From: a virus
Lineage: Duplodnaviria > Caudoviricetes
IMG/VR virus record: IMGVR_UViG_3300021387_001157
Location: 129,841-193,840 of that record
Strand: one strand, 5' to 3'
Length of the DNA stretch: 64,000 nucleotides
Positions 1-64,000 of this stretch are shown here, in pieces. The position numbers were made by a program, and so were the translations under genes. Below the pieces are notes generated by a model. The model saw nothing but the letters and a program-made list of their open reading frames with translations, did not search any database and was not told the origin of the DNA. Numbering within the stretch: position 1 is the stretch's first letter; each line of letters begins with the position of its first letter.

Positions 1-194
1 AATAAATCCCTTTGGAAAACCATTACTATGCATTTCGAGTTTTACCTTACCTATATTAAGAAATTTTCTCATCTTATTTTTCTTTATTACCATAAATCAC
101 TACTATCTAGTTTGTCTTTCCAATACCAGATTGCACTTTCAATCCTTCGTCAAAACCTTTATGTACATCACCGTTTTCGTCGGTTATAACAATT

Positions 195-509
195 TCATTC
201 TTCTCCATTATCGTTTGGCTCTAAAATATACCATTTATCAGAAAGACTTTTTATATTAACAAGTTGTTTCTTATGTTCTTTACCATATTCTATTATTGCA
301 CTTGATGTTTGTGTATCTATAATAAAATCAGTAATGGAAGAATATGTCAAATCGAATGGAAGTTCCATCAGCCTCTCACCAATTTTTATGGCTTTATAGT
401 TACCATCAACCGGTTCCAATGGAAATTGAAAACGAAGATTCCCAATTATTATTTGGGATTTTTTTACCTCCACCGATTCTTTGATGTTTTTTCTTTTTAA
501 CGACCACAT
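195..509 (-). CDS. hypothetical protein
   Basis: ORF in co-directional gene run. Confidence 0.6.
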   Translation of the reverse strand: MWSLKRKNIKESVEVKKSQIIIGNLRFQFPLEPVDGNYKAIKIGERLMELPFDLTYSSITDFIIDTQTSSAIIEYGKEHKKQLVNIKSLSDKWYILEPNDNGEE

Positions 510-516
510 AGAACTT

Positions 517-741
517 TTATTTTTTTATTTTAGATATTATCTTTAAAATAAATTTATAAACCGGATATAGAATTACTATGATTATCGAACTAGGTATTAA
601 TGCAAACCACATAAGAGCAAAAAGCAATGATATGACTATAACTAAATCCGAATCAAAATCCGTAAATTTGGATATAAGAATTATAGATGCTACAAAAAAG
701 ACGAAAAAACCAGTGATATAGATTATCCAATACACACTCAT
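517..741 (-). CDS. small membrane protein
   Basis: two hydrophobic segments. Confidence 0.6.
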   Translation of the reverse strand: MSVYWIIYITGFFVFFVASIILISKFTDFDSDLVIVISLLFALMWFALIPSSIIIVILYPVYKFILKIISKIKK

Positions 742-771
742 ATTTATATAATTTTATTAATTTTACAACCA

Positions 772-1194
772 TCAAGTTACATCATATAAACCTATTTTAT
801 TTTGAAGTTTATTGAAATCTTCTTCTAGTTTTTTGCTTTTATCTTTTATATCATTTACAATCTTTTTTACTTCATCAAATTTCTCTGGCGTCGATTCTTT
901 CATCAATGAACAAAGACCTTTATCAATAAGTTCAATATACGAACCACAAAATGTATCTTGTACGAGGAATTTTCCATAAATATCGTGATATAAGTGAATA
1001 TACCCCCAATGATAGTTGCATCCGATACATAGTGTGTCTATACCAGTTGATGTCTTTATAAACTTTACCATTTCTATACGGTCGTTCATATCAAGGTCAA
1101 AGAAGACACGACCATCATATTTTTCGGCGAGTTCTGGTGTAATATCAATTTCTGTTTTCATCACCGGTTCCAATATATCATCTATTTCTTCCAT
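772..1194 (-). CDS. hypothetical protein
   Basis: 140 aa ORF. Confidence 0.65.
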   Translation of the reverse strand: MEEIDDILEPVMKTEIDITPELAEKYDGRVFFDLDMNDRIEMVKFIKTSTGIDTLCIGCNYHWGYIHLYHDIYGKFLVQDTFCGSYIELIDKGLCSLMKESTPEKFDEVKKIVNDIKDKSKKLEEDFNKLQNKIGLYDVT

Positions 1195-1416
1195 AATTGT
1201 TTCTTTATGTTATAAAGATAACAAAAAAATTACTCGTTTTTCATTTTTTCATCACTTTTATCATCTTTAAAAATGGCAAATATAATAGTGAGAAAAAATA
1301 CAATTACAAAAAATATAAGAAAAAACATAAAATATTATATTTATTCAAAGTAAGACAAAATTGAATTAATCCTACCTCAACAATCTATTTGGATTCAACA
1401 TATTGGACGAGTATTA

Positions 1417-2511
1417 TTATTGTTTATACCTAACCAATTCTTTTTTATTATTGTCCCATTTGTATCCTGCTTCTTTCATCTTTTTGAACAAGAGGTCACG
1501 TTGTTCTTTAGTTGCAGGAAAAACACTACGAAGTTCACCAAAATGGGATAACATGTTGTGAGGATTTTTTAGTGTAAGTTCTTCATTTGCATCAATACCA
1601 GCATAATAGTAAGCAAGTCCATTATTATATCGGTTTTTATCATATATAAACGGATTACCTTTTTTAGTTGAAAGAACATCACCATCATTTGCATCATCTA
1701 TACTCCAAAGACGACAGTCATCTTCTTCATCAAAACCAATGTAATACTGCATCCCATCATTATTCGAAATTACTTCATACCAAGATTTGCATACTTCTAC
1801 AATTTTGTATGTACTTAAACTATCCTCTAGTACAACCCAATCACCAACTTTAAACTTTGTATCATATCCATCCTTTAATTCAAGATGTTGTTTTTTCTCA
1901 CATTGTTTTTCAAGCCAATTGTATTTACCATCATGTGTTAAATGTTCGTACCCATTTCTCTTATACCACTCTTCCATCCATGTGTTACTTTCAACTTTTA
2001 ATCGGATTTTAGATATTCCGAATGTTTTAGCAACCTCTTCGGCTGCTTTCAGAATCTTTCTACCATATCCACGTTTCCTATTACATTCTTCAACAAACAC
2101 ACTTGACAAATAAAGCGTATCATCATCATATTGATAAAATGCAAAACGTAATAATACATCATCATTTATTTCATGTTTCTGTTCAGTGGAAACTATTTCT
2201 GATATAGACTTTGTTTTTCCACGCTTTTCATACAATCGACCCTCTTCAAATCCTTCAAGATAAAATTTATCTTTGGTCGTTTCATATGTATATTTCTGCT
2301 TTTCAAGCCAAGCAAATGCTTTATCTGCAAATACATTGTTAACTACACCATCTTCAACATATTTGTTTTCAAGTTCTTTTTTTATCCATTTCCTTATACT
2401 TTCGTCATTTTCTTTGAGTTCTGGAATAAGAGTTTCAAGAGCTTCGCAAAGCATTATTCTACCGGTAGGAAAATTGCTACGTATTATTTTTATTGCTTCG
2501 TTTTTATCCAT
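1417..2511 (-). CDS. mosaic phage protein with internal GNAT acetyltransferase domain
   Basis: LYLSSVFV..RKRGYGRKIL..WYKRNGY GNAT motif; KFKVGDW and W..DAxDGDVL modules shared with 3225..4586. Confidence 0.7.
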   Translation of the reverse strand: MDKNEAIKIIRSNFPTGRIMLCEALETLIPELKENDESIRKWIKKELENKYVEDGVVNNVFADKAFAWLEKQKYTYETTKDKFYLEGFEEGRLYEKRGKTKSISEIVSTEQKHEINDDVLLRFAFYQYDDDTLYLSSVFVEECNRKRGYGRKILKAAEEVAKTFGISKIRLKVESNTWMEEWYKRNGYEHLTHDGKYNWLEKQCEKKQHLELKDGYDTKFKVGDWVVLEDSLSTYKIVEVCKSWYEVISNNDGMQYYIGFDEEDDCRLWSIDDANDGDVLSTKKGNPFIYDKNRYNNGLAYYYAGIDANEELTLKNPHNMLSHFGELRSVFPATKEQRDLLFKKMKEAGYKWDNNKKELVRYKQ

Positions 2512-2512
2512 T

Positions 2513-2956
2513 TTATTCTCCTTTCTTTATATAATCATTTTCAAGAAGCCAACAAATCATTTCAAATGCAGTTTCAATAAGTGGCTTACTTCCTATATCA
2601 TGGTCACTATAAATGTCAACTAAACATTTGTCTCTATTGGTAGTAATGTATCTCAAAGAGTTGTCATTAGCAAACTGCCACTCTAAATTATAGAAATAAG
2701 CACTTCTTTTGTCAACTGGAACTGATATAACTTTAGGCATCAACTCTAATAATGCTCCGAGAGACCAACAAGGTATATCTCCTTTATCATATTCAGGAAG
2801 TCTACTATGAAGATGTTTTTCTACAATGATAAAAGTTGGATACATTACATTACCAGCAGGGGTTGGGTTACAAAAATAATACATATCAGCAGTATCAGGA
2901 TTCAATCCTAACTCTACTAATTTCTTACTTTGTTCAATTGATGTGTAGTGTTGCAT
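2513..2956 (-). CDS. conserved-type phage hypothetical protein
   Basis: YTSIEQSKKL..PCWSLGALLELMP; ORF tightly packed with neighbours. Confidence 0.65.
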   Translation of the reverse strand: MQHYTSIEQSKKLVELGLNPDTADMYYFCNPTPAGNVMYPTFIIVEKHLHSRLPEYDKGDIPCWSLGALLELMPKVISVPVDKRSAYFYNLEWQFANDNSLRYITTNRDKCLVDIYSDHDIGSKPLIETAFEMICWLLENDYIKKGE

Positions 2957-3201
2957 TTATTCTTCTCCTTTCTTGCTACTTCGGTTTTAACATTGGTATA
3001 GAAGTCCCATGCAGCTTTATAGATGGTATCACCAAAGCCACATACACCTTCTTGAATATTCTTACCATAAAGAAAGCACCACTGGTTTCCATCTTTGAAT
3101 GGTTTTATATCAAGGGCAGAAATGCATTCCCACATTGCATGAGTTTCAAGCACTTCTCCATATTGACCTGTTAGAATGTTCAGTAATTCTTCTATGTTCA
3201 T
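2917..3201 (-). CDS. hypothetical protein
   Basis: ORF in gene run. Confidence 0.55.
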   Translation of the reverse strand: MNIEELLNILTGQYGEVLETHAMWECISALDIKPFKDGNQWCFLYGKNIQEGVCGFGDTIYKAAWDFYTNVKTEVARKEKNKCNTTHQLNKVRN

Positions 3202-3224
3202 TTATTTTATTCTCCTTTCTGTAA

Positions 3225-4586
3225 TTAATCATTATATCCTTCGTACATCTTTTTACCAGTTATTTCGGTATAAAGATTTTCAAACTCAATCTGAACTTCT
3301 TTATCAATTTGAGTTAAGTGACCCCGAATTATTCTTGCAAATTGTTCTGCTATTTCAGTTTTATCAAGGTACTTCTGTTCACTTTTCTTTTTAAGCCAAT
3401 CAATAAGGTCTTCACAGTTACACTCTCTGTCAAAACTTTCCATATCGACATAAGTTTGAAGTTTTGACAATAGTCTTTCATCCTCTTCACTCCAAGCAAG
3501 ATTTTGCTCTGAAAATATTGCAGATTTCGTCGGATACGGACTACCTTTTTCTTTCACGTTATAACCACCGTTAACAATCTTACAATTTTCAGGAAGAACA
3601 TAATCAATGTGATTAGGTTCATCTTCTATACCATAGTATGTTATACCAGCAATATCTTTTACTTCAAGTACATTATACTCAATGTCTGCATATTTAACCT
3701 TAAATTTTGGTTCAACTTTATCAGTAGGATTCTGTTGAATATAACTTAAGCATTGTTTTGTACCGTGTGTTCCAGGAATCATCCAAGTTTTTATTTCTTC
3801 TGTTTTATATTTGGAATTAAAATGATTTCGTTCACAATCACTACATTTAGGAATTGTACCTCCATATTTACAATAAAAATATGCTGAGGAATCTTGTTCA
3901 ATCTTTTTCAACTCTTTCTTTTCGGCATCACTTGCAAGTACATCACCATCCTTTGCATCTTGGAAAGTCCAAAGGTGGCAACTGCCATCAACGAAACAAG
4001 GCATAGGGTCTGTCAGATTTCCATTTGACCATTCAATGTAGTATCTGAGTGTTCCATAATTATCGTACTTTATTTCAGATATTTTGCCAATTCCACCTTT
4101 CTTGTTTACAATCCAATCTCCAACTTTAAACTTTGTTCCAAACTTATCAACGGGATTATTCTCACCTTGTTTTTCAAGTTCTGTATTGATGTATTGCAAA
4201 CCACATTCTAATAGCGCTTTTGCATCTTCAAGACTACGAGTGTCCCAGTCTATATTAGATTTTCCATTCGATTCAGTAATTAAAACAACTTGTTTTTCAG
4301 AGTTTACTTTCCTTGAAAAATGAATTCTTTTTCCTTTTTCTTTCATTTCTTCAAGAAAGGTAATATACTCTTGTTTTTTGTTAGAAAGAAGCAAGGTTGG
4401 GTCAGTGACAAAATCAATAATACCATTTATTATTTTTTCGTATTCATATTCAATACTCTTTTTGAGCTCGGGAAAGACCCTTTCAAGTCTTTGTTTTAGC
4501 TCCTCGTGAGAATATGCAAGATTATTAAAATTAAACTCTTTCTTACATCTTTCAAGAGCCTCTTTATACATTTTTTCGTAGTCCAT
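3225..4586 (-). CDS. mosaic modular phage protein
   Basis: 453 aa; KFKVGDW and WTFQDAKDGDVL modules shared with 1417..2511. Confidence 0.7.
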   Translation of the reverse strand: MDYEKMYKEALERCKKEFNFNNLAYSHEELKQRLERVFPELKKSIEYEYEKIINGIIDFVTDPTLLLSNKKQEYITFLEEMKEKGKRIHFSRKVNSEKQVVLITESNGKSNIDWDTRSLEDAKALLECGLQYINTELEKQGENNPVDKFGTKFKVGDWIVNKKGGIGKISEIKYDNYGTLRYYIEWSNGNLTDPMPCFVDGSCHLWTFQDAKDGDVLASDAEKKELKKIEQDSSAYFYCKYGGTIPKCSDCERNHFNSKYKTEEIKTWMIPGTHGTKQCLSYIQQNPTDKVEPKFKVKYADIEYNVLEVKDIAGITYYGIEDEPNHIDYVLPENCKIVNGGYNVKEKGSPYPTKSAIFSEQNLAWSEEDERLLSKLQTYVDMESFDRECNCEDLIDWLKKKSEQKYLDKTEIAEQFARIIRGHLTQIDKEVQIEFENLYTEITGKKMYEGYND

Positions 4587-4587
4587 T

Positions 4588-4824
4588 TTATTCTCCTTTC
4601 TTTATATAATCATTTTTGATATAACCGTATTCAGGATGTTCCATTTCCTCCTTTTTTGCTTTAAGGCCAAGTTCAAAGAAATGCTTGGCGATAGATTTAC
4701 CAACAATATTGTTCACTAACTTGCTATATACAGGGTCATCTTCAACAAAATTCTTATATTCTTTATTCAAGTCAATATCTTTCACTTCAAGGGTGTCAAT
4801 AGCGGATTTTTTTATAAGTTTCAT
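4588..4824 (-). CDS. hypothetical protein
   Basis: ORF; C-terminus NDYIKKGE identical to that of 2513..2956. Confidence 0.55.
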   Translation of the reverse strand: MKLIKKSAIDTLEVKDIDLNKEYKNFVEDDPVYSKLVNNIVGKSIAKHFFELGLKAKKEEMEHPEYGYIKNDYIKKGE

Positions 4825-4835
4825 ATTATTTAGAT

Positions 4836-5291
4836 TTAAATATCATACATTCCTTCAGGTGCTTCCAATGCTAGACCTTTTTCAATTAAACCTGAATAAT
4901 CCACATTGATAGAACGTAAATAATTCAAGCAATCCTCCATCACATAATATGGAGTATATACTGGATAAGTCATGTCATGCACTACACCATTATCATAAGT
5001 GTTTAGGCACGTCATCTTAGATACATGTCTTTTCTCTTCTTCAGTCATACTTGACATCGGACGTAGATAAGGCTTGATATCTACAATAGAAGCTTCGTAA
5101 TCAACACCCGGTTCTGGTTGACATAAAACATTAATGTAATAATCATCAATATTTTTACCATAAGTCGATATTTTCATTATTTTAACATTACGAAACTTAT
5201 TTAATGCTTTATGATACCACTGAGCAAAAATTTTATATGGTAACCTTGAACAAAGGTCTCTCAGTAATAATTGCTTATCTTTCTCTGTCAT
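4836..5291 (-). CDS. hypothetical phage protein
   Basis: 151 aa ORF. Confidence 0.65.
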   Translation of the reverse strand: MTEKDKQLLLRDLCSRLPYKIFAQWYHKALNKFRNVKIMKISTYGKNIDDYYINVLCQPEPGVDYEASIVDIKPYLRPMSSMTEEEKRHVSKMTCLNTYDNGVVHDMTYPVYTPYYVMEDCLNYLRSINVDYSGLIEKGLALEAPEGMYDI

Positions 5292-5445
5292 ACTCTATAA
5301 AATATTTTTCAATTTCGTTAAACAATAGTCTCTTCTTATAACGAGTTGCATCCATATGCCCCTATTTTTATCCCTTAAAGTACGTTTCATACCATCAAAT
5401 CGGACTTCTGTTCCATTTTTATTTACTGCTAAGTATGGCATAATA

Positions 5446-5895
5446 TTAAATTAAATTATCTCTGACAGATTTCTTAACTTTACATTCTTTGTACTTGTCG
5501 GTAATCATAGATTTTTGTGTCTTAAGCATTTCAATAAGTTCTAAGTTCCCATCTTCATGGTCAACATATAATGATTCGTATTCGTACTCACCCATATCCT
5601 CAATTACAATGTCACGAATGTTTCCTCTTATAGTAGCTGAAAAATCAAAGTACCCTAACCTCATTTCGCCTGCATATCCTTTTACTTTTACATAAATATC
5701 ATCAGTATTCATTTTTGTAAAAGTAATAAGACGACCATTATGGTCTAAAATTGGGTTTATTTCTGTTTTTGGAACAAAAATTTCCGTTAATAAAAGGTCA
5801 TCAAATAGATTTTCAATAGATTTAGGATTTTTTAGAATATATCTTTCAAAAGGATAATACTCATTAAAAACGTCAATAAATTCTTTATCATTCAT
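5446..5895 (-). CDS. hypothetical protein
   Basis: 149 aa ORF. Confidence 0.6.
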   Translation of the reverse strand: MNDKEFIDVFNEYYPFERYILKNPKSIENLFDDLLLTEIFVPKTEINPILDHNGRLITFTKMNTDDIYVKVKGYAGEMRLGYFDFSATIRGNIRDIVIEDMGEYEYESLYVDHEDGNLELIEMLKTQKSMITDKYKECKVKKSVRDNLI

Positions 5896-5898
5896 CTT

Positions 5899-6321
5899 TT
5901 AAATCAGATTAGTTAAACAATACTTAATTGCTGCTTCACAAGCTCGTTCATAGGACTCATATACCCACCCCTGATGATACGTTTCATTAGTTTTTGCAAC
6001 TATTATCTCAATATCCCAGAGAAATTTTTCATTATCGAGGACACTACTTAAAATTGGTACAATAGCAATGCCTTTGGCTTCTCTCAGCCATTTCATTGCC
6101 ATTTGAAGTGTTGGAGCATATACTGATTTACCAGATGCTTTGTATCCTCCTAATTGCATGTCAAAGAATTTATTTGCTTTAAATGCTATACCTCCTCTGT
6201 TGCTGCGATTCTTAAATACACATTCTGTAATGGTATATACAGTTGTGCATTTTGTATCAAACCCCTTTTCTCTAAGAAGTTTAGCTATTTCAATACTAAC
6301 ATAATCTTCGGTAATAGTCAT
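5899..6321 (-). CDS. hypothetical phage protein
   Basis: EDYVSIEIAKLLREKGF..APTLQMAMKWLRE. Confidence 0.65.
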   Translation of the reverse strand: MTITEDYVSIEIAKLLREKGFDTKCTTVYTITECVFKNRSNRGGIAFKANKFFDMQLGGYKASGKSVYAPTLQMAMKWLREAKGIAIVPILSSVLDNEKFLWDIEIIVAKTNETYHQGWVYESYERACEAAIKYCLTNLI

Positions 6322-6353
6322 TATTTCTATGTTTTTAAAGTTAAATTTTTCAA

Positions 6354-7214
6354 TTACTTCCTTTTTCTTTTTCCTCCGTGATATTCTTCACCTCGGAAGG
6401 AGGTCTCTTCATCAAAGCCATGTTTAATGATTTTGATAGAGTTTTCTTTTCTTTCCTTTATCTTACGTTCTTCCTCAATATCGTGAAGGAGACTCTCCTC
6501 TTTTTTTAGTTTTTCCCTCATACGTTCTCTTTCTCTTTTTTTGTAAGCATCTATTGATTCTTGTCGGCACTGTTTGTGTTTAGGAGTTTTTCTTTTAATT
6601 TCCATAAATTCACCATCAACGATAGGATGTGCCTTTGTTTCAATATCTACTGGACCAGGTGCAATCCACAAGACATTGAGGAGTTTATTAAGTTTCTTAT
6701 ACTCCTCAGGAGTTATTACCTCGTTAAAGATATGGTTGATTTTATCTCTTCCAACACGTTTGATAACCCTATCAATTTCTTCTTTGGTAAAGTCTGATTT
6801 GTCAAATACATATCCATGAATGACTCTATTGTCAATTTTGTAAGTCAAGTGACTTCTCTTCCAACTTCTTTTGTTCTTGTAGATGTTTCCGTTCTCATCA
6901 ATAACAAACTCATTAAACCAATAACATGGTTTAGTTGAAATTAGGTTTAAATCAGTATGAATTATAGAGAGAAATTCCTTGCTGTATCTAAACTTTTCTT
7001 TAAGATTACAGAAGAGTTTCTTACGACACTCATTATAGTTTTCACCCACATGTTTTCCCCAAAATCTGTAGATATAGGAATAGATTTTTCTCAGGGCGAA
7101 CCATCTTCTTCCTTTATAGTCTCCGAAGTCACCAACTTTTTTTGTACTGTAGAGGAATGTATCTTTTGTAAGACTTGTATGTTGTGGGAAGTCTGTAAAA
7201 TTCTTGTTTTTCAT
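6354..7214 (-). CDS. basic hypothetical protein, paralog of 27702..28541
   Basis: shared KDTF.YS.KK.GDF, FW.KHVGENY.ECR and KHGFDEETSFR. Confidence 0.75.
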   Translation of the reverse strand: MKNKNFTDFPQHTSLTKDTFLYSTKKVGDFGDYKGRRWFALRKIYSYIYRFWGKHVGENYNECRKKLFCNLKEKFRYSKEFLSIIHTDLNLISTKPCYWFNEFVIDENGNIYKNKRSWKRSHLTYKIDNRVIHGYVFDKSDFTKEEIDRVIKRVGRDKINHIFNEVITPEEYKKLNKLLNVLWIAPGPVDIETKAHPIVDGEFMEIKRKTPKHKQCRQESIDAYKKRERERMREKLKKEESLLHDIEEERKIKERKENSIKIIKHGFDEETSFRGEEYHGGKRKRK

Positions 7215-7253
7215 TAGCCAACTCTGAGTATATAGTCCATTTTCTACTTCTAT

Positions 7254-7778
7254 TTATTCAAAATATGCCATTGCTTCATAGTTAAATCCCACAAATGGAA
7301 TGTTGTAATCACACTGTGACTGAAGAATATCAACCCATTGTTCCATTGGAGTACCATCAAGAATCAACCTGTTGAGAGCGTCTCCGAAAATGATGTTCTG
7401 TCTATTAACCTCATCTTCTGTAGTATCAAATCCATATTCACAAGCCTCTTTAATGTTGGATATGAACATAGATGTGAAGAAACCGTGTAACCCGTATCTG
7501 TCTGCAAAGTTACCAGCGTAGCACCAGACTCCAATAATTCTTCTCTTTCTCAACATTTCAAGATGTGACCTATCGATGCAGTATCCGTTCCAATGTTGAT
7601 TTATCAAACCCAATTCAGTACCATGTCCAAACAGTAATAAATCATTAGAACTATTTCTTATAAGGTCTTTGATTTTATGTCCGCTTGGATTTACAAGAAG
7701 ATTTGTCTCCACATCAGATATTATATGAGTATAATATCCGGTATCTGGCATACTATCTATTACTATTGCATCTAACAT
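7254..7778 (-). CDS. hypothetical protein
   Basis: 174 aa ORF directly downstream of a promoter. Confidence 0.65.
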   Translation of the reverse strand: MLDAIVIDSMPDTGYYTHIISDVETNLLVNPSGHKIKDLIRNSSNDLLLFGHGTELGLINQHWNGYCIDRSHLEMLRKRRIIGVWCYAGNFADRYGLHGFFTSMFISNIKEACEYGFDTTEDEVNRQNIIFGDALNRLILDGTPMEQWVDILQSQCDYNIPFVGFNYEAMAYFE

Positions 7779-7800
7779 ATCATTGTATATTTTCTCGTTG

Positions 7801-7831
7801 CAAAGATACGAACTTTTTTTTAATTACCAAA
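7801..7831 (-). promoter_or_regulatory. Bacteroidetes-type sigma-A promoter
   Basis: minus strand TTTG-N19-TATCTTTG; near-identical copies at about 32123 and 34938, related ones at about 9567, 28975, 35782 and 46983. Confidence 0.75.
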
Positions 7832-7886
7832 ATTTTTTTTCAAAAAAAATTATTTTTTTATATAAAATCAAATCAATAAATACTTT

Positions 7887-8192
7887 ATGGGATATGTATA
7901 TTTGATTTGTGACAGTAAGAATGAGTATTATAAAATAGGTGTCACTACAGGAAAAATTGAAAATCGTATTAAACAATTACAGACTGGCAATGGTACTGAA
8001 TTGTTCATACGAGATTATTTCGAAACTGAATACCCATTTAAACTTGAAAAACTACTACATAACAAATTCATGACAAAAAAAGTATTGAATGAATGGTTTA
8101 TGCTTTCAGTTGAGGATGTATGTAGATTTAAGAACACATGCAAAGAACTTCAGCACACAATTGAAATTCTACTAAACAATCCATTTTTTTAA
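7887..8192 (+). CDS. GIY-YIG (T5orf172/MUG113-like) domain protein
   Basis: YVYLI..YKIGVT..RIKQLQTGN..EWF; ATAAATA motif upstream. Confidence 0.8.
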   Translation: MGYVYLICDSKNEYYKIGVTTGKIENRIKQLQTGNGTELFIRDYFETEYPFKLEKLLHNKFMTKKVLNEWFMLSVEDVCRFKNTCKELQHTIEILLNNPFF

Positions 8193-8518
8193 ACGTTTCA
8201 TAGTTATAATTTTTATAGAAAAATATTCTAACCAATTATTTTATACTCTCCAATCCATTATCTTTGATGTAAGATATAAAATGGAATGGGAGTATAGCAA
8301 TATAAAAAATAATGATAAATGGCCAAAAAAAATGCAAAAAATGCACACGCTTCTGGATATTCTTCATCTATAAAATAACTAATATCGCTATTATCAAAAA
8401 GTTCTTGAAAATAAATAGATTTTCTGTCAAGATACACGAACAAAAACAAGGTTAAAACACCAAGTACGAAATATAATATAACGTATAAAAAAAAAAACAT
8501 AATATTTTATTTTTAATT

Positions 8519-8704
8519 TTAATCAAGAAATCTAATATAGCACATACCATTTCTCAGGTATACATATTCATACGGACGACCTTGGTCGTAGAACACATCA
8601 CCATCACCGGTGTTTCTCTCAATTTTGAAAACGTGAAGCAATATACCGATAAGTATAGGTATGCTTACAATAATACAGATGATAACTAAGAAGATTTTTA
8701 ACAT
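8519..8704 (-). CDS. small membrane protein
   Basis: N-terminal hydrophobic helix. Confidence 0.5.
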   Translation of the reverse strand: MLKIFLVIICIIVSIPILIGILLHVFKIERNTGDGDVFYDQGRPYEYVYLRNGMCYIRFLD

Positions 8705-8715
8705 AATACTTGATT

Positions 8716-9549
8716 TTATTTGGAAATTTGTTGAACAACTCTGTTTTTTCTATGTAGTTCTCTATAACAAGATGCACATGATGGTATGAAAATTTTATAA
8801 AATTTCTGATTAAAATCTTTAAATTTTTTTGCAAACCCACCATCCAAATAGTTATCAATCACTGCATAATTTAGAATACCCATAGGACATTTGTAAATGT
8901 TTCCTATTTCATCAATGAGAAACCCATACATTTCATCGTTCTGTGAACAAAATGTTCCCATATAATTATAAAAACTACTGCCAGCAAGTTCACCTCTTCC
9001 AACAGGAACGATGGAATCTTCACACATATAATCTTTCTCAGGTATATTGTAATTTACACCAGTCTCTTTTAAAAAGAGTTCGGCTGCATCATTGTTACGG
9101 TTAGTGTGCCATTTGTCGTTTGAAATCGAGATACGGATACTTTTTTTATACAAGTCTATGAATTTTGCAAGTTTTTCTTTAACTTTCTCATTGTGTGCCC
9201 AATCACCATTGCTAACGATTCTTGTGAATTTTACATTTTGTACAATAAGAGACATGATTTCAAACCAGTCTGGGTTGCAGAAAAATTCACCACCCATAAT
9301 CTGACATGATGAAATCTCGTTACTCGTGAGAAATTTCACGGTTTTTTCTGCTTGCTCAATAGACATAAAAACATTACTTTCAGGTGAACTTTCAAAACAG
9401 CAGTGTATACATTTTTGTGTGCATCTGTTTGTTATACGGATTGTTGGGTGCAATTTTCGATAACATTTTGTAGACAATACACATGTACAACAATGACAAT
9501 TATGTTCACCTTTACAAGTTTCTTCTATGCAAATGTCACAAGTTCTCAT
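8716..9549 (-). CDS. radical SAM protein
   Basis: CTQKCIHC (CxxxCxxC), MGGE motif, C-terminal Cys cluster. Confidence 0.85.
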   Translation of the reverse strand: MRTCDICIEETCKGEHNCHCCTCVLSTKCYRKLHPTIRITNRCTQKCIHCCFESSPESNVFMSIEQAEKTVKFLTSNEISSCQIMGGEFFCNPDWFEIMSLIVQNVKFTRIVSNGDWAHNEKVKEKLAKFIDLYKKSIRISISNDKWHTNRNNDAAELFLKETGVNYNIPEKDYMCEDSIVPVGRGELAGSSFYNYMGTFCSQNDEMYGFLIDEIGNIYKCPMGILNYAVIDNYLDGGFAKKFKDFNQKFYKIFIPSCASCYRELHRKNRVVQQISK

Positions 9550-9940
9550 AAATATATTCTTTTTTACAAAGATACTATTATTTTTTTTAATTAAACAAAA
9601 TTATTTTGTCATTTCACAATATGGTGTCTTTGTAAACAAATCACACATCACATTACAATCTTTTATAATTTCATTTCTCGGTTCCTTGCAGTCGTGATTA
9701 TGACAGACCCAACAACAACACTTTGACATCAAGTCACAAAACCTGAATATCTCCCCTTTTGTACCATTCACATTTATTGTGTACCCAACACTATATCTAC
9801 ATTTTTAATAATTTTGTGTCTATCAGTCCCATTTTCTCTTTCTTTTAATTCATCTGAGTCGATTCCGAAAGCAGCTATACAAAACTCATCATACGACATT
9901 TCGTTAACATTAATCGACTTATAATCATTTATTAAAGTAC

Positions 9941-10459
9941 TCATACTTTCTTTTTTTCGTCATGTATATTACCTATTACTTCGGCAAATAACAAATCATT
10001 CTCGTTTTCAATAAATGGAAACTCCTCTTTATTCAAGATATTGCAAAATATGTCAATGATTTTAGATGGGTCTATGACTCTATATTCACTCGATAATATA
10101 TTCAGAGGAATCTCACTATCAACGGTGTAAAATTCTCCATTTTCGAATTTTATCTCATCTTCAACTTTTATAATATCTTCTTCTCGTGGATAATCAAATA
10201 TGTCTGATAATTCTCTAACTTGATAAAAAATGATAATATCGTGTTCATATATCATATTACCGTTCTTATCTGTTAAACCGGAACATTCCCCTACTGTGTT
10301 AGGGTCAACTTCATACTCTTCACCATCTTTTGTTATAATAATATAATGGTTTATCTGACCACGATGATGTGTACCTTGTTCGACTCTTTCGAAATACCAG
10401 CCATATACCCATTTTGAATCATGGATACATTTTCCTCTAAATATTATTTCTCTTTTCAT
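9941..10459 (-). CDS. YopX family protein
   Basis: MKREIIFRGK..WVYG..TVGECSGLTDKNGNMIYEHDI..EVIGNIHD. Confidence 0.85.
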   Translation of the reverse strand: MKREIIFRGKCIHDSKWVYGWYFERVEQGTHHRGQINHYIIITKDGEEYEVDPNTVGECSGLTDKNGNMIYEHDIIIFYQVRELSDIFDYPREEDIIKVEDEIKFENGEFYTVDSEIPLNILSSEYRVIDPSKIIDIFCNILNKEEFPFIENENDLLFAEVIGNIHDEKKKV

Positions 10460-10734
10460 TTGGTAAAAATATTTCTTTAACAGGGTCTCTTGTATCTTCC
10501 CAATCAGGACTATAATTAAATGTATCTTGAAAAACTTCTTTCATTTTTCCAATTTCAAAGTTTCTCTCTCCATATTATTAATAAACTCATCTTTTTTATC
10601 CAAATCGAATGTTCCATCATCTTTCATAAGTAATGTACAGCATCTCGTTTAAAATCATCAGATACTATATAACTGTTTATAATTGATGTTACTATATTTT
10701 CACCAACAATTTTTCTATCCATAATTTTTATATT

Positions 10735-11118
10735 TTATAAAACAAAGTCAAATTCAATACCAATATCATTCATAATATGTTGTAAATGATGTAAACTTTC
10801 AACTTTTGTTACAGTATAATCACCTATATAACAGAACATACCAACATTATCAACCCTGATTTTTATAGTTTTATCACCAATTGTCTTCGACCATTCGTGA
10901 TAATCGTAGTAGTCACTATCACCGTATCTAAGTTTAAATCCATTCTTTTCAAAAAACTCATCCGACAGAGGAATTGGACGGATACAATCCAAACTATAAA
11001 TTTCACCATCGGCACCAATAGCATCATCTGCTTCTGACATATAGTCTATTCTATGTCCCTTACATTCTGGTTCGTGGATAAACACGAAATCGCCTATCAT
11101 AAATTCATTTATCTTCAT
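10735..11118 (-). CDS. hypothetical phage protein
   Basis: ORF in gene run. Confidence 0.6.
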   Translation of the reverse strand: MKINEFMIGDFVFIHEPECKGHRIDYMSEADDAIGADGEIYSLDCIRPIPLSDEFFEKNGFKLRYGDSDYYDYHEWSKTIGDKTIKIRVDNVGMFCYIGDYTVTKVESLHHLQHIMNDIGIEFDFVL

Positions 11119-11332
11119 ATAATTCCTCTTTTAATTCTTTCCAAGTAAGATTTCTATAACACATTGGATGAATATTGTTTTGAAGATTGAGATATGGATA
11201 AATCCAACCAGATTTATATAGACCATCAAAAGAAAAATTTTCATTCACTTTGAAAAAAGGACTTTCTTCATCTCCATGTTTTTCAACCATTTCATCCAAA
11301 AGAATCTTTAAAAGTTTATGCTTGTCAATCAT
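11105..11332 (-). CDS. hypothetical protein
   Basis: ORF overlapping its neighbour. Confidence 0.55.
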   Translation of the reverse strand: MIDKHKLLKILLDEMVEKHGDEESPFFKVNENFSFDGLYKSGWIYPYLNLQNNIHPMCYRNLTWKELKEELYEDK

Positions 11333-11343
11333 TTTGTTTTGTT

Positions 11344-11934
11344 TTAATATATATTTTTATCATGTTCTTGATGCCACTCATTAACAGACTTGTGCATCAA
11401 ACTCGGTTGAAGACCACCGTTTATACTCCAGTATTCATTCGGATAGTGTATACAGCTACTAGTTATACTATTGCCTTTATATTCAGCAACAGTTATTGCA
11501 AACGGGTTTTTATTATTTACAATATATTCCAATACTTCGTCACACTCTTTGTCTGACACAAAGTGTTTCGCCTCACATATGTTTCGTGTTGTGGTAAGTT
11601 CTCCGTCTTTGAAATCTTTTACAAAAAACGAATTTACATCACTATATAACATTGATGTACAAGAACGCCAAGGATGACCATAAACATATTCTGGAGTTAT
11701 TTTAAAGGTGATTATACATGTTTTGAGTTCTTCAAAGGCATGTTCAGATATGAGACCTAAACCAGGTACATAATACTTATACACAAATGGTGTTCTCATA
11801 AACCCACAATGTTCTTTCAATCTGCATTTAGTCATACAGAAATCATACATGTCTGCAACAGATGTGTAAGAATATCTGCACCGACATATATCTTTTAAAT
11901 TATTTACTTTTTTACACCATTCTTTATCTATCAT
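11344..11934 (-). CDS. hypothetical protein
   Basis: 196 aa ORF. Confidence 0.6.
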   Translation of the reverse strand: MIDKEWCKKVNNLKDICRCRYSYTSVADMYDFCMTKCRLKEHCGFMRTPFVYKYYVPGLGLISEHAFEELKTCIITFKITPEYVYGHPWRSCTSMLYSDVNSFFVKDFKDGELTTTRNICEAKHFVSDKECDEVLEYIVNNKNPFAITVAEYKGNSITSSCIHYPNEYWSINGGLQPSLMHKSVNEWHQEHDKNIY

Positions 11935-12217
11935 CTGTCATTATCCAATTTAACTCCATATTTAGATTCAAATTTTTCTTTCATAGCATTATATAAAGAT
12001 AAAACCGATTTTATATCGTTTAAATCAGATTCTTTTTGAAGTTAGTTGATTTCGAAAAAATCTTTGGCGACACCAATTTGTACCATATCATTTTTGTTAC
12101 TAAAAATTATGACATTCCCACATTCAATTCTACAAAAGAAACTATCTTTGAAAAAAAGTGTTCCTATTTTGCACGATTTAGAAATTCATCCATCATCAAC
12201 TAACTCTTTTTCTGTCA
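11931..12217 (-). pseudogene. hypothetical gene with two in-frame stops
   Basis: MTEKELVDDG*ISKSC...FFEIN*LQKE... one frame fills the intergenic gap. Confidence 0.45.
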
Positions 12218-12224
12218 TATTTTA

Positions 12225-12704
12225 TTAATTTTTAAATTCCCACAAATCTTTTTCTTTCAGTTCTATAATTCTTCCATCAACACGCTCGTCAAATGTTCCG
12301 TTTTTAATTTTTTCTTCTTGTTCGTCGGTGACGGCGGCATACATTCCCGAATGGATGGAACTTATACATGCTTCGTATTTACAGTCTTTATTTGAACATA
12401 TGTGTTCATATTTAAGTGGTGAAGTAAGGTATGCACCACCTTCTGTTTCTAATGGACTACCACACTCAGGACACCGTAAAACTATGTGTATCGGATGACG
12501 TGGTTCTACTTTTTCCACATCCCTAATTGGTCTAGACCATGGTTTATATTCAAACCGTGAATTCATTTCCTCCTTTGTTATCTCAATCTCGTAACCGTCA
12601 TTCATACGACACATCTTATGATACTCAGTATTTCCGATAACATACATTGCACCATTAAACCAAAAATCACCAGTTGATTTTTCAATAAATCTTTCTCTTT
12701 CCAT
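12225..12704 (-). CDS. zinc-ribbon protein
   Basis: CPECG..CSNKDC. Confidence 0.65.
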   Translation of the reverse strand: MERERFIEKSTGDFWFNGAMYVIGNTEYHKMCRMNDGYEIEITKEEMNSRFEYKPWSRPIRDVEKVEPRHPIHIVLRCPECGSPLETEGGAYLTSPLKYEHICSNKDCKYEACISSIHSGMYAAVTDEQEEKIKNGTFDERVDGRIIELKEKDLWEFKN

Positions 12705-12708
12705 ATTT

Positions 12709-12984
12709 TTATTGTTTTTTCTTTTCTTCGATTTGAATAAAATTTTGGAAAAGTTGTTTCGGTGTTATATGAAACTTTTTATTCAAGATATTGTCACTTC
12801 TACCGACATAGATGTCGTCATTGATATATTCTAACCAATAAGTTTCTCCTTTTGAAAATCCATTGAATGAATTTACACATCTAATGAATTTCCCAGAAAC
12901 ATATTCATACTTTTCGTTTTCTGTTTCTCGTGTGTTATCCGATATTTCTACCATTTTATCTTTTTTTATAAAAATCTCCATCAA
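12709..12984 (-). CDS. hypothetical protein
   Basis: ORF. Confidence 0.55.
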   Translation of the reverse strand: MMEIFIKKDKMVEISDNTRETENEKYEYVSGKFIRCVNSFNGFSKGETYWLEYINDDIYVGRSDNILNKKFHITPKQLFQNFIQIEEKKKQ

Positions 12985-13681
12985 TTATTTCCTCTTCGTT
13001 CATTTCTGTTCCATCATCAAAAACATATACCCAATCTTCATAATAATCATCAAACCTAATTTTGACAATTTCACCATATTCGGTCTCACCCTCATAGTCT
13101 GTTGTACACTCGTATTCTGCTAAAACATCACCAACATCGTAACGAGGTTCTTTACCACATATATACACAAACCGACTGTTTTTTTCACGGTTTATTGTAA
13201 TTGTGTCTTTTAATGTTGAACTTTTATCTGAAACAGTTGAATCAACATCAGACTGTGCAGAATCGTCTTCATAAAATCTTTTACCGGTTATTAACTGGTA
13301 AATAGTATCATATTTAGAATCCCCATCATTTACAACGGTTATACCTTTTTCTTTACAGAAATCATACTCATCTTGATATATCTCAATACTAGAAGCGACT
13401 CTTAGAATCAACTTTGTTTTTTTGATTTTATCAACAATATCGTGGAAAAGAATAAATCCGGTTTTCGTCCCAGCTTCACATCTTTTCAAATCAAATTTGT
13501 CTCCGACTGCTAAAAACATCGTACACACTATATGACTAAACTTCTCGAGTTCTTCGATATGTGACAATACATAATCGGGGTTATCATCAGTAACAACCTC
13601 TATTCCACGTTCTTTTAAAATATTTAACGAACATCCGTCGTAATACTTGTGGTTAGTTAACCATAAAACCTTTTTATCCAT
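12956..13681 (-). CDS. hypothetical two-domain protein
   Basis: 241 aa ORF. Confidence 0.6.
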   Translation of the reverse strand: MDKKVLWLTNHKYYDGCSLNILKERGIEVVTDDNPDYVLSHIEELEKFSHIVCTMFLAVGDKFDLKRCEAGTKTGFILFHDIVDKIKKTKLILRVASSIEIYQDEYDFCKEKGITVVNDGDSKYDTIYQLITGKRFYEDDSAQSDVDSTVSDKSSTLKDTITINREKNSRFVYICGKEPRYDVGDVLAEYECTTDYEGETEYGEIVKIRFDDYYEDWVYVFDDGTEMNEEEIIDGDFYKKR

Positions 13682-13714
13682 ATTTAAAAGATACTATTTT
13701 TTTACCAATCTTCA

Positions 13715-14071
13715 TCAATCAACATTTATTGAGAAACCATACTTGTCACAATATGTTTTCACAATATTGTCAAGTTCTGGTTTGAACTCGTGGTAATGTC
13801 TTTTTTGACTCAAATCCAAACTACATATGCTATTATTATGACTCTCCCAAAGCCATCCACGTAGTTCTTCTATGACTTCTGAATCGTTAATAAATTCATC
13901 GAGATTAAAATTCTTGTCATTCAACTTATCTTTTAAAAAATGTGAAACCCCCCTCACACATTCACAACAACAAATCTCAGAATACCAACTATCTGCTTTG
14001 GTTTCATCTTCTGTTTGATAGAAGTCTATATCAAACATTTTATATTTCCTATAATAAATTTTTATAACCAT
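13715..14071 (-). CDS. hypothetical protein
   Basis: ORF. Confidence 0.55.
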   Translation of the reverse strand: MVIKIYYRKYKMFDIDFYQTEDETKADSWYSEICCCECVRGVSHFLKDKLNDKNFNLDEFINDSEVIEELRGWLWESHNNSICSLDLSQKRHYHEFKPELDNIVKTYCDKYGFSINVD

Positions 14072-14077
14072 ATAACT

Positions 14078-14296
14078 TTATTTTTTACAATAACAACTTT
14101 CTGAATGAATTATAGACACACCACCATTTGAATGTGCTGCAACAACATATTTGTGACCGTCTTCTATAACAGTTCTCACATCAACATTATGTGAAGATAT
14201 ACGATAAGAGTACGATGAAGAAAATAAAATTATTAGAAGACATAAAACAAATCCTATTATAAAACTTTTCTTTTTCATATCTTTCTCCAATCCCAT
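14078..14296 (-). CDS. small secreted/membrane protein
   Basis: signal-like N-terminus. Confidence 0.55.
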   Translation of the reverse strand: MGLEKDMKKKSFIIGFVLCLLIILFSSSYSYRISSHNVDVRTVIEDGHKYVVAAHSNGGVSIIHSESCYCKK

Positions 14297-14676
14297 TTTC
14301 CGTTAAGACACCCCCATTCCTTAACCTCTCCATCAATATTTGTCCTTATATTTTCACTGAAATAACCGGTGTGGTTTTCACAAGCAAATCCCATTTTCAA
14401 TGGACAACTATCATCCCCACGTTTTGGACAATTTGTAAAACAAGAATTTCCATATTTTTCATTCATTGTTTCATCTATTGTCTTTTCCGTTTTTATTCTG
14501 TCCACAGGAAACCAGTTCCAATAACCATTAAGACACCCCCATTCGTTTAAGATGCCATTAATCATTGTTTTTTTACCTGTTAGAAAAATACCTTCATGAT
14601 TTTTACACGTAGAACAATCACCCCTCATCAAGGGACAATACGTACAATCTTTTGAATGTTTGCAAAAATTATTCAT
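14275..14676 (-). CDS. Cys-rich protein with internal duplication
   Basis: two copies of CPL..G..C.NH.G.F...EWGCLNG.W.W. Confidence 0.65.
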   Translation of the reverse strand: MNNFCKHSKDCTYCPLMRGDCSTCKNHEGIFLTGKKTMINGILNEWGCLNGYWNWFPVDRIKTEKTIDETMNEKYGNSCFTNCPKRGDDSCPLKMGFACENHTGYFSENIRTNIDGEVKEWGCLNGKWDWRKI

Positions 14677-14713
14677 AGTGATAAAATATTAAACTTCATA
14701 CTAAATATAACAA

Positions 14714-14740
14714 AAAAAGGGTACAGAATGTACCCTTTTT
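14714..14740 (-). terminator. intrinsic terminator overlapping a TTTTGTTATATTTA promoter-like motif
   Basis: AAAAAAGGGTACA-GAA-TGTACCCTTTTT; same arrangement at about 15605-15640. Confidence 0.6.
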
Positions 14741-14799
14741 ATATTTTTTTCAACAAGGGTGTGACACCCATTGAGATATTGAAGACAGGATATTTTTTG

Positions 14800-14872
<73 letters not shown>

Positions 14873-14906
14873 ATTTAGTCAATATTTCTATCGACTAATT
14901 TATATT

Positions 14907-15560
14907 TTACCAATTGAAAGCATAACCAAATCTTTCGTCTGGACGATTTGGAACTGGATACACGGGGTTATACGATGAAACAGAACCATCAACAGAAGAT
15001 ACATATGCTTGTACGTCTTGATTTCCAAAGATGTATAAAGGTTCCTTTTCGATTTGACCAGATTCTTTACGAAGGACACAGTGTCTTGAATGTGGTTTTA
15101 CACAATTTGCTCTCATCATTGCATCATAGGCGTGTGCAAAATCAATTCCCATAGGGTTAAATTTGTTCATTGGTTCGTCACCAAGCCAAAGACTGCTCGG
15201 AATTGAGTCATAGATTGTCGAGTCTACAGTATGTGTTATCAAATATATATCCATATCTCCAGACATTGAATCGGGTGCAAACGTAACAACTGAGAATATG
15301 TTTGTAACACTTGCAATATCGAAAACATCAGAGGAATCAATCCAGTCCTTTGAATCAATACAGCACTCGAGCCAACGATAGTCTTTGAAATTTACAGTCA
15401 TATACTCATTGTCAAGCATAATTGCTTTTTCAACGTCGACACCGGTAACATTATATGTAAGTGTATCATTTTCACCATCATTCTCTTGATGGCAAGAACT
15501 GCAAGAAATCGTAAAGACGGTAAGAAAAACCATCATCATAACAGTAAAAATCTTTTTCAT
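14907..15560 (-). CDS. lipoprotein
   Basis: signal peptide with lipobox-like Cys (ISCSSC). Confidence 0.7.
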   Translation of the reverse strand: MKKIFTVMMMVFLTVFTISCSSCHQENDGENDTLTYNVTGVDVEKAIMLDNEYMTVNFKDYRWLECCIDSKDWIDSSDVFDIASVTNIFSVVTFAPDSMSGDMDIYLITHTVDSTIYDSIPSSLWLGDEPMNKFNPMGIDFAHAYDAMMRANCVKPHSRHCVLRKESGQIEKEPLYIFGNQDVQAYVSSVDGSVSSYNPVYPVPNRPDERFGYAFNW

Positions 15561-15685
15561 TTTTTGTGTATTTTTGTATATTATTATTTATTGTTTTGTA
15601 ATCTAAATATAACAAAAAAGGTGTGATTTTTCACACCTAGATACAAATCTGACTTGGTTTTTTCATATTGTTATATTTGATTTTG

Positions 15686-16056
15686 TGACACCGGTGGGAC
15701 TCGAACCCACGACCCCAGCATTAACTTACCACACTTGCTTTTATACAAGTCATCTCATTGAGACGTTGTAGTCTGGACTATTTCTTAACCATGCTTTACA
15801 GTTTAGGTCTCCACCTATATAGTCTCTACGCCATTTACACATTTCTGTGCTTTAGAGAGCCGTCGCCAAAGTCTATGTCACCATAGACGAGGTTTCCGTT
15901 TGTTAGGGTGGATTCTACATCCCGACAGCATTAATTGTCGTTTTCTCCTTTCAGAAAGGATGCACTCTTTTTTGATTATGTTCTTTTCCATAAACTTTGT
16001 TATGAAAAGCACAAATCAGTCAAAGTGCCGTGCTCTACCTACTGAGCTACGGTGTC
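15686..16056 (-). tRNA. tRNA-Lys(UUU) interrupted by a group I intron
   Basis: exons join to CGGCA-CTT|TTAA-TGCTG. Confidence 0.85.
15725..16022 (-). ncRNA. group I intron (298 nt) in tRNA-Lys(UUU)
   Basis: GAGACTA (R) and AAGAAATAGTCC (S) core elements; terminal G; 5' exon ends in U. Confidence 0.8.
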
Positions 16057-16376
16057 AAATTGACAGAAGTTCTTCAAGTTTTTCATTTTTTGTTCTGACT
16101 TGTGTCGACAAACTTGTGTATCGGTGAATACTTTCATTCGGCTCTGTCAAACCGTCCAAAAAAACTATCACAACTCTGGACTCTCTTCAGCATCCCTTTG
16201 AAGTCTTATGAGTCTTCGATTCTCGACAGGACACCACTCCCAAAGAAAGTGTTTTAGAGCTCATTATACACAATCTATCGAGGAAAAATCTGCTTCGGAT
16301 GCATCGTGGGTTATCCCCTACCACGGGTAGAATGTTTATCGTCTCACATACCATTGACGTTAGCGAAACTATTTTG

Positions 16377-16449
16377 CATGACTCGGGGACTCGAACCTCC
16401 ATCTCCACAGTTGGACCCGTGTTGTTCTACCGAATTAAACTATCGCCAC
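16377..16449 (-). tRNA. degenerate tRNA-like gene
   Basis: D and T arms present; 6-nt loop GTCCAA; mismatched acceptor stem. Confidence 0.5.
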
Positions 16450-16476
16450 TAGACGAGGTTTTGGACACCTCGTTTG

Positions 16477-16619
16477 TGATAATGGGTGGATTCGAACCAC
16501 CATAGCCAAGAGTCTTTTCGTCTCAGTCAAGTATAGACCATGCTATCGTGGATAGTCTATATGACCTTCAAACGATTACTAATTAATCTTGTAGCACATC
16601 CTATCTGCTTCACACTATC
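16477..16619 (-). ncRNA. tRNA-scaffold RNA with expanded anticodon domain
   Basis: acceptor GATAGTG/CATTATC; T arm GGTGG-TTCGAAT-CCACC; long structured middle. Confidence 0.6.
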
Positions 16620-16627
16620 ATATTTTG

Positions 16628-16766
16628 CAGGAGTGGGAGGATTCGAACCACCGTCTACGGTTTTGTGACTATATATCAATTTCTCAATATATAACCTAGA
16701 ATTAAAGGCTCTCACAGGACCTCACCCTGTATGGAGACCGTCATTCTGCCACTGAACTACACTCCT
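16628..16766 (-). tRNA. tRNA-Trp(CCA) with 68-nt insert in the anticodon loop (about 16664-16731)
   Basis: exons join to ACGGT-CTCCA|AA-ACCGT. Confidence 0.8.
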
Positions 16767-16773
16767 ATATTTG

Positions 16774-16880
16774 ATACGACACTGAGATTCGAACTCTAAA
16801 CCCCTTCACCCATTTAAGGGAGTTATCTGACCGTCGTCAGTCCCAGCATTGGGAGTGTGCTACTATTACACCATATCGTA
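16774..16880 (-). ncRNA. tRNA-scaffold RNA with branched anticodon domain
   Basis: acceptor TACGATA/TGTCGTA, D arm and T loop TTCGAAT; no canonical anticodon loop. Confidence 0.6.
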
Positions 16881-16886
16881 ATTTTG

Positions 16887-16960
16887 GGTGGTAAGTGAGA
16901 TTCGAACTCACACTTCCGGTTCCACAGACCGACGTGCTAACCATTAACACTATAACCACC
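16887..16960 (-). tRNA. tRNA-His(GUG)
   Basis: loop CT GTG GA; G-1:C73. Confidence 0.9.
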
Positions 16961-16970
16961 ATATTTTTTG

Positions 16971-17044
16971 TTGCCATGATGGGACTCGAACCCACGACCA
17001 CCTGCATATCCGGCAGGTGCTCTAACCGTCTGAGATACATGACA
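16971..17044 (-). tRNA. tRNA-Ile(GAU), atypical G33
   Basis: loop CG GAT AT. Confidence 0.75.
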
Positions 17045-17126
17045 GATGACATGCCAACAATGCATAAAATTAAGTCCTAATCAACCATCACGTGTTTTGG
17101 TTTTTCGAAAATAACCCGATACATCG

Positions 17127-17200
17127 TACCGTCGGGTGGATTTGAACCACCGAATGCAGCCTTATGAGAGCTGTGTCTTAGACCACTTGACGACGACGGC
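17127..17200 (-). tRNA. tRNA-Met/Ile2(CAU)
   Basis: loop CT CAT AA. Confidence 0.9.
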
Positions 17201-17208
17201 ATATAAAT

Positions 17209-17322
17209 TCAGACGATGAGACTTGAACCCATACTCCAATGCAGGAACCGGTTTTTCTTGGAAATTGCTGACTTATTCTTTACATTGACCAAGAATATCC
17301 CTAATTCGACCAGCGTGTCTAC
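17209..17322 (-). ncRNA. degenerate tRNA-like RNA carrying a variant stem+CAGCAA module
   Basis: T arm ATGGG-TTCAAGT-CTCAT; ATTCTTGG..AAAGAATAAGTCAGCAA. Confidence 0.45.
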
Positions 17323-17332
17323 CTTTCACTTG

Positions 17333-17406
17333 TACCCACGATGGGACTCGAACCCACAAATCCTACATCCTAAGTGTAGTGCCTATTCCAATTCGGCTAC
17401 GAGGGT
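17333..17406 (-). tRNA. tRNA-Leu(UAG) with short variable loop
   Basis: loop CT TAG GA; 5-nt variable region. Confidence 0.85.
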
Positions 17407-17416
17407 GTTTTATTAG

Positions 17417-17591
17417 TGGAGTTATGTGGATTCGAACTTCATCTTCCAAACATCCATCAATGTTCCTTTGACAAATGTAAGGTCTGATGAAGGGGGCAAA
17501 AGTTTTATAAAACCCCCACACACCCTCCTGTAACAAGTCTGTACACAACCATTACAGCCGGCTTCCAGCCCGTTTAAGAGAACTTAACCCC
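17417..17591 (-). ncRNA. Ala-acceptor (G3.U70) tRNA/tmRNA-like RNA, about 175 nt
   Basis: GGGGTTA/TAACTCC-A acceptor; TTCGAAT T loop. Confidence 0.55.
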
Positions 17592-17602
17592 GTTTTTTTT
17601 TG

Positions 17603-17674
17603 AGCAGGTGATGGTAATCGAAACCACATATCCAGCTTGGAAGGCTGGCATACTAACCATTGTACTACACCTGC
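17603..17674 (-). tRNA. tRNA-Gly(UCC)
   Basis: loop CT TCC AA. Confidence 0.9.
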
Positions 17675-17687
17675 TTGTTAAATATAC

Positions 17688-17829
17688 AAGAACCGACCGG
17701 ACTCGAACCTGCACTGACTGTCGTATTAAAACCTTTCGGTCTACCGTCCTACATTTACAAGGGACTCACCCCTTTCCAGTACTCATACAATTCGTGGCGA
17801 GAGTATACCAATTCCTCCTCACAGTCCTT
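17688..17829 (-). ncRNA. tRNA-scaffold RNA with multi-hairpin insert
   Basis: acceptor AGGACTG/CGGTTCT; D arm with TGG; T loop TTCGAGT. Confidence 0.6.
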
Positions 17830-17838
17830 GTCTATTTG

Positions 17839-17915
17839 TGTTGCTGGTTGGATTCGAACCAACGACCTTCTGTGTATCAGACAGATGCTCTAAAAACCAA
17901 CTGAGCTACAGCAAC
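17839..17915 (-). tRNA. tRNA-Ile(GAU)
   Basis: loop CT GAT AC. Confidence 0.9.
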
Positions 17916-17923
17916 ATATTCTG

Positions 17924-18100
17924 TGGTGAGGGTAGGATTCGAACCTACGAACTCCGAAGAGGGCAGATTGCTCTGTATGCCAGACTCGAACTGACTATTT
18001 ATGTTTATCATAAATTCTCCCGAATGAGTTTATACAGAGTTTGATTTTCAGTTTTCTCTGTATTACAGTCTGCTGCCATTAACCACTCGGCCACCTCACC
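17924..18100 (-). tRNA. tRNA-Tyr(GUA) with 94-nt anticodon-loop insert (about 17969-18062)
   Basis: exons join to GCAGA-CTGTAA|A-TCTGC; long variable arm. Confidence 0.85.
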
Positions 18101-18290
18101 AAATTTGCAAGCTACAAACGTTTTCTCGGAACTTAACTTGCTGTGTTGTACTTCCACAATAGTTTTGGGTGCTTTATCCTCACACCTCGTGGTTCTGATT
18201 TATCTAGTCAATTCAGAACAAACCCTGCTTTGCTCCGTTCCAATGCACTTATTGTCTTTGGCACTAGAATCGCTTAACAGTACAATCTTG

Positions 18291-18367
18291 TGCAGACAAT
18301 GGGACTCGAACCCATAACCACCCACCGGTTTAGAGCAGGCACTCTACCATCATTGAGTTATGTCCAC
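18291..18367 (-). tRNA. atypical tRNA, possible CUA (amber) anticodon
   Basis: good acceptor, D and T arms; CTCTAAA in an imperfect anticodon arm. Confidence 0.5.
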
Positions 18368-18372
18368 TTTTG

Positions 18373-18446
18373 TGGGACCGAGCCGATTTGAACGGATACC
18401 TCCAGATTTTCAGTCTGGCGTGACACACCAGTTACACCACAGTCCC
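18373..18446 (-). tRNA. tRNA-Phe(GAA)
   Basis: loop CT GAA AA. Confidence 0.85.
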
Positions 18447-18481
18447 AATTTGAGGTTTTTGATGAACCTCTTAACATTTTG

Positions 18482-18604
18482 TCGGGAGGGTGGGACTCGA
18501 ACCCACGACCACGGCTACCCAAAAGCTATTAGAAAAACGTTGCTGTTTGATTCTTTACCAAGAATCTATCATTTACGTGCTCTAACCAACTGAGCTACCT
18601 CCCG
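18482..18604 (-). tRNA. tRNA-Pro(UGG) with 49-nt insert in the anticodon stem (18527-18575)
   Basis: removing the insert gives CG|GCT-TTTGGGT-AGCCG. Confidence 0.8.
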
Positions 18605-18616
18605 TTCTTAAAAAAA

Positions 18617-18704
18617 GCAGACCCGCTTACCAACTACTTGACCGAGGGCTGTCTCCCCTTTCGAGGTGCCTTCGTTGGTGGACTTGAACCACTCCCATAT
18701 CTGC
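18617..18704 (-). ncRNA. circularly permuted tRNA-like (YrlA-like) RNA
   Basis: closing stem GCAGAT/GTCTGC; T arm first, then a hairpin, then D-loop-like AGTTGGTAA. Confidence 0.5.
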
Positions 18705-18709
18705 TATTG

Positions 18710-18784
18710 TGGGACCCCAGGGAGTTGAACCCCAGCCTCCGGATTTTCAGTCCGGCGTACAATTACCACCTATACGAGAGTCCC
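18710..18784 (-). tRNA. tRNA-Phe(GAA)
   Basis: loop CT GAA AA. Confidence 0.85.
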
Positions 18785-18907
18785 AAAAAAACGAGTATAT
18801 ACTTATGAATCCTCGTCATCCTATATACCCCACGACCAAACTAAACGTGTTGACCTGCTCCATAGTTTACTTAATGGCCTCCAGTATAAGCGAATGTACT
18901 CGTTTGT

Positions 18908-18978
18908 GAAATATGGTGGGACTTGAACCCACGGCCTCCCCCGGCGGGGGGTGCTCTACCAACTGAGCTACACAATCA
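18908..18978 (-). ncRNA. tRNA-like RNA with a 4-nt anticodon loop
   Basis: canonical D and T arms; CCCCC-CGCC-GGGGG arm. Confidence 0.65.
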
Positions 18979-19131
18979 CTTCCGAATCACATGGAAAATG
19001 GTTCTTTATAGTACCAATAACCTTGTTTCCACCAGTTAGGTCAGGAACATACCTCCGCCTATTTCTACCAAGACGGCTAATCCTCATCCTTTTATATCGC
19101 CCGACGAGGAACGGGCTATCACATGTGAGAG

Positions 19132-19205
19132 TGGACCACGATGGGATTCGAACCCACGACCCTCTGACTGCCAGTCAGATGCTCTACCGACTGAGCTACG
19201 AGCCC
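19132..19205 (-). tRNA. tRNA-Ala(GGC)
   Basis: loop CT GGC AG; G3.U70; 1-nt acceptor bulge. Confidence 0.85.
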
Positions 19206-19241
19206 ATGAAAATTGAGTTGTTTAAGGTCTAACTCAAGACT

Positions 19242-19523
19242 AACGACCGGGGCTGTCATCGATTCCACCATCCGATTTTATACGACATCGGAAAACGTTA
19301 GCGGAGAGAGTGGGACTCGAACCCACGACTACGGTCGTGACAGGACATTGAAGAACGTTGCTGTATGATTCTTTTTCAAGAATACTCTATTTACGTGTTC
19401 TACCAACTGAACTACCTCTCCATTTTGAGTTGTTTTAAGTCCAACCCAAACGACTGGGGCTTGCCGGTTTGAATCCGACGAGCGGTTCCACCATCCGATT
19501 TTATACGACATCGGAAAACGTTA
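19242..19523 (-). repeat. duplicated structured element (19242-19300 and about 19450-19523)
   Basis: AACGTTTTCCGATGTCGTATAAAATCGGATGGTGGAA..GCCCC.GTCGTT occurs twice. Confidence 0.75.
19302..19421 (-). tRNA. tRNA-Asp(GUC) with 47-nt insert in the anticodon stem (19347-19393)
   Basis: removing the insert gives CG|GTC-CTGTCAC-GACCG. Confidence 0.8.
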
Positions 19524-19566
19524 ACAAGAATCCATAGAATAGTTCAGTAAAATATAGAAAAATATT

Positions 19567-19865
19567 CTAATATCTTACATTTTGTTCGAGGTTCATAGAA
19601 CTTGCTACTGCTTGTTCTCCCACTCGCTTAAATTCGGGTGAACTCAACCCTATTATTCGTTTTCCTTCTTCTAGTATATTCTTTGCTGCGTTAATATCTC
19701 TGTCGTGTACAACACCACATTCAGGACAAAACCCACTCTCTATCAGAGAGTTGTAATAAGTCATTTTTATAACCACAGCAATAACATGTCTTTGATGAAG
19801 GATAAAATCTATCTATAAAGATTACTTTTTTATCATTCCAAGATGCTTTGTATTGAATTATTTGT
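19567..19865 (-). pseudogene. tnpB: TnpB (IS200/IS605/IS607) C-terminal remnant, frameshifted
   Basis: YKASW..IDRFYPSSKTCYCCG then frameshift to CPECGVVHDRDINAAKNI. Confidence 0.8.
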
Positions 19866-19905
19866 TTTTAACTCACAGAAACTAACATCCAGTGTTTTAT
19901 CTTAG

Positions 19906-19979
19906 TGGACACAGATGGGAATCGAACCCATGACTACCTGTTTGCAAAACAGGAGTTCTACCAACTGAACTACTGGCCC
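19906..19979 (-). tRNA. tRNA-Ala(UGC)
   Basis: loop TT TGC AA; G3.U70; 1-nt acceptor bulge. Confidence 0.85.
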
Positions 19980-20037
19980 ATGAAAATTGAGTTGTTTAAG
20001 GTCTAACTCAAGACTAACGACACTAACTTACCAATTG

Positions 20038-20122
20038 TGCCCAAGACAGGACTTGAACCTGCACTCCCTAAACGGGAACCAGCCCCTCAAGCTGGCGTGT
20101 CTACCAATTCCACCACCTGGGC
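20038..20122 (-). tRNA. tRNA-Leu(GAG)
   Basis: loop TT GAG GG; long variable arm. Confidence 0.9.
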
Positions 20123-20179
20123 ATTTGTTGTTTTTAATGCTTCTATATATTTTTTAGTTCATTTTTTTAGTTCAAATTG

Positions 20180-20250
20180 TTGGAGTAACTGGATTTGAAC
20201 CAGTACTATATCCTCCAAAGGGACATGTGCTGCCATTACACCATACTCCA
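20180..20250 (-). tRNA. tRNA-Gln(UUG)
   Basis: loop CT TTG GA. Confidence 0.9.
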
Positions 20251-20500
20251 ATGTCCAATGTTGTTTTATCTGCAAATAAAAAATCCCACACTTTCGAAAG
20301 AATGTGTGAGATGTTGGATATATGTTGAGATTAAAATGTGTTTCTAAAAAATCTTACAAATGATACAAACAAATCACACAACTATGGACACAAATAGGAT
20401 AATCGCCATCTGATAAAACCAGTAGACGAGTCCTTTTTTAAATCCCTTATGTTGTTTATTTGTATTCATATCTTCGTTATTTATGTAAGTTTCTTTTCTA

Positions 20501-21037
20501 TTATTTATGTAAATTAATTTCATATGGTTTTATTGAGCGTTTAACTCTTGCACCACTTCCATATATAAGACTATCTGCAAGTGTATTTCCGACTTCTGGA
20601 AGACCATTACGTCTTTTGTTGTTTAACTGGTCAGTATCTGGTTTCAATTCCTTTATTTTTATAACCACAGAATATACAACCACTTTATCATATGGATAAC
20701 CAAACTCTCCGAAAGTTTTTGCAAAATCTGGATAAACAGAAAGATATACATATCCACATTCAGACTGAAAACTTTTTTTCCTTTTTAGACTTGTGGTTAA
20801 AATACCCTTATCCATTATAGGATTTTTTTCACTTGTACCATGATAAAGTCTTATATAGTCTTCCTTGTGTCTTCTCAACCATTTGTTAAACTCATCAACA
20901 AGTTTTTCGTTATATTCACCATTAAATGAAGTGAAGAACTTAGAAGTTTCCTCATCATCTAATACATCGTATGTCTTTGGCTCTCTATAACTACCATAGT
21001 ATAATTCATTAATAAATTCATCAAACTTTTTAATCAT
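20501..21037 (-). CDS. putative ADP-ribosyltransferase-fold protein with capsid-targeting-like N-terminus
   Basis: LYHGTS and GYVYLS motifs; starts MIKKFDEFINE. Confidence 0.55.
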   Translation of the reverse strand: MIKKFDEFINELYYGSYREPKTYDVLDDEETSKFFTSFNGEYNEKLVDEFNKWLRRHKEDYIRLYHGTSEKNPIMDKGILTTSLKRKKSFQSECGYVYLSVYPDFAKTFGEFGYPYDKVVVYSVVIKIKELKPDTDQLNNKRRNGLPEVGNTLADSLIYGSGARVKRSIKPYEINLHK

Positions 21038-21071
21038 ATTTATGTTTGCTTTATTTATTTATGAATTTTTG

Positions 21072-21145
21072 TACTCCGGACGGGACTCGAACCCGTAATC
21101 TCCACCGTGAAAGGGTGGTGTCCTAACCAATTAGACGACCGGAGC
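21072..21145 (-). tRNA. tRNA-Glu(UUC)
   Basis: loop CT TTC AC. Confidence 0.95.
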
Positions 21146-21214
21146 ATAGTTGTACCGATGTCGCTCGATACGGGCGGGTGAAAAATCACCATCTTGCCAA
21201 GTCGGGTTTTTATG

Positions 21215-21287
21215 TCGGGCAGAGAGGACTCGAACCTCCGACCCCTTGGTCCCAAACCAAGTGCTCTACCAACTGAGCTACTACCCG
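21215..21287 (-). tRNA. tRNA-Pro(UGG), uninterrupted
   Basis: loop TT TGG GA. Confidence 0.95.
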
Positions 21288-21743
21288 TTTTTACTAAAGT
21301 GTGTTGTGAATACACTTATAGTCTAACACATAACCTATTTCAGTGTATTCCAAAGTGAATATCTCTTTGACCGGTTTGCTACCATACAAATTCGGTCAGA
21401 AGGACTGACCATTTGTGTGTTTTTTTCCACACCAGCACTCCTTTAGGGAAACATTCTCTTAACATATTTCCCGTTCTCGGTCGTTTCCAATTCCGATACT
21501 AGGTAGTTGTCTTACATCACCTGAACATCCGGTTGACAACTGGGCGAGCATAAATTTTCCGGATATCTTTTCCAAACTTTCATTGCTTATAGGAACAATA
21601 TTTGGGTTTCGGGTTTCACTTATTCAGACTCCAATTGATATATAATAGAGTGTGAACGTGAACATTTCATATATATAATACCATAATTTCTCTGCCTATA
21701 ACACCTCGGATGAAAATTCCGAGCCCTATTCCTTATAGTATTG

Positions 21744-21816
21744 TGGACCCACTGGGAATCGAACCCAGACCTAAGGCTTGCAAAGCCCTCGTGCTCGCCG
21801 TTATCACCATAGGCCC
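21744..21816 (-). tRNA. tRNA-Ala(UGC)
   Basis: loop TT TGC AA; G3.U70. Confidence 0.85.
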
Positions 21817-21883
21817 ATATCAAGACTTTTTGACACAAATTCTTCAAATCAACTTAGAAGAAGTGATATTATTTGTTGCATAA

Positions 21884-22006
21884 CAAGATTCTTTAATTAA
21901 CTTCATAAAAAGTATCTTTTCAAATTTGTGCCGGACGGTCTTGTCTTCGTCCTTAAACGTTTACATGATGCTTATAATTTTGTAAATCGTTGCTGTTTGA
22001 ATCTTT
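21884..22006 (-). ncRNA. free-standing stem+ACAGCAA element
   Basis: AAAGATTC-AAACAGCAA...GAATCTTG. Confidence 0.6.
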
Positions 22007-22020
22007 AACAAACAATATTG

Positions 22021-22092
22021 AGCCCTCTATTGGAATCGAACCAATATCTGAAGATTACAAATCTACTATAATAACCTTTATACTAAGAGGGC
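22021..22092 (-). tRNA. tRNA-Thr(UGU)
   Basis: loop TT TGT AA. Confidence 0.85.
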
Positions 22093-22097
22093 TTTTA

Positions 22098-22159
22098 CAA
22101 GGTTCACTTTTATGAGTCGAACATAATAGAACCGAAAAACAGTTGCTGTATGAACCTTT
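22098..22159 (-). ncRNA. free-standing stem+ACAGCAA element enclosing a T-arm hairpin
   Basis: AAAGGTTC-ATACAGCAA..TTATG-TTCGACT-CATAA..GAACCTTG. Confidence 0.65.
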
Positions 22160-22164
22160 AATTT

Positions 22165-23000
22165 AGTGAGCAATGAGCAGTCTCCCACTCAAAACCCAAT
22201 TTCCTCTTTTGGAAAGCCTGAGAACTTAGGCAAAGTTGTCACCATTACACGACAGTTGGACATCGTTGTTCACAGTATGTATTTCTACATCCTAGGTGAC
22301 ATGTGCTCCAGTTTTGTGAAAACTGACAAACTCTTACTGCTTGATATCGTAGATTTCCGTTCTCCACCGACCGTCTTGCATAAGACTTCTGAAGATGCCT
22401 CCTCATTGTTCGATGATTACTTGTACTTTCTTGTCTTCAACCTTGCAAGTCTCCGACACCCCCGTGTTACAGAGGGACAAGCACATTTTCTACCAAACAG
22501 TGTCGTGCTCTTTTGCTTTTCTTTCAACATTTTTACCCTAATAAATAATTGAATCTTAGCTTTTTTTGATAACTGTTTTTAGAAAGATGTGGCACGACTT
22601 TGGTCATTCCTACCTTTTGAGTAAGACCCAACCAACACCTTTCTATGTTTCATCGTTCCCCAACGACTCCACATTCTCCGTTTCATCCCATACAATTTCT
22701 CACACAGAACTAATCCTTTGTAATACTTGCAATTGACAGGGAAATCTTTCACAAGTACCTGCTAAAGACCTCTATTGTACTTTCATACTCAAACCAGGTT
22801 TTACCCGATTGTCATCTACTTCATCCTCATCATTTGACATTGGATTTCCCACAGATAACGTGTCTTTTCACTTTTCAACAGATTGCATCTTTCGATACAA
22901 CGCCACATCCCGTTTATCTCGGATATGACTTTATCCCATTGCTGGATTATCCTTTTGTCAAGTCCGAAGACTCAACACGGTTCTGAAAGCGAACCTTTTT
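22165..23000 (-). ncRNA. large structured RNA, GOLLD-like (about 830 nt)
   Basis: no credible ORF; many hairpins; GTCGTGC/GCACGAC long-range pair; directly 3' of tRNA-fMet. Confidence 0.55.
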
Positions 23001-23003
23001 TTG

Positions 23004-23075
<72 letters not shown>

Positions 23076-23085
23076 ATCTTTTATT

Positions 23086-23640
23086 TTACACAAAGAACAA
23101 AATACCACATTCTATCATATCTTCTACTTTACAAAGAAAATCTGTTATATTTTCGTCTTTTATTTGGTTTATTTTCAAGTTATTACGATTTGCATTTAAG
23201 ATAATAAACTCTTTCCATTTCTTCATATCTATCATACATCTTTTGATAATATTTGTTGTATTCCTTTCAACAAATGTACAATAGACATAATCACATTTTG
23301 TGATAATCGACCAACCAAAATTTCCATGAGAAATAATCTCAAACGGAAGATTACCAGTATCAAGAGCACGACCATCAGATTTAACCTCTATCTTTTTGTA
23401 TCGTTCTCTTTCAGATAAAACTATATCCAATTCAGGTAAACTATCACCATATTCATTATCTATTACAAAATCGATATCAATCAACTGATACTCCTTTATA
23501 TCTGAAACGTCAAATATCTTTCTGCCAACATTCTGAGGTTTACTTGTAAACCATTCAATAAAATCTTTCTCACTTATTTTCCCGTCATTCAAGTCTTTCT
23601 TGAAATTAGGTTTTCTACTTGTTTTCTCTAAAACGGCCAT
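23086..23640 (-). CDS. PD-(D/E)XK nuclease-like protein
   Basis: IDF..IEVK.D..TGN..FE; overlaps the methylase gene. Confidence 0.6.
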   Translation of the reverse strand: MAVLEKTSRKPNFKKDLNDGKISEKDFIEWFTSKPQNVGRKIFDVSDIKEYQLIDIDFVIDNEYGDSLPELDIVLSERERYKKIEVKSDGRALDTGNLPFEIISHGNFGWSIITKCDYVYCTFVERNTTNIIKRCMIDMKKWKEFIILNANRNNLKINQIKDENITDFLCKVEDMIECGILFFV

Positions 23641-24437
23641 ACGTCAATATCATAATTCGTAATCACAATTTCACCACCCTTTTTACATTCTTTTCCACCA
23701 ACATTCGTCATACTGTATACAAAATCAAAACTATAAATGTTGTAATCCTTATACAAATCTCTTATGTCAGAAGATTCATCGTAACTTATCATAATCTTAT
23801 TATTTCCAGAGTGATTTTTAACCCATTCAAACAACATATTATGATTAAAGTTTTTATGAAGTTCTCCCTTATCTCCATATAGTCCGATTTTATTGTTTTC
23901 TTTATATGGCGGGTCAAGATAGATAAAGAAACCATCAATATCAATATAATCGTCAAGTTTAATAAAATCAGTATTCAAAAACGTTGTCCTTTGAATGACA
24001 CTGGAAATATCCTTAATCTTGTTAATTCCATCAATTGTGAAATTCCGATTGAATGCTTGTGAAGAATAATTGCTATTCAATCCACTAAATGATGTCTTAT
24101 TTGATATGAAAAAATGACTTGCTTTATTTCTATCAAGATTCAAGAACTCATTCTTAAATGTTTCACAGTTAAACTGGTTTTTTATCTCCAGACACTCATC
24201 AATAATACTCTGTGGGTTATTTTTAACAGTGTTGTAATAGTTTATTAACTTACAATCAATATCGTTTGCATATATCACTTGTGGATAATACTTCTGTATG
24301 ATATACAACAAAACACTACCACCACCCGTAAACACTTCAAGATATTTATTGACTTCATTTGGAAAGAATCTATCCAAAATCTTTGTCATTTTGGACTTTC
24401 CACCAGGCCAACGTAAATTAGATTTTACTTTACTCAT
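23628..24437 (-). CDS. dam: DNA adenine methyltransferase (Dam/D12 class)
   Basis: LRWPGGKS, EVFTGGGSV, YLDPPY. Confidence 0.9.
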   Translation of the reverse strand: MSKVKSNLRWPGGKSKMTKILDRFFPNEVNKYLEVFTGGGSVLLYIIQKYYPQVIYANDIDCKLINYYNTVKNNPQSIIDECLEIKNQFNCETFKNEFLNLDRNKASHFFISNKTSFSGLNSNYSSQAFNRNFTIDGINKIKDISSVIQRTTFLNTDFIKLDDYIDIDGFFIYLDPPYKENNKIGLYGDKGELHKNFNHNMLFEWVKNHSGNNKIMISYDESSDIRDLYKDYNIYSFDFVYSMTNVGGKECKKGGEIVITNYDIDVWPF

Positions 24438-24441
24438 ATAG

Positions 24442-24514
24442 CGGGGATGGTAGGACTCGAACCTACGACCCAGTGGTTAACAGCCACTTGCTCTACCTGC
24501 TGAGCTACGTCCCC
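24442..24514 (-). tRNA. tRNA-Asn(GUU)
   Basis: loop CT GTT AA. Confidence 0.9.
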
Positions 24515-24646
24515 AAAAATGATTTTTCTTTACCGTTGAAAACCTAAAACGTAATAGTCTTTACTCCACACCATCAAGCGACGACTCTTCGGATTACTCA
24601 GTAATTTACCTTTATATACTCTGGTCAGTCGTTGACCAACAGCTGC

Positions 24647-24722
24647 TGGCGGTCTATACGAGATTCGAACTCGTGTCACCGCCGTGACAGGGCGGCATGC
24701 TAGGCCTCTACACCAATAGACC
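24647..24722 (-). tRNA. tRNA-Asp(GUC), uninterrupted, CCA encoded
   Basis: loop CT GTC AC. Confidence 0.95.
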
Positions 24723-24749
24723 ATACCTATTTATGTTTAGGAAATTTTA

Positions 24750-24822
24750 CAAGGTTCACTTTTTTATCTTGTTATCTGAAATATGGTTCGGATTAGATTT
24801 TTTTATTGCTGTATGAACCTTT
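24750..24822 (-). ncRNA. free-standing stem+ACAGCAA element
   Basis: AAAGGTTC-ATACAGCAA...GAACCTTG. Confidence 0.65.
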
Positions 24823-24831
24823 AAATGTATG

Positions 24832-24897
24832 CAAGAATCTTTTCATGAATGATTCAAAAACTCTGAATTTCATAAAATTGTTGCTGTATGATTCTTT
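24832..24897 (-). ncRNA. free-standing stem+ACAGCAA element
   Basis: AAAGAATC-ATACAGCAA...GATTCTTG. Confidence 0.65.
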
Positions 24898-24991
24898 ATC
24901 TACACGATTTCCTTATTTATTATTTTTCCCTAACAATATAAATATAACAAAAAAATTCAAGAAAATTCAATTTTTTTGAATTTTTTTTTTG

Positions 24992-25063
24992 AGAAGATGA
25001 GCAGAATCGAACTACCATCCCCAGCGTGGCAAACTAGTACACTAACCATTGTGCTACATCTGC
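24992..25063 (-). tRNA. tRNA-Gly(GCC)
   Basis: loop TT GCC AC. Confidence 0.8.
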
Positions 25064-25067
25064 ATTT

Positions 25068-25157
25068 TGGCGGAGAGGGAGGGATTCGAACCCACGGGGG
25101 CTGTTACACCCCAACGGTTTTCAAGACCGCCGCCATAAACCACTCGGCCACCTCTCC
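25068..25157 (-). tRNA. tRNA-Ser(UGA)
   Basis: loop CT TGA AA; long variable arm; CCA encoded. Confidence 0.95.
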
Positions 25158-25284
25158 AATTGCCGTTTCTGTCTTTGTTGCAGAAGACTAACGGCTGTGT
25201 GGAAACTGTCTCCTGACATTACACTGCAACAACGTATGTCTCTTGAAACGTGATGACAACCACAATCCTTCACGATTGATTTTG

Positions 25285-25402
25285 CAGGGTGGGTAGGATT
25301 CGAACCTACGTCACGGCTACCAAAAAGCAAAGAAAACGTATTGCTGTAAGATTCTTTCACAAGAATCAAAAATACGTGTCCTAACCACTAGACGACCACC
25401 CA
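25285..25402 (-). tRNA. tRNA-Gln(UUG) with 46-nt insert in the anticodon stem (25329-25374)
   Basis: removing the insert gives CG|GCT-TTTTGGT-AGCCG. Confidence 0.8.
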
Positions 25403-25404
25403 AG

Positions 25405-25491
25405 CGGAGAGGGAGGGATTCGAACCCCCGAGCCCCTTACGGGACTACCGGTTTAGCAAACCGGGGCATTCGGCCACTCTGCCACCTCTCC
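25405..25491 (-). tRNA. tRNA-Ser(GCU)
   Basis: loop TT GCT AA; long variable arm. Confidence 0.95.
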
Positions 25492-25497
25492 AAATTA

Positions 25498-25556
25498 CAA
25501 GGTTCTTCTTTCGACTTTTTCCACAAATCTTTAAGAAAGTTGCTGTATGAACCTTT
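25498..25556 (-). ncRNA. free-standing stem+ACAGCAA element
   Basis: AAAGGTTC-ATACAGCAA...GAACCTTG. Confidence 0.65.
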
Positions 25557-25559
25557 ACT

Positions 25560-25910
25560 CTGTGAGAGTTGAACAATCTCTCGTTCAATTCCCATCTCCG
25601 TTGTTTTGGTACAAGGAGAAAACCTGCCCTTAAAGACATTGGTCTAAACTACCACCGATTAGGCAGCAGCGAGCATCACCATTTCGTTGGTGTTGTTGTT
25701 AAAGTTGCCATTTACTGACAAGATGAGTCTCTACGCTTTTCATAATGATACAGCATCAAATCCAAGTCATCCCCATGTTACCTCGATAGTTCTGTCTCGT
25801 ATAGACCGCCCAATGTTGAATGTTTTTTCTACACTGAACAAACTGGTGGAGATGTTGGGGTTCGAACCCAAGTCTACCATACTTTCCTAAAAGTTTCAAA
25901 CGAAACCCAT
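25560..25910 (-). ncRNA. ssrA: circularly permuted (two-piece) tmRNA
   Basis: acceptor piece ending CATCTCCACCA (25844) precedes the 5' end GGGGATG (25774); tag ORF 25709-25659 GNFNNNTNEMVMLAAA*. Confidence 0.85.
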
Positions 25911-25913
25911 TTG

Positions 25914-25955
25914 TGATGTCACGGGAGTCGAACCCGTCAAAATTCCAAAGACATC
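25914..25955 (-). ncRNA. mini tRNA-like domain (acceptor + T arm only)
   Basis: GATGTC-TTTGGAATTTTG-ACGGG-TTCGACT-CCCGT-GACATC-A. Confidence 0.6.
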
Positions 25956-25995
25956 TGATTCTATTTATGTTTTTTTATTTTCGAAATTTTTTTAG

Positions 25996-26069
25996 TACTG
26001 ACGGATGGGCTTGAACCATCGACCACCATCTTATAAGGATGGTGCTCTAACCAACTGAGCTACGTCAGT
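25996..26069 (-). tRNA. tRNA-Ile(UAU)
   Basis: loop CT TAT AA. Confidence 0.9.
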
Positions 26070-26073
26070 ATTT

Positions 26074-26332
26074 TGTTGAATATCACACCGGAACTCCCTT
26101 TGGTAATTACTTAATGGATATTCCACTTTATCCATCCAACACTCACTGTGTTGTTGTTGGTTATCTGTTCCGATTACAAGCAGCACACTTGATGATGTGG
26201 AAAAAAGTCTTACTTTGTTCACGGTTATTTGCCATTCACCGTTACTCCAACCGTACCGACTACCTATCAGCAATCGAGGTTTTACGTCAGTCGTATTGAC
26301 CCATTTGATAAAACATCCTGTGATTTTCAACA
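26074..26332 (-). ncRNA. unknown structured RNA, about 255 nt
   Basis: terminal stem TGTTGAA.ATCAC/GTGAT.TTCAACA between two tRNAs. Confidence 0.45.
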
Positions 26333-26335
26333 TTG

Positions 26336-26409
26336 TGGTCCTGGAGGGACTTGAACCCCCGACTCGCTGATTATGAGTCAGCCACTCTGACCAACTGAGT
26401 TACAGGACC
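26336..26409 (-). tRNA. tRNA-Met/Ile2(CAU)
   Basis: loop CT CAT AA. Confidence 0.9.
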
Positions 26410-26421
26410 GATTATGTTTTG

Positions 26422-27042
26422 TACTCCGAGTGGGACTTGAACCCACACGCCCTTTCGGGCAAGGGATTTTCTTACTACACTATGTTACCATAGCACAAAC
26501 AAACGTTCTTGATACCTCAATGCCGTCCCTTGTTGAACTATTATGGACAGTTTCCATATTTTGTTTGTTTGTAGTCTCGACTATGTTATAACCATATTGA
26601 AATTCTTGCAAGATATACACTACTTAGACATCTATTGTTTAATTAGACATATCTTTATTAGAGTTAATTACTCTCTGTAGGAATTGCCATATACTCCAAG
26701 TGTTCTGTTCGTTAGTATAAATTTCAACTTAGGCTGCACCTCTATAGTCTGTACACGTTTATGAAGGAAAAGATGTAAAATCTTTTTGTAGATTAACCTT
26801 CAATTTAGCTCGGCGTTGTCCTACACATTATTGATTAGTGGTCTCACGCCCATGTTTTACGCTTTGACATGTAGTACAAGACCGGAGTTTAACCGGATAT
26901 CCCTCATAAAGAGGGTTAGACAAATCTCTTCAGGTACATAATCAAGGTTTTTCACCGAATTAGGGTGCTTCTAACAAGGACTTTCGTGCCTTGTCACTCA
27001 AATTTCTTAAGTCCCTCGTGTCTACCATTCCACCACCGGAGC
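26422..27042 (-). tRNA. tRNA-Leu(UAA) interrupted by a group I intron
   Basis: exons join to AGGGA-CTT|AAAA-TCCCT; long variable arm. Confidence 0.9.
26471..27008 (-). ncRNA. group I intron (538 nt) in tRNA-Leu(UAA)
   Basis: P1 ACTT/GAGT with U.G pair; CAGACTA and ATAGTC P7 elements; terminal G. Confidence 0.85.
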
Positions 27043-27054
27043 AGAGATACTTAG

Positions 27055-27172
27055 TACTCAAGTGGGAGTCGAACCCATGGAAATACATCCCCCCAATGAC
27101 TTTGTTCCCAAGCCACCAAAGCACACGAGTCTGTGTACGAGCAGCACGTCGTCCCATTGCCATTGCTTGAGT
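27055..27172 (-). ncRNA. tRNA-scaffold RNA with non-canonical middle
   Basis: ACTCAAG/CTTGAGT acceptor and T arm GGG-TTCGACT-CCC. Confidence 0.55.
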
Positions 27173-27701
27173 ATCTCATCCGTTGTATATTCCGAAGGAA
27201 TGTCGATGTTTATCCCTTATTATTTTTCCATCGACTCACATTCGGGTCGTGATGTTTCCATTCAGAAAACACAACAGACGATTTTGAGAATTTTTCTTCA
27301 CTCAATCGGATTGGCCTAACCCGAAGAACAAAGGCGACCTTTATATACATTTAGAGGAATCTTTCATATGGGTTGTACACCCCACCACCTTCTTCCATTT
27401 TATTGGTGGTCTCTCCCTCATTTAGTTCTGTCATAACATTCTTCTTGGATGAGGTTGAATCTTAGTTTAACGTCTTCCACAAGTTACGGACGTATGGCTT
27501 ATGAGTGGGTTTTCCTACTCTACCTCAACATACGGATTGGATTTCTATGCCTCATAGGGCAAACCTTAATCCCCTGTGTTTAAACACATATTTTCTCTCT
27601 CCTGGGGATACTCGATTTTACGAGTGTACCATTTGAAGAAGATGACACGATTTGGGTCACATTTCTCATTTACCATCATAAAAAGAGGGTCTGAACTATC
27701 G

Positions 27702-28541
27702 TCAGATGGTGTAACGACAATTCCTGAAAGAAGTCTCTTCGTCAAAACCGTGTTTTCTTATTTTTATGAGATTTTCACTCCATTCTTTCGATTTACGGTC
27801 TTGTACAATTTCGTGAAGAAGACTCTCTTCTTTTTCGAGTTTCTCCCTTTTTTTCTCTCTCACGAACTTCTTGTAGGCGGAATCACGCTCATATCTAGCA
27901 CGTGAGTATTCGGGAGTTCTCTTTCCGAACTCTATAACTTCACCATCAATGACGGGATGAGCCTTTCTATATAGTTCGACAGGTAAAGGATAGAAAGACA
28001 CCATTTTCGAAATTTTTTCGTACTCTTGTGGTGTTATCGTCTCCGTGAAAAGACGATGCAGTCTGTCCTTTCCAATCTTTTTCACGAGACTCAAAATCTC
28101 AGTCTTAGTGAAGTTCTCCACATTAAAGGTGTATCCTGTCACAACTCTATTGTCAATGAGAGCCGTTGGCACTTTTTTGTGAAACATTGAGATTCTCTCA
28201 TCTTTGGTGATATTTCCGACTTCATCGACAACATATTCGTTGTATTTTGAATGTGGATGTGTGATTGGATAAAGTTCTGAGTGTATCAGGAAATGTCCGT
28301 CATAACCATATCCGAATTTCTCACGGATGTTATGGATGAGGGTTCGCCGACACTCGCCGTAGTTTTCTCCGACATGTTTTTCCCAAAATCTGTTGATATA
28401 GGAGAAAACCTTACTTCTACGACACCACTTCTTCTCATAAAAGTCATAGAAATCACCATTTTTTTTACCGCTGTAACAGAATGTGTCCTTTGTGCAGGAT
28501 GCATGTTGTACGGATTCTTCGTTTTTTTTAATTTTTTTCAT
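27702..28541 (-). CDS. basic hypothetical protein, paralog of 6354..7214
   Basis: shared motifs throughout. Confidence 0.75.
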   Translation of the reverse strand: MKKIKKNEESVQHASCTKDTFCYSGKKNGDFYDFYEKKWCRRSKVFSYINRFWEKHVGENYGECRRTLIHNIREKFGYGYDGHFLIHSELYPITHPHSKYNEYVVDEVGNITKDERISMFHKKVPTALIDNRVVTGYTFNVENFTKTEILSLVKKIGKDRLHRLFTETITPQEYEKISKMVSFYPLPVELYRKAHPVIDGEVIEFGKRTPEYSRARYERDSAYKKFVREKKREKLEKEESLLHEIVQDRKSKEWSENLIKIRKHGFDEETSFRNCRYTI

Positions 28542-28632
28542 AGTATTTATCCTTAGTGTTATATACTTCGGATAAAACTAGAATTATAAATTTCGTGATT
28601 CATTTTTTTTACTTTTTAGACGTTAATATTTG

Positions 28633-28717
28633 TGCCCAAGGTGGGACTCGAACCCACACCCCCTCAACGAGGACAACATTTTGAGTGTTGAGTGTCTACC
28701 AATTCCACCACTTGGAC
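28633..28717 (-). tRNA. tRNA-Leu(CAA)
   Basis: loop CT CAA AA; long variable arm. Confidence 0.95.
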
Positions 28718-28722
28718 ATTTG

Positions 28723-28795
28723 AGCCCCATGCCGGATTCGAACCGGCGACCTACTGCTTACGAGGCAACCACTCTACCGGCTGAGCTAACGGGGC
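28723..28795 (-). tRNA. tRNA-Thr(CGU)
   Basis: loop CT CGT AA. Confidence 0.9.
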
Positions 28796-28801
28796 AAAAA
28801 C

Positions 28802-28900
28802 TAGGGAAGTGAATGGGATTGAACCCGTATCATCCGACATGCACACGCTTTGAAAGAAGTGCAAGTCTCAGATTTCACCCCCCGACGACCATCATTCCCC
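28802..28900 (-). ncRNA. tRNA-like RNA with elongated anticodon arm
   Basis: acceptor GGGGAATGA/TCACTTCCC; T arm; long arm capped by CTTTCAAAG. Confidence 0.5.
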
Positions 28901-29039
28901 AAAGGTGATTTGTCGTCAATATATCCTTATCTCCAATATGTCAAAGAACTTTTGGAACTTTCGTTCCTCGATTTCAAAGATACTATTCTTTTTTGATTTT
29001 TTCAAAAAGATTGCATCTTTTTTGAAATCTTTTTTTTTG

Positions 29040-29114
29040 TACCCCGTACAGGATTCGAACCTGTGACCTATGACTTAGAAGGACATCGCTCTAATCCTAC
29101 TGAGCTAACGGGGC
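29040..29114 (-). tRNA. tRNA-Arg(UCU)
   Basis: loop CT TCT AA. Confidence 0.9.
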
Positions 29115-29222
29115 ATATTTTTTATCTCATCAGATTAAATATAACAAAAAATCTGAAAAGATTATTTTTTTTTCAATGTACTCTCGTGATTTTCTCACGA
29201 TTTAAAAGATACTATTTATTTT

Positions 29223-29573
29223 TCAAACTATCAAAAAACTTTCAACTTTTTTATTTATGTCGGGGTTTTCTTGAAGAAGTTTTTTTGGAACAAGCACGTA
29301 TTCATCACAGTTATATATCTTTGACTCAGCCTCCCTCCACAACCGTTTAACTTCTTCTTCCGTCTCTCTCACATAGTATCCGTCAATGGGACAATCATCC
29401 AAACCTGTATAATATCTCACACACACTTTTCCATCCTTTTGGGTTTTTACTCCGGCAAATTCTTCCGTGTCCTGCCATTCTTCTTCACCAGTTTTTAAAT
29501 CATGGACACAAAATGATGTTGTGTGTACCATATCTACTTCGACTCTTACCTTTTCATCTTTATATATTTCCAT
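29223..29573 (-). CDS. hypothetical protein
   Basis: 116 aa ORF. Confidence 0.6.
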   Translation of the reverse strand: MEIYKDEKVRVEVDMVHTTSFCVHDLKTGEEEWQDTEEFAGVKTQKDGKVCVRYYTGLDDCPIDGYYVRETEEEVKRLWREAESKIYNCDEYVLVPKKLLQENPDINKKVESFLIV

Positions 29574-29592
29574 ATCTTATATTATTTAGTAG

Positions 29593-29665
29593 TACCAGTA
29601 CACGGACTCGAACCGTGATTGGGGCTTTAGGAGAGCCCTGTTCTATCCCGTTGAACTATACCGGC
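29593..29665 (-). tRNA. tRNA-Arg(CCU)
   Basis: loop CT CCT AA. Confidence 0.9.
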
Positions 29666-29672
29666 GAACAAA

Positions 29673-30038
29673 TTAACAAGGAACAATCTTACCGAATTTA
29701 CCGTCTTGTGCAATCATCGGAACGACAACTTCGGTATGTGAAAGTTCACTTTCATCGTTTATACTGTCCCATAACGGATTTTTCGAAAAAACGAGACAAT
29801 CACTACCAAAAGGAATAATATTTCCAAAAATGATAAGTCTTTCAATCGGCAGCTCGCCGTCAATACATGTTTGACACGATTCAATTTCAGAAAGAACTTT
29901 ATCAAATTCTCCAATGAACCCCCATTTCTGAGACTTGGAATTTTCAGTCACGTTATATGTGACGTAAAACCCATAAACATCACGGTTTCCCAATTTCTCA
30001 AAATCTTTAATCTCTTTTTCCAAATAATTTATTTTCAT
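29673..30038 (-). CDS. hypothetical protein
   Basis: ORF. Confidence 0.6.
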   Translation of the reverse strand: MKINYLEKEIKDFEKLGNRDVYGFYVTYNVTENSKSQKWGFIGEFDKVLSEIESCQTCIDGELPIERLIIFGNIIPFGSDCLVFSKNPLWDSINDESELSHTEVVVPMIAQDGKFGKIVPC

Positions 30039-30043
30039 ATTTA

Positions 30044-30331
30044 TTAAATTGAAATATTGATATTTTCTGGAAGTTCAAGAACACAATAACCTAATATTTC
30101 AGTATTATCCCATTCATTTTCTAAAAAATAGTTATGTGCAAATATTGTAATAGATGGATATATAGAAACATATATAATACGTTCTTTTTCCTCCAAAATC
30201 TTATTCCCATAATAGTCAAATTTTTTTTCCTTAATGTGACAAAGGAAATATTTTCCTTTGTCACGTAGGAAATTTATAGTCTCATTATTTACTCGTTTAG
30301 GTTTTTCAAAATATTCAAATTCAACTTTCAC
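30044..30331 (-). CDS. hypothetical protein
   Basis: ORF. Confidence 0.55.
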   Translation of the reverse strand: MKVEFEYFEKPKRVNNETINFLRDKGKYFLCHIKEKKFDYYGNKILEEKERIIYVSIYPSITIFAHNYFLENEWDNTEILGYCVLELPENINISI

Positions 30332-31757
30332 TTTTCTTAGATTTTAATACGTTCTTATATGCTTGCCTCATCAACTTCAAACAACTCTCACGAGTGATGT
30401 CTGGGTTGTTGTAGGCGTTACTCATAACCTGCTTTAAAATATCCTTGATGATAGGACCAGGTTCAACCCCAAGTTCATTGATGACATCATCACCGTTTAT
30501 CGGAAGTCTGTATCCGAACATCTTTGAAGTCTTTGCACACTCGACGAAACGTGTATATTGACCGGTTATGCAGTGACTCTTTTCGTGAGCGAGATTGTCT
30601 GCCTCGATGACTTGACAAGTTCTCAGAAAACGTTCCTCTGTACCACAGATGTACATAAATTTGTTGATTGACTTTTCCTTCATCTTACGGCAGTCGTTTT
30701 CAAACCCCTTTGCCCTCATATGGTTTCTAATGATGAAACACACTTCGTCAATGGTTTTGTTGTCAAACTTCAAACGTTGGAGTATTCTCTTTGCAACATC
30801 ACTACCGACAAGCTCGTGGTCGTAAAAATGAACTTTACCGTGTTCATCAACAGTTCTGCACTCTATCTTACCAATATCGTGGAGTAATGCACCGAGACGA
30901 CAAATCAAATCCGGTTCAAAGAGGTCACAGTCGTTCTTCAGAACGGCGAGGGTATGAACCCAGACATCACCGAAGTGATATGCATTTTGACCAAGACCGA
31001 TAGTCTGTTCAAGTTCAGGAATGACATACTTCATTGCACCGATGTCGTTGATGAGCATTATCCCATGATGAGCATTTTTTGTCATAAGGATTTTGCAAAG
31101 TTCATCGTTGATTCTCTCGACGGTGATGATAGAAAGTCTGTCGGCATTTCTCTTCATTGCATTGAAAGTCTCATCTGAAATCTTGAAACCAAACTTTGTA
31201 TGAAAACGGACAACCCTCAAAATTCTCAAAGGGTCGTCAATGAAAGTCTGGTCGACCATCTGTTCCGACACCATTTCCATAGGTACTCTCAAAACACCGT
31301 TGTGAATGTCTTTGATACCACTACCAGTCAAGTCCTCAACCTTCTTTTTCGAAATATTGTAGTAGAGAGCGTTTATGGTGAGGTCTCTACGACTTGCATC
31401 CTCACTCAACGGTGCAAATACAGTCTGTGGGTTACGGCTGCCGGCATCGGTGTATTTCTCACCACGAGTCATTACACACTCTATTTCGTCATCCGGAAAT
31501 TTATTGAAATGGAACATTGCTGTCCCGTATGTCTCGTATACAACAACTGTTTTTGTAAAACCGTTGTCTTTACACCAGTTTGCAAACCTCACACCACCTT
31601 GTGGAAGGTCTATAACGAGGTCAATATCCTTGATTTCTTTTTCCATAATCAAATCTCTCACGGAACCTCCGACGGCGAAAACGTGTCCCTCGAACTCACT
31701 CCCTTTGGTGATTTCATCAATATATGATGTTATTTCTAAAAATTTTTCTTTTGTCAT
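30321..31757 (-). CDS. cca: CCA tRNA nucleotidyltransferase with HD domain
   Basis: VGGSVRD..DIDL, RRDLTINAL, DDPLRILR, LLHDIGK. Confidence 0.92.
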   Translation of the reverse strand: MTKEKFLEITSYIDEITKGSEFEGHVFAVGGSVRDLIMEKEIKDIDLVIDLPQGGVRFANWCKDNGFTKTVVVYETYGTAMFHFNKFPDDEIECVMTRGEKYTDAGSRNPQTVFAPLSEDASRRDLTINALYYNISKKKVEDLTGSGIKDIHNGVLRVPMEMVSEQMVDQTFIDDPLRILRVVRFHTKFGFKISDETFNAMKRNADRLSIITVERINDELCKILMTKNAHHGIMLINDIGAMKYVIPELEQTIGLGQNAYHFGDVWVHTLAVLKNDCDLFEPDLICRLGALLHDIGKIECRTVDEHGKVHFYDHELVGSDVAKRILQRLKFDNKTIDEVCFIIRNHMRAKGFENDCRKMKEKSINKFMYICGTEERFLRTCQVIEADNLAHEKSHCITGQYTRFVECAKTSKMFGYRLPINGDDVINELGVEPGPIIKDILKQVMSNAYNNPDITRESCLKLMRQAYKNVLKSKKSES

Positions 31758-31769
31758 TTTTCCTCCTTT

Positions 31770-32102
31770 TTAATCCTTACAAAAATAATAGAAAATAAGT
31801 TGCAACATATTAATGTCATAAATCTTGAATTTTCTACAAAAGTAGGCTTTCTTTTGTGTACATCCTTCTTTCCAAATGATGAATCCGAGTTCGTCTGTGT
31901 CTGGTATATAATAAACCACATCTAATGTACTGTGGTCATCATATTCGATATCATAATCGGTTACATTTAAATGTAGTGTATTAAGGAATGGAGAAACTTT
32001 TTCACCATTTTCTTTTAATACATTTTTCACAGATTCAACAAGAATGTCGAATAACTCATTTTTCAAACCATCGATTTTTTCTTTTGCTTCTTTATAGTCC
32101 AT
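31770..32102 (-). CDS. hypothetical protein
   Basis: ORF following a promoter. Confidence 0.6.
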   Translation of the reverse strand: MDYKEAKEKIDGLKNELFDILVESVKNVLKENGEKVSPFLNTLHLNVTDYDIEYDDHSTLDVVYYIPDTDELGFIIWKEGCTQKKAYFCRKFKIYDINMLQLIFYYFCKD

Positions 32103-32237
32103 ATTTGTTTATTTTTTCGATGCAAAGATACGAACTTTTTTTGAATTACCAAACTTTTTTTTCAAAAAAATTGAATTTTTTTTATAACTAATTAGTTCAG
32201 TGGTAGAAAAAATTCATAATCAATCTTAAAACCTATT

Positions 32238-32410
32238 GTTATTTCTTGATAAGTTCAGTTTTTTTCCAGTTTTTTTTTATCCAATGTTCATCCGTTTGTA
32301 CGTGGTTTGCTCTTACGTATTTACAGACGTACTTTAGAAAATCCATAATTGGAAACCATTCAACTGTTCTCACAACAACACCTTCTTTTCCACACCATCC
32401 ACAGTTCCAT
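32238..32410 (-). pseudogene. remnant duplicate of the RNA ligase C-terminus
   Basis: GKEGVVVR..YVCKYVRANHVQTDEHW matches the end of 32646..33323. Confidence 0.7.
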
Positions 32411-32445
32411 TATTTCATCAATACTATATCAAACGTTTTCATCAT

Positions 32446-32670
32446 TTAGTCGTTCTTTAATAGTTCAACAATTTCTTCATCTGTATGCCACACACCGTTG
32501 AACGGTTTGAGTTCGGATTCAGTTCCGTTCTCAATGGCATCCATAAGTTTCAACACCTCGTTGTAGCAACGTGAACAAACCGAACATGTTCCGGATGAAC
32601 CACGATGGTTGAGACACTCTTTGTTTTGTTCTTGGATTTTACTCCTTAATGTTTCCCATTTTCCGTCCAT
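32446..32670 (-). CDS. hypothetical protein
   Basis: ORF. Confidence 0.5.
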   Translation of the reverse strand: MDGKWETLRSKIQEQNKECLNHRGSSGTCSVCSRCYNEVLKLMDAIENGTESELKPFNGVWHTDEEIVELLKND

Positions 32671-33323
32671 AATTGTGCTTTCTTCCAGTTCCTTGTCCAG
32701 TGCTCATCAGTCTGAACGTGATTTGCTCTTACGTATTTACAAACATAATTTGAAAATTCCATAATCGGAAACGAGTCTGTAATCCTCATCACAACACCCT
32801 CACGACCGCTTTTACAAGCATAGTATGATGTGTGTTCCATCAATTCGTCGATGATTTCCTTCACTTCACCCTCTTCTCTCAACACACACCTCTCCAATTC
32901 CGGAACGTGTGGGACACAGAGTATCTTTGCAAACTCCTTAACCTCATCCCAACTGTACCACAGATTACCGTCATTGACAGCGAACATATGCCAATAGTCT
33001 GACAGACAATCGTAATGGATAGAGTGCTCACCGTAAAGGTTCTCACCATAGATGGTTTCGTTTGGACCAATATACTGCTTAATTTTCCAATACAACCCAT
33101 CATACGAGTCCCAAAGGTTTCTTGACCAAGGAGACCTTGTTGGAGCACCGTGAGACCTTGCATACACATCATAATGTGTCATTGCTGTGTTTTCACCATC
33201 CAACTTCTCAGTGAATACAACCTCTTTTCCTTTATAGAAATCGAACCAACCGTCTTGAAGTTTTTTGTCGTCAGATGTTGCACCTGGTGACCAAGGAAGA
33301 TGGTATGTTCTTGGGTATTTCAT
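32646..33323 (-). CDS. ATP-dependent RNA ligase family protein
   Basis: YPRTYHLPWSPG; TEKLDGEN (motif I); GEN; EGVV; K.VR. Confidence 0.85.
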   Translation of the reverse strand: MKYPRTYHLPWSPGATSDDKKLQDGWFDFYKGKEVVFTEKLDGENTAMTHYDVYARSHGAPTRSPWSRNLWDSYDGLYWKIKQYIGPNETIYGENLYGEHSIHYDCLSDYWHMFAVNDGNLWYSWDEVKEFAKILCVPHVPELERCVLREEGEVKEIIDELMEHTSYYACKSGREGVVMRITDSFPIMEFSNYVCKYVRANHVQTDEHWTRNWKKAQLWTENGKH

Positions 33324-33535
33324 AGTGATATTATATACTTTTTTAGTTTTTCTTTCGAAATTCCAGTCATTTTTGACAATTCTTTCAAATCAACATCTAA
33401 GAAAAAATCCGATATTCCACGATAGTTGTTTGCTGGATTAACAGCATCAGTCAACCAAAACCGTGCATGTTCTACCCAGATTCGTCCGGATGCAGTCTTC
33501 TTTATTGACTTCTTTGTTTCTTTGATTGAGGACAT
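33320..33535 (-). CDS. hypothetical protein
   Basis: ORF. Confidence 0.5.
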   Translation of the reverse strand: MSSIKETKKSIKKTASGRIWVEHARFWLTDAVNPANNYRGISDFFLDVDLKELSKMTGISKEKLKKYIISL

Positions 33536-33894
33536 AATCTTGTGGATTTTATCAACATTATAATGTCTTTCTTTATATTCTCTCTATCTTTCGGTGATTC
33601 TATAGGGAGGTCGTCAAACAACATACGACAAACGATATTTTCCTTTTCGTAAGAATCATTGAAGTCTTTACACCCTTCCTTCAAGATTTCAATATGATTG
33701 AACCACAAACATATACGTTCCTCGTCGTGAATATGTTAAACTGGTGCAACCATAATAATTTCGTTGTTTTTGGTGGAGATGGATACGGAACCCCCATCAC
33801 GATATACATCGAATTTCAATGTTGGAAACTCGTTGAGAAGTTCCGTATACACCTCTTTTATGACAAACATAAACTCATCCCGTTTCATACCGAA

Positions 33895-34089
33895 TCAGTA
33901 AATTTTTTGGATGATTGAACCAAGTTCACTGTGGCACTTCTGCAACTTTGAATAGACCTCTGCACGGAGATTACCGGTTGCATCGTCTGAACAACCTAGA
34001 GACATAAGTTTTCCTGTCATTTCATCGAGTTTGTCCATAATCTCGATGGTCTGTTGTTTCAAACTGGATTTATTAAGAAATGTACTCAT
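33895..34089 (-). CDS. hypothetical protein
   Basis: ORF. Confidence 0.5.
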   Translation of the reverse strand: MSTFLNKSSLKQQTIEIMDKLDEMTGKLMSLGCSDDATGNLRAEVYSKLQKCHSELGSIIQKIY

Positions 34090-34225
34090 TTTTCGTATTG
34101 TCTTGTTTCTAAATTAAAAATTTTGTTGTCTGTGCCTTTAACACAATTCCTTGCAGAATTGATGTCTTTCTTGCCACACTTTACGTGACTGTCTTTGTCA
34201 ACTATTACATACTTTGGGGTAATCT

Positions 34226-34648
34226 TCATCTTTTTGTATTTTTAAAGTTAAACTTGACGTAACCAGACAAGGTTATAACCGGCATCTCTTTCCAATCTTT
34301 GATGTTGTTTGAATCAACCGGTTTCCCACCGTTGTCCGGATTTGTCATAACAGTGATGTGTTTAATTTCATTTGCACAAGGAATGTCTGTTTCGAGTTTC
34401 ACGGCAAACGCTTTATCAGAAACACCGTATTCGTATGCAAACACACGAAACATCTTTCCCTCATTTTCCATACACCAATCAAGTATTTCGTCAATCATAT
34501 TTGTATGAAAGGCGATTGTGTGATGTTCGGCAATGATTCTACCGTTTTCCCACTTTGGTGCAAACTTCATCACCTCATCCAACAACAATCTCTTTGATTC
34601 CTCAGTGAGGACAAGAGATGTATACAATAAGTTATTCATGTGCAGCAA
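34226..34648 (-). CDS. 2H phosphoesterase (cyclic phosphodiesterase, Trl1-CPD-like)
   Basis: two HxT motifs (HHTI, HITV); GKPVDSN. Confidence 0.75.
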   Translation of the reverse strand: MLHMNNLLYTSLVLTEESKRLLLDEVMKFAPKWENGRIIAEHHTIAFHTNMIDEILDWCMENEGKMFRVFAYEYGVSDKAFAVKLETDIPCANEIKHITVMTNPDNGGKPVDSNNIKDWKEMPVITLSGYVKFNFKNTKR

Positions 34649-34892
34649 AGTTTATGATTTCTATTTCACTACCTAGAGAGAAACTTCTGAACTCGTTTTT
34701 CTCCATATCGAAAAAAACCTGTACCTTCGGAGACGACGGACGGCTGGGTTTCCAATCACCAAGTTTCTCAGTGAGAATGTTGGTTTGAAGAGTTCCAACG
34801 GCGGTTCTGATAGAGCCATCTTTCTTTTTAAACGTGAAAGTTACAACTCCTTTGTGGAGGTCTTCCTTTATTTGTTCTGCTACCGTTCTCAT
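34632..34892 (-). CDS. WYL-like SH3 beta-barrel protein (DUF2693-like)
   Basis: VVTFTFKKKDGSIRTAVGTL..FFDMEKNEFRSF. Confidence 0.75.
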   Translation of the reverse strand: MRTVAEQIKEDLHKGVVTFTFKKKDGSIRTAVGTLQTNILTEKLGDWKPSRPSSPKVQVFFDMEKNEFRSFSLGSEIEIINFAAHE

Positions 34893-35029
34893 TTTTTTTC
34901 TTTTTTATAAGTTAAACTTCTTTTTTATTTCTCGATGCAAAGATACGAACTTTTTTTGAATTATCAAACTTTTTTTTCAAAAAAATTTAATTTTTTTTCG
35001 TAACTTGTTGATATAAAGTGATAAAAAAA

Positions 35030-35758
35030 TTAATTTTTTTTGTATTTTGTAGCACAATTAGAGATAATTTTCTTATAATTAGGGTTCTCTATATTGTATT
35101 TTGTGTGCATTTTTCTATAATACTCATCACGAGTTGGGATATGGTTAAAAATTTCATAGTCCCACAATACCCTGTCGAGAACAGAGCATTTCCAGTTCTT
35201 AAAGGTGGCGAATCTTCCAGACTTATACAGAGATAATGTTTTTCTCTGTGTTGGGTGGTCCATTCCGAACAAGTTGTTATAACTTCTACCGACATTTGAA
35301 TTACCAAAACCAGACTCAATTTGAGCACAAGACTTAATCACTTCTGGATACCAGATAACACCTTGTTCCGTTAGATAATCTATATATTCACAAACACTTT
35401 CCTCGGTACATTTCCCACAATTTTTTTCTAACATCACCACACCAATTTCGTGGTATAGAGTAAATTCACTTTCTTTGTATTTTTTGTCGTTAATTTCCGA
35501 TTTAAGTGACTCTATGGTTTCCAAATGTGTTTCGACCTTTCCCTTATGGTTTTGCAAGTCTGTATGTATAAAAAAGATGACACACAAAAGAAATGCAATA
35601 AATGATAACAATAATATGTTTTCTTTTGATATATAACTTCTTTTATTGAATAAAAGTGTGTTCATATCAAGTGTATATCTTCTATGTGACTCTATTGTAG
35701 ATTTTACTTTTTTTAAAAAATTTACAATAAAGTTTTTCAGTTTTTTTATCTGTTCCAT
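35030..35758 (-). CDS. membrane-anchored glucosaminidase (peptidoglycan hydrolase)
   Basis: TM helix; AQIESGFG..NNLFGM. Confidence 0.75.
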   Translation of the reverse strand: MEQIKKLKNFIVNFLKKVKSTIESHRRYTLDMNTLLFNKRSYISKENILLLSFIAFLLCVIFFIHTDLQNHKGKVETHLETIESLKSEINDKKYKESEFTLYHEIGVVMLEKNCGKCTEESVCEYIDYLTEQGVIWYPEVIKSCAQIESGFGNSNVGRSYNNLFGMDHPTQRKTLSLYKSGRFATFKNWKCSVLDRVLWDYEIFNHIPTRDEYYRKMHTKYNIENPNYKKIISNCATKYKKN

Positions 35759-35862
35759 ACTTATATATTTTATTATATTTACAAAGATACTATTTTTTAA
35801 TTAAAAAAAATGGGGTACAACCAATATTAGTTATACCCCATACTTTCATTTTCTCGTCTTTG

Positions 35863-37440
35863 TTAAGAATCTTCATCATCAACTCCGTTGGCGGCATAGT
35901 ATTCATCCATTTCGGCATAGGTGAGTTGAGTTTCCATATCGACCTCACCAGCATCATACTGCTTTCTTTCTCTTATTCTGAATGCTTCTGTCTTCAGTTT
36001 AAAAGCTTCTGCCTTTTCGTCATTTTCTATACGGATGACGACACCTTCACGTGGAACACATTTATTACACATCGGTTCGTTCATCTCCATACCGAATCTT
36101 TGTTTGTCGTTTTCAAGTCGTTCAAGCAACGATTCTTGCCAGTGATGTTCTGTGTCGAGGTCTGGATAAAGGTCTCCTAGACGACCATGATAAAGGATTG
36201 TGATTGGCTTTATTTTACCTTTCAACTCGGGATGTTCATTCAAAATATTTATTGTCCATTGATAAACATCCTGTACATTCCAATCAACATGGTTTCCTTC
36301 GGCATCAGTTTCGGTTATTCTGTAAGGCATCAAGATGTTCTCACCGATTTTACAACCGTAGTCGTAACCCTTCTGAATCATACTTGTTGTACCGGTAACA
36401 TAACCGACAATCTCACCATACAATGTCATACCTTCATTCAAAAGTGGATAAATAATCTTTCCGTACTCTGACCAAATATCGACCTTGTAGAAACCCTTTC
36501 CAACTTCTTTATTGATGTACTTGTTCTTTATAACACCTCTTGAAGACGTTATTTCACCATACTTAACAACAAATTCTGGAAGTAATCTCTCTCTTCTCTT
36601 GTGGTCTATTGAACTCATAGTTCTTCTGATGAAGTTTCTGATTTCCCTGACAGATTTCTTCATGAAACTCTCATCAAGGTATTTCTTTGTGAGAACATTA
36701 CCACATATGAATGATGTTCCATGCTCCTTAACAGAGATATCAACAACTGTGTCAGGATTGAATTTCCAGAGATTATCCTTCAACAATTTTGTGTCGTAGT
36801 GGAAAGCAAACTGACCATCTACCATACGGTCGAGTTTCATCATAGTCTTTCCTCTCTTTCGGTCTTTCTTAGAAACTCCTGTCGGATTGTTTTGACGGTG
36901 CTGAACTGGTGGAATGTATGCCTTTATGAAAAGAATACCATCAACGGTGTCAAAATCAAATGGGACAACAATTCCATCTTCATTTGGTTCGAAACACTTC
37001 TCAAAATCATAGTCCAACACCTTTGGATTCCACTTAGCAAGAGAATCGATTGAGAAAAGACATCCTTCAGATGTACACCCACGAAGTTTGACCATCTTCA
37101 CACGACCGTGTTTGTTGAAATATCCAACCATCTTCTTAGCTTCGGATTCCTTGCCTTCATCAATGAGTTTCTGAACTTCCTCATAGTTTTTGTTGAGATG
37201 TCTTTCACTCATTTCAAACTGGTTGTTGACAGACAGGAAATCCTTGTTGATGGCGGTCTCCATCTTACAATAGACCATGATGTCACCTTCCTTTACACTA
37301 TCCTTTCCGACAACGACTTGGTATGCACCTCCAATTTTTGTTTTGACGAGAAAATCAGAACCCTCAATTGGAAGCAACTCACCAATCTTTACAATTTGAG
37401 CACAATACTCCGGTTTTATTTTTTCACTTTTTGTAAACAT
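35863..37440 (-). CDS. RNA ligase (DRB0094/Rnl2-like, N-terminal OB domain)
   Basis: PIEGSDFL OB segment; KEHGTS, LYGEIVG, EGVV, FKLK. Confidence 0.8.
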   Translation of the reverse strand: MFTKSEKIKPEYCAQIVKIGELLPIEGSDFLVKTKIGGAYQVVVGKDSVKEGDIMVYCKMETAINKDFLSVNNQFEMSERHLNKNYEEVQKLIDEGKESEAKKMVGYFNKHGRVKMVKLRGCTSEGCLFSIDSLAKWNPKVLDYDFEKCFEPNEDGIVVPFDFDTVDGILFIKAYIPPVQHRQNNPTGVSKKDRKRGKTMMKLDRMVDGQFAFHYDTKLLKDNLWKFNPDTVVDISVKEHGTSFICGNVLTKKYLDESFMKKSVREIRNFIRRTMSSIDHKRRERLLPEFVVKYGEITSSRGVIKNKYINKEVGKGFYKVDIWSEYGKIIYPLLNEGMTLYGEIVGYVTGTTSMIQKGYDYGCKIGENILMPYRITETDAEGNHVDWNVQDVYQWTINILNEHPELKGKIKPITILYHGRLGDLYPDLDTEHHWQESLLERLENDKQRFGMEMNEPMCNKCVPREGVVIRIENDEKAEAFKLKTEAFRIRERKQYDAGEVDMETQLTYAEMDEYYAANGVDDEDS

Positions 37441-37716
37441 AGTTTTTTAAATTTTAATTGTTGATTGTTTCTTTTGGGGTTCAAGTCCTACCTTCTTACC
37501 ACCCCATTTTTACAGAACGGGGAAACTGTTACTTTAAATATAACAAAAAATCACCATTCTATTACTAAATTACTACATTTTTTTCATTATGAATTGGAAG
37601 AGTGTTACTCGTACCGAAGACATTGAATACCACTAGTTTTTTTGTGTAATCGAAATCCTTTGACCTTGCTATACTTAATTCTATCTCATATAATTCTTTA
37701 TTTGTGTCCATTACAT

Positions 37717-38351
37717 TTACTTTATTTTCTCACAAGCCTTGTTCCGGAAGATGTCACAAAGTTCCCAATACGAGATTGGTCTATATCCATTTTGGTCAAC
37801 TCCGACATCATACTGGTTCTTTCTTAGACGTGACGGAACATCACCGTCTATTCCGTAACAAGTACCGTCGCTCAAAGTATGAATGTGACCGAACACTTGG
37901 AAATCACCATTGAAAGCACAGCATGGATAGTGTTCACCATAAATCTTAACACCATCTACCATAATGAACGCCTTGTCAACAACGGCAATGAGATTCTCCT
38001 GTGGTTCCGTGCATAATGATATATAGTCATGGTTTCCTCTAATTAAGAGAATATTTCCAGTTAACTTTTTCATATATCTTAAATATGCATTCGTATCGAC
38101 TTTATGGTTCAACATAAAGTCTCCACAATGAATTACTATACCGTCTTCCGGAACAACAGAATTCCAATTCTCTATGAGAGTTTTGTCCATTTCTGACCTT
38201 GAATTAAATGGTCTGTGACAATACTTACAGATATTAAAATGTCCAAAATGAGTTAGGTGTCCGAGGTAAAATACAACTTATTTGGGTCATTTACACCCAA
38301 TGTGTATATACCTCGGAAATTGTTTGCTTCAATTGTTAAATTGTTTGTCAT
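37717..38351 (-). CDS. calcineurin-like metallophosphoesterase, interrupted by 5 nt (38251-38255)
   Basis: LYFTSDT*[ct]HFGH, HCGDF, RGNHD, FGHIH, DVGVD. Confidence 0.75.
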
Positions 38352-38392
38352 TTTCTTTTATTTTACGAATGTTTTTATATATTTTACCTTCT

Positions 38393-38929
38393 TTAAGTTG
38401 CATGACTCTCGATATAAGTTTTATATTTCTTGTATGTATCTCTTATCACATTCTCACCAACTGGATGCTCCCTCTTGGAATCACGCTCAATACACACCTC
38501 GAGTGGTGTGTAAATGAACCGATACTCAACGGCATATCCATACTCACGAGCCATCTTCTCAAGACCCTTTCTGATTTTGGAGTTGAGGTTCATGTTATCA
38601 GACACAACATCTTTTCCACTTTTGAATGCAGCGGTTAAAGCAGCATTTTCAATCTTTGTGACAATGTTTTCGAGATTTGGGTTAAACGGTTTTCCCATCA
38701 TCAATCGAATTTCATCACGATTGACACGGATACGATTGTCGGGGTCTTCAAGGACAAACTTACGAGCAGCAGTAGACTTACCACTTCCCTGCAATCCTTG
38801 ATATATATAGAATGTCTTTTTTTTATTCATTGAAGTCTTCTTATTCTTTAATTTGAATATCCAATCCAACAAATAAATTACCAAAAATAAAATGCATAAT
38901 ATTATTGCAATAACTAAATAAAACATCAT
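38393..38929 (-). CDS. polynucleotide kinase-like P-loop kinase (AAA_33)
   Basis: GLQGSGKST, RVNRDEIR, DNMNL, CIERDSKR. Confidence 0.85.
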   Translation of the reverse strand: MMFYLVIAIILCILFLVIYLLDWIFKLKNKKTSMNKKKTFYIYQGLQGSGKSTAARKFVLEDPDNRIRVNRDEIRLMMGKPFNPNLENIVTKIENAALTAAFKSGKDVVSDNMNLNSKIRKGLEKMAREYGYAVEYRFIYTPLEVCIERDSKREHPVGENVIRDTYKKYKTYIESHAT

Positions 38930-38930
38930 A

Positions 38931-39362
38931 TTAATTCTCGTTTTTTAATTCTTCACGTACTTGCATTAAAATCTTTCCAAGGTTATTCTGTCCCTTTCCG
39001 TTACAGACACCCCATATTGTGTCACCCCAGTCATTTCCTTCTTCAAGATAAGCGTCTCCGGTTGCAAGGAGTTTTTCTTTCAAATCCTCGTTTTGTTGGA
39101 ACTTGTTTCTAACAATTTCCAACATTTCTTTTATTTTTATCTTATCCCAATCATGTCTAAGGATAACATTTCTACCTTTTCTTTTTGCCCGAGACGGGTC
39201 GAGTTCCTGAAACTGCTTTCTTTGTTCATAAGAACTGCATTTCTGTGCTTGAAAAGCGGCCTCACTATTCTTGAACTTCAAACCGTCATATTCAACCGGT
39301 GCTTCAAAAAAATTGCTCAAGAAAAAATATTTTCCTTTAAAACAATCAATCTTATTTTTCAT
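38931..39362 (-). CDS. NADAR (YbiA/DUF1768) family protein
   Basis: FLSNF, SEAAFQAQK, KFQQN, WGDTIWG, GQNNLGKILM.VR. Confidence 0.92.
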   Translation of the reverse strand: MKNKIDCFKGKYFFLSNFFEAPVEYDGLKFKNSEAAFQAQKCSSYEQRKQFQELDPSRAKRKGRNVILRHDWDKIKIKEMLEIVRNKFQQNEDLKEKLLATGDAYLEEGNDWGDTIWGVCNGKGQNNLGKILMQVREELKNEN

Positions 39363-39429
39363 ACCAAAAAGATACTATTATTATTTCAAATTATTAAAAA
39401 TATAAATACTTTATATAAAAAAAATTATT

Positions 39430-40215
39430 ATGGACAAACTTAAAAAAGTAATCGACTTTATAGTCAAGTACAAAACATTGTTTCTAATCGGTATCATCTT
39501 GTGTATGTCAGTAATCGTTGTAAACCAATGTTCATCTAACAAAAACCTCAAGAATGAGATTAAAAAACAACATAACAACGAACTCGCCTTACAAGACTCA
39601 ATCACACAGTACACCGATGAACTTGGAAGAGTAAATGCAGAAAAACATGCATATCAACTTTCCCAAAAAGAACTATCCGATTCTATCGGTAAAATTAACA
39701 AGAAACATTTTGAATATGTTTCATACTTAAACACACAACTCGGAATAAAGGATACTGTTGAACTGTTTTTCTACATTGACAGACCATACAGGGATACAAG
39801 TAAATTTGATAACGGAGTCATCAAAATAGACACAACCAATACATTTGGAAAATCTAGTCGTAAACTTCTCGTCTCAATCCCTTATGACATAGATACAATG
39901 TTGAACCTACAAAAAAGCACAATTTCACTCGAGCAGAACATCTTCCTCGAAGGATGGCTTGAACGAAACAACAAGACCAACGAAACATTCGTGCATCTAC
40001 GTTCTGACTACCCAGGTATAACGTTTAATGGTGGAAACGGTTTTGTTGCCGAACCATCTGCCAAATATGACAGAAGTATGAGAAAAAACATGGGTATTGG
40101 ACTTTTTGTTGGACCATCAGTTGGTTTCGGATACACACCAGAGAAATGGCAGCCTTATGTTGGTCTATCGGTTGGTGTTGGTCTCACATTTACTCCGAGA
40201 TTTCTCCAATGGTAA
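39430..40215 (+). CDS. membrane-anchored coiled-coil protein (possible lysis/spanin-like)
   Basis: N-terminal TM, coiled coil, C-terminal beta-rich GIGLFVGPSVGFGY. Confidence 0.55.
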   Translation: MDKLKKVIDFIVKYKTLFLIGIILCMSVIVVNQCSSNKNLKNEIKKQHNNELALQDSITQYTDELGRVNAEKHAYQLSQKELSDSIGKINKKHFEYVSYLNTQLGIKDTVELFFYIDRPYRDTSKFDNGVIKIDTTNTFGKSSRKLLVSIPYDIDTMLNLQKSTISLEQNIFLEGWLERNNKTNETFVHLRSDYPGITFNGGNGFVAEPSAKYDRSMRKNMGIGLFVGPSVGFGYTPEKWQPYVGLSVGVGLTFTPRFLQW

Positions 40216-40217
40216 TC

Positions 40218-40248
40218 TAAAAGGATGAACATCGTTCATCCTTTTTTT
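40218..40248. terminator. bidirectional terminator
   Basis: AAAAGGATGAAC-ATC-GTTCATCCTTTT between convergent genes. Confidence 0.7.
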
Positions 40249-40414
40249 TATTCGTCTATTATAAATGACTTTTTACACTTCTTACATCTTAGTATATATG
40301 AATTTTCAACATCGTCCCATTTGACTTCATCTGACTTAAAATGTTTTCCACAATTCGGACATCGGTTGAAAAGCAATCTTAGTTTTTCAATAAACGTAGT
40401 CACTCTCATCTATT

Positions 40415-40750
40415 TCACTTTTTGTTATCTCTGTTTTTACCTATATGGTATCCGTCACAAAACAAACACTTATATGCACTGAAATGAACACCACGTTTTT
40501 TTGACATTGCTTCTGCACTTTTCAAAGCAGTTTCCTTTGTGTTATATGTGACTTTTGGCTGTCCAGTAGTTTGGTTTATATGGGAATTTATTGAAAATGC
40601 TCCCCAAGCATTCCTGGTTATGAAAAAGTTATAAAAAAACCTCTTTCTTTTAACTTGGTCTAAAAACCACATCCAGAAATTCTTAAACTTTATTCTCTGT
40701 TTCATCATTCCAATGTTTAACAACTTCATTTTCATAATACTCATACACAT
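40415..40750 (-). CDS. hypothetical protein
   Basis: YKCLFCDGYHIG zinc-finger-like. Confidence 0.55.
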   Translation of the reverse strand: MCMSIMKMKLLNIGMMKQRIKFKNFWMWFLDQVKRKRFFYNFFITRNAWGAFSINSHINQTTGQPKVTYNTKETALKSAEAMSKKRGVHFSAYKCLFCDGYHIGKNRDNKK

Positions 40751-40868
40751 TCATATAACAACTATGTGTCTTGTCCATCTTTCGTTTTGCTTCAAAAAGG
40801 ATAGAAAATATCTTGTATAAAGTATCATTTGATGGAAGTTCGCTATTTGTGTTTTTTTCTTGTATTTT

Positions 40869-40906
40869 AAAAAGGGATTCTCTAATTCAATCTGAGAATC
40901 CCTTTT
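40869..40906 (-). terminator. intrinsic terminator
   Basis: AAAAAGGGATTCTC..GAGAATCCCTTTTT. Confidence 0.7.
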
Positions 40907-40938
40907 TATATCCTTTTGTATAAGATTCTACATCCATT

Positions 40939-41256
40939 TTAATAAAGTTGTCTTGCATCATCTATGGACAGCATAGTCTTATTTTCCAAATCCAACCTAA
41001 ATCTTTCTGTTGGATTTTCGACACTATATGCATATTTTCCATCGAAAAATATATGATAAACACCATCATTCGTCAATACAACATGTGTCCATGCAGATGT
41101 CATTGCATCTCCGCCGACACCGCCGAAACCTAGTGATGTGTTCCCCCACATCTGTGTAAATACCCAGACATTCTCAACTTCCAAATCAGGAAACGTGGAC
41201 ATTCTGTCATCAACTTTTATTGTCGATAAAGATAAACTTTTTAACATTTTTTTCAT
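40939..41256 (-). CDS. hypothetical phage protein
   Basis: FTQMWGNTSLGFGGVGG. Confidence 0.65.
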   Translation of the reverse strand: MKKMLKSLSLSTIKVDDRMSTFPDLEVENVWVFTQMWGNTSLGFGGVGGDAMTSAWTHVVLTNDGVYHIFFDGKYAYSVENPTERFRLDLENKTMLSIDDARQLY

Positions 41257-41389
41257 AATAAACTATTCTTGTTTGTTTTTATTTTTGTCAATTATCACTA
41301 AAATATTTTTATTTTTTTCCATTGTCTCTTTCATAGCTTTTTGTTTAGCTTCCTCTAAAAGAGTGTACATTGTGTTATCACTGTTCATA

Positions 41390-42070
41390 TTATTCTAATT
41401 TTTTACATTCTTCTTCACTATATTTTTCATGAAGTCTGTCAATCCACCATTTTGTTTTGAATTTCACTTTCGGCATTCTCTGCCCTTTCAACAAAGAAGA
41501 CCTTCGACAAACAACACCTTCTTTGACCATTGGGTATTTACAATCCGGTTTCGTCCAGTCATTTTCGAAAATTTCATTGATGAAAGTCTTCGTCAAAATT
41601 CCTTGGTATATGAGTTCGGGGGTTTCAATGTCTGGATTGTCACAAAATAGTTCAATAAATGGTTTCGGTTCAATGTATCCCTTTTTCTTGATAAAGACAT
41701 CAATGAGTGGTAGTCTCATCTCATCACCAATCTGGTGTACACCGGCGAAACTGTTCTCACCATACCATTCAAAAAAGAACGTCACTTCATCAACTCCTGT
41801 GAATAAACCACCTTTACCATTGTTTTTCTTCACAATTTCTGTGAGAACTTGTGGTATAGTTGAATTTTTGAAAAATCTGACGGTATTGCCAAACTGTTCA
41901 GATGATTCATCTACCATCTGTGTTCTGCTCCCAAACGTATCGAATACCATCTTTTTCAGATTAAACTTTGCACAGAAATTCTGACCGTCCAACTTATTGA
42001 AAGCATACACATATTCCCCCATAAGTGTTCCGTCATCTTCTATTCTAGATATACTGTCGTAATGTTTCAT
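41390..42070 (-). CDS. RNA ligase-like nucleotidyltransferase
   Basis: KLDGQN, FFEWYG, EGVV, K.K. Confidence 0.75.
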   Translation of the reverse strand: MKHYDSISRIEDDGTLMGEYVYAFNKLDGQNFCAKFNLKKMVFDTFGSRTQMVDESSEQFGNTVRFFKNSTIPQVLTEIVKKNNGKGGLFTGVDEVTFFFEWYGENSFAGVHQIGDEMRLPLIDVFIKKKGYIEPKPFIELFCDNPDIETPELIYQGILTKTFINEIFENDWTKPDCKYPMVKEGVVCRRSSLLKGQRMPKVKFKTKWWIDRLHEKYSEEECKKLE

Positions 42071-42318
42071 TGTTTCAACAATAGTTTTTTTACAAATTCA
42101 CCAAAAAACTCTGCTTGCTTTTTTTCTTCCTCTTCTGTGAATTCCGGTGAGCTCATTCTTTCTGGATGTTCATCGAGAAATCTGTCTGAATGAAGATGTG
42201 TTGTTGTTCCATCTTCATTCACACTGATACTTTCAAGTTCATATGCAAGTGTATTTTTGTATATTTCATGAAGAATCTCAATAGAACGGTTTTTACAAGT
42301 TCTACACAACTTATCCAT
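42067..42318 (-). CDS. hypothetical protein
   Basis: ORF. Confidence 0.5.
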   Translation of the reverse strand: MDKLCRTCKNRSIEILHEIYKNTLAYELESISVNEDGTTTHLHSDRFLDEHPERMSSPEFTEEEEKKQAEFFGEFVKKLLLKQ

Positions 42319-42321
42319 AAG

Positions 42322-42981
42322 TTATTTCTTCTTTGTGTATATTTTGTCTATAAGTCCATATTCTAGTGCTTCACTTGCAGTCAACCAATGGTCACGGTCA
42401 CAATCTGCAATGACTTTTTCGAAACTTTGACCAGAATTGTCGGACAACATCTTACAAAGTTCATCCTTGACAAGTTTAATCTGTTCGGCTTCGATTAGAA
42501 TATCAGACGCCTGTCCCCTTGCCCCACCGAGAGGTTGGTGAATCATTACTCTAGAATGTTTCAAAGCACTCCTCTTTCCTTTTGCTCCAGCAGAAAGGAT
42601 AACTGCACCCATACTTGCTGCCATACCCATACAAACCGTCTGAATATCGTTATTGATAAAGTTCATAGTGTCTATGATTGCCAAACCGGAATAAACCTCA
42701 CCACCTGGCGAATTGATGTTCAAAGTGATGTCTTCATCACCACTCAACGAACTAAGATACAACATCTGTGCATTGATAATGTTTGCAACGTCAGCATCAA
42801 TTCCAGTACCGAGAAATATAATCCTCTCCATCATAAGACGACTGAACACATCCATTTGGGTGACATTTAACTGTCTCTCCTCAAGAATAGTAGGGTTGAT
42901 ATAACCCATTCGTGCAATATATTTGTCGAGTCCATTTTCATTGACTCCATTTCCTTTTGCAAATTTCTTAAAATCTTCCAT
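42322..42981 (-). CDS. clpP: ATP-dependent Clp protease proteolytic subunit
   Basis: DVFSRLMMERIIFL, INSPGG, AASMG, MIHQPLGG. Confidence 0.97.
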   Translation of the reverse strand: MEDFKKFAKGNGVNENGLDKYIARMGYINPTILEERQLNVTQMDVFSRLMMERIIFLGTGIDADVANIINAQMLYLSSLSGDEDITLNINSPGGEVYSGLAIIDTMNFINNDIQTVCMGMAASMGAVILSAGAKGKRSALKHSRVMIHQPLGGARGQASDILIEAEQIKLVKDELCKMLSDNSGQSFEKVIADCDRDHWLTASEALEYGLIDKIYTKKK

Positions 42982-42983
42982 AT

Positions 42984-43838
42984 TTAAATAGTTATAATAA
43001 AGTATTCGGAATTTCCAGCGTTATCGACAAACCATAAATCCTTCCCATTCGACATTGTTGTCTTGTAGAAACAATTATCCAACACACAATCAAATTCCGT
43101 ATTTTTGAAACAAAATTTTCTATTTTCTTCTACACACATCATAGTGTGTCCAACAACTTGTCTGAAATCACCGTATGGATACTTGGCGAGCATCGTAGGA
43201 CGTATCCACGTTGGACCTTGATTTGGGTGGTTTCCCCAACCACTGAAATCATAATCGTAGTATGATACTATTGAACATAGTTCATCAACACTCCATCCTT
43301 TCTTACAAACTTTTTTAAAATCATATCCTTTTGATGTAACCATATTTACCCAATCATAACTTACACCGGCATGACTGAAGATACAATTTCCAATGACAAA
43401 CATAAGTCTCGAATCTTTAAGATTTTCGGAAATAAGATTTCTGATAGTTTCAATCTCATATTCATCTTTGGAACTTCTGTTTGTCTCATCAGATTCAATG
43501 ATATATTTTGAAAGGTCATGATTTCCAAGAATAGACACAATTCTGTCATCCATTTTCATGCAAGAAATAAATGTATTGTATCTTTCGACCATAGTTTCGA
43601 AATCGACATTTCCATATGGGTCAAAATGGTCCCCGAGAACTACTATTTTACTCACATCGTCGTTATGTTTCAAAATATGTTCATATCCTTCGATGAACTT
43701 TGGAGTACCATGAATATCACCAATCACTGCAATCTTTTGACATTCCGTCAAATCAATCAAAACCCGTTCAGAATTTTGTTTGCTCACTTCTGGTTCTGTC
43801 GTTAATGTTATTATATGTGATGATATATTATTTTTCAT
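42984..43838 (-). CDS. metallophosphoesterase
   Basis: GDIHG, LGD, GNHD, SHAG, VGHT. Confidence 0.9.
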   Translation of the reverse strand: MKNNISSHIITLTTEPEVSKQNSERVLIDLTECQKIAVIGDIHGTPKFIEGYEHILKHNDDVSKIVVLGDHFDPYGNVDFETMVERYNTFISCMKMDDRIVSILGNHDLSKYIIESDETNRSSKDEYEIETIRNLISENLKDSRLMFVIGNCIFSHAGVSYDWVNMVTSKGYDFKKVCKKGWSVDELCSIVSYYDYDFSGWGNHPNQGPTWIRPTMLAKYPYGDFRQVVGHTMMCVEENRKFCFKNTEFDCVLDNCFYKTTMSNGKDLWFVDNAGNSEYFIITI

Positions 43839-44596
43839 TTTTTGTTCTGGTTTATGAATCTACGGGTCGTGTAGTATAGCACAACATATCTCTTTCCGTT
43901 TGATTCCTTGTACTCACACTTATTTTTCCACATAAACACAAAGTTATTGACCAACATTCTCTTGAAAAAATCTTGAAGATTGTTGATAAATTCGTCGTCT
44001 GACATGTCATATGTATGGTACAATATTTGTTTTTCTATGTCGATATAGAATCGAACATCATTTTCTATCGGGAGTTTTCTACCGATACCGAAAACAACTC
44101 CGTTTGGATGGATGGCGACTCTTGGTGTTCCGACAACATATACTTTGCTGTTTTTGGAAAATTCGTCGATGAGTTTTTCGACTCTTTTTGATATACTCTC
44201 TTCTGTCTTTTCAACCGTTTCTATATTTTTTGGTTCTTCATCTGAATTATTTTTTGGTTCGTTTTCATAAAAAAATGTCACAATACCATCTTTAATATGA
44301 AGATATTTCATTTTAAAGACAATATTGTCAGATGAAAACATACGTGTCACAGACAATTCTTGCATAAAATCAATCATTGCCCCATCCAAATCCTCTTCTG
44401 ATACACTATCTCCGGCCTTCAATATCTGTTTTACGATGGAAGGTGTCAATTCAATCGAAAATGTATTCAACCTTATCACATCCTCCCACTTCTCTTTGCT
44501 TACCTTTATTTTTAAAACATTCATTTTTATTATTTTTTTTTTTTGATTATATATCACTTCCGACCATCGTCTCAAACGTTTCAAGTAAAATCTCAA
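43835..44596 (-). CDS. hypothetical protein
   Basis: long ORF; start uncertain. Confidence 0.6.
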   Translation of the reverse strand: MRFYLKRLRRWSEVIYNQKKKIIKMNVLKIKVSKEKWEDVIRLNTFSIELTPSIVKQILKAGDSVSEEDLDGAMIDFMQELSVTRMFSSDNIVFKMKYLHIKDGIVTFFYENEPKNNSDEEPKNIETVEKTEESISKRVEKLIDEFSKNSKVYVVGTPRVAIHPNGVVFGIGRKLPIENDVRFYIDIEKQILYHTYDMSDDEFINNLQDFFKRMLVNNFVFMWKNKCEYKESNGKRYVVLYYTTRRFINQNKK

Positions 44597-44709
44597 AACG
44601 TTTTTTCAAATCAGACAGTTCATCGTTTCTTTTATGTAGTTTTTCTATAAGTTCTTTATTCTTTTTCCTTAATTCACAATTTTCTCTGTAATATCGTGAA
44701 ATTACTTCA

Positions 44710-45261
44710 CTATTTTTCATTTTTATTAAGTTTGGTTGTATCTTCGGAAATAGTGTCTTCAAACCATTGTCCGAAATCATCTGTCTTAGATACAAATTCG
44801 GGTTCGTGTTCCTGTAACCACATACACTGTTCTACAAACTCCTTTTTGATTTGACTCAAGTCAAAGTTACTGTATTTTCGAATATATCCGAGACATTTAA
44901 AAATGTCGTTTCCGAATACCATTGCTTCGACATTCGTATATTCATCAAATACACTTTTTACTTTATTTCCACCAATTATCAGTTCTCTGTTAAAGATTTC
45001 TATCTTTCCAGAATATGAAATTCTTAACACAGAATCTTTCATAAAATGGTTTTCTCTTACCCATTTGTAGTTCAGGTCAACTACTCCCTTTGTATTAATC
45101 ATATTATGAACCCACCAATAACGATGAACATCACAATACCATTCGGGTAAATCTGATGGTTTTTTCTTTGTTTTGTATAAACGACAGTTACGATTAGCGG
45201 TAAGGAAACCGTCTTCTTTCGGGTCTCTCGAATAATAATATTCGTTTGCTAATTTTCCCAT
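44710..45261 (-). CDS. hypothetical protein
   Basis: 183 aa ORF; TAG stop. Confidence 0.6.
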   Translation of the reverse strand: MGKLANEYYYSRDPKEDGFLTANRNCRLYKTKKKPSDLPEWYCDVHRYWWVHNMINTKGVVDLNYKWVRENHFMKDSVLRISYSGKIEIFNRELIIGGNKVKSVFDEYTNVEAMVFGNDIFKCLGYIRKYSNFDLSQIKKEFVEQCMWLQEHEPEFVSKTDDFGQWFEDTISEDTTKLNKNEK

Positions 45262-45264
45262 ATC

Positions 45265-45753
45265 TTAAAACTCTGTTTTTATTATCATGTCATAGTCATC
45301 AAACCCATCGAACTCTTCCTCGTCTACCAAAAGTCTTTTCTCGATATTCTCATATTCTTTTGCAGACTTACTTCTTAATTTAAGACGGTCTCTTCTAGTG
45401 CAATATGGTGTGTCAATATAAATGACAAAACAGTTTTCACGAATACCCAAGTTCCTCAAATTTTGGATTCCTTGTGGTGCCATAATTACCACGTCCGACA
45501 AATCCCATTCTTTAGTGGATGTTCCATAATAAAAACCACCAAATTTTTGATATTCGACAAACTTTCCTTCATTAATCATTTTTTCAAATTCTTCATTCGA
45601 AACGAAATGATACTCTTTACCATCAACCTCACAATCTCTCATCGGTCTAGTTGTGTGTGACACAAGATGACGGAAACCACGTTTCTCAAAACGTTCCATC
45701 AACACATTTTTTCCGGATGCCCCTTTACCTACGATAATTATTTTATTACTCAT
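45265..45753 (-). CDS. gmk: guanylate kinase
   Basis: GKGASGK, VSHTTRPMR..EVDGKEYHFVS, YYGT. Confidence 0.9.
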   Translation of the reverse strand: MSNKIIIVGKGASGKNVLMERFEKRGFRHLVSHTTRPMRDCEVDGKEYHFVSNEEFEKMINEGKFVEYQKFGGFYYGTSTKEWDLSDVVIMAPQGIQNLRNLGIRENCFVIYIDTPYCTRRDRLKLRSKSAKEYENIEKRLLVDEEEFDGFDDYDMIIKTEF

Positions 45754-46162
45754 TTTCTTTTTCTTTAAAATTTGTTGGTTTTTTGTTATTCTCTTTTACA
45801 CAAAACTTACAGTCATCCTGACTTTTGTTAATGCAGTCTTGACAAAATTGAGATAATGTCATTCTTACATGGGTGACCGTTCCGATGGTCTCATAAACTT
45901 GAAAAACAATCATATCCCAAGTTTCCTTATCTATTTGCTTGAAACAACTATCGGCATTGGATATTTTTGTCTCAGATACACCAGCCTTTACGATATTCTT
46001 TTTACTGGTTTTTTTCTCAGTCTCAAACGAGAGAAAAACTTTTGTACATAATGCTTCACCACTTTCATCGATAGAATCGATACGATACACAAATGTCGTT
46101 TCTAAAAATGATGTCTCTCCGTCGAGAACATATTTGTCTAAAAAATAATCTCCTTTTTTCAT
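45746..46162 (-). CDS. hypothetical protein
   Basis: ORF. Confidence 0.55.
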   Translation of the reverse strand: MKKGDYFLDKYVLDGETSFLETTFVYRIDSIDESGEALCTKVFLSFETEKKTSKKNIVKAGVSETKISNADSCFKQIDKETWDMIVFQVYETIGTVTHVRMTLSQFCQDCINKSQDDCKFCVKENNKKPTNFKEKENE

Positions 46163-46476
46163 ACTTTATTTATCGGATTTTTACTGTTATAATACAACGT
46201 CAATGATGTCAACGACAAAGTTACGATACGGAACTCAAGGAAATAACTGAAAGACTTCGAGAATATAAATTCGACAAATTTGTTCTCTTTTTTGAACAAC
46301 TTGATTTCAAAATTGATATATTGTGCCAAATTCTTGATTAAATTACGGCACGTGTCAAGTTGTTTCAAATTTTCACAACTGTCAATTATTTTTTTTATGT
46401 GTTGAATTTTTTTATCGACATTATTCTCGATAGCAGCAATGTCAATCATTATTTTTATAACTTTATCGTAAAACAT
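46159..46476 (-). CDS. hypothetical protein
   Basis: ORF. Confidence 0.55.
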   Translation of the reverse strand: MFYDKVIKIMIDIAAIENNVDKKIQHIKKIIDSCENLKQLDTCRNLIKNLAQYINFEIKLFKKENKFVEFIFSKSFSYFLEFRIVTLSLTSLTLYYNSKNPINKV

Positions 46477-46479
46477 ATT

Positions 46480-46971
46480 TTATATTTTTTTGTACATTTT
46501 CGTAGAACGTTCTGATTCTTCGTATCCAAGACATTCCCAGAATTTCCTAGAACTTTCATCAAACGGAGAAACTTCAACACAATTGAAACCACTTTTGTTT
46601 GCAAAATTCTCAATACTTTTAACAAGAGTCTTTCCAAAACCGTAGTTCCTGTAGAAGCGACTTACTTCAATAGCGAGTATCGACAAGTTGTCACCAACCG
46701 TGTCAACACACACAAATGATATAATATCACCAAGATAAACCTTCACCCAAGTTTTGTCGTATGATTCGTCATTCAAAAAACGAGACTCACTAATTTCGAC
46801 AGAAAACATAGTGTCGTCTGTTTTTTCGTTTGTTAGCATATCAAACGACCCATTTGATAAAAGTTCTTCTTTCACTTCTTTTTGAGACAAGACTTGAACA
46901 AAGAATGCACATCCTCTGTTCTGAAATCCAGACTCAATTTCATTTACTAAGTTAATTAAATCTATTTTCAT
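46480..46971 (-). CDS. GNAT acetyltransferase
   Basis: IEV..YRNYGFGKTLV..FWECLGY. Confidence 0.8.
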   Translation of the reverse strand: MKIDLINLVNEIESGFQNRGCAFFVQVLSQKEVKEELLSNGSFDMLTNEKTDDTMFSVEISESRFLNDESYDKTWVKVYLGDIISFVCVDTVGDNLSILAIEVSRFYRNYGFGKTLVKSIENFANKSGFNCVEVSPFDESSRKFWECLGYEESERSTKMYKKI

Positions 46972-47042
46972 ACATTTTTTTTCAAAGATACTATTTTTCG
47001 TATTAAAAATAACAAAAAATGGGTGGTTTTTTTAACCACCCA

Positions 47043-47450
47043 TTAATTTTCTTCAATAATATCAATAGAAGTCGCCATAAGCATACCATTTTTTATAAGC
47101 ATACACCTATATGTTTCATTATCGTCCAAGAAATCTTGGACATCGTTTTTACTGTATATGTCTCCGTTATACCCAATTTCCTCGAATCGTTCAGACACCT
47201 CTTCGTCACCAATATATGTATCAAATCTCATATTCTCTTCATCAAGACAGTAAAGATACAGATTTTCATCATTTTTCCTATTTTCGATTGTAGCCAAATC
47301 ACCAATAGGTTTCGTATCACTTCCATAGACTATATCGTCTTCCTCGTTATAGTAATAATACGGTCTTGTAAGGTAACATTCTGTGTCAGATACACGATTT
47401 ATATTTAATTCTTCGTTTATAAATTCATCAAAGGTTACAATTTTACTCAT
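47043..47450 (-). CDS. acidic protein with FDEFINE N-terminus
   Basis: likely start MSKIVTFDEFINEE. Confidence 0.6.
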   Translation of the reverse strand: MSKIVTFDEFINEELNINRVSDTECYLTRPYYYYNEEDDIVYGSDTKPIGDLATIENRKNDENLYLYCLDEENMRFDTYIGDEEVSERFEEIGYNGDIYSKNDVQDFLDDNETYRCMLIKNGMLMATSIDIIEEN

Positions 47451-47451
47451 G

Positions 47452-47799
47452 TTATTTAAGTATTTCGTTAAACTCATCTTCATTAATCTTACCATCAAGA
47501 AGCAAGTCAAGATTTGTAATACTCTCATTCACTCTATCGATGTCTTCAATAAGGTTACGAAGTGTGTCCTTTGTATTTTCCGAAAGATTATATACGGGAC
47601 GGAAACAATTACAAGCGTAATCTGGAGTTGTAATTTTTATGTTATTGAAATGATATTTGTGTCCGTTTCTTTCATTGACACATCCGAGTGAACATCCGCC
47701 ATCGACATATTTCTCACAATTCTTACATGCCGGTTTATCATTATTAGATTTTTCAATAATGTTTGAAATTCTTTCTTTTAATTCAGTGTATTCTTTCAT
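47452..47799 (-). CDS. Cys-rich hypothetical protein
   Basis: ORF behind a CATAAATA motif. Confidence 0.55.
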   Translation of the reverse strand: MKEYTELKERISNIIEKSNNDKPACKNCEKYVDGGCSLGCVNERNGHKYHFNNIKITTPDYACNCFRPVYNLSENTKDTLRNLIEDIDRVNESITNLDLLLDGKINEDEFNEILK

Positions 47800-47871
47800 A
47801 ACTTTATGTGTTTATATTAGTATTTATGTTGAAATCTAGTTTCATAAATATATTATAATTATAAGATTAAT

Positions 47872-48417
47872 ATGAGAAACTTTTTACCAGACTTTAAATC
47901 ATTCTTAGAAATAAACGAAGGAGTTCTTACTAATTATAGAAAAGAAAGAGACGGACAAAAGATTCATGGAGAACAAATGGTTGGAACATTTGATGAAGTA
48001 ATACATATGCTCATTAAAGAAAGAATCCCTTTCTATTTCGATTGTGAATATGAAGAATACAATAAAATAGGTTTCCTAATGCATGAGTCTCTGAACGGAC
48101 AATCTTTCAATGGATACATTCTCGATTCTAATAAAACAGAAGATGCCTTATGTAAAGAATTTACAGAGAAAATATGTAAATCAGTAGTTGTAGACAAACC
48201 TGGAAAACTTTGTATTGGAAGAAGTGACTTTGCAGACCTTCAGAAAGCAAATGACCTTGATACGATAATTGTTGTTGTTAAGGCATTCAAGAAATTTTCA
48301 AAAGACAAAGGGTTAACTTCAAGAGAAATAACAGGAAACAAATATGAAGTAAGAGTAAATATAGACTTTCTTTGTGATACTAACAATAGAAATAATATCA
48401 TCGAATATGTCTTCTAA
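47872..48417 (+). CDS. hypothetical late protein
   Basis: CATAAATA upstream; FKSFLEINE N-terminus. Confidence 0.6.
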   Translation: MRNFLPDFKSFLEINEGVLTNYRKERDGQKIHGEQMVGTFDEVIHMLIKERIPFYFDCEYEEYNKIGFLMHESLNGQSFNGYILDSNKTEDALCKEFTEKICKSVVVDKPGKLCIGRSDFADLQKANDLDTIIVVVKAFKKFSKDKGLTSREITGNKYEVRVNIDFLCDTNNRNNIIEYVF

Positions 48418-48467
48418 TTTGATAAACTTTTATATTATGATATTACAAATGAGCCAGAATTAGACAT

Positions 48468-48500
48468 AAAAAGTCCATCAAACAAATGATGGACTTTTTT
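48468..48500. terminator. bidirectional terminator
   Basis: AAAAAGTCCATCA..TGATGGACTTTTTT. Confidence 0.7.
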
Positions 48501-49250
48501 TTATTTCTCATCCTTTACTTTTTTCAATAATTCCATTTGCTTACTATTTAGTCGTTTAGGCATCTTGATAATGAAGTTGATTTTGATATTTCCGTACTCA
48601 TTATCACTTTTGAATTTTGGAAATCCTTGTTTAGGAACAATAATAAAACCTCCATTTTGGGAGTATTTTGGTATTTTGAATGATATTTTTCTGTCGAAGA
48701 ACTTTGTCTCTACTGTTGCACCAAGTATGGCATCCAACCAGTCGACGGCGAACATCATTTCTATTGTTCCGTCTTTGTCAATATAGTATTTGTCTGAATT
48801 TTGTACATCAACAAAAATTAAAAGGTCTCCATTGGTGTAGTTTCCCATCATATCAAAACCAGCACCTCCGAGTCCAGATAGTTTCAGCACCTTGCCAGGT
48901 GTCGTACCCTTTGGAATATCGACGTTATATGTCTTTATGCCGACGTTTATCACTTTTTTGCATCCGTAGTACGCTTCTTCGATACTTATGGATATTTTTA
49001 TACTGATGTTTGTCGGTGGTTTTGCCGTTCTGAATCCGTTGAATATATTTGAGTTTTTTTTGAAATCATATTCACGTCTTTTAGTTTCGTCACCTATTGT
49101 GGAATATGCTTCATTGATTTCTTTGAACATCGTATCATCACCGTTATTTTTATCTGGATGATATTTCATACTCAGTTTTCTAAATGCTTTCTTAATCTCA
49201 TCTTGTGTTGCATGTCTGTCAACACCAAGTATTGAATAGTAGTCTTTCAT
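48501..49250 (-). CDS. dnaJ: DnaJ/CbpA-type co-chaperone
   Basis: [16 protein letters not shown]; DnaJ C-terminal domain. Confidence 0.92.
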
Positions 49251-49307
49251 ATATGTATTTATATGTTTTATTCCAAAATAAAAATAACAAAAAAACATAA
49301 ATACATT

Positions 49308-49505
49308 ATGGAAAATAACAAAGAAAATCCAATCCTTAAAAAGATAAGGTATTATCAGGGTTCAGTCAAAGATTTTGCATCTTATTGGGAAACGAGATGT
49401 TCAGAGGGAATATCTGAAGAAAGTGAGGAAACGAAGTCTTTGAAGAAAAGAAACGATGATTTGAATAAGGCATATACAATAATCCCCGTAGAAGACGAGG
49501 ATTAA
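49308..49505 (+). CDS. hypothetical protein
   Basis: ORF after CATAAATA. Confidence 0.5.
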
Positions 49506-49518
49506 AAGAAGATGAAAT

Positions 49519-50577
49519 ATGGCAAAGAACAAGATTAAGTTTAACAAGTATGATTCAAAGTCAAACTATATTCGAGCTAAAAACAATGAAGAAGTTGATA
49601 ATGCAACATTTTCCGTGGTGAGAACAGAGACTAGTAATGAAAATGACAATAACAACAACACCGGTGATGTAAAGGATTTGTACATAAATGATACAAAACT
49701 TACAGATGTTTATAATTCGAGAAAACCAAATGGGATGAAGACTTCTGTGAGTGTTGGTGGTCTTCCAGCTGGTACCGAAGTATCAACTTTGACAAATAAG
49801 TCTCTTGGTGAGGTGATTGATATGATTTTGTTCAGACAGACAATACCTACCATAAAGACACAACCGAGTTTCAGTGTCTCTTATTCACCTGTTGATTATC
49901 TTGTTGGTTCAACTTTTCCAACCGTATCAAACGGAAATATTACAGTAAATAAGGGTGCATATCAGATAGAGATAGATGGAAAACTCATTGATAGAGGTGT
50001 TGTGTCAAACGGATTTGACAGAATTGAGGAAGTTACTTATACTCCATCCAATAGGGTGACGGTTTCCGGTACGAACAAGATTGTCGTTAAAGTGAGACTG
50101 AAAAGTGGACCCACACCGACAGACAGTGATGGAAACCCATATACATCCACGAGTCCACAGATACCGTACAATGGTGGAGTTTTGTCGAAGACTATAACTT
50201 TGTATCCGTATTATGACTGGTTTGCAACCGGTAAGAAAATAACATCAGAAAATGACCAACAGATAGATATAACGAAAAGATTTCCATTGGTTAAACTTGG
50301 ATATGTGAGAAGTCTTGGAATAGAGGATAAAGAAGTTATGCTTGATATGGGTGGTGGTGATATAGACAATAGACAGACTATCAAGGTTCCTGGTCGTATT
50401 ACAAATTGTAAGACATACGTTAGTGGAACGTGGAAAGACTATGCTTTCAATGAATTGTATATACAGACATTTGAAATTATAAATGGTAGGAATTATTATG
50501 TTTATACAATGAGAAAGGAAGTATACACCGATGGACCCGTTGGTGGTTCTAGATTGAAATTTAAAGTAAATGCATAA
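49519..50577 (+). CDS. putative virion structural protein
   Basis: Thr/Val/Gly beta-rich; VGGLPAGT; late-gene context. Confidence 0.55.
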   Translation: MAKNKIKFNKYDSKSNYIRAKNNEEVDNATFSVVRTETSNENDNNNNTGDVKDLYINDTKLTDVYNSRKPNGMKTSVSVGGLPAGTEVSTLTNKSLGEVIDMILFRQTIPTIKTQPSFSVSYSPVDYLVGSTFPTVSNGNITVNKGAYQIEIDGKLIDRGVVSNGFDRIEEVTYTPSNRVTVSGTNKIVVKVRLKSGPTPTDSDGNPYTSTSPQIPYNGGVLSKTITLYPYYDWFATGKKITSENDQQIDITKRFPLVKLGYVRSLGIEDKEVMLDMGGGDIDNRQTIKVPGRITNCKTYVSGTWKDYAFNELYIQTFEIINGRNYYVYTMRKEVYTDGPVGGSRLKFKVNA

Positions 50578-50592
50578 TAAAATATATAGAAG

Positions 50593-50919
50593 ATGAGTAA
50601 GCTAAAAGGTTCGTACAAAAGTGCAGACAACATTGAAGTAGTCACGTCTCATCCGTTAGACCCAAGAGTGAAGTGGGACAGTTGGAATTCACTCACCGAT
50701 AATTCCGACTGGCCTATTAATGAAGATGGAAAACCGTACTTATATAGTGGTTTGATAGTTTCTGTCAATGAATCCGAAGTTGTTGGAAAACAAGACTGGC
50801 AAGCTTACATTCTTAACGATATAAATGGTTGGAATATAAGATATGGAAATGAGGGAAGTGGGTGGAAAAAAATCACCACAGAACTTGAATTGGTTTGGGA
50901 AGATGACTCAAGAAATTAA
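50593..50919 (+). CDS. putative structural/tail-associated protein
   Basis: PLDPR..YSGLIVSV motif. Confidence 0.5.
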   Translation: MSKLKGSYKSADNIEVVTSHPLDPRVKWDSWNSLTDNSDWPINEDGKPYLYSGLIVSVNESEVVGKQDWQAYILNDINGWNIRYGNEGSGWKKITTELELVWEDDSRN

Positions 50920-50950
50920 AAAGAAGGTTGAAAGACTCAACCTTCTTTTT

Positions 50951-51051
50951 TATTATACAATTCTATCATTTTTTTATACCATTCTGGCGGATTGTATCCA
51001 ATTGGAGAATCAGAAAAAATATTCTTCTGTTATAGTTTTAAATATTCCCAT
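50951..51051 (-). pseudogene. deleted DUF285-family paralog (leader fused to C-terminal cap)
   Basis: MGIFKTITEEYFF* then, out of frame, DSPIGYNPPEWY. Confidence 0.6.
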
Positions 51052-51052
51052 A

Positions 51053-51952
51053 TTATTCCATTTTAGGTTTATATTCGTCTTTTATCGGACAATTATTAAA
51101 CATATCTCTTATATCTTTTCCAGTTAAATCCCATTTTGATAAATCTTGATTGAAAGATGTTGCATTTTTAAACATCCAAATCATACTTATAATTTTTGAT
51201 ACTTTCCAATCACCTATTGGTTGGTTAAATGATTCTGCATAATAAAACATAAATCTCATACTTTCAACATTACTAACATCCCAATCACCAATAGGTTGGT
51301 CGAATGATTTTGCATTAAGAAACATATTACCCATATTTGTAACATTACTAACATCCCAATTACCAATAGGTTGGTTAAATGATGTTGCACCATCAAACAT
51401 ATACCTCATATTTTTAACACTACTAACATCCCATTTTCCAATAGGTTGGTTGAATGATGTTGCATCTTTAAACATATAACTCATATCTTTAACACTACTA
51501 ACATCCCATTTTCCAATAGGTTGGTTGAATGATGTTGCATCTTTAAACATATAACACATATCTTCAACTTTTGATACGTCCCAATTACCTATTGATTGGT
51601 TGAATAATGTTGCACCTTTAAACATATAACACATATCTTCAACTTTCGATACGTCCCAACCAGTTATGTCACCATTGAAAGTTTTATTTTCTCTAAATAG
51701 CAATTTCATATCTTTAATATCGGAAGTATCTATATCATTGAAGTCACCCTCATCACCCCTCACTTCAATCATTCTTTCCAATAATTCTTGTAAGCTATTT
51801 TTACCCTTCGGTTTATATCCTCTTCTATGAATATTACCATTATTATCGGTAAAGGAGACTATTTCAACATCAAGACCTTCTATGTTTATCTCATCTTCTT
51901 TTCTTATTGTCTCACCGAAATACTCATCGGTTATAGTTTTAAGTATTCCCAT
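51053..51952 (-). CDS. DUF285/BspA-like repeat protein
   Basis: 25-aa WDVS.V.DM.YMF..ATSFNQPIG repeats. Confidence 0.9.
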   Translation of the reverse strand: MGILKTITDEYFGETIRKEDEINIEGLDVEIVSFTDNNGNIHRRGYKPKGKNSLQELLERMIEVRGDEGDFNDIDTSDIKDMKLLFRENKTFNGDITGWDVSKVEDMCYMFKGATLFNQSIGNWDVSKVEDMCYMFKDATSFNQPIGKWDVSSVKDMSYMFKDATSFNQPIGKWDVSSVKNMRYMFDGATSFNQPIGNWDVSNVTNMGNMFLNAKSFDQPIGDWDVSNVESMRFMFYYAESFNQPIGDWKVSKIISMIWMFKNATSFNQDLSKWDLTGKDIRDMFNNCPIKDEYKPKME

Positions 51953-51966
51953 TTTTATTACTTATT

Positions 51967-53397
51967 TTAATTTTCAATTTCTGTTTGTGAAATCTGTTGT
52001 ACGGAAACACCAATGTTTGTAACCTCCACAAGGGAAGATATGTTATATTGATGGTTTTCAATTGAAGCAGAATTTGTTCCACCACTTTTCGAAATTCTAA
52101 CGTAATCCAAATCTTCGTCGAATCTTTTGTTGAAGACATTTACTTTGAGAGGTGGGTCATCGTTGAAAATTTTCTGAATTTTTTTACCGTATTTGTTTGG
52201 ATTTGAGAAACTTTTTTCACTTCTTTTTACAATAGTGGAATTATCAACGGTGTTGATGATTCTAAGTGTGTCTTCTATTGTGAAATTAACATCTCTGTTT
52301 GCATATATACATACTGGTCTATAATTGATTATATCGTCGATTTCATTGTCATCTTCGTTTGCAGAAAGATTGACGATATAATATTCAGTGTGTGTTTTAA
52401 TACTTTTATTCTTGTTGTATGAATCAGTGAAATTTTCCCATAATGAAATTTCGTGCATAATTATATATTCAGAAGGTACTGCATCCATGCTGTACATATA
52501 GTCTGAAAACGACATTACACGATTTATACCGTTATTCACTTGTGCATAAATTTTGAAGTAATCACCATCGGAGGCTTCTTCAATTACAACATTTACCTTT
52601 TTATATGAGTCAAAGAATGGTATTTGTATGGAATTGAGTACGTCTGTGTTCATAAAGTCGAACCCACCGGTTGAATATGTTGCCTTTACACCTAGAACAT
52701 TAAATTCTATTGGTGTATTTTTTTGCAGTTTGGTGAACTTTGGCTCTCCTGTTGTTTCGTTTGTAGGCATTATTTTTTCTACAAACTTTGAACCGGCACG
52801 GCTGCACATGAAGTTTGTACTTGGAATTTTGAATGATATATGGGTTGTATATAATTTTTGATTGATAAGTAGAGGTTTCGTGTTATATTCAACATCGTCT
52901 GTTCTCTTCATTCCTATGGTTGCAAGACTTATTTTAGACCCGTCGAAAGCGTTTACTTGCACTTGGAATATAATCGAATCATAGTCACCGAAATAGTTTG
53001 AACCCGTAAAATGAACTATACACGTATCAAAAAACACATCACATGAATCCATGCCATCGAATGTGACATTACTTGTTCTTAGTTGTGATGGGTTTTTTTC
53101 ATCATACTTATATTGTGTTGTTTCGTTCAGAACCTTTACTGTTTTAGAATCATTTTTGTTAACACCGACAACAAGATTGTTATAGTTATTGTTTGTTTTT
53201 ATATCATCATTATCATCCCTGAAAAACAAATATACTTTATCATCATATTTGTTTTCCATTTTATATAACGAGTTTCTGTTCTTTAAATCTATGATTCTGT
53301 CTGTTGCATCACCATTAGTATTACTTTCTATGTCTGTATATACATATTCAAGTAAAATATTATTGGTAAGTTGGTAATATCTTGTATCTTTTCCCAT
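51967..53397 (-). CDS. putative structural protein
   Basis: 476 aa; late motif upstream. Confidence 0.55.
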   Translation of the reverse strand: MGKDTRYYQLTNNILLEYVYTDIESNTNGDATDRIIDLKNRNSLYKMENKYDDKVYLFFRDDNDDIKTNNNYNNLVVGVNKNDSKTVKVLNETTQYKYDEKNPSQLRTSNVTFDGMDSCDVFFDTCIVHFTGSNYFGDYDSIIFQVQVNAFDGSKISLATIGMKRTDDVEYNTKPLLINQKLYTTHISFKIPSTNFMCSRAGSKFVEKIMPTNETTGEPKFTKLQKNTPIEFNVLGVKATYSTGGFDFMNTDVLNSIQIPFFDSYKKVNVVIEEASDGDYFKIYAQVNNGINRVMSFSDYMYSMDAVPSEYIIMHEISLWENFTDSYNKNKSIKTHTEYYIVNLSANEDDNEIDDIINYRPVCIYANRDVNFTIEDTLRIINTVDNSTIVKRSEKSFSNPNKYGKKIQKIFNDDPPLKVNVFNKRFDEDLDYVRISKSGGTNSASIENHQYNISSLVEVTNIGVSVQQISQTEIEN

Positions 53398-53466
53398 ATA
53401 TTTTAAAGATTATATAATTATTTATGAACATATAATCATAAATATCTTATAAACCAAACAATATAG

Positions 53467-55266
53467 ATGTCTAATACTTTTTATTTCAATGCTTGTGAGA
53501 TGGACACAAAGTTGTCTCCTTATGCAGATTTCGAGGATGTAAAGGATGTTACCATTGCAGAGGGTGAGAATGGAAATAATTTGTTGTTTCATACAACACG
53601 TAACAATAGGAAATTGTATGCTCCATCTTCTATAATGAATGAAAATGTCGCCATCAATTATAGAAATATCTATAATTTTTATCCTTCGTTTTCTGAAGGT
53701 TCGTCATTTACCGACTACGATGATTATTTGAGATGTGTTGAAAAAGACAAAGACCATCAACTTTGGTTAAAGGACAAACAAAATCCGACATATAAGAACA
53801 TTATACTTTGGTATAGTAATGGGAATATAGACCCATATGGTCTTGCAAGATACAGGATGCAAGATTTCATTTATTTGAAATATTACAACCAAATACCAAA
53901 TAACTATCTTGTTACATTACGTCGTTATACAAGACCTTGTGAAGATAAGATGTTCGGACTTGATTTTGATGCTTCTGTGACCAATGCTCTTGCTGGAAAT
54001 CCTGAAGGATATATGGCTCTTGCAACCGCTTGTACATACTTGGGTGAGAAAGCCGGTAACAAACTTTCCGATATACTCAAGTTCGACTATGGTATGAATT
54101 GGGAGGAAAAGGAGGCAAAAATTGAAACATTGAAAAATTCTGATGGTGGTCTTGCTGCTCAGTTGCAACAACTTGGTGTCAGACAAAGACAGAAAGTGTC
54201 TGAAGAAAATATGTCTGCCGTAATGGGTAGAATGGGTATGAGAAGAAATGCAACCGATACTATCAGACAAGCTATGGTGTTTTCGGCATCTGTGTTAGGA
54301 AAGGGACTGTCTGTTAATGATGCACAAGCAATGATGCACTCATATGAAGGATTCGAGTTTGCTGCAAGATATGGAGAAGAGTTCTATGGTGATTTGAATG
54401 TAGTCAATAGGGTGAAGATGAGAAGTAGAGGTATAACATTTACAAATAGTTTTTCATTAAATTTTGAATATTCACTTAAATCGTTGAAGTGTGTTAATCC
54501 ACGAGTCGCTATGATGGATATTCTTAGTAACTTCTTGATTTTGACTGGTAACTATGGAAATTTCTGGGGTGGTGCAACCATTTTTTATGGACAACACAGT
54601 ATTGCCCCACAATATGGAGACCCGAAACTTTTGAGGGACGGACAATATGGAAAATATCTATCATCCCTTTGGAATGATGTTAAAACAGGTTTTGAAAAAC
54701 TGAAAGAGAAAAATGATGGAAGTGAGGGTAATGTATTCACTGCTATAAAAAACCTTATCAGTGGTGGATTCCAGGATTTGATTGGTAACTTGCTCGGTGG
54801 TAGTATCGGTGTCGCCGGTACTGCACAGGCACCCGCCGCCTTGTTGTCTGGGGCACCATCGGGTTATTGGCATGTTACCGTTGGAAACCCACTCGACCCG
54901 ATTGCAATGATGGGAAATATGGCTGTTACCAAGACATCGGTTCAATTCAATGATATTCTTGGTTATGATGATTTTCCAACGGAAGTAAAGTTTACCGTTG
55001 AACTGGAACATGCAAGACCTAGGGACAATGCCTTTATAGAGAATATGTTTAACGCCGGTAAGGGTAGAGTATATGCTTTCACAAATAAAGATTTGGAAGA
55101 TGCAATGCACAATGTTGACTCTTTGTCCAACTTCAAGGTTACGGCAGACCAAAACCAACAAGAAATGAATATGAGGAATGGAAAGGATGGAATACCTGAG
55201 AGTGTTGGTGGAAGGATGGCAAATATTGAACAAATGAAAATTATCGGAGGTAATCTTTATAATTAA
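53467..55266 (+). CDS. putative baseplate/tail structural protein
   Basis: 599 aa; operon with baseplate genes; WHVTVGNP..DDFPTEVKFTV.L. Confidence 0.55.
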   Translation: MSNTFYFNACEMDTKLSPYADFEDVKDVTIAEGENGNNLLFHTTRNNRKLYAPSSIMNENVAINYRNIYNFYPSFSEGSSFTDYDDYLRCVEKDKDHQLWLKDKQNPTYKNIILWYSNGNIDPYGLARYRMQDFIYLKYYNQIPNNYLVTLRRYTRPCEDKMFGLDFDASVTNALAGNPEGYMALATACTYLGEKAGNKLSDILKFDYGMNWEEKEAKIETLKNSDGGLAAQLQQLGVRQRQKVSEENMSAVMGRMGMRRNATDTIRQAMVFSASVLGKGLSVNDAQAMMHSYEGFEFAARYGEEFYGDLNVVNRVKMRSRGITFTNSFSLNFEYSLKSLKCVNPRVAMMDILSNFLILTGNYGNFWGGATIFYGQHSIAPQYGDPKLLRDGQYGKYLSSLWNDVKTGFEKLKEKNDGSEGNVFTAIKNLISGGFQDLIGNLLGGSIGVAGTAQAPAALLSGAPSGYWHVTVGNPLDPIAMMGNMAVTKTSVQFNDILGYDDFPTEVKFTVELEHARPRDNAFIENMFNAGKGRVYAFTNKDLEDAMHNVDSLSNFKVTADQNQQEMNMRNGKDGIPESVGGRMANIEQMKIIGGNLYN

Positions 55267-55267
55267 T

Positions 55268-55672
55268 ATGGAAAAGAATTTTGATAAAAAAAGAAGACTT
55301 TCTGTCGATGACGATGAGATGTTGGAACTTGGAATACCTTGTGTCGATATTAAAAAATTGACAGCAAATGGATTATTGAGAGTTTCACAAGACCAAAAAG
55401 GTCGAATTGACAAATTCACTTATGCAAATGTCAGTAAAGATGAAAGTGCAATAGATATGGTTATGTATTATAACCACATATTCAATCCATTTTCTGTTGA
55501 TGAGGGTGACTTATTGTATACACCTTTGTATAACGATGGTTATTTTGAATCTGTCGGTGAACCTGTGTTACCGGACGGAAAGAAACATTCGTCAAATATA
55601 ACTGGTGAAAAGGAACTCACTTATGCAGAAAAGATTGAAAGGGCTGCAAGAATAGGTTTAGGAGTAAAATAA
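55268..55672 (+). CDS. baseplate wedge (gp53-like) protein
   Basis: GRIDK..YNHIFNPFSV.EGDLL.P. Confidence 0.55.
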   Translation: MEKNFDKKRRLSVDDDEMLELGIPCVDIKKLTANGLLRVSQDQKGRIDKFTYANVSKDESAIDMVMYYNHIFNPFSVDEGDLLYTPLYNDGYFESVGEPVLPDGKKHSSNITGEKELTYAEKIERAARIGLGVK

Positions 55673-55678
55673 AAATTT

Positions 55679-56365
55679 ATGGAAACTGGAATAGTTGTTG
55701 ATAATTTCGACCCAACATATAAAGGTCGATGCAGAATCAGAGTTTATGGAAGACACACCGAGACCATCGGTGGTGAATATGCAATTCTTGATGACGACCT
55801 CCCTTGGGCAAAACCGGCACCGGCGATAAGTTCTAGTGGTGGGAATTTCAATATTCCAAAAGTAGGGCAACGTGTGTCTGTTGAGGTTATAGACCCATAT
55901 ACAATTTTGTATCATGGACCGATAGAAACCAATGGTGGTATCCAAGACCTTTTGTATGAGAATGCAGAGGACTGTGAGAATGCAAAAATCGTTCTGTTTG
56001 ATGGTGAAAAAGAAAATGATTATGTGAGAATATACTATATTCCGGAAAACGGTTTGAATATCGAGTGTCACGGACACAAGATTTTACTTACTAAATATGA
56101 CGGATTGCAGATAGAGGCGAAAAATGGTGTCAAAATATCTATAGACGAGAGTAGTAAGGATGTAAATATAGATACGAGTGGAACAGTTAATCTTAACTGT
56201 AAAAATGTAAATTTGACAGAAGATGCTACCGAAAAGTTGATACTTGGAAGTAAATTGATGGATAAGTTCAATAACCATACACATTTTTGTCCGAATGGCG
56301 TTACGAATACACCTACTCAAAAAATAACACCATTGGATTTTTCTAAGAAAATAAAAATTGGATAA
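55679..56365 (+). CDS. baseplate spike (gp5/gpV OB-fold)
   Basis: DP..KGRCRIRVYG..LPWA..PKVGQRV; C-terminal HTH metal motif (NNHTH). Confidence 0.8.
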   Translation: METGIVVDNFDPTYKGRCRIRVYGRHTETIGGEYAILDDDLPWAKPAPAISSSGGNFNIPKVGQRVSVEVIDPYTILYHGPIETNGGIQDLLYENAEDCENAKIVLFDGEKENDYVRIYYIPENGLNIECHGHKILLTKYDGLQIEAKNGVKISIDESSKDVNIDTSGTVNLNCKNVNLTEDATEKLILGSKLMDKFNNHTHFCPNGVTNTPTQKITPLDFSKKIKIG

Positions 56366-56377
56366 AAATTAGATAAT

Positions 56378-57016
56378 ATGGGAATACTTAAAACTATAAC
56401 CGAAGAATATTTCAGTGAAACCGTAAGAGAAGAAGACATGATAGATTTAACTGGTCTCGATGTTGAAATAGTTTCTTTTATCGATAATAATAAAAAATTT
56501 CATAAAAGAGGTTATAAACCGAAAGATAAAAATAATTTGAGAAAATTATTGGAAAGAATGTTTGAAGTGAGGGGTGATGATGGTGACTTCAACGATATAG
56601 ACACCTCTGATATTACAGATATGAGTTCGTTATTTAAAAGCAATGAATATAGGAACTCAAAATTTGACCAACACTGTAAAAAATTCAACGGAGATATAAC
56701 TGGTTGGAATGTTTCAAAAGTTGAAAATATGTTTTGTATGTTTTATGGTGCAACATCATTCAACCAACCTATCGGTAATTGGAAAGTATCAAAAGTTACA
56801 AATATGTGTGGTATGTTTCGTGATGCCACATCATTCAACCAACCCATTGGTAATTGGAAAGTATCAAAAGTTGAAGATATGAGTCTTATGTTTTATAATG
56901 CTAAATCATTTAATCAAAATATAAGTGAGTGGAACACAATTTCTATTAAAGATATGAGATATATGTTTTCTTTTTGTCGTTCAATAAAAGACGAATACAG
57001 ACCTAAAATGAAATAA
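56378..57016 (+). CDS. DUF285/BspA-like repeat protein
   Basis: MGILKTITEEYF leader plus repeats. Confidence 0.9.
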   Translation: MGILKTITEEYFSETVREEDMIDLTGLDVEIVSFIDNNKKFHKRGYKPKDKNNLRKLLERMFEVRGDDGDFNDIDTSDITDMSSLFKSNEYRNSKFDQHCKKFNGDITGWNVSKVENMFCMFYGATSFNQPIGNWKVSKVTNMCGMFRDATSFNQPIGNWKVSKVEDMSLMFYNAKSFNQNISEWNTISIKDMRYMFSFCRSIKDEYRPKMK

Positions 57017-57029
57017 TAAATGAAATAAT

Positions 57030-57632
57030 ATGGGAATACTTAAAACTATAACCGAAGAATATTTCGGTGAGACAGTAAGAAAAGAAGATGAAATAGACAT
57101 AGATGGTCTTGATGTAGAAATAGTTTCTTTCACAGACAATAACGGAAATTTACATAGAAGAGGTTATAAACCTAAAGATAAAGATAACTTGAGAAAATTA
57201 TTGGGAAGAATGATTAAAAAAAGAGGATATGATGGTGATTTCAACGATATAGACACCTCTGATATTAAATACATGAGTTCGTTATTTAGAGAAAATAAAA
57301 CTTTTAATGGGGATATAACTGGTTGGAATGTTTCAAGTGTTAGAGATATGAGTTGTATGTTTAATAGGGCTATATCATTCAACCAACAAATAGGTAATTG
57401 GAACGTTTCAAATGTTAAAGATATGCATAGTATGTTTAGATATGCAGAATCATTCAACCAACCAATAGGTAATTGGAATGTTTCAAATGTTAAAGATATG
57501 GGTACTATGTTTTTTAATGCTAAATCATTTAACCAAAATATAAGTAATTGGAACATAGTTTCTGATACATATATGAGGTATATGTTTTCTTTTTGCCCGA
57601 TAAAAGACGAATACAAACCTAGTAAAAAATAA
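57030..57632 (+). CDS. DUF285/BspA-like repeat protein
   Basis: same leader plus repeats. Confidence 0.9.
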   Translation: MGILKTITEEYFGETVRKEDEIDIDGLDVEIVSFTDNNGNLHRRGYKPKDKDNLRKLLGRMIKKRGYDGDFNDIDTSDIKYMSSLFRENKTFNGDITGWNVSSVRDMSCMFNRAISFNQQIGNWNVSNVKDMHSMFRYAESFNQPIGNWNVSNVKDMGTMFFNAKSFNQNISNWNIVSDTYMRYMFSFCPIKDEYKPSKK

Positions 57633-57633
57633 T

Positions 57634-58299
57634 ATGGGAATACTTAAAACTATAACAGAAGAATATTTCTGGAAAATTGAAAGAGATGAAGATAAATTAC
57701 TTATGCCAGAAACTTTACCAAAAGGAGTGGAACTTCATGAATTTAAGGATAAAAATGGAAGAAATCACAAAAATGGTTTTTATATAAAATCAAAAGATAA
57801 GTATACTTTGATGAGTTTAATAGGTTCTCTTATAGAATTAAGGGGAAAATCTTGTGATTTAAATGACATTGATGTATCTAATTTTGAAGATTTTTGTGAA
57901 CTTTTTTACTTATGTGAAAATGGTTGTGATTTTAATGGAGATATTTCTGGATGGGATGTGTCAAACGTGAACGATATGGGTAAAATGTTTCAAGCCACAG
58001 TATTTAATGGAGATATTTCAAAATGGAATGTTTGTAATGTTGAATATATGGAATCAATGTTTCAAGATTCGGAATTTGATGGAGATATTTCAGAATGGAA
58101 TGTTAAGAGTGTTAAAAATATGGAAGATATGTTTCTATATTCAAATTTTTCTGGAAATAATGGAAGTTTGGAAAATTGGGGTAAAAAATGGAAAAATAAA
58201 CCATATATGAATAAAAATATGTTTTGTGATTGTCCGTATGAATATAATCTTCCAACTTGGTTTGAATATGATGATGAAGACGATGATGATGATGAGTAA
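57634..58299 (+). CDS. DUF285/BspA-like repeat protein, divergent subtype
   Basis: FNGDIS.W.V repeats; acidic tail. Confidence 0.85.
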   Translation: MGILKTITEEYFWKIERDEDKLLMPETLPKGVELHEFKDKNGRNHKNGFYIKSKDKYTLMSLIGSLIELRGKSCDLNDIDVSNFEDFCELFYLCENGCDFNGDISGWDVSNVNDMGKMFQATVFNGDISKWNVCNVEYMESMFQDSEFDGDISEWNVKSVKNMEDMFLYSNFSGNNGSLENWGKKWKNKPYMNKNMFCDCPYEYNLPTWFEYDDEDDDDDE

Positions 58300-58322
58300 G
58301 TTAATTATTATAAAAATATTAT

Positions 58323-58356
58323 AAAAAAGGAGAGGTTATGACCTCTCCTTTTTTTA
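58323..58356. terminator. bidirectional terminator
   Basis: AAAAAAGGAGAGGT-TATG-ACCTCTCCTTTTTT. Confidence 0.75.
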
Positions 58357-58399
58357 TTTTCTTTCTTTAAAAATGTCCCAATTTTTAATTGATTGGTAT

Positions 58400-60367
58400 T
58401 TATGTGTATAATGTTGTCTTACTTCTAAAGAACTCATCAAAATCATTTGTTTGTTGTCTCATCTCGATGTTCATGTTCATAAAATCGTTGTTATCATATA
58501 CATTACTAAACTTTTCATCGAGTTTTGTTTCAAATAATTTAGCGATTTCTTCGTTTCCTTCCTCATACATAACTTCTTCCATCATAACATCAAAATACGG
58601 ATGGTCGAATATGGCGGTCAAATCCACCACACTCATTGCAAGGTCATCGTGGTCACGACTTGCTTTCCATGTGTTTCCGACTTTGGAAAAAACTTCAAAT
58701 TCACCAACCGTATCATCGTCTGTCACAATGATTCCGTCGGAAGCAATTAATCCTTTTAGATTCATACACATGATTGGTTTGTTGTTTCCGTTGACTTTCA
58801 AACCATATTTTTTTTGTTTAGATTCTTCTGAATGTTTGAACTTCAATATTGTTGAAATATCAAAATTGTTCTTGTCACCAAAAACGTTCTGTAACTGAAA
58901 TAAAAACTCACCACCGAAAGCATTGTATTCACACACGATTCTTATTTTATCTGAGTTCATTACTTTTGTGACAATTATGTATACAAGTTTGGCGAGAGTC
59001 TGGATATCTGTTGTGTTTGATTTGAATCTTCCAACTTGTATGAATTGGAAGAAATCAGACTTTTTATACTCGTCTGATTTTACATCTATATTTTTTATCA
59101 GTTCTTTTGGTTTTGCCTGAAGTCTGAAGAAATTCAATATTGAGTTGTCACCACCACCTCCTTCTGAAAGGTCTATTGACAATCCCCACACGTATTTCGG
59201 ATTCTTTAAATCCTCTATGTTGAAGTCCGGTTTCCATTTTAGATTTCTAAATTCTTCATCCCAGTTTTTTTCAAGTTCCTGTATTTCTTTGAAAACATAT
59301 TTTACCCTACCTTTTTGTAGTTTTGCAAGTGAATCTGGAGACAACAATGTGTTACCGGTTGATAGGAATGAGTTTCCATATTGTCTCATAAACTCATCCT
59401 CACCACCACAGTCGAATATCATTTTTTCTTTCCACTTTTCATCTCGTCCAGGAACCTGCCACCAATCAACTCTGATTGGATGGTATGAATTTTTACCATC
59501 AATTGCTCCCTGCCATATATCGAAGAATTTATTGTATCCGTTTGGTGTGGATGTAATTATAATCTTTGAATCCTCCATCGAAGAAACAGTAGGCATGATG
59601 TTTTCATAGAACTCATCAAGTATGTGTGGTTCCACATGGGCGAACTCATCGAGATACAACATGTGGATTGTATAACCGATAAATGAACGTTTCGTTGTGG
59701 CTTGTGCTTCGATACGGCAACCGTTTGCAAACGACATCTTACTTATGTTGTTTATTTTGACACCAGGTTTCATAAAGAAAGGAAGATAATTCATCATTTC
59801 CTTTATTTTATCCATGATTTCCGTCGCCGTGGCAAATTTATTACCAGCAATGGCCACATGTCTGTCGTAGTTGAAGATAATATAGTGCAGTATGAATACG
59901 GCAGCGATAACCGTGTTGTGGTTTAATATGTTGTTACCATAGTATGAATGGTCATCCGAGTCGACTGTAACGTCGTACATGGAAACCTTGTGTTTTGACT
60001 TTGTGACAGACTTGACTTTTGATAATCCATATTTTGTGATTACAAAGTCATCTGTTGTAAGGTCTTTTACAAATTTTTGTTCAAATCCTTTACAAAATAC
60101 TATATGGTTGTCTGCACACTCCAATTTGTCACCAGATTCAAGAACCAGTGTGTATATATGATAAGGTTGTGTTTTATGTATGTGTGTTATTGGATGATAA
60201 CCATCGTGTGACAAAATCATAAGACCTTCGTCGGATATATCTATGGTGTCTATAATTTTCTTACTTATGTCATCTTCATCCAATTCTAAATTCCTATATT
60301 CAAATTTTTCTATCAACTCAATAAGGAAAAGTATAATTTGTTTTAAGAATTTTTTCATAATTGTCAT
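58400..60367 (-). CDS. terL: terminase large subunit, C-terminal part preceded by a split-intein C fragment (60367-59915)
   Basis: intein ..YDVTV..YYGNNILNHN/T; LYLDEFAH Walker B, ITSTPNG, IDLSEG, HDDLAMS. Confidence 0.9.
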   Translation of the reverse strand: MTIMKKFLKQIILFLIELIEKFEYRNLELDEDDISKKIIDTIDISDEGLMILSHDGYHPITHIHKTQPYHIYTLVLESGDKLECADNHIVFCKGFEQKFVKDLTTDDFVITKYGLSKVKSVTKSKHKVSMYDVTVDSDDHSYYGNNILNHNTVIAAVFILHYIIFNYDRHVAIAGNKFATATEIMDKIKEMMNYLPFFMKPGVKINNISKMSFANGCRIEAQATTKRSFIGYTIHMLYLDEFAHVEPHILDEFYENIMPTVSSMEDSKIIITSTPNGYNKFFDIWQGAIDGKNSYHPIRVDWWQVPGRDEKWKEKMIFDCGGEDEFMRQYGNSFLSTGNTLLSPDSLAKLQKGRVKYVFKEIQELEKNWDEEFRNLKWKPDFNIEDLKNPKYVWGLSIDLSEGGGGDNSILNFFRLQAKPKELIKNIDVKSDEYKKSDFFQFIQVGRFKSNTTDIQTLAKLVYIIVTKVMNSDKIRIVCEYNAFGGEFLFQLQNVFGDKNNFDISTILKFKHSEESKQKKYGLKVNGNNKPIMCMNLKGLIASDGIIVTDDDTVGEFEVFSKVGNTWKASRDHDDLAMSVVDLTAIFDHPYFDVMMEEVMYEEGNEEIAKLFETKLDEKFSNVYDNNDFMNMNIEMRQQTNDFDEFFRSKTTLYT

Positions 60368-61491
60368 TTTGTTAAGAAATCGATACATTTTTGTATCGTT
60401 CCTTCTTTGTCTTTTCGGTATTCTGATTCCCAGATAACCAAAACCTTGTATCCATGAGATTCGGCACATTTTATTTTTTCCATGTCGTATTTCCAAATTT
60501 CCTCTGCACTCATATTTTTTACTTTATTATATGAATTTTTATCATATATGTCTGGATTCATGTGCCAAAAGTCACCATTAAACTCTATAATTTTATTTTC
60601 AATAGTTAAATCATATGAGTAATGATTATTACTTTTATCAGAAATATACTTTTGTTTTTCTGGTACATCTATTTCTAAATATTCACATATTCTTTCTTTA
60701 CAATATTTTTCAAATTTACTTATCGGTGTTCTATTATCACCATCAAGTTCAAAAGAATTTTGTAAAGACTTTTTCCATTTTTCTTGTCTTTCATTCCATT
60801 TTTTTAAGCCTTCTTCTTCACCATATTTTTCTATACACCTATTAAGCGTGAATGTCTTTTGTCTTTCAGAAACTATCTTTTTTGCATCTTCTTCTGAATA
60901 CCCTTTTTTTATCCAATATCCAATTTGTGATGTCACACGGTCCTTTCTGTCATACTGACGATATGAATTTATTTTACTATCTATTTCATATTCACTCATA
61001 CCTTCATATCCTTTGAACGATTTTGAAAACGGTGAAATCGACTTTCTTTGTTCTTCCGTTGTGTTACATTTTGCATTGGGATTCTTTTCACCAGAAAATC
61101 TTTCGGAAAAAAGTTTTTTCATTTCCGGTCTATTCATGGACTTTGTGGTACTTTCAGAAATCATATTGTGTGTCTTTTCACATACAAGTTTGGCATCCGG
61201 AAATTCTTGTAAGTATTCCTCTATTGTCCTTCCTGGATGTCTTTCATTAAACCATCTTCCGGTAATTCTTGTAGTGGGAAGACCATTCCATCGGTCAATC
61301 ACATAATCCACGTTCTCCACACCTTTCAGCAGTTTGTTTTGTTTTGCAATAAGTCTCGCTTCGTTGTTTCTTTTTCTTTTTTCTTCTTTTACAATAATTG
61401 AACATTCATCACAGAAATGAACATAACCAGATGATGCTTCAAATTCTTTACCACATCTTTCACAAATTTTTTTACAGACTTTTTTACTCAT
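60364..61491 (-). CDS. free-standing homing endonuclease (Vsr-like PD-(D/E)XK)
   Basis: zinc finger; GEKNP repeat; YDL..IIEFNGDFWH..VIWE; ATGA overlaps at both ends. Confidence 0.8.
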   Translation of the reverse strand: MSKKVCKKICERCGKEFEASSGYVHFCDECSIIVKEEKRKRNNEARLIAKQNKLLKGVENVDYVIDRWNGLPTTRITGRWFNERHPGRTIEEYLQEFPDAKLVCEKTHNMISESTTKSMNRPEMKKLFSERFSGEKNPNAKCNTTEEQRKSISPFSKSFKGYEGMSEYEIDSKINSYRQYDRKDRVTSQIGYWIKKGYSEEDAKKIVSERQKTFTLNRCIEKYGEEEGLKKWNERQEKWKKSLQNSFELDGDNRTPISKFEKYCKERICEYLEIDVPEKQKYISDKSNNHYSYDLTIENKIIEFNGDFWHMNPDIYDKNSYNKVKNMSAEEIWKYDMEKIKCAESHGYKVLVIWESEYRKDKEGTIQKCIDFLTK

Positions 61492-62039
61492 AATTTTCTA
61501 TAAATTTTAAACAATATTGATTTTAACTTTGATAAAAAACCTTTTTTTCTTTCAATATAAATATCTTCAATATATTTATGAGACAAATTTCCATCATTTT
61601 GTGTATCTAACTTATTGAAAATCAGGCACTTACCAATTTGCCTGCAACTTAACGTAATATTGAAGCGATTTTTGTCGTATGCTTCCAGCATTTCTTCTTG
61701 GTAGTCTCTCAAAGTAAGTGGTTGGTAACCCTTGCTGCCTTGCAGACACCAGCAGTAATTATTTGCAAAATAGAAAATATCATTGGCACATTTTGTCAAT
61801 TCTTGTATTTCTTCAGGTGTATACTCAAAGACTATATCGGGATTCCTTATACCTATTTGACCGTCCAACCATGGGTTGTCTTTGTGAGCATAACCTTCTG
61901 AATATTCTTTCATCCATTCATCAACTTTCTTTGACGACCAGACTGTTTTTTTGTTTATATTGTTTGTGGATTTTATATTTTTTTTACCGACGGATATACT
62001 ACCGTCATCCTTAATTCTTCCCATAAATATATTATACAA
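61488..62039 (-). CDS. terL: terminase large subunit, N-terminal part with split-intein N fragment (61628-61491)
   Basis: YFANNYC, LRDYQ, Walker A RQIGK immediately followed by CLIF. Confidence 0.88.
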   Translation of the reverse strand: MYNIFMGRIKDDGSISVGKKNIKSTNNINKKTVWSSKKVDEWMKEYSEGYAHKDNPWLDGQIGIRNPDIVFEYTPEEIQELTKCANDIFYFANNYCWCLQGSKGYQPLTLRDYQEEMLEAYDKNRFNITLSCRQIGKCLIFNKLDTQNDGNLSHKYIEDIYIERKKGFLSKLKSILFKIYRKL

Positions 62040-62056
62040 TTTTAAATATTTATGTT

Positions 62057-62383
62057 ATGAAATACGTAATAGACAATAGAACAGGTGGAATGGTACAAAA
62101 AAGAGATGAAAGTATATATTTTGCCGGTAGTCAAGGTGGTGGTTTGATTGTTGATGACAAGAAAAATAATGTGAAATATATCATAGAAAGAGATGAAACT
62201 ATAACTTGGTTATTTTCAACAAGAAAGGACACACATCTTTATGATATGAGAGATGCAAGAATTATTGCAGACCGTGTATTAAGAAAATTTGGAGGTAAAA
62301 ACAAATATAAAGATTTTAGATATTTTGCAAAAGGGATGAGAGCAGTTGATGAGAGTAATGATGTTGAAAATAATAATGAATAA
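62057..62383 (+). CDS. hypothetical protein
   Basis: ORF. Confidence 0.6.
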   Translation: MKYVIDNRTGGMVQKRDESIYFAGSQGGGLIVDDKKNNVKYIIERDETITWLFSTRKDTHLYDMRDARIIADRVLRKFGGKNKYKDFRYFAKGMRAVDESNDVENNNE

Positions 62384-62385
62384 AA

Positions 62386-63210
62386 ATGGGAATACTTAAA
62401 ACTATAACCGAAGAATATTTCGGTGAGACATTAAGAGAAGAAGATATGATAGATTTAACGGGTCTAGATGTTGAAATAGTTTCTTTCACAGACAATAATA
62501 AAAAATATCATAGAAGAGGATATAAACCTAAAAATTTAAAATATTTGAGAAAATTATTGGAAAGAATGATTGAAGTAAGGGGCAACAAGGGTGACTTTAA
62601 TGATATAGATACTTCAGATATTAAATACATGAGTTTTTTATTTGAAGAAAACGGAAAGTTCAACGGTGATATATCCGGTTGGGACGTATCAAAAGTTGAA
62701 GATATGAGTTGTATGTTTCGTAAAGCAACATCATTCAACCAACATATTGGCAATTGGAATGTTTCAAGTGTTGAAGATATGTCTCATATGTTTGAAGGTG
62801 CAACATCATTCAATCAACCCATCAGTAATTGGAAAGTATCAAAAGTTACAAATATGAGTCATATGTTTTTTGGTGCAACATTATTCAATCAACCCATCAG
62901 TAATTGGAAAGTATCAAAAGTTATAAGTATGAGTTATATGTTTAAAAATGCAAAATCATTCAACCAACATATTGGTAATTGGAAAGTGTCAAAAGTTATA
63001 TATATGAATTCTATGTTTTATAATGCAACATCATTTAATCAACCATTTGAAAAATGGGATGTATCAAAGATTTATGATATGAGTTGTATGTTTAAAAGTG
63101 CTACATCATTCAATCAAGACTTATCAGAATGGGATTTAACTGAAAAAAATATAAAAAACATATTTGATAATTGCCCTATCAAAGACGAATACAGACCTAA
63201 AATGAAATAA
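62386..63210 (+). CDS. DUF285/BspA-like repeat protein
   Basis: same leader plus repeats. Confidence 0.9.
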   Translation: MGILKTITEEYFGETLREEDMIDLTGLDVEIVSFTDNNKKYHRRGYKPKNLKYLRKLLERMIEVRGNKGDFNDIDTSDIKYMSFLFEENGKFNGDISGWDVSKVEDMSCMFRKATSFNQHIGNWNVSSVEDMSHMFEGATSFNQPISNWKVSKVTNMSHMFFGATLFNQPISNWKVSKVISMSYMFKNAKSFNQHIGNWKVSKVIYMNSMFYNATSFNQPFEKWDVSKIYDMSCMFKSATSFNQDLSEWDLTEKNIKNIFDNCPIKDEYRPKMK

Positions 63211-63211
63211 T

Positions 63212-63904
63212 ATGGGAATACTTAAAACTATAACAGAAGAATATTTCGGTGAGACCGAAAGAGAGGAAGACAAAATAAACATAGAAGGTATTGATGCTGA
63301 AATAGTTTCTTTTACCGACAACAATAAAAAATTTCATAAAACTGGGTATAAACCGAAAAATTTAAAAAGTCTAAGAAAATTATTGAAAAGAATGATTGAA
63401 GTGAGGGGTGATGAAGGTGACTTCAATGATATAGATACTTCCAATATTAAAAGTATGGAATCGTTATTTGAAGATAATAATGCTTTTAACGGGGATATAA
63501 CCGGTTGGGACGTTTCAAATGTTATGGTTATGGATTCTATGTTTTATAGTGCAAAATCATTCAACCAACCAATAGGTGATTGGAAAGTATCTAGTGTTAG
63601 ATATATGAATAAAATGTTTTTTAATGCAACATCATTCAATCAACCTATTGGAAAATGGGACGTTTCAGATGTTAGAATTATGAGTTATATGTTTAAAGGT
63701 GCTACATCGTTTAACCAACCAATAGGTGATTGGAAAGTATCTAGTGTTATATATATGAATAAAATGTTTTTTAATGCAACATCATTCAATCAAGATTTAT
63801 CAGAATGGAATTTAATTAAAAAATATACAGACGATATGTTTATTAATTGTCCGATAAAAGACGAATATAAACCAAAGATGAAATATAAACTTAAGATGAA
63901 ATAA
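63212..63904 (+). CDS. DUF285/BspA-like repeat protein
   Basis: same leader plus repeats. Confidence 0.9.
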   Translation: MGILKTITEEYFGETEREEDKINIEGIDAEIVSFTDNNKKFHKTGYKPKNLKSLRKLLKRMIEVRGDEGDFNDIDTSNIKSMESLFEDNNAFNGDITGWDVSNVMVMDSMFYSAKSFNQPIGDWKVSSVRYMNKMFFNATSFNQPIGKWDVSDVRIMSYMFKGATSFNQPIGDWKVSSVIYMNKMFFNATSFNQDLSEWNLIKKYTDDMFINCPIKDEYKPKMKYKLKMK

Positions 63905-63905
63905 T

Positions 63906-64000
63906 ATGGGAATACTTAAAACTATAACCGAAGAATATTTCGGTGAGATGGTAAGAGAAGAAGATATTATAGACATAAATGGTCTCAATGTCGAAATAGT
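63906..64000 (+). CDS. DUF285/BspA-like repeat protein (truncated by window edge)
   Basis: MGILKTITEEYFGEMVREED start. Confidence 0.8.
   Translation, partial: MGILKTITEEYFGEMVREEDIIDINGLNVEI

Follow-up and report, generated by a model that had tools for sequence, protein, structure and literature searches.

A short optional insert in the anticodon loop of a tRNA-Trp gene from a giant rumen phage: a candidate for an intron removed by proteins

The tRNA-Trp gene and its insert

The stretch of DNA analysed here (the window, 64 kb) is the final part of a 193,840-nt IMG/VR record, which is rated 67% complete (CheckV) and belongs to a phage denoted G000 below. The phage is a giant rumen phage. Between about 14.8 and 29.7 kb the minus strand carries an array of more than 30 tRNA genes, which includes a permuted tmRNA. 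One of the genes in this array, a tRNA-Trp(CCA), is interrupted in its anticodon loop and has the following parts.

16628..16766 (minus strand), tRNA-Trp(CCA) gene with insert, found by Rfam and ARAGORN
16733..16766 (minus strand), 5' exon, 34 nt, last base C35 (in the 35/36 reading; possibly 1 nt shorter)
16665..16732 (minus strand), insert (putative intron), 68 nt, AUACAGGG...GUCAC; exactly this block is absent in L091, L092 and L093
16713..16731 (minus strand), 5' hairpin (HP1) in the predicted folds, UACAGGG/UCCUGUG with loop UGAGG, 1 nt past the 5' boundary
16697..16712 (minus strand), linker, 16 nt, AGAGCCUUUAAUUCUA, its 3' part a UUUAAUU-type A/U motif
16667..16696 (minus strand), 3' hairpin (HP3), 13-bp helix with the GNRA loop GAAA
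16665..16666 (minus strand), AC tail between HP3 and exon 2, giving helix-A-C-A-A-A-A with exon 2
16628..16664 (minus strand), 3' exon, 37 nt, AAAACCGU...CACUCCUG

The gene and its insert are real. The first-pass annotation of this DNA had described 16628-16766 as a tRNA-Trp with intact halves and a 68-nt insert in the anticodon loop, and this description is confirmed by both programs. The gene matches RF00005 over model positions 1-71 with 50.4 bits (E = 2e-8 in 16.5 kb; 6.8e-10 in 551 nt), and the alignment leaves a 72-nt unaligned block where four consensus loop positions are expected. ARAGORN, with introns allowed, reports a tRNA-Trp(CCA) at the same coordinates with an intron of 68 nt, and when run over the whole 193,840-nt record (ARAGORN -i) it finds no second tRNA-Trp. 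The joined exons form a normal cloverleaf with the acceptor stem AGGAGUG/CACUCCU, the D stem GUUC/GAAU, the anticodon stem ACGGU/ACCGU and, after joining, the loop CUCCAAA. The sole flaw of this cloverleaf in G000 is a U-U mismatch in the T stem.

Structure and boundaries of the insert

Two hairpins had been noticed in the insert at first pass, one beginning ACAGG and one built on TATATA. Both are present in the predicted folds, and the latter is better described as the core of HP3, a continuous 13-bp helix of the form GGUUAUAUAUUGA-GAAA-UUGAUAUAUAGUC that stops 2 nt short of exon 2. The linker, read together with the last base of HP1 (G20, 16713), begins GAGAGCC, and in the folds of all three insert homologues described below the exon bases GGUCUC (G29-C34) are predicted to pair with it (GAGAGCC/GAGGCU). 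Such pairing, if formed, would leave the 5' boundary within a small bulge adjacent to HP1. It fits the data, and because the exon is invariant covariation gives no proof of it. A pseudoknot between the HP1 loop (GUGA) and the 3' tail (UCAC) was also considered, and was rejected as it is broken in one homologue (G001) without compensation.

Folding of the insert depends on the strand. The sense strands of the three homologues reach -15.5, -17.5 and -17.0 kcal/mol (z = -1.6, -2.2 and -3.1), and antisense folds reach -8.4 and -9.3 kcal/mol (z = -0.55 and -1.7). For the G000 insert the comparison is -15.5 kcal/mol sense versus -8.4 antisense, with the homologues behaving likewise. The helices include several G-U pairs, and these, together with the strand-specific fold, fit a role at the RNA level.

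In the window alone the boundary can take three positions, 34/35, 35/36 or 36/37, which agrees with the earlier observation that it slides over a CA repeat; the last of these positions has now been removed from the range. The 5'-exon boundary was narrowed using the distant homologue G002 and the intron-less alleles. The G002 insert has G as its first base after CUCC, not A, so A36 comes from exon 2, 36/37 is excluded and the insert lies at 34/35 or 35/36. In the 34/35 reading the whole block moves 1 nt toward the 5' end of the gene. The insert is thus located inside the anticodon, not 3' of it. Across the three homologues the allowed boundaries let exon 1 end in C (or A) and the intron in C or A.

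Homologous inserts in other phages

Two other phages with the insert were found in IMG/VR. The first (G001, IMGVR_UViG_3300028833_000064) shows synteny with the window, the DNA being 84-98% identical (about 90%). The second (G002, IMGVR_UViG_3300028048_000083) is distant, and the sole protein that it shares near the array is 42% identical. Its Trp insert is 66 nt long, occupies the same place, starts with GUACAGGG and ends in UUUGAC. All three inserts follow one plan, consisting of a UACAG hairpin, a GAGAG/UUAAAU linker, a 13-bp hairpin with a GNRA loop, and AC, so that the architecture has been kept across lineages though the sequence has diverged. Standard pairs make up 13/13, 11/13 and 13/13 positions of HP3 in the three homologues, and in eight of the 13 pairs both bases differ between G000 and G002. 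The HP3 loops are GAAA, GAGA and GAGA, and the AC tail is invariant. The HP1 core CAGGG/UCCUG is kept in G002, and the alignment shows that UACAGGGUG, GAGAG and a CUU(U/A)AAU motif are also kept across the homologues.

The exons have been maintained as well. G000 and G001 differ at five exon positions, all of which lie in loops or yield a G-U pair, and the T stem of G002 carries a compensatory change (GGUGG/CCUCC versus GUUGG/CCAGC). The first-pass annotation had proposed to align the Trp loci of related phages, and had held that decaying exons would speak against splicing. In this alignment the insert is kept in G001 and G002 and is exactly absent in sister strains, and the exons of the three homologues that bear it are all intact, with no sign of decay.

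Searches of IMG/VR and JGI metagenomes with exon and intron patterns yielded, apart from G001 and G002, just unrelated Trp genes with no intron. No homologue of the insert was found in GenBank phages, and among the 120 matches listed for GTDB genomes there were chance matches only. A scan of IMG/VR with the insert motif found just the Trp loci and one chance match. The insert was not found outside Trp genes in the scans of IMG/VR, GenBank phages and GTDB (for GTDB, among the matches listed), and in the G000 genome it is present as a single copy. Neighbouring genes were also used as queries: the lipoprotein-like ORF at 14907-15560 has no relatives in IMG/VR, and contigs with homologues of the ORF at 7254-7778 have no tRNA arrays on them.

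Intron-less alleles and the joined junction

Three ENA metagenome assemblies, fetched via a neighbouring protein (L091, L092 and L093), contain a Trp gene that lacks exactly the 68-nt block. Their local gene order is that of the window (His, tRNA-like RNA, Trp, second tRNA-like RNA), and the flanks align closely. The G002 lineage shows the same polymorphism, with three contigs that have the insert and two (L103 and L105) that do not; the exons of L105 are identical to those of the intron-plus allele. The insert is an optional, discrete unit at the DNA level in both lineages, since its absence from close relatives is exact to the base.

In the G000 lineage the intron-plus and intron-minus alleles differ at three positions in the T arm, which could be a co-conversion tract or linked variation. 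The T-stem U-U mismatch belongs only to the intron-plus genes of G000 and G001, and the intron-less allele of this lineage does not have it. The intron-plus T arm reads GGUGGUUCGAAUCCUCC, in place of which the intron-less DNA alleles of the G000 lineage have GGAGGTTCGAGTCCTTC. Conservation of the exons is weaker functional evidence here because intron-plus and intron-minus alleles coexist and can recombine. Recombination between co-infecting phages with and without the intron would be enough to account for its spread and loss.

The joined exons have the junction CUCCAAAACCGU, and joined to the intron-plus T arm this junction would read GGTCTCCAAAACCGTAGA(C/T)GGTGGTTCGAATCCTCC. Four public sequencing runs were mapped on 16300-19500. 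One of them (X2) contains an exact 68-nt skip at the Trp gene, with 16663 joined to 16732, and an exact 94-nt skip at the Tyr gene too. The skips come from X2 alone, which is filed as metatranscriptomic WGS but is rated as probably DNA, and which covers the region evenly; the RNA-registered runs X1, X3 and X12 give no cover of the Trp gene and no join there. The contig with the joined exons extends about 190 nt beyond the 3' end of the tRNA. The mature junction, which had been proposed at first pass as the check on splicing, is therefore present in sequence reads, but the same exact junction occurs in DNA assemblies of relatives and so does not demonstrate splicing. As X2 is probably DNA and intron-less DNA alleles exist, its joined junction is probably one of these alleles, and it is not counted here as splicing.

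Kinship with the introns of Lak megaphages

A second interrupted gene lies nearby in the array.

17924..18100 (minus strand), tRNA-Tyr(GUA) with a 94-nt insert, Rfam 45.3 bits

The Tyr insert consists of a UACAG hairpin, a stack resembling an acceptor stem and T arm, and C or CA, followed by AA; the Tyr gene is intron-less in L091 and G002. A likeness between the Trp and Tyr inserts had been pointed out before, and it holds, as both start with an N-UACAG hairpin and continue to a 13-layer helix, 1-2 nt and an exon that begins AA. The kinship proposed at the same time with the ATACAGCAA module of the array is not supported, since the motif is internal to that module and the module is found at position 28/29 of additional copies of tRNAs.

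Devoto et al. (2019, Nat Microbiol, PMC6784885, Table S6 and Fig. 4) described "enigmatic" introns in the tRNAs of Lak megaphages. These introns, of 79-114 nt, interrupt Tyr, Phe, Thr and Gly tRNAs, with no Trp intron in the list, and no mechanism is offered for them (PMC6784885). The Trp gene at the Lak-A1 locus has no intron. The Lak introns begin with (N)UACA and a short hairpin (from Table S6, Tyr UACAGG, Gly UACAAG, Thr UACAAU and Phe UAACAG), and continue with a UUAAAUYAA-type linker and a tRNA-like domain in which an acceptor-like stem and a T arm stack to 12-13 bp. They end with a tail of 1-2 nt (..C, CA), and exon 2 starts AA.

The Tyr insert of the window is built on this plan, and the Trp insert has much in common with the Lak introns. 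Both are found in large phages of gut or rumen Bacteroidota, and both lie in the anticodon loop, have no ORF and no Rfam match, and are optional between near-identical related genomes. Both have the N-UACA hairpin, the A/U linker, a stack of 12-13 layers, 1-2 nt (..C/CA/AC) and exon 2 AA. In the Trp insert the start is AUACAGGG.. or, in G002, GUACAGGG.., the linkers run ..CUUUAAUUCUA and ..CUUAAAUCAA, and the end is HP3-AC|AAAA in all three homologues, next to ..GC(A)|A(A) in Lak. As an ORF-less, optional anticodon-loop insert without an Rfam family it fits the class, and its hairpin, linker and 3' end do so too. The embedded T arm with a UUCGA loop is absent from it. Where the Lak introns have a recognisable tRNA-like domain with a UUCGA T loop, the Trp insert has instead a plain 13-bp GNRA hairpin in a total of 66-68 nt, and its site, inside the anticodon, is unlike theirs. 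On these sequence features we file the Trp insert as a reduced variant of the Lak-type short intron class and not as a typical member, because the tRNA-like domain is replaced by a plain GNRA hairpin.

Comparison with known introns and elements

Group I introns have a P3-P9 catalytic core, are usually at least 200 nt long, and carry a U-G pair in P1 and a terminal G. Those of tRNA-Leu(UAA) and tRNA-fMet resemble the Trp insert in their anticodon site, in being optional and in leaving the gene functional, but the insert has no catalytic core of at least 200 nt, no terminal G and no exon-1 U. At 66-68 nt it has no room for such a core, and the end rule (exon 1 U, intron terminal G) fails in all three homologues. 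RF00028 has no match in the phage record. The first-pass statement that the insert is not group I, being too short for a ribozyme core and unable to end in G, is thus upheld by its length, by the lack of a U before the 5' boundary and by the RF00028 search. A group I core acting in trans was rejected because the cleavage site lacks a U-G, and for the long Lys and Leu inserts a group I identity is itself not confirmed. In 16350-16900 no Rfam ribozyme matched at E up to 10, including the covariance models of the hammerhead, twister, pistol, hatchet, hairpin and HDV-like ribozymes.

Archaeal and eukaryal tRNA introns, which are cut by EndA or TSEN and joined by RtcB or Trl1, are also short and non-catalytic, and protein-dependent removal is the likely route here as well; Trl1-like activities (ligase, kinase, 2H-like esterase) are encoded by the phage as separate proteins. 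In the bulge-helix-bulge (BHB) motif two 3-nt bulges are separated by a 4-bp helix, and both splice sites lie within them. The Trp insert differs in having no BHB, no EndA in the record, another position and a bacterial host. When the anticodon-intron domain is folded for the three homologues, no more than one bulge appears, at the 5' site, and the 3' splice site comes to lie in single strand after HP3. EndA (PF01974) is absent from the 67%-complete phage record, with controls positive in archaea only, and RtcB is absent from the record too. We know of no EndA in bacteria.

A multi-copy hairpin element (an IS200/IS605-derived or other MITE) does not describe the insert either, as it has a single copy at a single site. 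Cleavage by MazF-type enzymes at ACA/UACA was rejected, since the exons would not rebuild a 7-nt loop, nor the CCA anticodon in G002.

tRNA 3'-end signals and RNA repair genes

None of the 34 phage tRNA genes encodes CCA. The sequences that follow them share a consensus, which recurs in the other phages.

G000 3' flanks (n = 34): N73 A 21/34; position 74 C 32/34; 75 A 27/34; 76 A 28/34; 77 A 20/34; 78 A 21/34
G002 array: C74 20/22; A75 18/22; A76 20/22
L091 (intron-less relative): C74 32/33; A75 22/33; A76 26/33
Lak-A1: C74 17/18; A75 12/18; A76 15/18

The 3' junction of the insert, helix-A-C-A-A-A-A in all three homologues, reproduces this N73(A)-C74-A-A-A-A consensus. By sequence and predicted pairing, HP3 and the 3' junction resemble the upper half of a tRNA, complete with discriminator and trailer. 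HP3 is comparable in size (about 13 bp) and in 3' context (an unpaired A, then C-A-A-A) to the acceptor/T-arm minihelices on which RNase P and RNase Z act, but it differs from them in having no T loop and a 5' flank that departs from the leader consensus. This consensus (A-W-A-U|G) is matched neither at the 5' cut nor at the foot of HP3 (...UCUA|G, ...UCAA|C).

Several genes for RNA end processing and ligation lie beside the array.

30321..31757 (minus strand), CCA-adding enzyme with HD domain, PF01743, PF12627 and PF01966
32646..33323 (minus strand), ATP-dependent RNA ligase (Rnl2-like), candidate sealer, PF09414 88 bits, phrog_24030
34226..34648 (minus strand), candidate cyclic phosphodiesterase with two H-x-T motifs; weak match to 2H/tRNA-ligase CPD PF08302, E = 5e-4, below the cut-off
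35863..37440 (minus strand), second RNA-ligase-like protein, 525 aa, phrog_968 E = 4e-37, PF21189 OB domain
37717..38190 (minus strand), calcineurin-like phosphoesterase, candidate 3'-end healer, PF00149/PF12850
38393..38929 (minus strand), P-loop kinase of polynucleotide-kinase type, candidate 5'-end healer, PF13671 61.6 bits

The P-loop kinase is also weakly matched by the kinase portion of TIGR04075 (bacterial Pnkp). Jumbo phages commonly carry RNA repair modules as a means of counter-defence (PMC7824862), and the module found here shows a capacity for joining, not proof of its use in splicing. Neither an RNase Z-like nor an RNase P gene was found in the 67%-complete phage record, so the host would have to supply these enzymes. 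The ORF at 20501-21037 was considered as a Tpt1-like 2'-phosphotransferase and rejected, as it has no Pfam or PDB sequence match and its single-sequence model has a pLDDT of 33. The domain of this ORF is found again in giant multi-domain proteins, and in the Atlas it lies only in the neighbourhood of ADP-ribosyltransferases.

A proposed protein-removed intron and its alternatives

We consider that the insert is most likely a genuine intron removed by proteins, and put the probability of this at roughly one half. Among other explanations, the insert could be a piece of selfish DNA that is never removed from the RNA, in which case the tRNA-Trp would be dead, the host tRNA would be used, and the hairpins would serve DNA movement mobilised in trans. 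Its exact presence or absence among near-identical strains of two lineages is what such an element would leave, and remnants or copies of IS605-type TnpB occur in the phage group (the ORF at 19567-19776, and a TnpB gene in L108). The T-stem U-U mismatch, confined to the intron-plus genes of G000 and G001, and the fact that the sole joined form was seen in a run of probable DNA point the same way. We nevertheless think it unlikely. Transposons scatter, whereas this block has one copy per genome, always at the same site in the same tRNA, and the exons are intact in three diverged intron-plus alleles. Its helices depend on G-U pairs, the sense strand folds far better, and the GNRA loop is kept. 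The 3' junction copies an RNA processing signal, and the family of Lak-type introns, with their anticodon-loop sites, intact exons and tRNA-like domains, makes sense for RNA processing and not for transposition. An improbable alternative is that the insert-bearing RNA is itself the product, a functional, non-decoding, tRNA-shaped molecule such as a decoy or sponge for a host anticodon nuclease or tRNA-binding factor. The array does contain RNAs on a tRNA scaffold without a usable anticodon arm (weak tRNA matches at 16377-16449 and 16477-16547) and three additional tRNA copies whose anticodon stem contains a module, and the architecture of the insert is conserved. However, there is no intact second Trp gene, unlike for Pro, Asp and Gln, and removal of the block recreates a perfect CUCCAAA loop. 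Sister strains have the intron-less allele at this very locus, as if either form could serve as the tRNA gene, and the anticodon bases have been kept on either side of the insert in the distant lineage.

Catalysis by the RNA itself is weighed against similar evidence. That the insert and the anticodon arm form a new small self-cleaving or self-splicing RNA seems quite improbable to us, although UACAGGGUG, GAGAG, the GNRA loop and the AC tail are conserved beyond the needs of the helices and the predicted pairing of exon GGUCUC with the linker sets the 5' boundary in a bulge by HP1 in three homologues. Two precise cuts and a ligation would be required of 66-68 nt that are mostly simple hairpins, with no Rfam ribozyme match (E up to 10) and no guanosine-binding core, terminal G or U-G at the 5' boundary. 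Where the Trp insert has HP3 the Lak introns have a tRNA-like domain, which suggests recognition by tRNA enzymes and not a catalytic core. An archaeal or eukaryal type of BHB intron, cut by an EndA-like enzyme and joined by RtcB, is the most far-fetched of these explanations. The 5' boundary can sit in a 3-nt bulge between two helices and Bacteroidota have RtcB (as seen in a control genome), but a second bulge at a distance of 4 bp is missing, the short helix does not have its partner strand at the 3' end of the intron, the position is 34/35-35/36 and not 37/38, and the phage record has neither an EndA domain nor RtcB.

A possible route of removal

If the insert is an intron removed by proteins, a tRNA 3'-end nuclease, a second structure-guided cut and a phage RNA ligase could together form a third route of tRNA splicing, next to self-splicing and the BHB endonuclease, with the Trp intron as its minimal form. 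We put this forward tentatively, as a possibility with the odds leaning clearly against it. In this scheme HP3 and the following A-C-A-A-A-A would mimic the acceptor/T-arm stack, discriminator and trailer of the phages' own tRNAs. Transcripts of tRNA genes that lack CCA have their 3' ends made by an RNase Z-type enzyme. A host nuclease of this type would cut at the junction of intron and exon 2, a step proposed because the 3' junction imitates the tRNA 3'-end signal. A cut after position 74 would correspond to 35/36 for Trp and 36/37 for the Tyr gene of the window, and the Lak Gly, Thr and Phe introns agree with it as well; cutting after N73 instead would correspond to 34/35 for Trp, and the data fit either cut.

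The second cut would fall one base before the UACA hairpin, for which RNase P or a phage nuclease are candidates; one base before UACA is the position of the 5' cut in most family members. RNase Z leaves a 5'-phosphate on the downstream piece, and an ATP-dependent ligase requires such an end. One of the ATP-dependent RNA ligases of the phage may then reseal the anticodon loop, with the kinase and phosphoesterases healing the ends if needed, and the phage CCA-adding enzyme would supply CCA to the CCA-less tRNAs. The ligation step assumed here is the one known from T4, in which PNK and Rnl1 reseal an anticodon-loop break made by PrrC; in that case, however, the host attacks an uninterrupted tRNA and no intervening sequence is removed.

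Significance

To our knowledge, textbooks hold that the introns in tRNA genes of bacteria and their viruses are self-splicing only. Short, non-catalytic tRNA introns of phages have been reported once, in 2019, and were left unexplained (PMC6784885). The Trp insert gives this Lak-type class a minimal member with a defined architecture, and the natural intron-less alleles in two lineages provide exact boundaries. It also gives a mechanistic clue, in that the 3' splice junction is a copy of the phages' own tRNA 3'-end processing signal. If the proposed route is true, it would mean that protein-dependent tRNA splicing exists in the bacterial world and is assembled from ordinary enzymes of tRNA maturation and RNA repair. 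It would account for the ligase and healing modules that jumbo phages maintain next to their tRNA arrays, and the minimal Trp intron would reveal the essential parts of the design.

Short introns in the tRNA genes of other phages

Use of the anticodon loop of tRNA-Trp extends beyond the relatives of this phage. In an unrelated phage, IMGVR_UViG_3300026549_000056 (L084), an insert about 62 nt long interrupts the anticodon loop of tRNA-Trp exactly where the Trp insert of the window lies, so that another, different member of the class of short, ORF-less introns occupies this site. The L084 insert is cloverleaf-shaped: the stem AGUCCUU/AAGGAUU closes it, and it has three hairpins and a GUUA tail. 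The published assignment of a Lak phage gene to Tyr was based on the fixed 37/38 position used by tRNAscan (Devoto 2019, PMC6784885). The variable loop of this gene in Lak-A1 is short. If its insert were cut one base before UACA and after tRNA-like position 74, the spliced anticodon would, speculatively, be GUU (Asn) and not GUA.

tRNA genes with inserts in other phages
L084 235-316 (+): tRNA-Trp with insert
Lak-A1 locus (L115) 8975-9139: 'Tyr' gene

Surroundings of the tRNA-Trp gene

Three tRNA-shaped RNAs flank the Trp gene, each retaining the acceptor and T arms and missing a usable anticodon arm.

tRNA-shaped RNAs flanking the Trp gene (window positions)
16377-16449 (-): Rfam score 16-18 bits
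16477-16547 (-): Rfam score 16-18 bits
16774-16880 (-): third flanking RNA

All three are kept in IMGVR_UViG_3300028833_000064 (G001), a close relative that has the Trp insert, and in L091-L093, close relatives from metagenome assemblies in which the Trp gene is insert-free. Upstream of the Trp gene (window 16767), about 90-100 nt separate the tRNA-like RNA from Trp in G001 and L091-L093; this spacer is absent from the phage under study (G000). G000 also has a lipoprotein-like ORF (14907-15560) that is missing from G001. The RNA at 16774-16880 (-) also contains GGGUGAAGGGG and CUUAAAU motifs reminiscent of the Trp insert.

Other inserts and modules in the array

Two further genes, both reported by ARAGORN, contain long inserts, and additional copies of three tRNAs carry a shared module.

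tRNA genes with long inserts or modules (window positions)
15685-16056 (-): tRNA-Lys(UUU) with 298-nt insert
26421-27042 (-): tRNA-Leu(UAA) with 538-nt insert
18482-18604 (-): extra tRNA-Pro with module
19302-19421 (-): extra tRNA-Asp with module
25285-25402 (-): extra tRNA-Gln with module

The Lys insert, the only one of the two long inserts read by eye, is preceded by U and has G as its last base, and is alike in both respects to group I introns. The Rfam group I model gave no matches at E <= 0.001 across the whole phage record. In L091-L093 the Lys insert is 326 nt long. The common module of the extra Pro, Asp and Gln copies (46-49 nt, a hairpin plus ACAGCAA) lies at 28/29 in the anticodon stem. 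Intact Pro, Asp and Gln genes are found elsewhere in the array, whereas Trp and Tyr have no such intact copies.

Non-tRNA features within the array

Non-tRNA features (window positions)
19567-19776 (-): 69-aa ORF ending in CPECGVVHDRDINAAKNILEEG
20501-21037 (-): 178-aa ORF, middle of the array
22215-22643 (-): full-length match to GOLLD RNA (RF02032), E 5e-19

The GOLLD-like RNA sits within the tRNA array, and its score of 77.8 bits is below the RF02032 gathering score of 150. The 69-aa ORF looks like the C-terminal zinc-ribbon/RuvC portion of TnpB and is probably the remnant of an IS605-type element; a full TnpB-like gene is present in a related contig (L108). A Pfam search with the 178-aa ORF returned no matches. 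Its domain occurs in hundreds of proteins, some of them giant (2,000-7,000 aa), and in the Atlas it falls close to ADP-ribosyltransferases (Arr, DarT/PARP; score 0.90).

tRNA ends and the CUA tRNA

None of the tRNA genes of G000, the distant insert-bearing phage IMGVR_UViG_3300028048_000083 (G002, L090), L091 or Lak-A1 encodes CCA. C74 is nevertheless almost constant (32/34, 20/22, 32/33 and 17/18 genes, respectively), mostly preceding A-A-(A), which is unusual without C75-A76. U is preferred at position -1 of the leaders.

Possible suppressor tRNA (window positions)
18290-18367 (-): tRNA with anticodon CUA, labelled 'Pyl' by ARAGORN

This tRNA, also found in G002 and L091, is a possible amber suppressor. 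It gives a hint that TAG may be read through or recoded here, as in Lak phages.

Follow-up and report, generated by a model that had tools for sequence, protein, structure and literature searches.

A tRNA-shaped insert resembling the Lak megaphage introns in the anticodon loop of a phage tRNA-Tyr gene

A tRNA gene whose anticodon loop is broken by an insert that itself folds like a tRNA raises the question of what the insert is, and then of whether and how it leaves the RNA. Here we examine such a gene, a tRNA-Tyr at 17924..18100 on the minus strand of a 64,000-nt window, by which we mean the whole stretch of DNA that was analysed. The window is the last 64 kb of an IMG/VR virus record of 193,840 bases, estimated to be 67% complete, from a phage with a GC content of 34%, an estimated genome of roughly 290 kb and ORFs that look standard. 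It is not a Lak phage. The gene belongs to an array on the minus strand (14.8-29.7 kb of the window) in which over 30 tRNA genes stand together with a permuted tmRNA, and when the array was compared with the phage collection by BLAST only tRNA-sized matches were returned, with no other DNA similarity.

The body of the gene leaves little doubt about its identity. The Rfam tRNA model RF00005 matches 17924-18100 on the minus strand with 45.3 bits and leaves 95 unaligned nucleotides within the anticodon loop. In its 177 nt the gene encodes a bacterial-type class II tRNA with the anticodon stem GCAGA/UCUGC, the loop CUGUA(A), a long variable arm (CCUCUUCGGAGU) and A73; the CCA is not encoded. The 5' exon (18064..18100, minus; RNA positions 1-37) ends ...GCAGA-CUGUA, and the 3' exon (17924..17969, minus) runs from AA-UCUGC through the long variable arm, the T arm and the acceptor strand to A73. 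When the two exons are joined in silico, at a predicted splice junction reading CUGUAAAUCUGC in the RNA, ARAGORN recognizes an 83-nt tRNA-Tyr(gta) at its default threshold. The spliced form is 85-90% like uninterrupted tRNA-Tyr genes on other phage contigs, and from the D arm through the anticodon arm it is identical to them at all but one base. The gene whose anticodon loop holds the insert is a genuine tRNA-Tyr(GUA) of the phage. A preliminary description had noted no other Tyr gene in the window, and we extend this to the whole 193.8-kb contig, on which there is no second one.

The insert is 94 nt long (17970..18063, minus) and reads AUACAGAG...ACAGAGC; the equivalent 37/38 placement would put it at 17969-18062 and the exon end at 18063. 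Its first 24 nucleotides form a conserved 5' module (18040..18063, minus) composed of A-U-A, a mini-hairpin CAG-AGAAAA-CUG (18049-18060) and the A-rich linker AAAAUCAAA. What follows is the nested tRNA-like element, whose parts also lie on the minus strand. The 5' strand of its acceptor stem, CUCUGUAU (18032..18039), pairs at 8/8 positions with 17971-17978, that is, with a 3' strand AUACAGAG which together with a discriminator-like C occupies 17970..17978, the 3' end of the intron falling just after the C. At the DNA level, CTCTGTAT (18039-18032) pairs with ATACAGAG (17978-17971), and a second copy of ATACAGAG lies at 18063-18056. Within the stem are a D-arm-like hairpin CUC-AUUCGG-GAG (18017..18028), an AU hairpin UUUAUG-AUAAA-CAUAAA (17998..18014) that replaces the anticodon arm, and a T arm GUCAG-UUCGAGU-CUGGC (17979..17995) whose T loop is canonical and whose closing pair is of the G53-C61 type. 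The acceptor and T stems stack as a 13-bp 8/5 minihelix, which begins with C and not G. Every element that the preliminary description had listed (the 8-bp stem, the D-like hairpin, the AU hairpin, the T arm and the repeat) is where it had been placed.

Taken on its own, the nested element makes a poor tRNA. RF00005 run on the insert alone gives no match at E<=10, and ARAGORN finds the element solely at -ps80 or -ps50, as a 69-nt cloverleaf with an irregular anticodon arm. Compared with shuffled controls, the insert does have a more stable fold (z = -3.3). By the standards applied to tRNA genes the nested element does not qualify, and its fold is weak on its own. The insert does not look like a known ribozyme either, since neither the group I model RF00028 nor the known small-ribozyme models that we compared (hammerhead, twister, pistol, hatchet, HDV and hairpin) match at E<=10 in 17880-18140; this agrees with the earlier reading that it is not group I and has no terminal G, its last base being C or A.

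The weight of the argument rests instead on comparison. Devoto et al. (2019, Nat Microbiol; PMC6784885) described 'enigmatic' introns in the tRNA genes of Lak megaphages, one of which 'itself may encode a tRNA', and gave the sequences in their Table S6 (see also their Fig. 4). We gathered relatives from the Lak loci of the phage collection and, by pattern, from IMG/VR (ACAGAGNAAACTGN{1,5}AAATCAA) and from JGI/ENA metagenomes (the same word plus the T loop), and these scans turned up a dozen metagenome contigs and three large IMG/VR contigs (150-303 kb) with tRNA genes that carry such introns. Two other patterns were discarded: AGCAGACTGTAA-N70-100-ATCTGCC in IMG/VR gave only chance matches or neighbouring tRNAs, and ATACAGG..CCTG..GGTTCGAATCC gave only the T arms of adjacent tRNAs. 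The module together with the T loop, searched for exactly, had no match in 185,579 bacterial and archaeal species-representative genomes.

From 12 relatives, partly Lak introns, and with the present insert left out of the alignment, we built a covariance model (R1), the structure being read from its parse. R1 matches the insert at 17963-18073 with 71.5 bits (E 5.5e-15), over the full model and with every pair kept, and its next-best match in the 64-kb window reaches 21.9 bits; a search of whole records with R1 returned further copies of the intron, in other tRNAs. In an alignment of 22 distinct sequences that was fitted to the structure of the model and holds this insert as one of its rows, 99.3% of the cells are paired, against 74% when shuffled and at most 41% when the partner is slid. 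Two-sided changes occur at 19 of the 21 pairs in these sequences, including all eight of the nested acceptor stem and four of the five in the T stem. At the last pair of the T stem, GC is found in 21/21 copies; the T loop GUUCGA and the GG of the D-loop region are invariant or nearly so throughout the family, and the hairpin stems of the 5' module covary across subfamilies. The nested fold owes its significance to the strong covariation and to a model score obtained without its own sequence, and on these grounds the insert is a real, selected RNA structure and not a chance fold. The tRNA-like fold that the preliminary description had seen within the insert is thereby upheld.

The family has a recognizable layout. 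Each intron starts with N-U-A, followed by a small hairpin of 3-5 bp with an A-rich loop (hexaloop ARWAAA) and by an A-rich linker of the AAAUCAAA type; then come the 8-bp acceptor stem, the D loop with its GG, the canonical T arm and a terminal C. The hairpin, the A-rich hexaloop and the linker are all present here, and the 5' module is near-identical in the Phe intron of Lak-A1 and in the relatives from IMG/VR and the metagenomes. The middle part, which corresponds to the anticodon arm and in our copy is the AU hairpin, is variable or absent, and the nested part varies from an almost complete tRNA down to a minihelix alone; default ARAGORN recognizes a tRNA in 2/22 copies, and at the 80% threshold 11/22 pass, this copy included. 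What the family conserves is the elbow and acceptor helix of a tRNA, not a tRNA that could decode. In every feature of sequence and structure tested, namely the insertion site, the 5' module, the minihelix, the terminal C and the score against an independent model, the insert agrees with the family, to which it very likely belongs. Since it is only 56-72% identical to its relatives, it forms a separate lineage. As an observation apart, the 22-nt module occurs in roughly 80 intergenic copies in other phages; the proteins downstream of these copies have no PHROGs function and no named phage matched, and the copies may be one abundant lineage that matches by chance.

Where, exactly, does the intron begin and end? 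The answer comes from a Thr gene that is split in Lak-A1 and has intron-less alleles in Lak-C1 and Lak-B1. These empty sites fix the Lak Thr intron as CUUGU|UUACAAUC...CAUAGAGC|AAUGAGC, which ends one base past the nested acceptor stem. We applied this boundary rule (the intron ends with the first base after the nested stem) to 23 distinct copies. In 23/23 the base after the stem is C, and CCA never comes next; in our copy the C at 17970 is followed by AA. Under the rule all 23 introns start with N-U-A (AUA, UUA and once CUA), all 23 removals leave a 7-nt anticodon loop, and default ARAGORN finds a canonical tRNA in 20/23 of the spliced products. The type of tRNA body then fits the anticodon, with class II and A73 bodies reading Tyr(GUA) and class I and G73 bodies reading Asn(GUU); one class II A73 copy, which would otherwise read GUU, becomes Tyr(GUA). 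The predicted products are biologically sensible only if the intron ends at the C, and this would imply precise removal of the intron. Because of their class I G73 bodies, the rule also reassigns the Lak 'Tyr(GTA)' genes of Devoto et al.: those that carry such an intron are probably tRNA-Asn(GUU) genes split at 35/36.

When the host is a Tyr or Phe tRNA, the boundaries can be drawn in two ways that differ by one A. Both junctions of our gene are bordered by an A, so that 37/38 and 36/37 give the same product, and the 37/38 placement proposed at first is thus equivalent in sequence here, although the family evidence favours 36/37. The connection that had been drawn from it to the canonical intron site of archaea and eukaryotes does not survive the comparison and looks coincidental: the introns of the relatives sit at 35/36 or 36/37 and have no conserved bulge-helix-bulge (BHB), and no EndA (PF01974) is found on this contig.

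One feature of the insert is its own. In this copy the intron opens with the same eight bases that make up its nested 3' strand (AUACAGAG), and the RNA accordingly has two near-isoenergetic predicted folds. One is the family fold (-50.8 kcal/mol). In the other (-52.0 kcal/mol), CUCUGUAU is bound by the 5' copy and the 3' UACAG takes up the anticodon CUGUA. It had been suggested that the repeat hides the anticodon in this way. The alternative fold is indeed predicted for this copy, but it is not a family feature: the 5' end of the intron is complementary to the nested 5' strand at 8/8 positions here but at 2-7/8 in the relatives, and Tyr hosts elsewhere have no UACAG at the corresponding place. 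For these two reasons we regard masking as unconserved.

The distribution of the introns suggests that they move. One and the same intron (90% identity) is found in a Phe tRNA of one phage and in a class II Tyr tRNA of another, and conversely two phages have identical Tyr exons with introns that are only 62% identical; in general the exons are more conserved than the intron cargo. A sister contig with 93% amino-acid identity in a neighbouring ORF has no copy of this intron gene, and therefore offers no orthologue for comparison; the same slot of its array holds another tRNA-Tyr, which is interrupted by a group I intron (RF00028, 38.3 bits, E 4e-8). The intron is most likely a selfish element, one that would be tolerated because it is removed. 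DNA transposition of the IS200/IS605 kind was considered and set aside, since the inserts share no target word on their upstream side and a canonical T loop suggests that the RNA is what is recognized.

The intron is probably removed at the RNA level. As for the means, we consider it about evenly balanced whether this is a Lak-type, 'tRNA-shaped' intron in the full sense, a small, mobile insert that does not splice itself and whose pre-tRNA is spliced by proteins. In the mechanism that we propose, the nested elbow and acceptor would recruit the host's tRNA 3'-end endonuclease, of the RNase Z type, which would cut after the nested discriminator C, so that the 3' exon would begin with a 5'-phosphate. 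A second cut, at the single-stranded N|N-U-A junction and by an RNase E/G-like or other nuclease, would leave a 3'-OH on the 5' exon, and an ATP-dependent RNA ligase, for instance the phage PF09414 protein, would then close the nicked anticodon loop. Ligases of this kind accept an anticodon loop whose nick has 3'-OH and 5'-phosphate ends. RNase P may also release the nested tRNA-like RNA, though it is uncommon for a substrate of RNase P to have C in place of G at the start of the stem.

Since the intron ends at the discriminator of a conserved mimic that has no CCA, a cut of the RNase Z type is the most economical reading of the 3' splice site, and we hold it as a possibility somewhat short of even. 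The 13-bp stack, in place of a 12-bp one, could shift the RNase Z cut by one base; bacterial tRNA-Sec also has an 8/5 stack and is processed by the normal enzymes. At the other end, N-U-A follows the 5' splice site without exception, within a single-stranded joiner beside the small covarying hairpin. RNase E prefers a U two bases after its cut, and N|W-U would fit, so that an RNase E/G-like enzyme is our guess for the nuclease at this site. The preliminary description had let nucleases excise the nested element and phage ligases join the halves. Ligase genes are indeed present in the window and the 3' end falls at the discriminator in 23/23 copies, but the 5' exon would keep the 24-nt 5' module if the nested element alone were excised, so RNase P, RNase Z and a ligase are not sufficient. 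The literature searched contains no report of excision for any member of the family, and the pathway as a whole, with RNase Z, the second cut and the ligase all as proposed, is doubtful.

Which of these enzymes could the phage supply? Genes for RNA ligases and end-healing enzymes lie in the same window, 12-26 kb from the tRNA-Tyr. They include an ATP-dependent RNA ligase family protein (32646..33323, minus; PF09414, 88 bits), the candidate sealing enzyme; a P-loop kinase (AAA_33; 38393..38929, minus) that is polynucleotide-kinase-like and a candidate end-healing enzyme; two metallophosphoesterases (37717-38190 and 42984-43838); and a second, weak ligase-like ORF (41390-42070). A CCA-adding enzyme with an HD domain (30321..31757, minus; Pfam PF01743, PF12627 and PF01966) is encoded alongside a tRNA-Tyr that lacks an encoded CCA, and the window also encodes a PHA02142 OB-fold protein and a NADAR protein. 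The PF09414 ligase is also present in the sister phage without the intron and hence is not specific evidence for splicing; it does not separate carriers of the intron from non-carriers. RtcB (PF01139), an RNase Z-like protein (PF12706) and RNase E/G (PF10150) are absent from all seven phage records. The Pfam families to which RNase Z (Lactamase_B_2) and RNase E/G belong are present in a control genome, that of Bacteroides thetaiotaomicron, as is RtcB. Bacteroides belongs to the same order as Prevotella, the host genus of Lak phages.

A different route of removal would need no tRNA-maturation nuclease. A dedicated endonuclease, or catalysis by the intron's own three-way junction of host anticodon stem, 5' hairpin and nested stem, might remove the intron and leave 2',3'-cyclic phosphate and 5'-OH ends, which the phage kinase, phosphoesterase and ligase or the host RtcB would heal and seal; the tRNA-like part would then be only a folding clamp, or would serve the intron after its excision. 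Both splice sites do fall in joiners of a single junction that are unpaired, the sequence of the 5' module is strongly conserved (hexaloop ARWAAA, linker AAAUCAAA), and the hairpin lies a short, though not constant, distance from the 5' splice site. The kit in the window (the AAA_33 kinase, two metallophosphoesterases, the HD-domain CCA enzyme and the ligases) fits as well, since healing as well as sealing is needed only for such ends. Such repair kits are common in large phages, however, where they counter anticodon nucleases, and no model of a known self-cleaving ribozyme or of group I matches at E<=10. There is no EndA on this contig and no RtcB in the phage records searched, and an intron that ends at the nested discriminator is left without an explanation. 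We rate this route as unlikely.

Perhaps the insert is never removed at all, and the gene is a pseudo-tRNA or a tRNA-shaped scaffold that acts as a decoy for host tRNA nucleases or as the partner of a Ro60-like DUF2828 protein. Such a protein is encoded on the contig, and it is also encoded by the intron-less sister phage and was not found on three incomplete intron-bearing IMG/VR contigs, which speaks against a partnership. The 3' end AUACAGAGCAA resembles the WWACAGCAA handle, of which this tRNA array holds nine copies, and three neighbouring tRNA-like genes that carry ACAGCAA handles have intact paralogues; in the intron family, by contrast, ACAG is not conserved at that place, where tails such as GAAGCAAA and GGGCUAA occur, and the ACAGAG of this copy is base-paired. 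Devoto et al. do place Lak intron genes among the 'pseudo tRNAs' (PMC6784885). A scaffold, though, would require neither a canonical 7-nt loop nor an anticodon that matches the body and the discriminator, and the flanks always rebuild both; the exons are better conserved than the intron cargo, and this is the only Tyr tRNA on the contig. An unspliced scaffold or DUF2828 partner is accordingly disfavoured and, in our estimate, improbable. Far less credible still is an assembly chimera or a recent, meaningless disruptive insertion, which a single metagenome contig might lead one to suspect: homologous inserts occupy the same place in independent assemblies (curated complete Lak genomes, IMG/VR, JGI and ENA), and compensatory changes among them preserve the structure.

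Removal at the RNA level, by proteins, thus remains our preferred reading. To our knowledge, the tRNA introns described so far from bacteria and phages are all self-splicing and mostly group I, and this family is too small for self-splicing of that kind; the question of how its members are removed was first raised in 2019. By sequence and predicted structure, the present copy is a new, non-Lak member of the class published in that year, and it indicates that the family reaches beyond the Lak megaphages. The comparison gives rules that can be tested: a start at N-U-A, an end at the discriminator C, and retention of the elbow and the 13-bp 8/5 stack. If tRNA-maturation nucleases of the host and a ligase do splice these introns, this would be a new splicing pathway and, for a mobile element, a novel mode of life within essential genes, and the 'tRNA inside a tRNA' would be a general strategy by which mobile elements hijack tRNA maturation. 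That bacteria and phages possess such a third tRNA-splicing route, made up of a tRNA mimic, RNase Z with an N|NUA cut and an ATP-dependent RNA ligase, is an idea that we offer with considerable reserve.

Several known systems share part of this picture. In phage T4, Pnkp and Rnl1 repair the damage done to the anticodon loop by a host anticodon nuclease, with no intron involved; our phage is similar in having a kinase/phosphatase and an RNA ligase near a tRNA cluster, which could seal a broken anticodon loop. The Y RNAs of the YrlA type and the RNAs with ACAGCAA handles likewise hold a tRNA-like domain inside a larger small RNA, and such handles occur in the same array. The handle RNAs have a different conserved module and their site is 28/29 in place of 36/37, and no unpaired ACAGCAA is found here: this copy reads ACAGAG-CAA with the ACAGAG paired, which sets it apart from them.

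Among introns proper, those of archaeal and eukaryotic tRNAs are also short, apparently dependent on proteins and located beside the anticodon, in a position compatible with 37/38 in this copy. Their splicing uses a BHB motif, an EndA/Sen endonuclease and an RtcB or Trl1 ligase, whereas the present family has no conserved BHB (a helix with a 5-nt bulge appears only in the alternative fold of this copy and is not conserved across the family) and the insert has a tRNA-like domain of its own. Group I introns (RF00028) are likewise inserted in the anticodon loop of bacterial-type tRNAs. They have a terminal G and a length of about 200 nt or more, in contrast to an insert of 94 nt that has no P3-P9 core and ends in C or A. 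The Lak introns have the same anticodon-loop site, 5' module, nested acceptor and T arm, and terminal C, and lengths of 79-114 nt against 94 here. The Phe intron of Lak-A1 starts UUAACAGAGUAAACUGUAUUAAAUCAAU-CUCUAUAA and ends UUAUAGAGAC, and ours starts AUACAGAGAAAACUGAAAAUCAAA-CUCUGUAU and ends AUACAGAGC. What distinguishes our intron from them is a non-Lak host phage with no DNA similarity beyond bits of tRNA, D-like and AU hairpins of its own, and a nested 3' strand that duplicates its first eight bases.

In the minus-strand tRNA array, the split tRNA-Tyr adjoins on its upstream side a tRNA with the amber-reading anticodon CUA (window 18290-18367, minus strand), and in the sister contig L019 (IMGVR_UViG_3300028833_000064) the slot of this tRNA-Sup(CUA) and the split tRNA-Tyr is occupied by a different tRNA-Tyr (12393-12690, plus strand). 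The sister gene carries a 210-nt group I intron after CUGU, which matches RF00028 over its full length at 38.3 bits, a score under the gathering score.

The sole Trp gene, tRNA-Trp(CCA) at window 16628-16766 (minus strand), is also split, with a 68-nt insert directly 3′ of the anticodon, and the split gene is kept in the sister contig (L019:15012-15150). The insert begins with UACAGGGUGAGGUCCUGU, a UACAG hairpin resembling that of the tRNA-Tyr intron; it has neither the A-rich linker nor the T loop, and scores only 13.9 bits against R1, the covariance model of Lak-type introns built from 12 relatives without the window's own insert. In intron mode, ARAGORN also reports a candidate tRNA-Lys(UUU) with a 298-nt insert (window 15685-16056, minus strand); although that insert was read as a group I intron, a search of window 15600-16800 with RF00028 at E<=0.1 gave zero matches.

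Three further tRNA-like genes (18482-18604, 19302-19421 and 25285-25402, all minus strand) contain a hairpin and a WWACAGCAA module inside the anticodon stem. They had been called Pro, Asp and Gln from sequence alone, the only copy parsed here being Pro(UGG), whose insert lies at 28/29, and the array also holds intact Pro, Asp and Gln genes. The WWACAGCAA word is found free-standing between tRNAs as well, with further copies near 18144, 21996, 22149, 24812, 24887 and 25546. The phage's own contig, C1, encodes a DUF2828 protein at ~42.7-43.5 kb.

Adjoining the array is a dense cluster of RNA repair and maturation genes (window 30321-44596, minus strand), comprising two PF09414-type ligase ORFs and a PHA02142 OB-fold protein; a CCA-adding enzyme with an HD domain, an AAA_33 kinase and two metallophosphoesterases; and a weak 2H/CPD-like ORF, NADAR and ClpP.

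The 22-nt intron module, ACAGAG(T/A)AAACTG..AAATCAA, has ~80 copies outside tRNAs in IMG/VR (loci L039-L118; for example L039:631-652, L044:183-204 and 445-466, and L043). On these smaller phage contigs, which have A-rich leaders, the module precedes by 28-54 nt the start codon for members of a small-protein family, 96-168 aa long and sharing the N-terminus M-x-K/N-F/Y-I/L-K-F/I. The copies could be a promoter or RNA-processing signal, or could represent one abundant lineage matching by chance.

Where the intron is taken to end bears on the identity of other family members. Spliced at the nested discriminator, the tRNA at L156:1501-1620 (on the contig of L090, G003:264712-264831) would have the loop UUUCAAA and the opal-reading type of anticodon, UCA; an alternative intron placement would yield UCC (Gly). 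The class I genes with Lak-type introns published or predicted as tRNA-Tyr(GTA), namely L160 (Lak-A1 500013-500122), L161 (Lak-B1), L136:2575-2674, L141 and L152:794-894, combine a short variable arm with G73; if their intron stops at the nested discriminator, and therefore lies at position 35/36, they read instead as tRNA-Asn(GUU).

Follow-up and report, generated by a model that had tools for sequence, protein, structure and literature searches.

Group I introns interrupt tRNA genes of bacteria and phages, and those of bacteria have a catalytic core, are longer than 200 nt and are located in the anticodon loop. Protein-spliced introns of archaea and eukaryotes, recognized by a bulge-helix-bulge (BHB), are short and sit at fixed sites, which in some archaea include the anticodon stem; some archaeal tRNA introns encode a protein-bound guide RNA. 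Over-long tRNA genes occur in Lak megaphages, huge gut phages with alternative-code suppressor tRNAs, with “enigmatic” introns of ~93 nt at 37/38 of the anticodon loop (Devoto et al., 2019; PMC6784885). A different kind of tRNA-like RNA is represented by the YrlA-type Y RNAs, small noncoding RNAs with a tRNA-like body encoded beside the gene of the Ro60-fold ring protein Ro60/Rsr (Chen et al., 2014; PMC4201824). A Ro60-fold ring is also encoded by a phage, Thermus phage phiLo (PMC12135203; PDB 9l5y).

The window analyzed here is a stretch of 64,000 nt from the 194-kb record of a giant gut phage. Three of its tRNA genes, Pro(UGG), Asp(GUC) and Gln(UUG), are interrupted in the anticodon stem by an insert of 46–49 nt (Table 1), and all module features of the window are on the minus strand. 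The preliminary description had placed the inserts at one common site, and dissection of the three genes confirmed this, the site being directly after position 28 in each. It was also right that, once the insert is removed, the anticodon stem of all three has five perfect base pairs and the loop is canonical. The Rfam tRNA model matches the exact limits of the three genes (model positions 1–71) with 10–11 of 11 acceptor and D-stem pairs formed, while none of them was called by ARAGORN. Intact genes for Pro-UGG, Asp-GUC and Gln-UUG are present in the window, as had been noted; each chimera thus has an intact isoacceptor twin, and decoding does not depend on the chimeras. In sibling phages, the exons and the module core are kept, the linkers contain indels, and the T stem of the Pro chimera has changed by compensation.

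Table 1 Module carriers and neighboring features (window positions unless G000, the record of this phage, is given; a hyphen within a stem marks the insertion site; R1 is the model of the module).
Feature	Position	Strand	Details
Lak-kind insert	16628-16766		beside module carriers
Degenerate tRNA-like gene (T arm and acceptor remnant)	17210..17330 (approximate limits)	-	hairpin TATTCTT..AAGAATA and TCAGCAA; R1 match 17253-17307, 19.3 bits, E 0.005; orthologue in sibling phage G002 (L114:7488-7546) has ACAGCAA
Lak-kind insert	17924-18100		beside module carriers
Chimeric tRNA-Pro(UGG), 123 nt	18482..18604	-	5' part 18604-18576, insert 18575-18527 (49 nt), 3' part 18526-18482; Rfam tRNA 48 bits, full model; R1 51.1 bits, E 4e-12; parse 11/11; without insert, stem CG-GCU/AGCCG, loop UUUGGGU
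Chimeric tRNA-Asp(GUC), 120 nt	19302..19421	-	insert 19393-19347 (47 nt); Rfam tRNA 44.8 bits; R1 47.0 bits, E 6e-11; parse 11/11; without insert, stem CG-GUC/GACCG, loop CUGUCAC
Intact tRNA-Gln-UUG	20179-20250		ARAGORN
Intact tRNA-Pro-UGG	21214-21287		ARAGORN
Half module	21990..22006	-	A-AAGATTC-AA-ACAGCAA; 14 nt past tRNA-Thr 3' end; R1 22.2 bits
Permuted module	22098..22159	-	A-AAGGTTC-AT-ACAGCAA-(37 nt)-GAACCTT-G; between GOLLD-like RNA and tRNA-Thr(UGU), 5 nt short of that tRNA
Intact tRNA-Asp-GUC	24647-24722		ARAGORN
Permuted module	24750..24822	-	A-AAGGTTC-AT-ACAGCAA-(48 nt)-GAACCTT-G; directly after the next unit, R1 23.9 bits across their junction
Permuted module	24832..24897	-	A-AAGAATC-AT-ACAGCAA-(41 nt)-GATTCTT-G; kept in G002 (L114 13913)
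Chimeric tRNA-Gln(UUG), 118 nt	25285..25402	-	insert 25374-25329 (46 nt); Rfam tRNA 40.3 bits; R1 53.1 bits, E 1e-12; parse 10/11; without insert, stem CG-GCU/AGCCG, loop UUUUGGU
Permuted module	25498..25556	-	A-AAGGTTC-AT-ACAGCAA-(34 nt)-GAACCTT-G; perfect complement at offset 34; between tmRNA and tRNA-Ser(GCU), 6 nt short of that tRNA
CCA-adding enzyme gene (context)	30321..31757	-	Pfam PolyA_pol 1e-24, PolyA_pol_RNAbd, HD, tRNA_NucTran2_2
RNA ligase gene (context)	32646..33323	-	Pfam RNA_ligase PF09414, E 1e-24
Ro60-like gene (DUF2828+DUF7788, 520 aa)	G000:42.0-43.6 kb		outside the window, ~105 kb from the chimeras

The inserts share the core ATTCTTG-NN-AAAGAATC-NN-ACAGCAA, which was found with 0 mismatches in all three (0.00 expected in shuffles). 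The module consists of a covarying 7-bp hairpin followed by NN-ACAGCAA. Across 17 copies from ~10 phage lineages, 95% of the stem cells are paired, full compensatory changes occur at two positions and G-U pairs are present; the stem score was reached by 0 of 500 shuffles, and slid controls pair at 40–52%. The module is a real structured element. No Rfam family covers these RNAs, and both the insert position and ACAGCAA are kept in related and unrelated phages; on these points, the checks named in the preliminary description came out in its favor. The alternative ACGU/ACGU pairing proposed there was confirmed only in part: it appears in the minimum-energy folds of the Pro and Gln chimeras but not in that of Asp. 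The CGT after ACAGCAA is not kept in relatives, its place being taken by AATGTT in the Asp chimera of G002 and in G001 and by AAATTT in Asn chimeras.

Six further occurrences of the module, overlooked in the preliminary description, were found in the window. One is carried by a degenerate tRNA-like gene, and four stand-alone copies between tRNAs are circularly permuted, with the same two arms and ACAGCAA but closed by a terminal helix. The half module has no complementary 3' arm within 75 nt. A perfect 7-nt complement, always followed by G, lies 14–48 nt downstream at 11 of 18 open sites (null, 0 of 126), and four different arm sequences are used. The module is therefore neither tRNA-specific nor intron-specific.

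The module is linked tightly and directionally to the gene of a Ro60-like protein with DUF2828. It was found in all of 14 phage records with the module and in one of 23 control contigs (Fisher test counted by record, p = 2e-9; counted by lineage, p = 1e-7), and the single positive control has a module-like match (21 bits, E 0.012) ~90 nt upstream of the gene. Of 274 model matches in 80 loci of the protein, fetched independently from other phages, 271 are on the strand of the gene, mostly 0–2 kb upstream. Within 2 kb upstream, the gene's strand has 321 occurrences of ACAGCAA and the opposite strand 6; for a stricter motif, the counts are 87 and 0. The 5' UTR of the DUF2828 gene of this phage contains a compact permuted module, which is kept with compensatory arm changes in the closest relative.

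These strand counts bear on the idea that the module is a DNA or transcription signal (operator, promoter, terminator or miniature mobile inverted repeat) that tolerates or targets the anticodon-stem site, the interrupted tRNAs being disabled genes. The -7 promoter box of Bacteroidetes is TAnnTTTG, and the 3' arm GNNNCTTG resembles it and often lies 4–6 nt before a tRNA start; in addition, the arms are inverted repeats, and one copy is in the leader of the DUF2828 gene, where an operator would sit. A DNA signal does not account for the one-stranded placement of the copies relative to the gene, for G-U pairs, which maintain RNA helices and not DNA helices, or for a single-stranded ACAGCAA kept on one strand only. 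Most tRNAs of the array have no CTTG box upstream, and the motif does not occur elsewhere in the 194-kb record, so it is no general promoter. The compensated Pro T stem and the conserved exons speak against decaying pseudogenes, and we regard this explanation as improbable. A small self-cleaving or self-splicing ribozyme that processes the array from within tRNAs and tRNA spacers appears more improbable still. HDV-like theta ribozymes are reported to abut tRNA ends in gut phages, and module copies likewise abut tRNA 3' and 5' ends and have a conserved single-stranded core. Nevertheless, no known ribozyme family was matched at E up to 1 (Rfam, window 14–30 kb), a 7-bp hairpin with ~9 conserved single-stranded bases is below the size of known catalytic cores, the linkers are variable, and the tight, directional link to one protein gene would be left unexplained.

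Beside the DUF2828 gene in other phages, one to three over-long tRNA matches are found, and the module there is usually within tRNA-shaped RNAs. In class-1 carriers, the tRNA is complete and the module is inserted after position 28. Their split stems are perfect over 5 bp and their anticodon loops are canonical, with 7 nt, as would also be expected of a functional tRNA bearing an intron, and the Asn loop CUGUUAA recurs in several lineages with different stems. All class-1 inserts start with UA(A/U) directly after position 28, which could be a cleavage signal. In class-2 carriers, the module takes the place of the anticodon loop; hence they are unable to decode, and no excision could convert them to decoding tRNAs.

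The carriers allow a comparison with the known introns. Group I introns differ from the module inserts in length and in site, and Intron_gpI was not matched in the Rfam search of the window at 14–30 kb. This phage and the Lak phages have in common a huge genome, a gut habitat, over-long tRNA genes and alternative-code suppressor tRNAs. The Lak introns are about twice as long and lie in the loop instead of the stem, and ACAGCAA does not occur in the examined part of the Lak supplementary intron table (PMC6784885); two inserts of the Lak kind lie beside module carriers in the window. As with BHB introns, removal of the module restores the cloverleaf. The host is bacterial, since the phage carries tmRNA, SmpB and a peptidoglycan hydrolase.

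The module may be a true intron, cut from the pre-tRNA by an endonuclease, after which the phage RNA ligase joins the halves to give functional Pro, Asp and Gln tRNAs; the Ro60-like protein would then chaperone or guide this step, or bind the excised module as a stable partner RNA. The restored stems and loops of every class-1 case, the constant insertion site and insert start, and anticodon loops that are kept while the stems covary are all in line with this, as is the presence beside the array of genes for an RNA ligase, an RNA-ligase-like OB-fold protein and a CCA-adding enzyme. On the other hand, EndA-type endonuclease (PF01974) and RtcB (PF01139) were not found in the 67%-complete record, for which positive controls worked. 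Minimum-energy and centroid folds contain no bulge-helix-bulge: each of the three chimeras forms the P1 hairpin and two also form a 4-bp flank helix, but a 4-bp helix with 3-nt bulges around it is seen in none. Linker lengths differ between siblings, the spliced products would be redundant because of the intact isoacceptor twins, and the module also occurs where no tRNA splicing is possible, namely in class-2 carriers, stand-alone copies and an mRNA leader. We consider splicing unlikely.

The DUF2828+DUF7788 protein is predicted to be a Ro60-like ring, which it matches by predicted fold only. The top 11 PDB matches of its model (pLDDT 82.7) are all Ro60/TROVE proteins over the full length (E 9e-10 to 1.5e-5), with moderate TM-scores of 0.40–0.65, and the MIDAS residues D310, S312 and S314 (DxSxS) are invariant. 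Pfam TROVE gave no match, vWA_Ro60 matched weakly (E 0.074), and PHROG 850, annotated as “RNA-binding protein”, matched at E 7e-125. In the literature searched, there was no paper on DUF2828 function in phages. The phiLo structure is the second-best match of the model (E 2e-9); compared as proteins, the two share 13–14% sequence identity and belong to different Pfam families.

The phage system resembles YrlA/Ro60 systems in that the predicted ring protein has a putative vWA/MIDAS domain, RNA-repair genes often accompany it, and the RNA combines a presumed protein-binding helix with a tRNA-like part that has D and T arms. As to adjacency to the protein gene, the module family lies 0–2 kb upstream on its strand in most of the 80 loci, and the three chimeras of the window are far from theirs; this ~105-kb distance is unlike the adjoining arrangement in most other phages. 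The systems differ in the protein, which is DUF2828+DUF7788 and not TROVE by sequence, and in the handle, which is an internal 7-bp hairpin with ACAGCAA instead of a terminal helix of the 5' and 3' ends. Moreover, the acceptor has open ends in the chimeras and is capped in YrlA, and the anticodon arm is complete and canonical in class 1, whereas the Ro60-binding stem takes its place in YrlA. Rfam YrlA was not matched at E up to 1 in the window at 14–30 kb, nor at the gathering score in 15 protein loci.

Taken with the gene linkage, the copies outside tRNAs and the carriers without an anticodon loop favor the second reading offered in the preliminary description, chimeric tRNA decoys with a protein-binding aptamer. 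We think it somewhat probable that the module is a retained protein-docking handle on a tRNA scaffold, in a new variant of the Ro60/Y-RNA particles. The three genes would give stable chimeric RNAs, each a complete tRNA body with the module, presumably retained in the mature RNA, as a side arm that branches off between positions 28 and 29, on the 5' strand of the anticodon stem. The co-occurrence of module and gene suggests that the hairpin and the single-stranded NN-ACAGCAA form a dock for the Ro60-like ring protein of the phage. If the pairing of Ro60 with Y RNA is a guide, the protein may be held by the handle, leaving the tRNA body to recruit a tRNA-binding factor or to be recognized by one. 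This factor might be a host anticodon nuclease, for which the RNA would be bait or decoy, or it might be one of the enzymes of tRNA repair whose genes lie beside the array (RNA ligase and CCA-adding enzyme). The intact loops of class 1 call for an additional assumption under the docking-handle reading, namely that an anticodon-reading protein recognizes the loop. Stand-alone permuted copies would be minimal partner RNAs; as several of them abut tRNA ends, ordinary tRNA 5' and 3' processing could free them from the array transcript.

Since the insert is the same module that is found beside a Ro60-like gene in many phages, an intron of a new kind is the less likely account of the chimeras; they would rather be tRNA-shaped RNAs that partner with an undescribed particle for RNA repair or counter-defence. 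A rather doubtful extension of the intron idea is tRNA splicing in a bacterial virus, in which the Ro60-like ring would grip the module as a handle and direct excision after position 28, and the phage RNA ligases would rejoin the halves. If true, the phage could switch on selected tRNAs (Pro, Asp, Gln, Asn, Lys and others) during infection, and the bacterial world would gain its first protein-dependent pathway for tRNA splicing.

The window is the final 64 kb of a 193,840-bp IMG/VR record with an estimated completeness of 67%, so the virus is a jumbo phage. A minus-strand array at ~14.8-29.7 kb of the window, flanked by genes for an RNA ligase and a CCA-adding enzyme, contains a permuted tmRNA and 31 tRNAs called by ARAGORN, including a CUA suppressor. 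Reading TAG as a sense codon gave a modest gain in open frames of at least 100 aa (143 versus 107 with the standard code). Beyond the ARAGORN calls, the Rfam tRNA model found five further over-long, full-length matches in the array. According to the preliminary description, tRNAs for Pro, Asp, and Gln (the chimeras) are interrupted at one anticodon-stem site. Indeed, all three are complete tRNAs with the insert after position 28, and deletion of the insert restores a perfect 5-bp anticodon stem and a canonical 7-nt loop in each. Intact isoacceptors of all three are present in the window, as had also been stated. The inserts of the Trp(CCA)-like and Tyr(GUA)-like genes lie inside the anticodon loop, and the latter resembles the Tyr(GTA) intron at 37/38 of Lak megaphages; the Lak introns are a different kind of insert from that of the chimeras. 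T-arm and acceptor remnants at four sites could mark additional tRNA-like genes that are interrupted or degenerate. The coordinates are listed in the table.

Features of the array and related loci. Window positions are in the 64,000-nt stretch; G000 is the whole phage record and L-numbers are fetched sequence pieces (L117 from another phage, G003).
Feature	Location	Strand	Remarks
tRNA-Pro(UGG) chimera	window 18482-18604	-	Rfam tRNA match; 49-nt insert after position 28 (cloverleaf parse)
tRNA-Asp(GUC) chimera	window 19302-19421	-	Rfam tRNA match; 47-nt insert after position 28 (cloverleaf parse)
tRNA-Gln(UUG) chimera	window 25285-25402	-	Rfam tRNA match; 46-nt insert after position 28 (cloverleaf parse)
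Trp(CCA)-like tRNA, 139 nt	window 16628-16766	-	~65-nt insert inside anticodon loop (CTCCA/.../AA); second non-module insert
tRNA-Tyr(GUA)-like gene, 177 nt	window 17924-18100	-	~90-100-nt insert in anticodon loop; no ACAGCAA module
Suppressor tRNA, anticodon CUA	window 18290-18367	-	ARAGORN label 'Pyl'
T-arm + acceptor-3'-strand remnants	window ~17410-17450, 17680-17720, 26410-26450, 28796-28836	-	just upstream of called tRNAs; no ARAGORN or Rfam call
Degenerate tRNA-like gene	window ~17210-17330		fourth module carrier
Half module	window 22006-21990
GOLLD-like RNA	window 22215-22643	-	77.8 bits, E 5e-19, under Rfam gathering score of 150
TTG ... TAnnTTTG-like box	window ~24900-24990	-	upstream of one module unit
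Permuted two-piece tmRNA	window 25568-25936	-	in tRNA array
DUF2828+DUF7788 protein gene	G000:42.0-43.6 kb		520 aa; outside window
SmpB gene	L236:2247-2744	-
HEARO RNA	L310:5582-5800	+	132 bits
ROOL RNA (G003)	L117:801-1387	+	264 bits
Group I intron match (G003)	L117:10053-10415	+

The insert consists of an A/U-rich linker starting with UA(A/U), a 7-bp hairpin (GATTCTT/AAGAATC, with a 4-nt GNNA loop that in Asp and Gln reads GNRA), two variable bases, an invariant ACAGCAA, and a U-rich linker. The core from the hairpin to ACAGCAA, hereafter the module, had been reported as common to the three chimeras, and shuffled sequences gave no chance expectation for it. The stem was compared among 17 copies taken from this phage and about ten further phage lineages: the variants GATTCTT, GTATCTT, GTGTCTT, GGGTCTT, and GCGACTT each have a matching 3' arm, 95% of the cells pair, and full compensatory change is seen at two positions. 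The observed covariation score was reached by 0 of 500 shuffles, and slid controls pair at 40-52%. A core variant, ACUGCAA, also exists. In the minimum-energy folds, the hairpin, acceptor stem, and T arm are formed in all three chimeric RNAs. The alternative ACGU/ACGU pairing suggested earlier appears in two of these three folds but is not kept in relatives. No Rfam family matches the module; known ribozymes and other Rfam families gave no matches at E up to 1. The module shares no features with MITEs, IS200-type hairpin ends, or integron attC sites, and its strand bias also speaks against these.

The module is also present outside the chimeras. A covariance model of the module found a fourth carrier in a degenerate tRNA-like gene. 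The motif AAAG-RWTC-WW-ACAGCAA occurs eight times in the record as a whole, and every copy is on the minus strand and inside the tRNA array. Four non-tRNA copies are circular permutations, in which the 3' arm and ACAGCAA are followed after 34-48 nt by the complementary 5' arm and a G, and a fifth is a half module whose complementary 3' arm was not found within 75 nt. At open sites in the window, a sibling phage, a third phage, and the leader of the protein gene described below, a perfect 7-nt partner was present at 11 of 18, with four different arm sequences, and at none of 126 mismatched combinations. Several copies begin 1-2 nt past a tRNA 3' end or end 4-6 nt ahead of a tRNA 5' end; from this position, they could be released by ordinary tRNA end-processing. 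A permuted copy and a tRNA-Thr lie on the 3' side of the GOLLD-like RNA. Tandem hairpin-form modules spaced by 69 nt and 47 nt occur in two contigs binned as giant viruses (L130 and L183), and the bin of L183 also codes for a DUF2828 protein.

Several DNA-level and pairing explanations were considered. A genome-wide phage promoter was rejected because the eight copies of the motif in the 194-kb record are confined to the tRNA array. A Bacteroidetes -7-box promoter in the 3' arm and an N4-like hairpin promoter are unlikely: most tRNAs are without the box, the two arms vary together in the manner of an RNA helix that includes G-U pairs, and the small hairpin is impossible for permuted copies. 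Leader-trailer pairing around tRNAs was dismissed because the 5' arm matches the downstream arm within the spacer and not the arm across the tRNA.

In other phages, one to three over-long, full-length Rfam tRNA matches lie upstream of a gene of the same protein family. Class 1 carriers are complete tRNAs with a canonical anticodon loop and an insert starting with UA(A/U) at a site compatible with position 28; their anticodons include Asn(GUU), shared by several lineages whose stems differ and covary, and also Lys, Pro, Asp, and Gln. In class 2 carriers, the anticodon loop is replaced by the module, and therefore no excision yields a decoding tRNA. The phages in which the module is joined to complete tRNAs come from gut and rumen samples. 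It is unlikely that the module is a tRNA intron that is spliced out: the perfectly restored stem, the constant insertion site, and the UA start of the insert would fit such an intron, but neither EndA nor RtcB was found in the 67%-complete phage record.

The module is linked to one protein gene. The phage has a single DUF2828+DUF7788 protein, whose gene adjoins that of SmpB, with a short cysteine-rich frame alone between SmpB upstream and the protein gene. The DUF2828 family was found in all 14 searchable module-bearing records, including fragments of 27 kb and 45 kb. Of 23 control contigs, which were reused matches of a 17-mer scan of viral contigs (mostly chance matches in coding sequence), one has the family; p is 2e-9 when records are counted and 1e-7 when lineages are counted. 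The lone positive control has a module-like match (21 bits, E 0.012) ~90 nt upstream of its gene. At 80 further loci, retrieved solely through the protein, the model gave 274 matches; of these, 271 share the strand of the gene, and most lie no more than 2 kb upstream of it. In the 2 kb upstream of the gene, the ACAGCAA heptamer occurs 321 times on the gene's strand versus 6, and a stricter motif 87 times versus 0. The leader of the gene itself contains a copy in compact, permuted form, A-AAGATTC-TTG-ACAGCAG-(14 nt)-GAATCTT-G, which stops 23 nt ahead of the ATG; the closest relative retains it, with compensatory changes in the arms. Boxes resembling TTG ... TAnnTTTG occur upstream of such protein genes (L276, L277, and G000 leaders) and of one module unit; we take them to fit Bacteroidetes-type promoters and hence a Bacteroidetes host. 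Given the tmRNA in the array of this phage, the neighbourhood of SmpB and the protein gene is possibly an RNA quality-control cluster. A HEARO RNA lies directly downstream of the protein gene in another phage, and G003 has a ROOL RNA in its tRNA array and a group I intron match ~350 nt downstream of its last DUF2828 match.

The 520-aa protein consists of two domains of unknown function in Pfam and is labeled "RNA-binding protein" in PHROGs, with no match in NCBIfam or in a sequence search of the PDB. The family is very large (>6,000 relatives in the homologue search). An AlphaFold model based on 28 homologues had a pLDDT of 82.7; in a fold search with it, the best 11 PDB matches were all Ro60/TROVE proteins aligned over the full length (E 9e-10 to 1.5e-5), including Thermus phage Ro60, Deinococcus Rsr, Xenopus Ro60, and human Ro60. 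Lower-ranked matches, among those listed, were mostly vWA/MIDAS domains, and the MIDAS DxSxS residues of the protein are invariant. The likeness of the protein to Ro60 is one of predicted structure and not of sequence family.

The simplest reading of these sequence data is that the module is a putative protein-docking handle on a tRNA scaffold, because it sits in non-decoding carriers, stand-alone RNAs, and an mRNA leader, is strictly linked in strand and position to one protein with an RNA-binding fold, and has variable linkers, and because the three chimeras are redundant with intact twins. Docking alone does not explain the true anticodon loops of class 1; the mechanism probably also involves a factor that reads the anticodon, for instance a synthetase, a modification enzyme, or an anticodon nuclease of the host.

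Ro60/Y-RNA particles are present in animals and some bacteria, and the function of tRNA-like Y RNAs is not settled. We rate the module system as a predicted particle of this type with its own RNA partner module. Among known systems, the pair of Ro60 and the tRNA-like YrlA RNAs (PMC4201824) is the closest. In Salmonella, their genes are in an operon with the RNA-repair genes RtcB and RtcA (PMC7790460). The array described here is flanked by the CCA-adding enzyme and RNA ligase genes. The phage system differs in its protein family, its handle, and its inverted topology, in which the handle is grafted into a complete tRNA. In the literature searched, DUF2828 appeared only in plant or tardigrade studies, with none on its function in phages; of such proteins, an overview of jumbo phages names only those of the ROT/TROVE type, from a few phages.

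A very large and little-studied family of Ro60-like fold thereby gains a candidate conserved RNA partner module of its own, joined to tRNAs that are complete in other respects and have genuine anticodon loops. With defined anticodons, the role of the tRNA-like portion of Y RNAs can be tested directly. Either reading would account for many phage tRNAs that are called "broken" or "intron-containing", and a covariance model for their annotation is now at hand. If the chimeras are spliced, they would represent a new splicing pathway; if they are baits or repair platforms for tRNAs under attack by host anticodon nucleases, they would add a widespread and so far undescribed level to the contest between phage and host over tRNA.

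Follow-up and report, generated by a model that had tools for sequence, protein, structure and literature searches.

The block at 30.3-43.8 kb of the window, by which we mean the whole 64-kb stretch of DNA analyzed here, is interpreted as the protein arm of a phage translation island, in which an RNA end-healing and end-sealing kit stands together with a tRNA 3'-end enzyme; we put the probability of this reading at about 0.65. The DNA belongs to an uncultured giant phage of gut or rumen and is part of a 194-kb record that is 67% complete. The kit packs 10 genes into 13.5 kb, a further ligase being encoded elsewhere in the genome, and adjoins an array of about 37 phage tRNA genes and a tmRNA, the named kit genes all lying on the minus strand in the orientation of that array (Table 1). 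Every item in the gene list of the first-pass annotation was located in the sequence, and its heal-and-seal reading was supported at the level of family, fold, and motif: the genes are intact, their catalytic motifs are conserved, and fold matches were obtained for the 2H phosphodiesterase and the 226-aa ligase, while the activities themselves are predicted. ClpP, NADAR, and glucosaminidase genes and about a dozen small open reading frames (ORFs) of no assigned family are interspersed, and the block is not a pure operon. The presence of unrelated genes (ClpP, glucosaminidase) between kit genes counts against the heal-and-seal reading.

Table 1. Features of the block, with positions in the 64-kb window
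Feature	Position	Strand	Basis
Class II CCA-adding tRNA nucleotidyltransferase with C-terminal HD phosphohydrolase domain, 478 aa	30321..31757	-	Pfam, NCBIfam, motifs
Remnant of second 225-aa ligase copy, C-terminal 48 residues including motifs IV and V	32251..32394	-	tblastn
Stand-alone nucleotidyltransferase-domain RNA ligase, 225 aa, motif I KLDGEN	32646..33323	-	PF09414, phrog_24030
Minimal 2H phosphoesterase, CNPase/Trl1-CPD-like	34226..34648	-	HxT motifs, AF2/Foldseek
WYL_2 small protein (Sm-like SH3 barrel)	34632..34892	-	PF10902 2.8e-19
Rnl5-like RNA ligase, N-terminal OB and nucleotidyltransferase domains, 525 aa	35863..37440	-	PF21189, phrog_968, TIGR02306
Metallophosphoesterase, main coding segment (HFGH... 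to stop), 177 codons, without motif I Asp	37717..38250	-	PF00149, phrog_547
Five-nucleotide coding gap UAACU, beginning with stop codon	38251..38255	-	Comparison with relatives
Metallophosphoesterase, first coding segment (MTNN...LYFTSDT), 32 codons	38256..38351	-	Frame reading, comparison
T4-type 5'-OH polynucleotide kinase, stand-alone, no fused phosphatase	38393..38929	-	AAA_33, phrog_505, PDB
NADAR domain protein (ADP-ribose processing)	38931..39362	-	PF08719 4.8e-27
Stand-alone Rnl2/REL1-like nucleotidyltransferase-domain RNA ligase, 226 aa	41390..42070	-	AlphaFold model, Foldseek, motifs
Second metallophosphoesterase (MPE284), 284 aa	42984..43838	-	PF00149 1.5e-9

The three ligase-family ORFs and the ligase remnant proposed earlier were upheld by profile searches, a structure model, and tblastn. 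The 225-aa ligase matched PF09414 over its full length (1-171/171, 9.7e-25) and the RNA ligase family phrog_24030 at 9e-44, the latter match covering only the C-terminal two thirds of phrog_24030; it is 97% identical to the copy in the sister phage L003 and has relatives in phiCbK-like phages, XacN1, and Atu_ph07. Within this stretch, the remnant aligned with residues 172-218 of this ligase at 69% identity (E = 4e-22), and nucleotide identity was 86% over 57 nt. For the 525-aa ligase, matches were obtained to the OB domain PF21189/PHA02142 (5.4e-7), phrog_968 RNA ligase (4e-37), and the DRB0094 N terminus TIGR02306 (5.8e-5), and a search of its family profile against PDB returned the Naegleria RNA ligase (2e-8); K238xHGTS, GEIxGY, EGxVxR, and KxK are invariant across 15 homologs. 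The 226-aa ligase was matched in Pfam at 2.3e-5, a weak score below the cut-off. Its AF2 model (pLDDT 94.6) matched Trypanosoma brucei REL1 (TbREL1, 1xdn; 7.8e-9) and T4 Rnl2 (2hvr) in Foldseek, and motifs I, IV, and V (KLDGQN, EGVV, KxK) are invariant across 28 homologs; the C-terminal domain of Rnl2 is absent from this protein. Homologs number 540; one of them is a Lak megaphage "RNA ligase," and identities range from 62 to 93% among the 120 listed. The protein is highly conserved in Lak megaphages. The fourth ligase is of the full T4 Rnl2 type and is encoded 32 kb upstream of the window. Ligases resembling Rnl2 and Rnl5 prefer nicks in duplex RNA, and T4 seals anticodon-loop breaks with an Rnl1 type. 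That every ligase found here is Rnl2/Rnl5-like counts against the heal-and-seal reading.

The assignment of a Pnk-like kinase was sustained by matches to AAA_33 (1.4e-16) and the polynucleotide kinase family phrog_505 (1.2e-30), with Pnkp1 (4xrp, 2.5e-12) and T4 Pnk (1ly1, 1.9e-11) as the best solved relatives. Its translation carries the P-loop GLQGSGKST and an NRDEIR motif, and the true start is probably Met34 (38830). For the 2H phosphodiesterase, the Pfam family tRNA_lig_CPD scored 20 bits, below the cut-off of 23, although H42-x-T44 and H97-x-T99 are invariant across 22 homologs and the AF2 model (pLDDT 93.3) gave Trl1 kinase-CPD (6u05) and mouse CNPase as best Foldseek matches, with a probability of 1.0. 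This protein likely starts at the ATG at 34639, which yields 137 aa. The end of the WYL_2 gene overlaps the start of the 2H gene, and the pair is adjacent in L003 too; the WYL-like protein noted previously is a WYL_2 protein, with no match to the classic WYL family PF13280. Any part of the NADAR protein in the kit is uncertain.

Two metallophosphoesterases had been proposed, and both matched PF00149, one of them being readable only through a 5-nt stop-hop. Motif I is missing from the 157-aa ORF of this gene (37717-38190) and is found upstream, in a different frame. The main segment matched PF00149 at 1.1e-5 and phrog_547 at 8.6e-28, its GD, GNHD, H, and GHxH motifs are invariant across 11 homologs, and dN/dS relative to the sister phage is 0.12. 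The coding gap was placed between the take-off codon ACC (38256-38258) and an overlapping landing codon ACU. It recurs in L003, L024 (UGACU), and L016, and in L005 takes the form of a 6-nt in-frame version (CUU UAA CUC); in all five interrupted genes, the codons for take-off and landing specify the same amino acid. A stem ends at the take-off codon, and its 3' arm falls within the first segment. Each of the five interrupted genes has an upstream segment complementary to the 12 nt that precede the take-off codon. The pairing energy is -15 to -16 kcal/mol, a value reached by 0 of 300 shuffles, compared to -1.6 to -7.7 for intact homologs (n = 6). The second enzyme, MPE284, matched positions 167-278 of phrog_8238, a 737-aa "RNA ligase" whose positions 2-142 are matched by the Pnk gene; MPE284 resembles the phosphatase part found in phage proteins that fuse kinase, phosphatase, and ligase.

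The CCA enzyme with HD domain was likewise verified, with Pfam matches to PolyA_pol (1.2e-24), PolyA_pol_RNAbd (1.7e-17), and HD (1.8e-9), an NCBIfam match to tRNA_CCA_actino (1.4e-67), and GGSVRD, DID, RRD, and HD motifs in the translation. A 3' CCA can be encoded by at most 2 of 36 phage tRNA genes. Based on these enzyme families, the kit would work as follows. Cleavage of tRNAs or other RNAs by host or rival nucleases would generate 2',3'-cyclic phosphate and 5'-OH ends; the Pnk kinase would phosphorylate the 5'-OH, and the 2H enzyme would open the cyclic phosphate. The remaining 2' or 3' phosphate would be removed by one or both metallophosphoesterases or by the HD domain of the CCA enzyme, and the break would be sealed by one of the four ATP-dependent ligases (Rnl5-like 525 aa, stand-alone 225 and 226 aa, full Rnl2). 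The CCA enzyme would add or restore the 3' CCA, which nearly all phage tRNA genes lack.

Kits of this kind have already been described in T4, bacterial Pnkp, and jumbo phages. As in T4, where Pnkp and Rnl1 repair tRNA to counter the anticodon nuclease PrrC, a phage with its own tRNA genes carries a 5' kinase, 3'-end healing, and an ATP-dependent RNA ligase, and its kinase is a homolog of the kinase domain of T4 Pnk; here, however, the kinase stands alone without a HAD phosphatase, so that healing would fall to the 2H enzyme and the metallophosphoesterases, and the ligases are Rnl2/Rnl5-like, a search for the Rnl1 type having matched neither this phage nor any control genome. Bacterial Pnkp/Hen1 and the split Pnkp1-Rnl-Hen1 of Capnocytophaga (4xrp) share the combination of kinase, metallophosphoesterase, and ligase, and the latter also shares the division into separate genes, but here each ORF has one activity and the ligases come from other subfamilies; a Hen1 search matched neither this phage nor any control genome. 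The 525-aa ligase shares with the nick-sealing Rnl5 ligases of Naegleria gruberi and Deinococcus radiodurans an N-terminal OB domain followed by a nucleotidyltransferase domain, and the motif matches are collinear. Sealing activity is predicted, at low sequence identity, and the protein has about 185 aa more than the Naegleria enzyme, with an acidic tail and extra sequence that separates the OB domain from motif I. A survey of 224 jumbo phages assigned ATP-dependent ligases with Pnk, 2H, calcineurin-like phosphatases, and CCA enzyme to counter-defence (Iyer et al. 2021, PMC7824862). Those sets resemble the present one in their several ligase paralogs, NADAR, and many tRNAs, whereas this set is unusually complete and compact and includes two stand-alone nucleotidyltransferase-domain ligases, a stop-hop phosphoesterase, and interrupted tRNAs alongside.

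The likeness to fungal Trl1 drawn in the first-pass annotation held in part. The three activities of the fungal/plant Trl1 (ligase-kinase-CPD) are present by family and the 2H model has the Trl1 kinase-CPD structure as its best match, but the proteins are separate, the ligases are of other types, and the analogy is incomplete because Tpt1 was not found in the 194-kb, 67%-complete record. A Tpt1-like enzyme would be expected if the 2H enzyme leaves a 2'-phosphate, and that none was found in this record counts against the heal-and-seal reading. RtcB was not found in the 194-kb record either, and the earlier statement that no splicing endonuclease is recognizable extends from the window to the whole record, where PF01974 had zero matches.

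These findings bear on the proposal that the kit matures short-insert tRNAs. Five such genes, with inserts of 45-105 nt, were recovered by both Rfam and ARAGORN (introns allowed), on the same strand and 5-14 kb from the kit. We regard it as unlikely that all or part of the kit serves as the sealing half of protein-catalyzed tRNA splicing, in which some endonuclease or RNase P/Z-like trimming would remove the inserts and the phage ligases would rejoin the exons, joined by the kinase and 2H enzyme if the ends need healing. The proximity of the five genes favors this idea, as do inserts too short for group I introns; Lak megaphages are the published case of phage tRNA introns, and their inserts are unexplained in the literature (PMC6784885). 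Lak-A1, whose tRNA introns are published, carries the ligases, a 2H enzyme, and candidates for the kinase, and the 226-aa ligase, which shares 62% identity with its Lak counterpart, is almost restricted to Lak-like phages in the phage database. Ligases that seal nicks would be suited to breaks within the anticodon stem. The 525-aa ligase and a kinase candidate occur in every insert-rich lineage examined (G000, G001, G011, G003, Lak-A1), but for the ligase this follows from a sample chosen by its presence. The proposal failed on co-occurrence, the refutation test set by the first-pass annotation itself: G004 (351 kb, 100% complete) has the CCA enzyme, three ligase types, 2H, Pnk, and phosphoesterase with 23 tRNAs, none interrupted, while the close relative G011 (96% complete) has four interrupted tRNAs and neither 2H nor 226-aa ligase, profile search included. 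Members of both enzyme families, ligase and kinase, are common among phages without reported inserts: the 525-aa type is present in 296 mycobacteriophage records and Pnk in 1,301 phage records, and the pair occurs in mycobacteriophages with few tRNAs, lying 0.6 kb apart in the 75-kb phage Xandras. Hypothetical proteins near the kit gave no endonuclease lead. No result links the kit to the split tRNA genes in particular.

The 2H enzyme, WYL_2, NADAR, and one or both metallophosphoesterases could instead act on nucleotide signals, destroying host immune signaling nucleotides or ADP-ribose derivatives and merely being located among repair genes. We consider this improbable, although jumbo-phage 2H, calcineurin-like phosphodiesterases, and NADAR have been assigned to counter-nucleotide defence as well as repair (PMC7824862), G011 manages without 2H, and a crAss-like phage has a 2H homolog far from Pnk. 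The family of the 157-aa ORF occurs in 1,233 phage records from many hosts, mostly without a known repair module, yet this phosphoesterase stays beside ligase and Pnk in distant phages. The match of MPE284 to the phosphatase part of a fused kinase-phosphatase-ligase family, and the RNA-end enzymes (Trl1 CPD, CNPase) as nearest structures to 2H, also argue for RNA ends.

The heal-and-seal reading is favored by the constancy of its core, since the 525-aa ligase, Pnk, and phosphoesterase lie within a few kb of one another in the distant relatives L016, L019, L020/21, and G014, the last with four tandem Pnk paralogs beside them. In G000, G011, G013, G003, and G002, the kit adjoins the tRNA array or flanks it. 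It is probably a rich example of the known phage defence against host tRNA-cutting enzymes.

In the terminal 64 kb of a 193,840-bp IMG/VR record that CheckV rates at 67% completeness, the minus strand encodes every enzyme listed by the first-pass annotation, immediately downstream of the tRNA array. The window has a GC content of 30-44%, and its array comprises 32 ordinary tRNA genes and a permuted tmRNA within 14.8-29.7 kb, all on the minus strand. Since Rfam and ARAGORN with introns allowed recovered the same five interrupted tRNAs, we consider these to be real; their Rfam matches span 118-177 nt. ARAGORN with introns allowed also proposed a tRNA-Lys(ttt) that Rfam did not report. The tRNA introns of Lak megaphages have been called "enigmatic" (PMC6784885). 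Within the array, a tRNA with anticodon CTA, which would read TAG, may be a suppressor tRNA like those of stop-codon-recoded gut phages. The stops at the phosphoesterase hop sites described below are TAA or TGA, never TAG.

Features of the tRNA array and of the adjoining block of RNA end-healing and end-sealing genes
Feature	Position	Strand	Remark
Candidate tRNA-Lys(ttt)	15685-16056		298-nt intron
Interrupted tRNA 1	16628-16766		Rfam full-model match; ARAGORN with introns allowed
Interrupted tRNA 2	17924-18100		Rfam full-model match; ARAGORN with introns allowed
tRNA, anticodon CTA	18290-18367		ARAGORN: Pyl
Interrupted tRNA 3	18482-18604		Rfam full-model match; ARAGORN with introns allowed
Interrupted tRNA 4	19302-19421		Rfam full-model match; ARAGORN with introns allowed
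Interrupted tRNA 5	25285-25402		Rfam full-model match; ARAGORN with introns allowed
Enzyme block	30321-43838	-
CCA enzyme	30321-31757	-	Class II
Ligase remnant	32251-32394	-	48 residues; copy of the 225-aa ligase C-terminus, 69% identity, E 4e-22
225-aa ligase	32646-33323	-	PF09414 positions 1-171/171, 88.1 bits against a cut-off of 27, 9.7e-25; motif I KLDGEN
2H protein	34226-34648	-	140-aa ORF
Rnl5-like ligase	35863-37440	-	525-aa ORF
157-aa phosphoesterase	37717-38190	-	Gene predicted to be read across the hop site
Hop site	38230-38351	-	Region holding the 5-nt gap, which begins with a stop codon; carriers also L003, L024, L016, L005
Pnk	38393-38929	-	178 aa
226-aa ligase	41390-42070	-
284-aa phosphoesterase	42984-43838	-
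138-aa ORF	45746-46162		Just past the block; weak match to SegE GIY-YIG homing endonuclease domain (E 0.0035)

Direct sequence searches of the PDB left the 525-aa, 225-aa and 284-aa proteins without a match and gave the 226-aa protein nothing above noise; we therefore turned to a fold search and to a family profile. A profile built from 15 homologs of the 525-aa protein had the Naegleria gruberi RNA ligase (NgrRnl) as its sole PDB match (2e-8, collinear), and motifs I, III, IV and V (K238xHGTS, E343-I-x-G-Y, E465-G-x-V-x-R and K481-x-K483) are invariant among these homologs. An OB domain (PF21189, 5.4e-7, residues 14-77) precedes the nucleotidyltransferase domain, an arrangement of the PHA02142/DRB0094 kind, and the N-terminus matches TIGR02306 (5.8e-5). 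From its sequence, the protein is a predicted, enlarged Rnl5-like RNA ligase. Ligases of this type (NgrRnl/DraRnl) seal 3'-OH/5'-PO4 nicks in duplex RNA.

The 226-aa ligase scores below the Pfam cut-off. Its structural model (pLDDT 94.6) matches T. brucei REL1, T4 Rnl2, T4 Rnl1 and NgrRnl (Foldseek, 1xdn 7.8e-9 and 2hvr 1.9e-7), and KLDGQN, EGVV and KxK are invariant among 28 homologs; the protein is predicted to adopt an Rnl2/REL1-type nucleotidyltransferase fold with the motif I lysine. Unlike T4 Rnl2, whose nick adenylylation needs its C-terminal Rnl2 domain, the 226-aa protein has no such domain and ends after motif V. A search modelled on REL1, which has an OB partner in trans, found no small partner gene conserved across four records (G000, G001, G004 and G014). 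A fourth ligase, encoded outside the window (L002:1177-2175), is of the full T4 Rnl2 type, and only in this full-length Rnl2-like gene was the C-terminal domain PF18043 found. An Rnl1-type ligase had no match in the record, in a search that was also positive in 0 control genomes. The Lak-A1 homolog of the 225-aa ligase (MK250016.1, 292243-293959) consists of two pieces separated by about 1.2 kb; the matches contain stop codons, and an inserted element may have split the gene.

The CCA enzyme has profile matches to a Pol-beta head, an RNA-binding neck and an HD domain, and its translation shows the GGxVRD and DxD motifs. Because at most 2 of the 36 phage tRNA genes (14799-29665) could encode the 3' CCA, with A-rich sequence after most, this enzyme would have an everyday maturation role in addition to a repair role. 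Pnk is a stand-alone P-loop kinase domain of the T4-Pnk/Pnkp1 type (4xrp 2.5e-12, 1ly1 1.9e-11, phrog_505 1.2e-30); in contrast to bifunctional Pnkp, it has no fused 3'-phosphatase, and it covers positions 2-146 of the 295-position phrog_505. Both expected metallophosphoesterases, the 284-aa and 157-aa ORFs, were recovered, and the former and Pnk align with adjoining portions of a single fused phage protein family. The 140-aa ORF encodes a minimal enzyme whose H42xT44 and H97xT99 are invariant in homologs; its Pfam score is 20 bits, under the cut-off of 23, and its model (pLDDT 93) matches Trl1 kinase-CPD, CNPase and LigT-like structures. With two H-x-T motifs and a modelled duplicated beta-alpha fold, it is a predicted member of the 2H superfamily. 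The WYL-like protein is an 86-aa WYL_2 ORF that overlaps the start of the 2H gene.

Several other arrangements of these genes were seen in related phages. In G014, a tandem run of four Pnk-type kinase paralogs (36.9-40 kb) directly adjoins the phosphoesterase and the Rnl5-like ligase. The sister phage L003 (7620-8700) has a C5 cytosine DNA methyltransferase gene, absent from the window, between Pnk and the phosphoesterase. In the crAss-like Bacteroides phage PhiCrAssBcn24 (L259, 16429-22812), 1.1 kb separates a 2H homolog from a TROVE (Ro60-like) gene.

The 157-aa phosphoesterase lacks motif I, and an upstream 32-codon ORF in another frame ends in ...LYFTSDT followed by a stop codon. In the mRNA, GAC ACC UAA CU CAU, a five-base skip restores the canonical SDTHFGH. 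The same gap occurs in L003, L024 (UGACU) and L016, the protein of the last being only 36% identical, and L005 has a 6-nt in-frame form (CUU UAA CUC); 77 of the 80 best IMG/VR relatives carry an intact gene. Each of the five interrupted genes has synonymous codons immediately ahead of the stop and at the landing site. In each, the 12 nt that precede the take-off codon pair with an upstream segment; the energy is -15 to -16 kcal/mol, a value attained by 0 of 300 shuffles. The same pairing in six intact homologs yields only -1.6 to -7.7 kcal/mol, with a strong stem in 0 of 6. We rejected a plain pseudogene: comparison with the sister phage gives dN/dS 0.12 for the downstream segment, a sign of purifying selection, none of the later motifs varies, and diverged phages have the interruption in common. 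A -1 or +2 frameshift was likewise rejected, as it would break the D-x-H spacing and leave the in-frame version in L005 unexplained. The interrupted gene fits a programmed stop-hop; a 2016 review of recoding reported that natural in-frame stop-hops were not known at that time (PMC5009743). The records with a hop-type phosphoesterase (G000, G001, G011 and G003) are the four with most interrupted tRNAs (4-7), and those with an intact enzyme (G002, G004, G010, G012, G013 and G014) have 0-2. As only two independent lineages are represented, a shared load of selfish elements may be all that lies behind this co-occurrence.

The core of the block that recurs in distant phages consists of the Rnl5-like ligase, Pnk and the 157-aa-type phosphoesterase, which are adjacent or a few kb apart in L016, L019, L020/21 and G014; in mycobacteriophage Xandras, a homologous Rnl5-like ligase lies 0.6 kb from Pnk. 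A comparative study of 224 jumbo phages interpreted such gene sets as counter-defence against RNases attacking translation (PMC7824862). Given the conserved core, the fused family, the few CCA-encoding tRNAs and this precedent, the best reading of the block is a heal-and-seal repair kit that also serves tRNA end maturation. Enzyme families and synteny give the putative repair role good support, and we infer the order of the healing and sealing steps from the enzyme families. The kit is already known as a type and is unusually complete here. A search for near-identical DNA of the block in 50,697 phage records gave no match, and PADLOC returned nothing informative on the sequence.

The first-pass annotation had further proposed that the kit could mature the short-insert tRNAs. 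Thirteen whole related records, selected by presence of the Rnl5-like ligase, were scored for tRNAs, interrupted tRNAs and every enzyme using tblastn, plus profiles for three enzyme families.

Content of related phage records scored for tRNAs and kit enzymes
Record	Completeness	tRNAs	Interrupted	Enzymes
G004 (351 kb)	100%	23	0	CCA; 225-aa, 226-aa and Rnl5-like ligases; 2H; Pnk; a phosphoesterase
G011	96%	38	4	Without 2H and 226-aa ligase
G003	32%	23	5-7	Rnl5-like ligase, Pnk, 6-nt-hop phosphoesterase, CCA
G013	54%	22	0	Rnl5-like ligase, Pnk, intact phosphoesterase, CCA
G006	77%	18	0	Rnl5-like ligase, CCA
G007	100%	8	0	Rnl5-like ligase; without CCA, Pnk, 157-aa-type phosphoesterase
G009	100%	10	0	Rnl5-like ligase, distant relative of the 284-aa enzyme; without CCA, Pnk, 157-aa-type phosphoesterase

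The heal-and-seal part of the proposal stood, on enzyme families and synteny, but co-occurrence did not support a link to the inserts: G004 has the kit without inserts, and G011 has inserts without the 2H protein or the 226-aa ligase, so that neither of these two is required for inserts or enough to bring them. Overall, kit size tracks the size of the tRNA array, not insert presence. In the phage database, the Rnl5-like ligase occurs in 378 records (296 of them mycobacteriophages) and Pnk in 1301; the 225-aa ligase type was found in phiCbK-like phages, XacN1 and Atu_ph07, the 226-aa type mostly in Lak phages, and 2H, by tblastn, only in crAss-like Bacteroides phages. Lak-A1, a phage with published introns, carries several ligase genes, a 2H protein (profile, 3e-24) and kinase candidates. 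In the lineages examined, a sample picked by the Rnl5-like ligase, this ligase and a kinase or kinase candidate were always found alongside inserts.

The likeness to the Trl1 splicing pathway is incomplete, because no Tpt1/KptA (PF01885) match was obtained at E<=0.1 in the 194-kb record (67% complete), with controls positive in 3 genomes; a phosphomonoesterase would thus have to remove any 2'-phosphate left by 2H before sealing. As anticipated, no splicing endonuclease is recognisable, PF01974 having no match in the 194-kb record with controls positive. RtcB also had no match there (controls positive), TROVE/Ro60 (PF05731) was found in control genomes and not in the record, and Hen1 (PF12623) had no match in the record, in a search also positive in 0 control genomes. 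Homologs of a crAss-phage TROVE protein were detected beside the tRNA arrays of G004 (167.4-168.6 kb) and G006 (67.9-69.2 kb) and not in this record. The proposed search for an endoribonuclease among hypothetical proteins, here those in and around the array and the kit, gave no lead in Pfam or PHROGs for the ORFs at 14907-15560, 20501-21037, 23086-23640, 27702-28541, 29223-30331, 31770-32102, 39430-40215, 43835-44596 and 44710-45261, and ESM Atlas gave no usable match for 43835-44596 and 27702-28541. It is unlikely, at roughly one chance in five, that the ligases, with the kinase and phosphoesterases where ends need healing, form the sealing half of protein-catalysed phage tRNA splicing, with a cutting enzyme still to be found. 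Such a pathway would, just as doubtfully, remove short non-group-I inserts here and in Lak megaphages. Splicing is retained at this level because no route is known by which the inserts are removed and because, among the lineages examined, all the insert-rich ones have the Rnl5-like ligase and a kinase or kinase candidate.

As a repair kit, the block would be a rich but expected case of giant phages shielding translation from host RNA-cutting defences. It also provides compact, well-defined enzymes for biochemistry, namely, two ligases of about 225 aa, a 137-aa 2H protein and the Rnl5-like ligase. Wider interest hinges on the neighbouring interrupted tRNAs: inserts can be carried without the 2H protein and the 226-aa ligase, and the data neither require nor exclude resealing of interrupted tRNAs by phage ligases. 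Protein-based splicing of tRNAs is not known from bacteria. If phage ligases do reseal these tRNAs, a long-standing gap would be opened, and the bacterial world would have its first tRNA splicing system that is enzymatic and not self-splicing.
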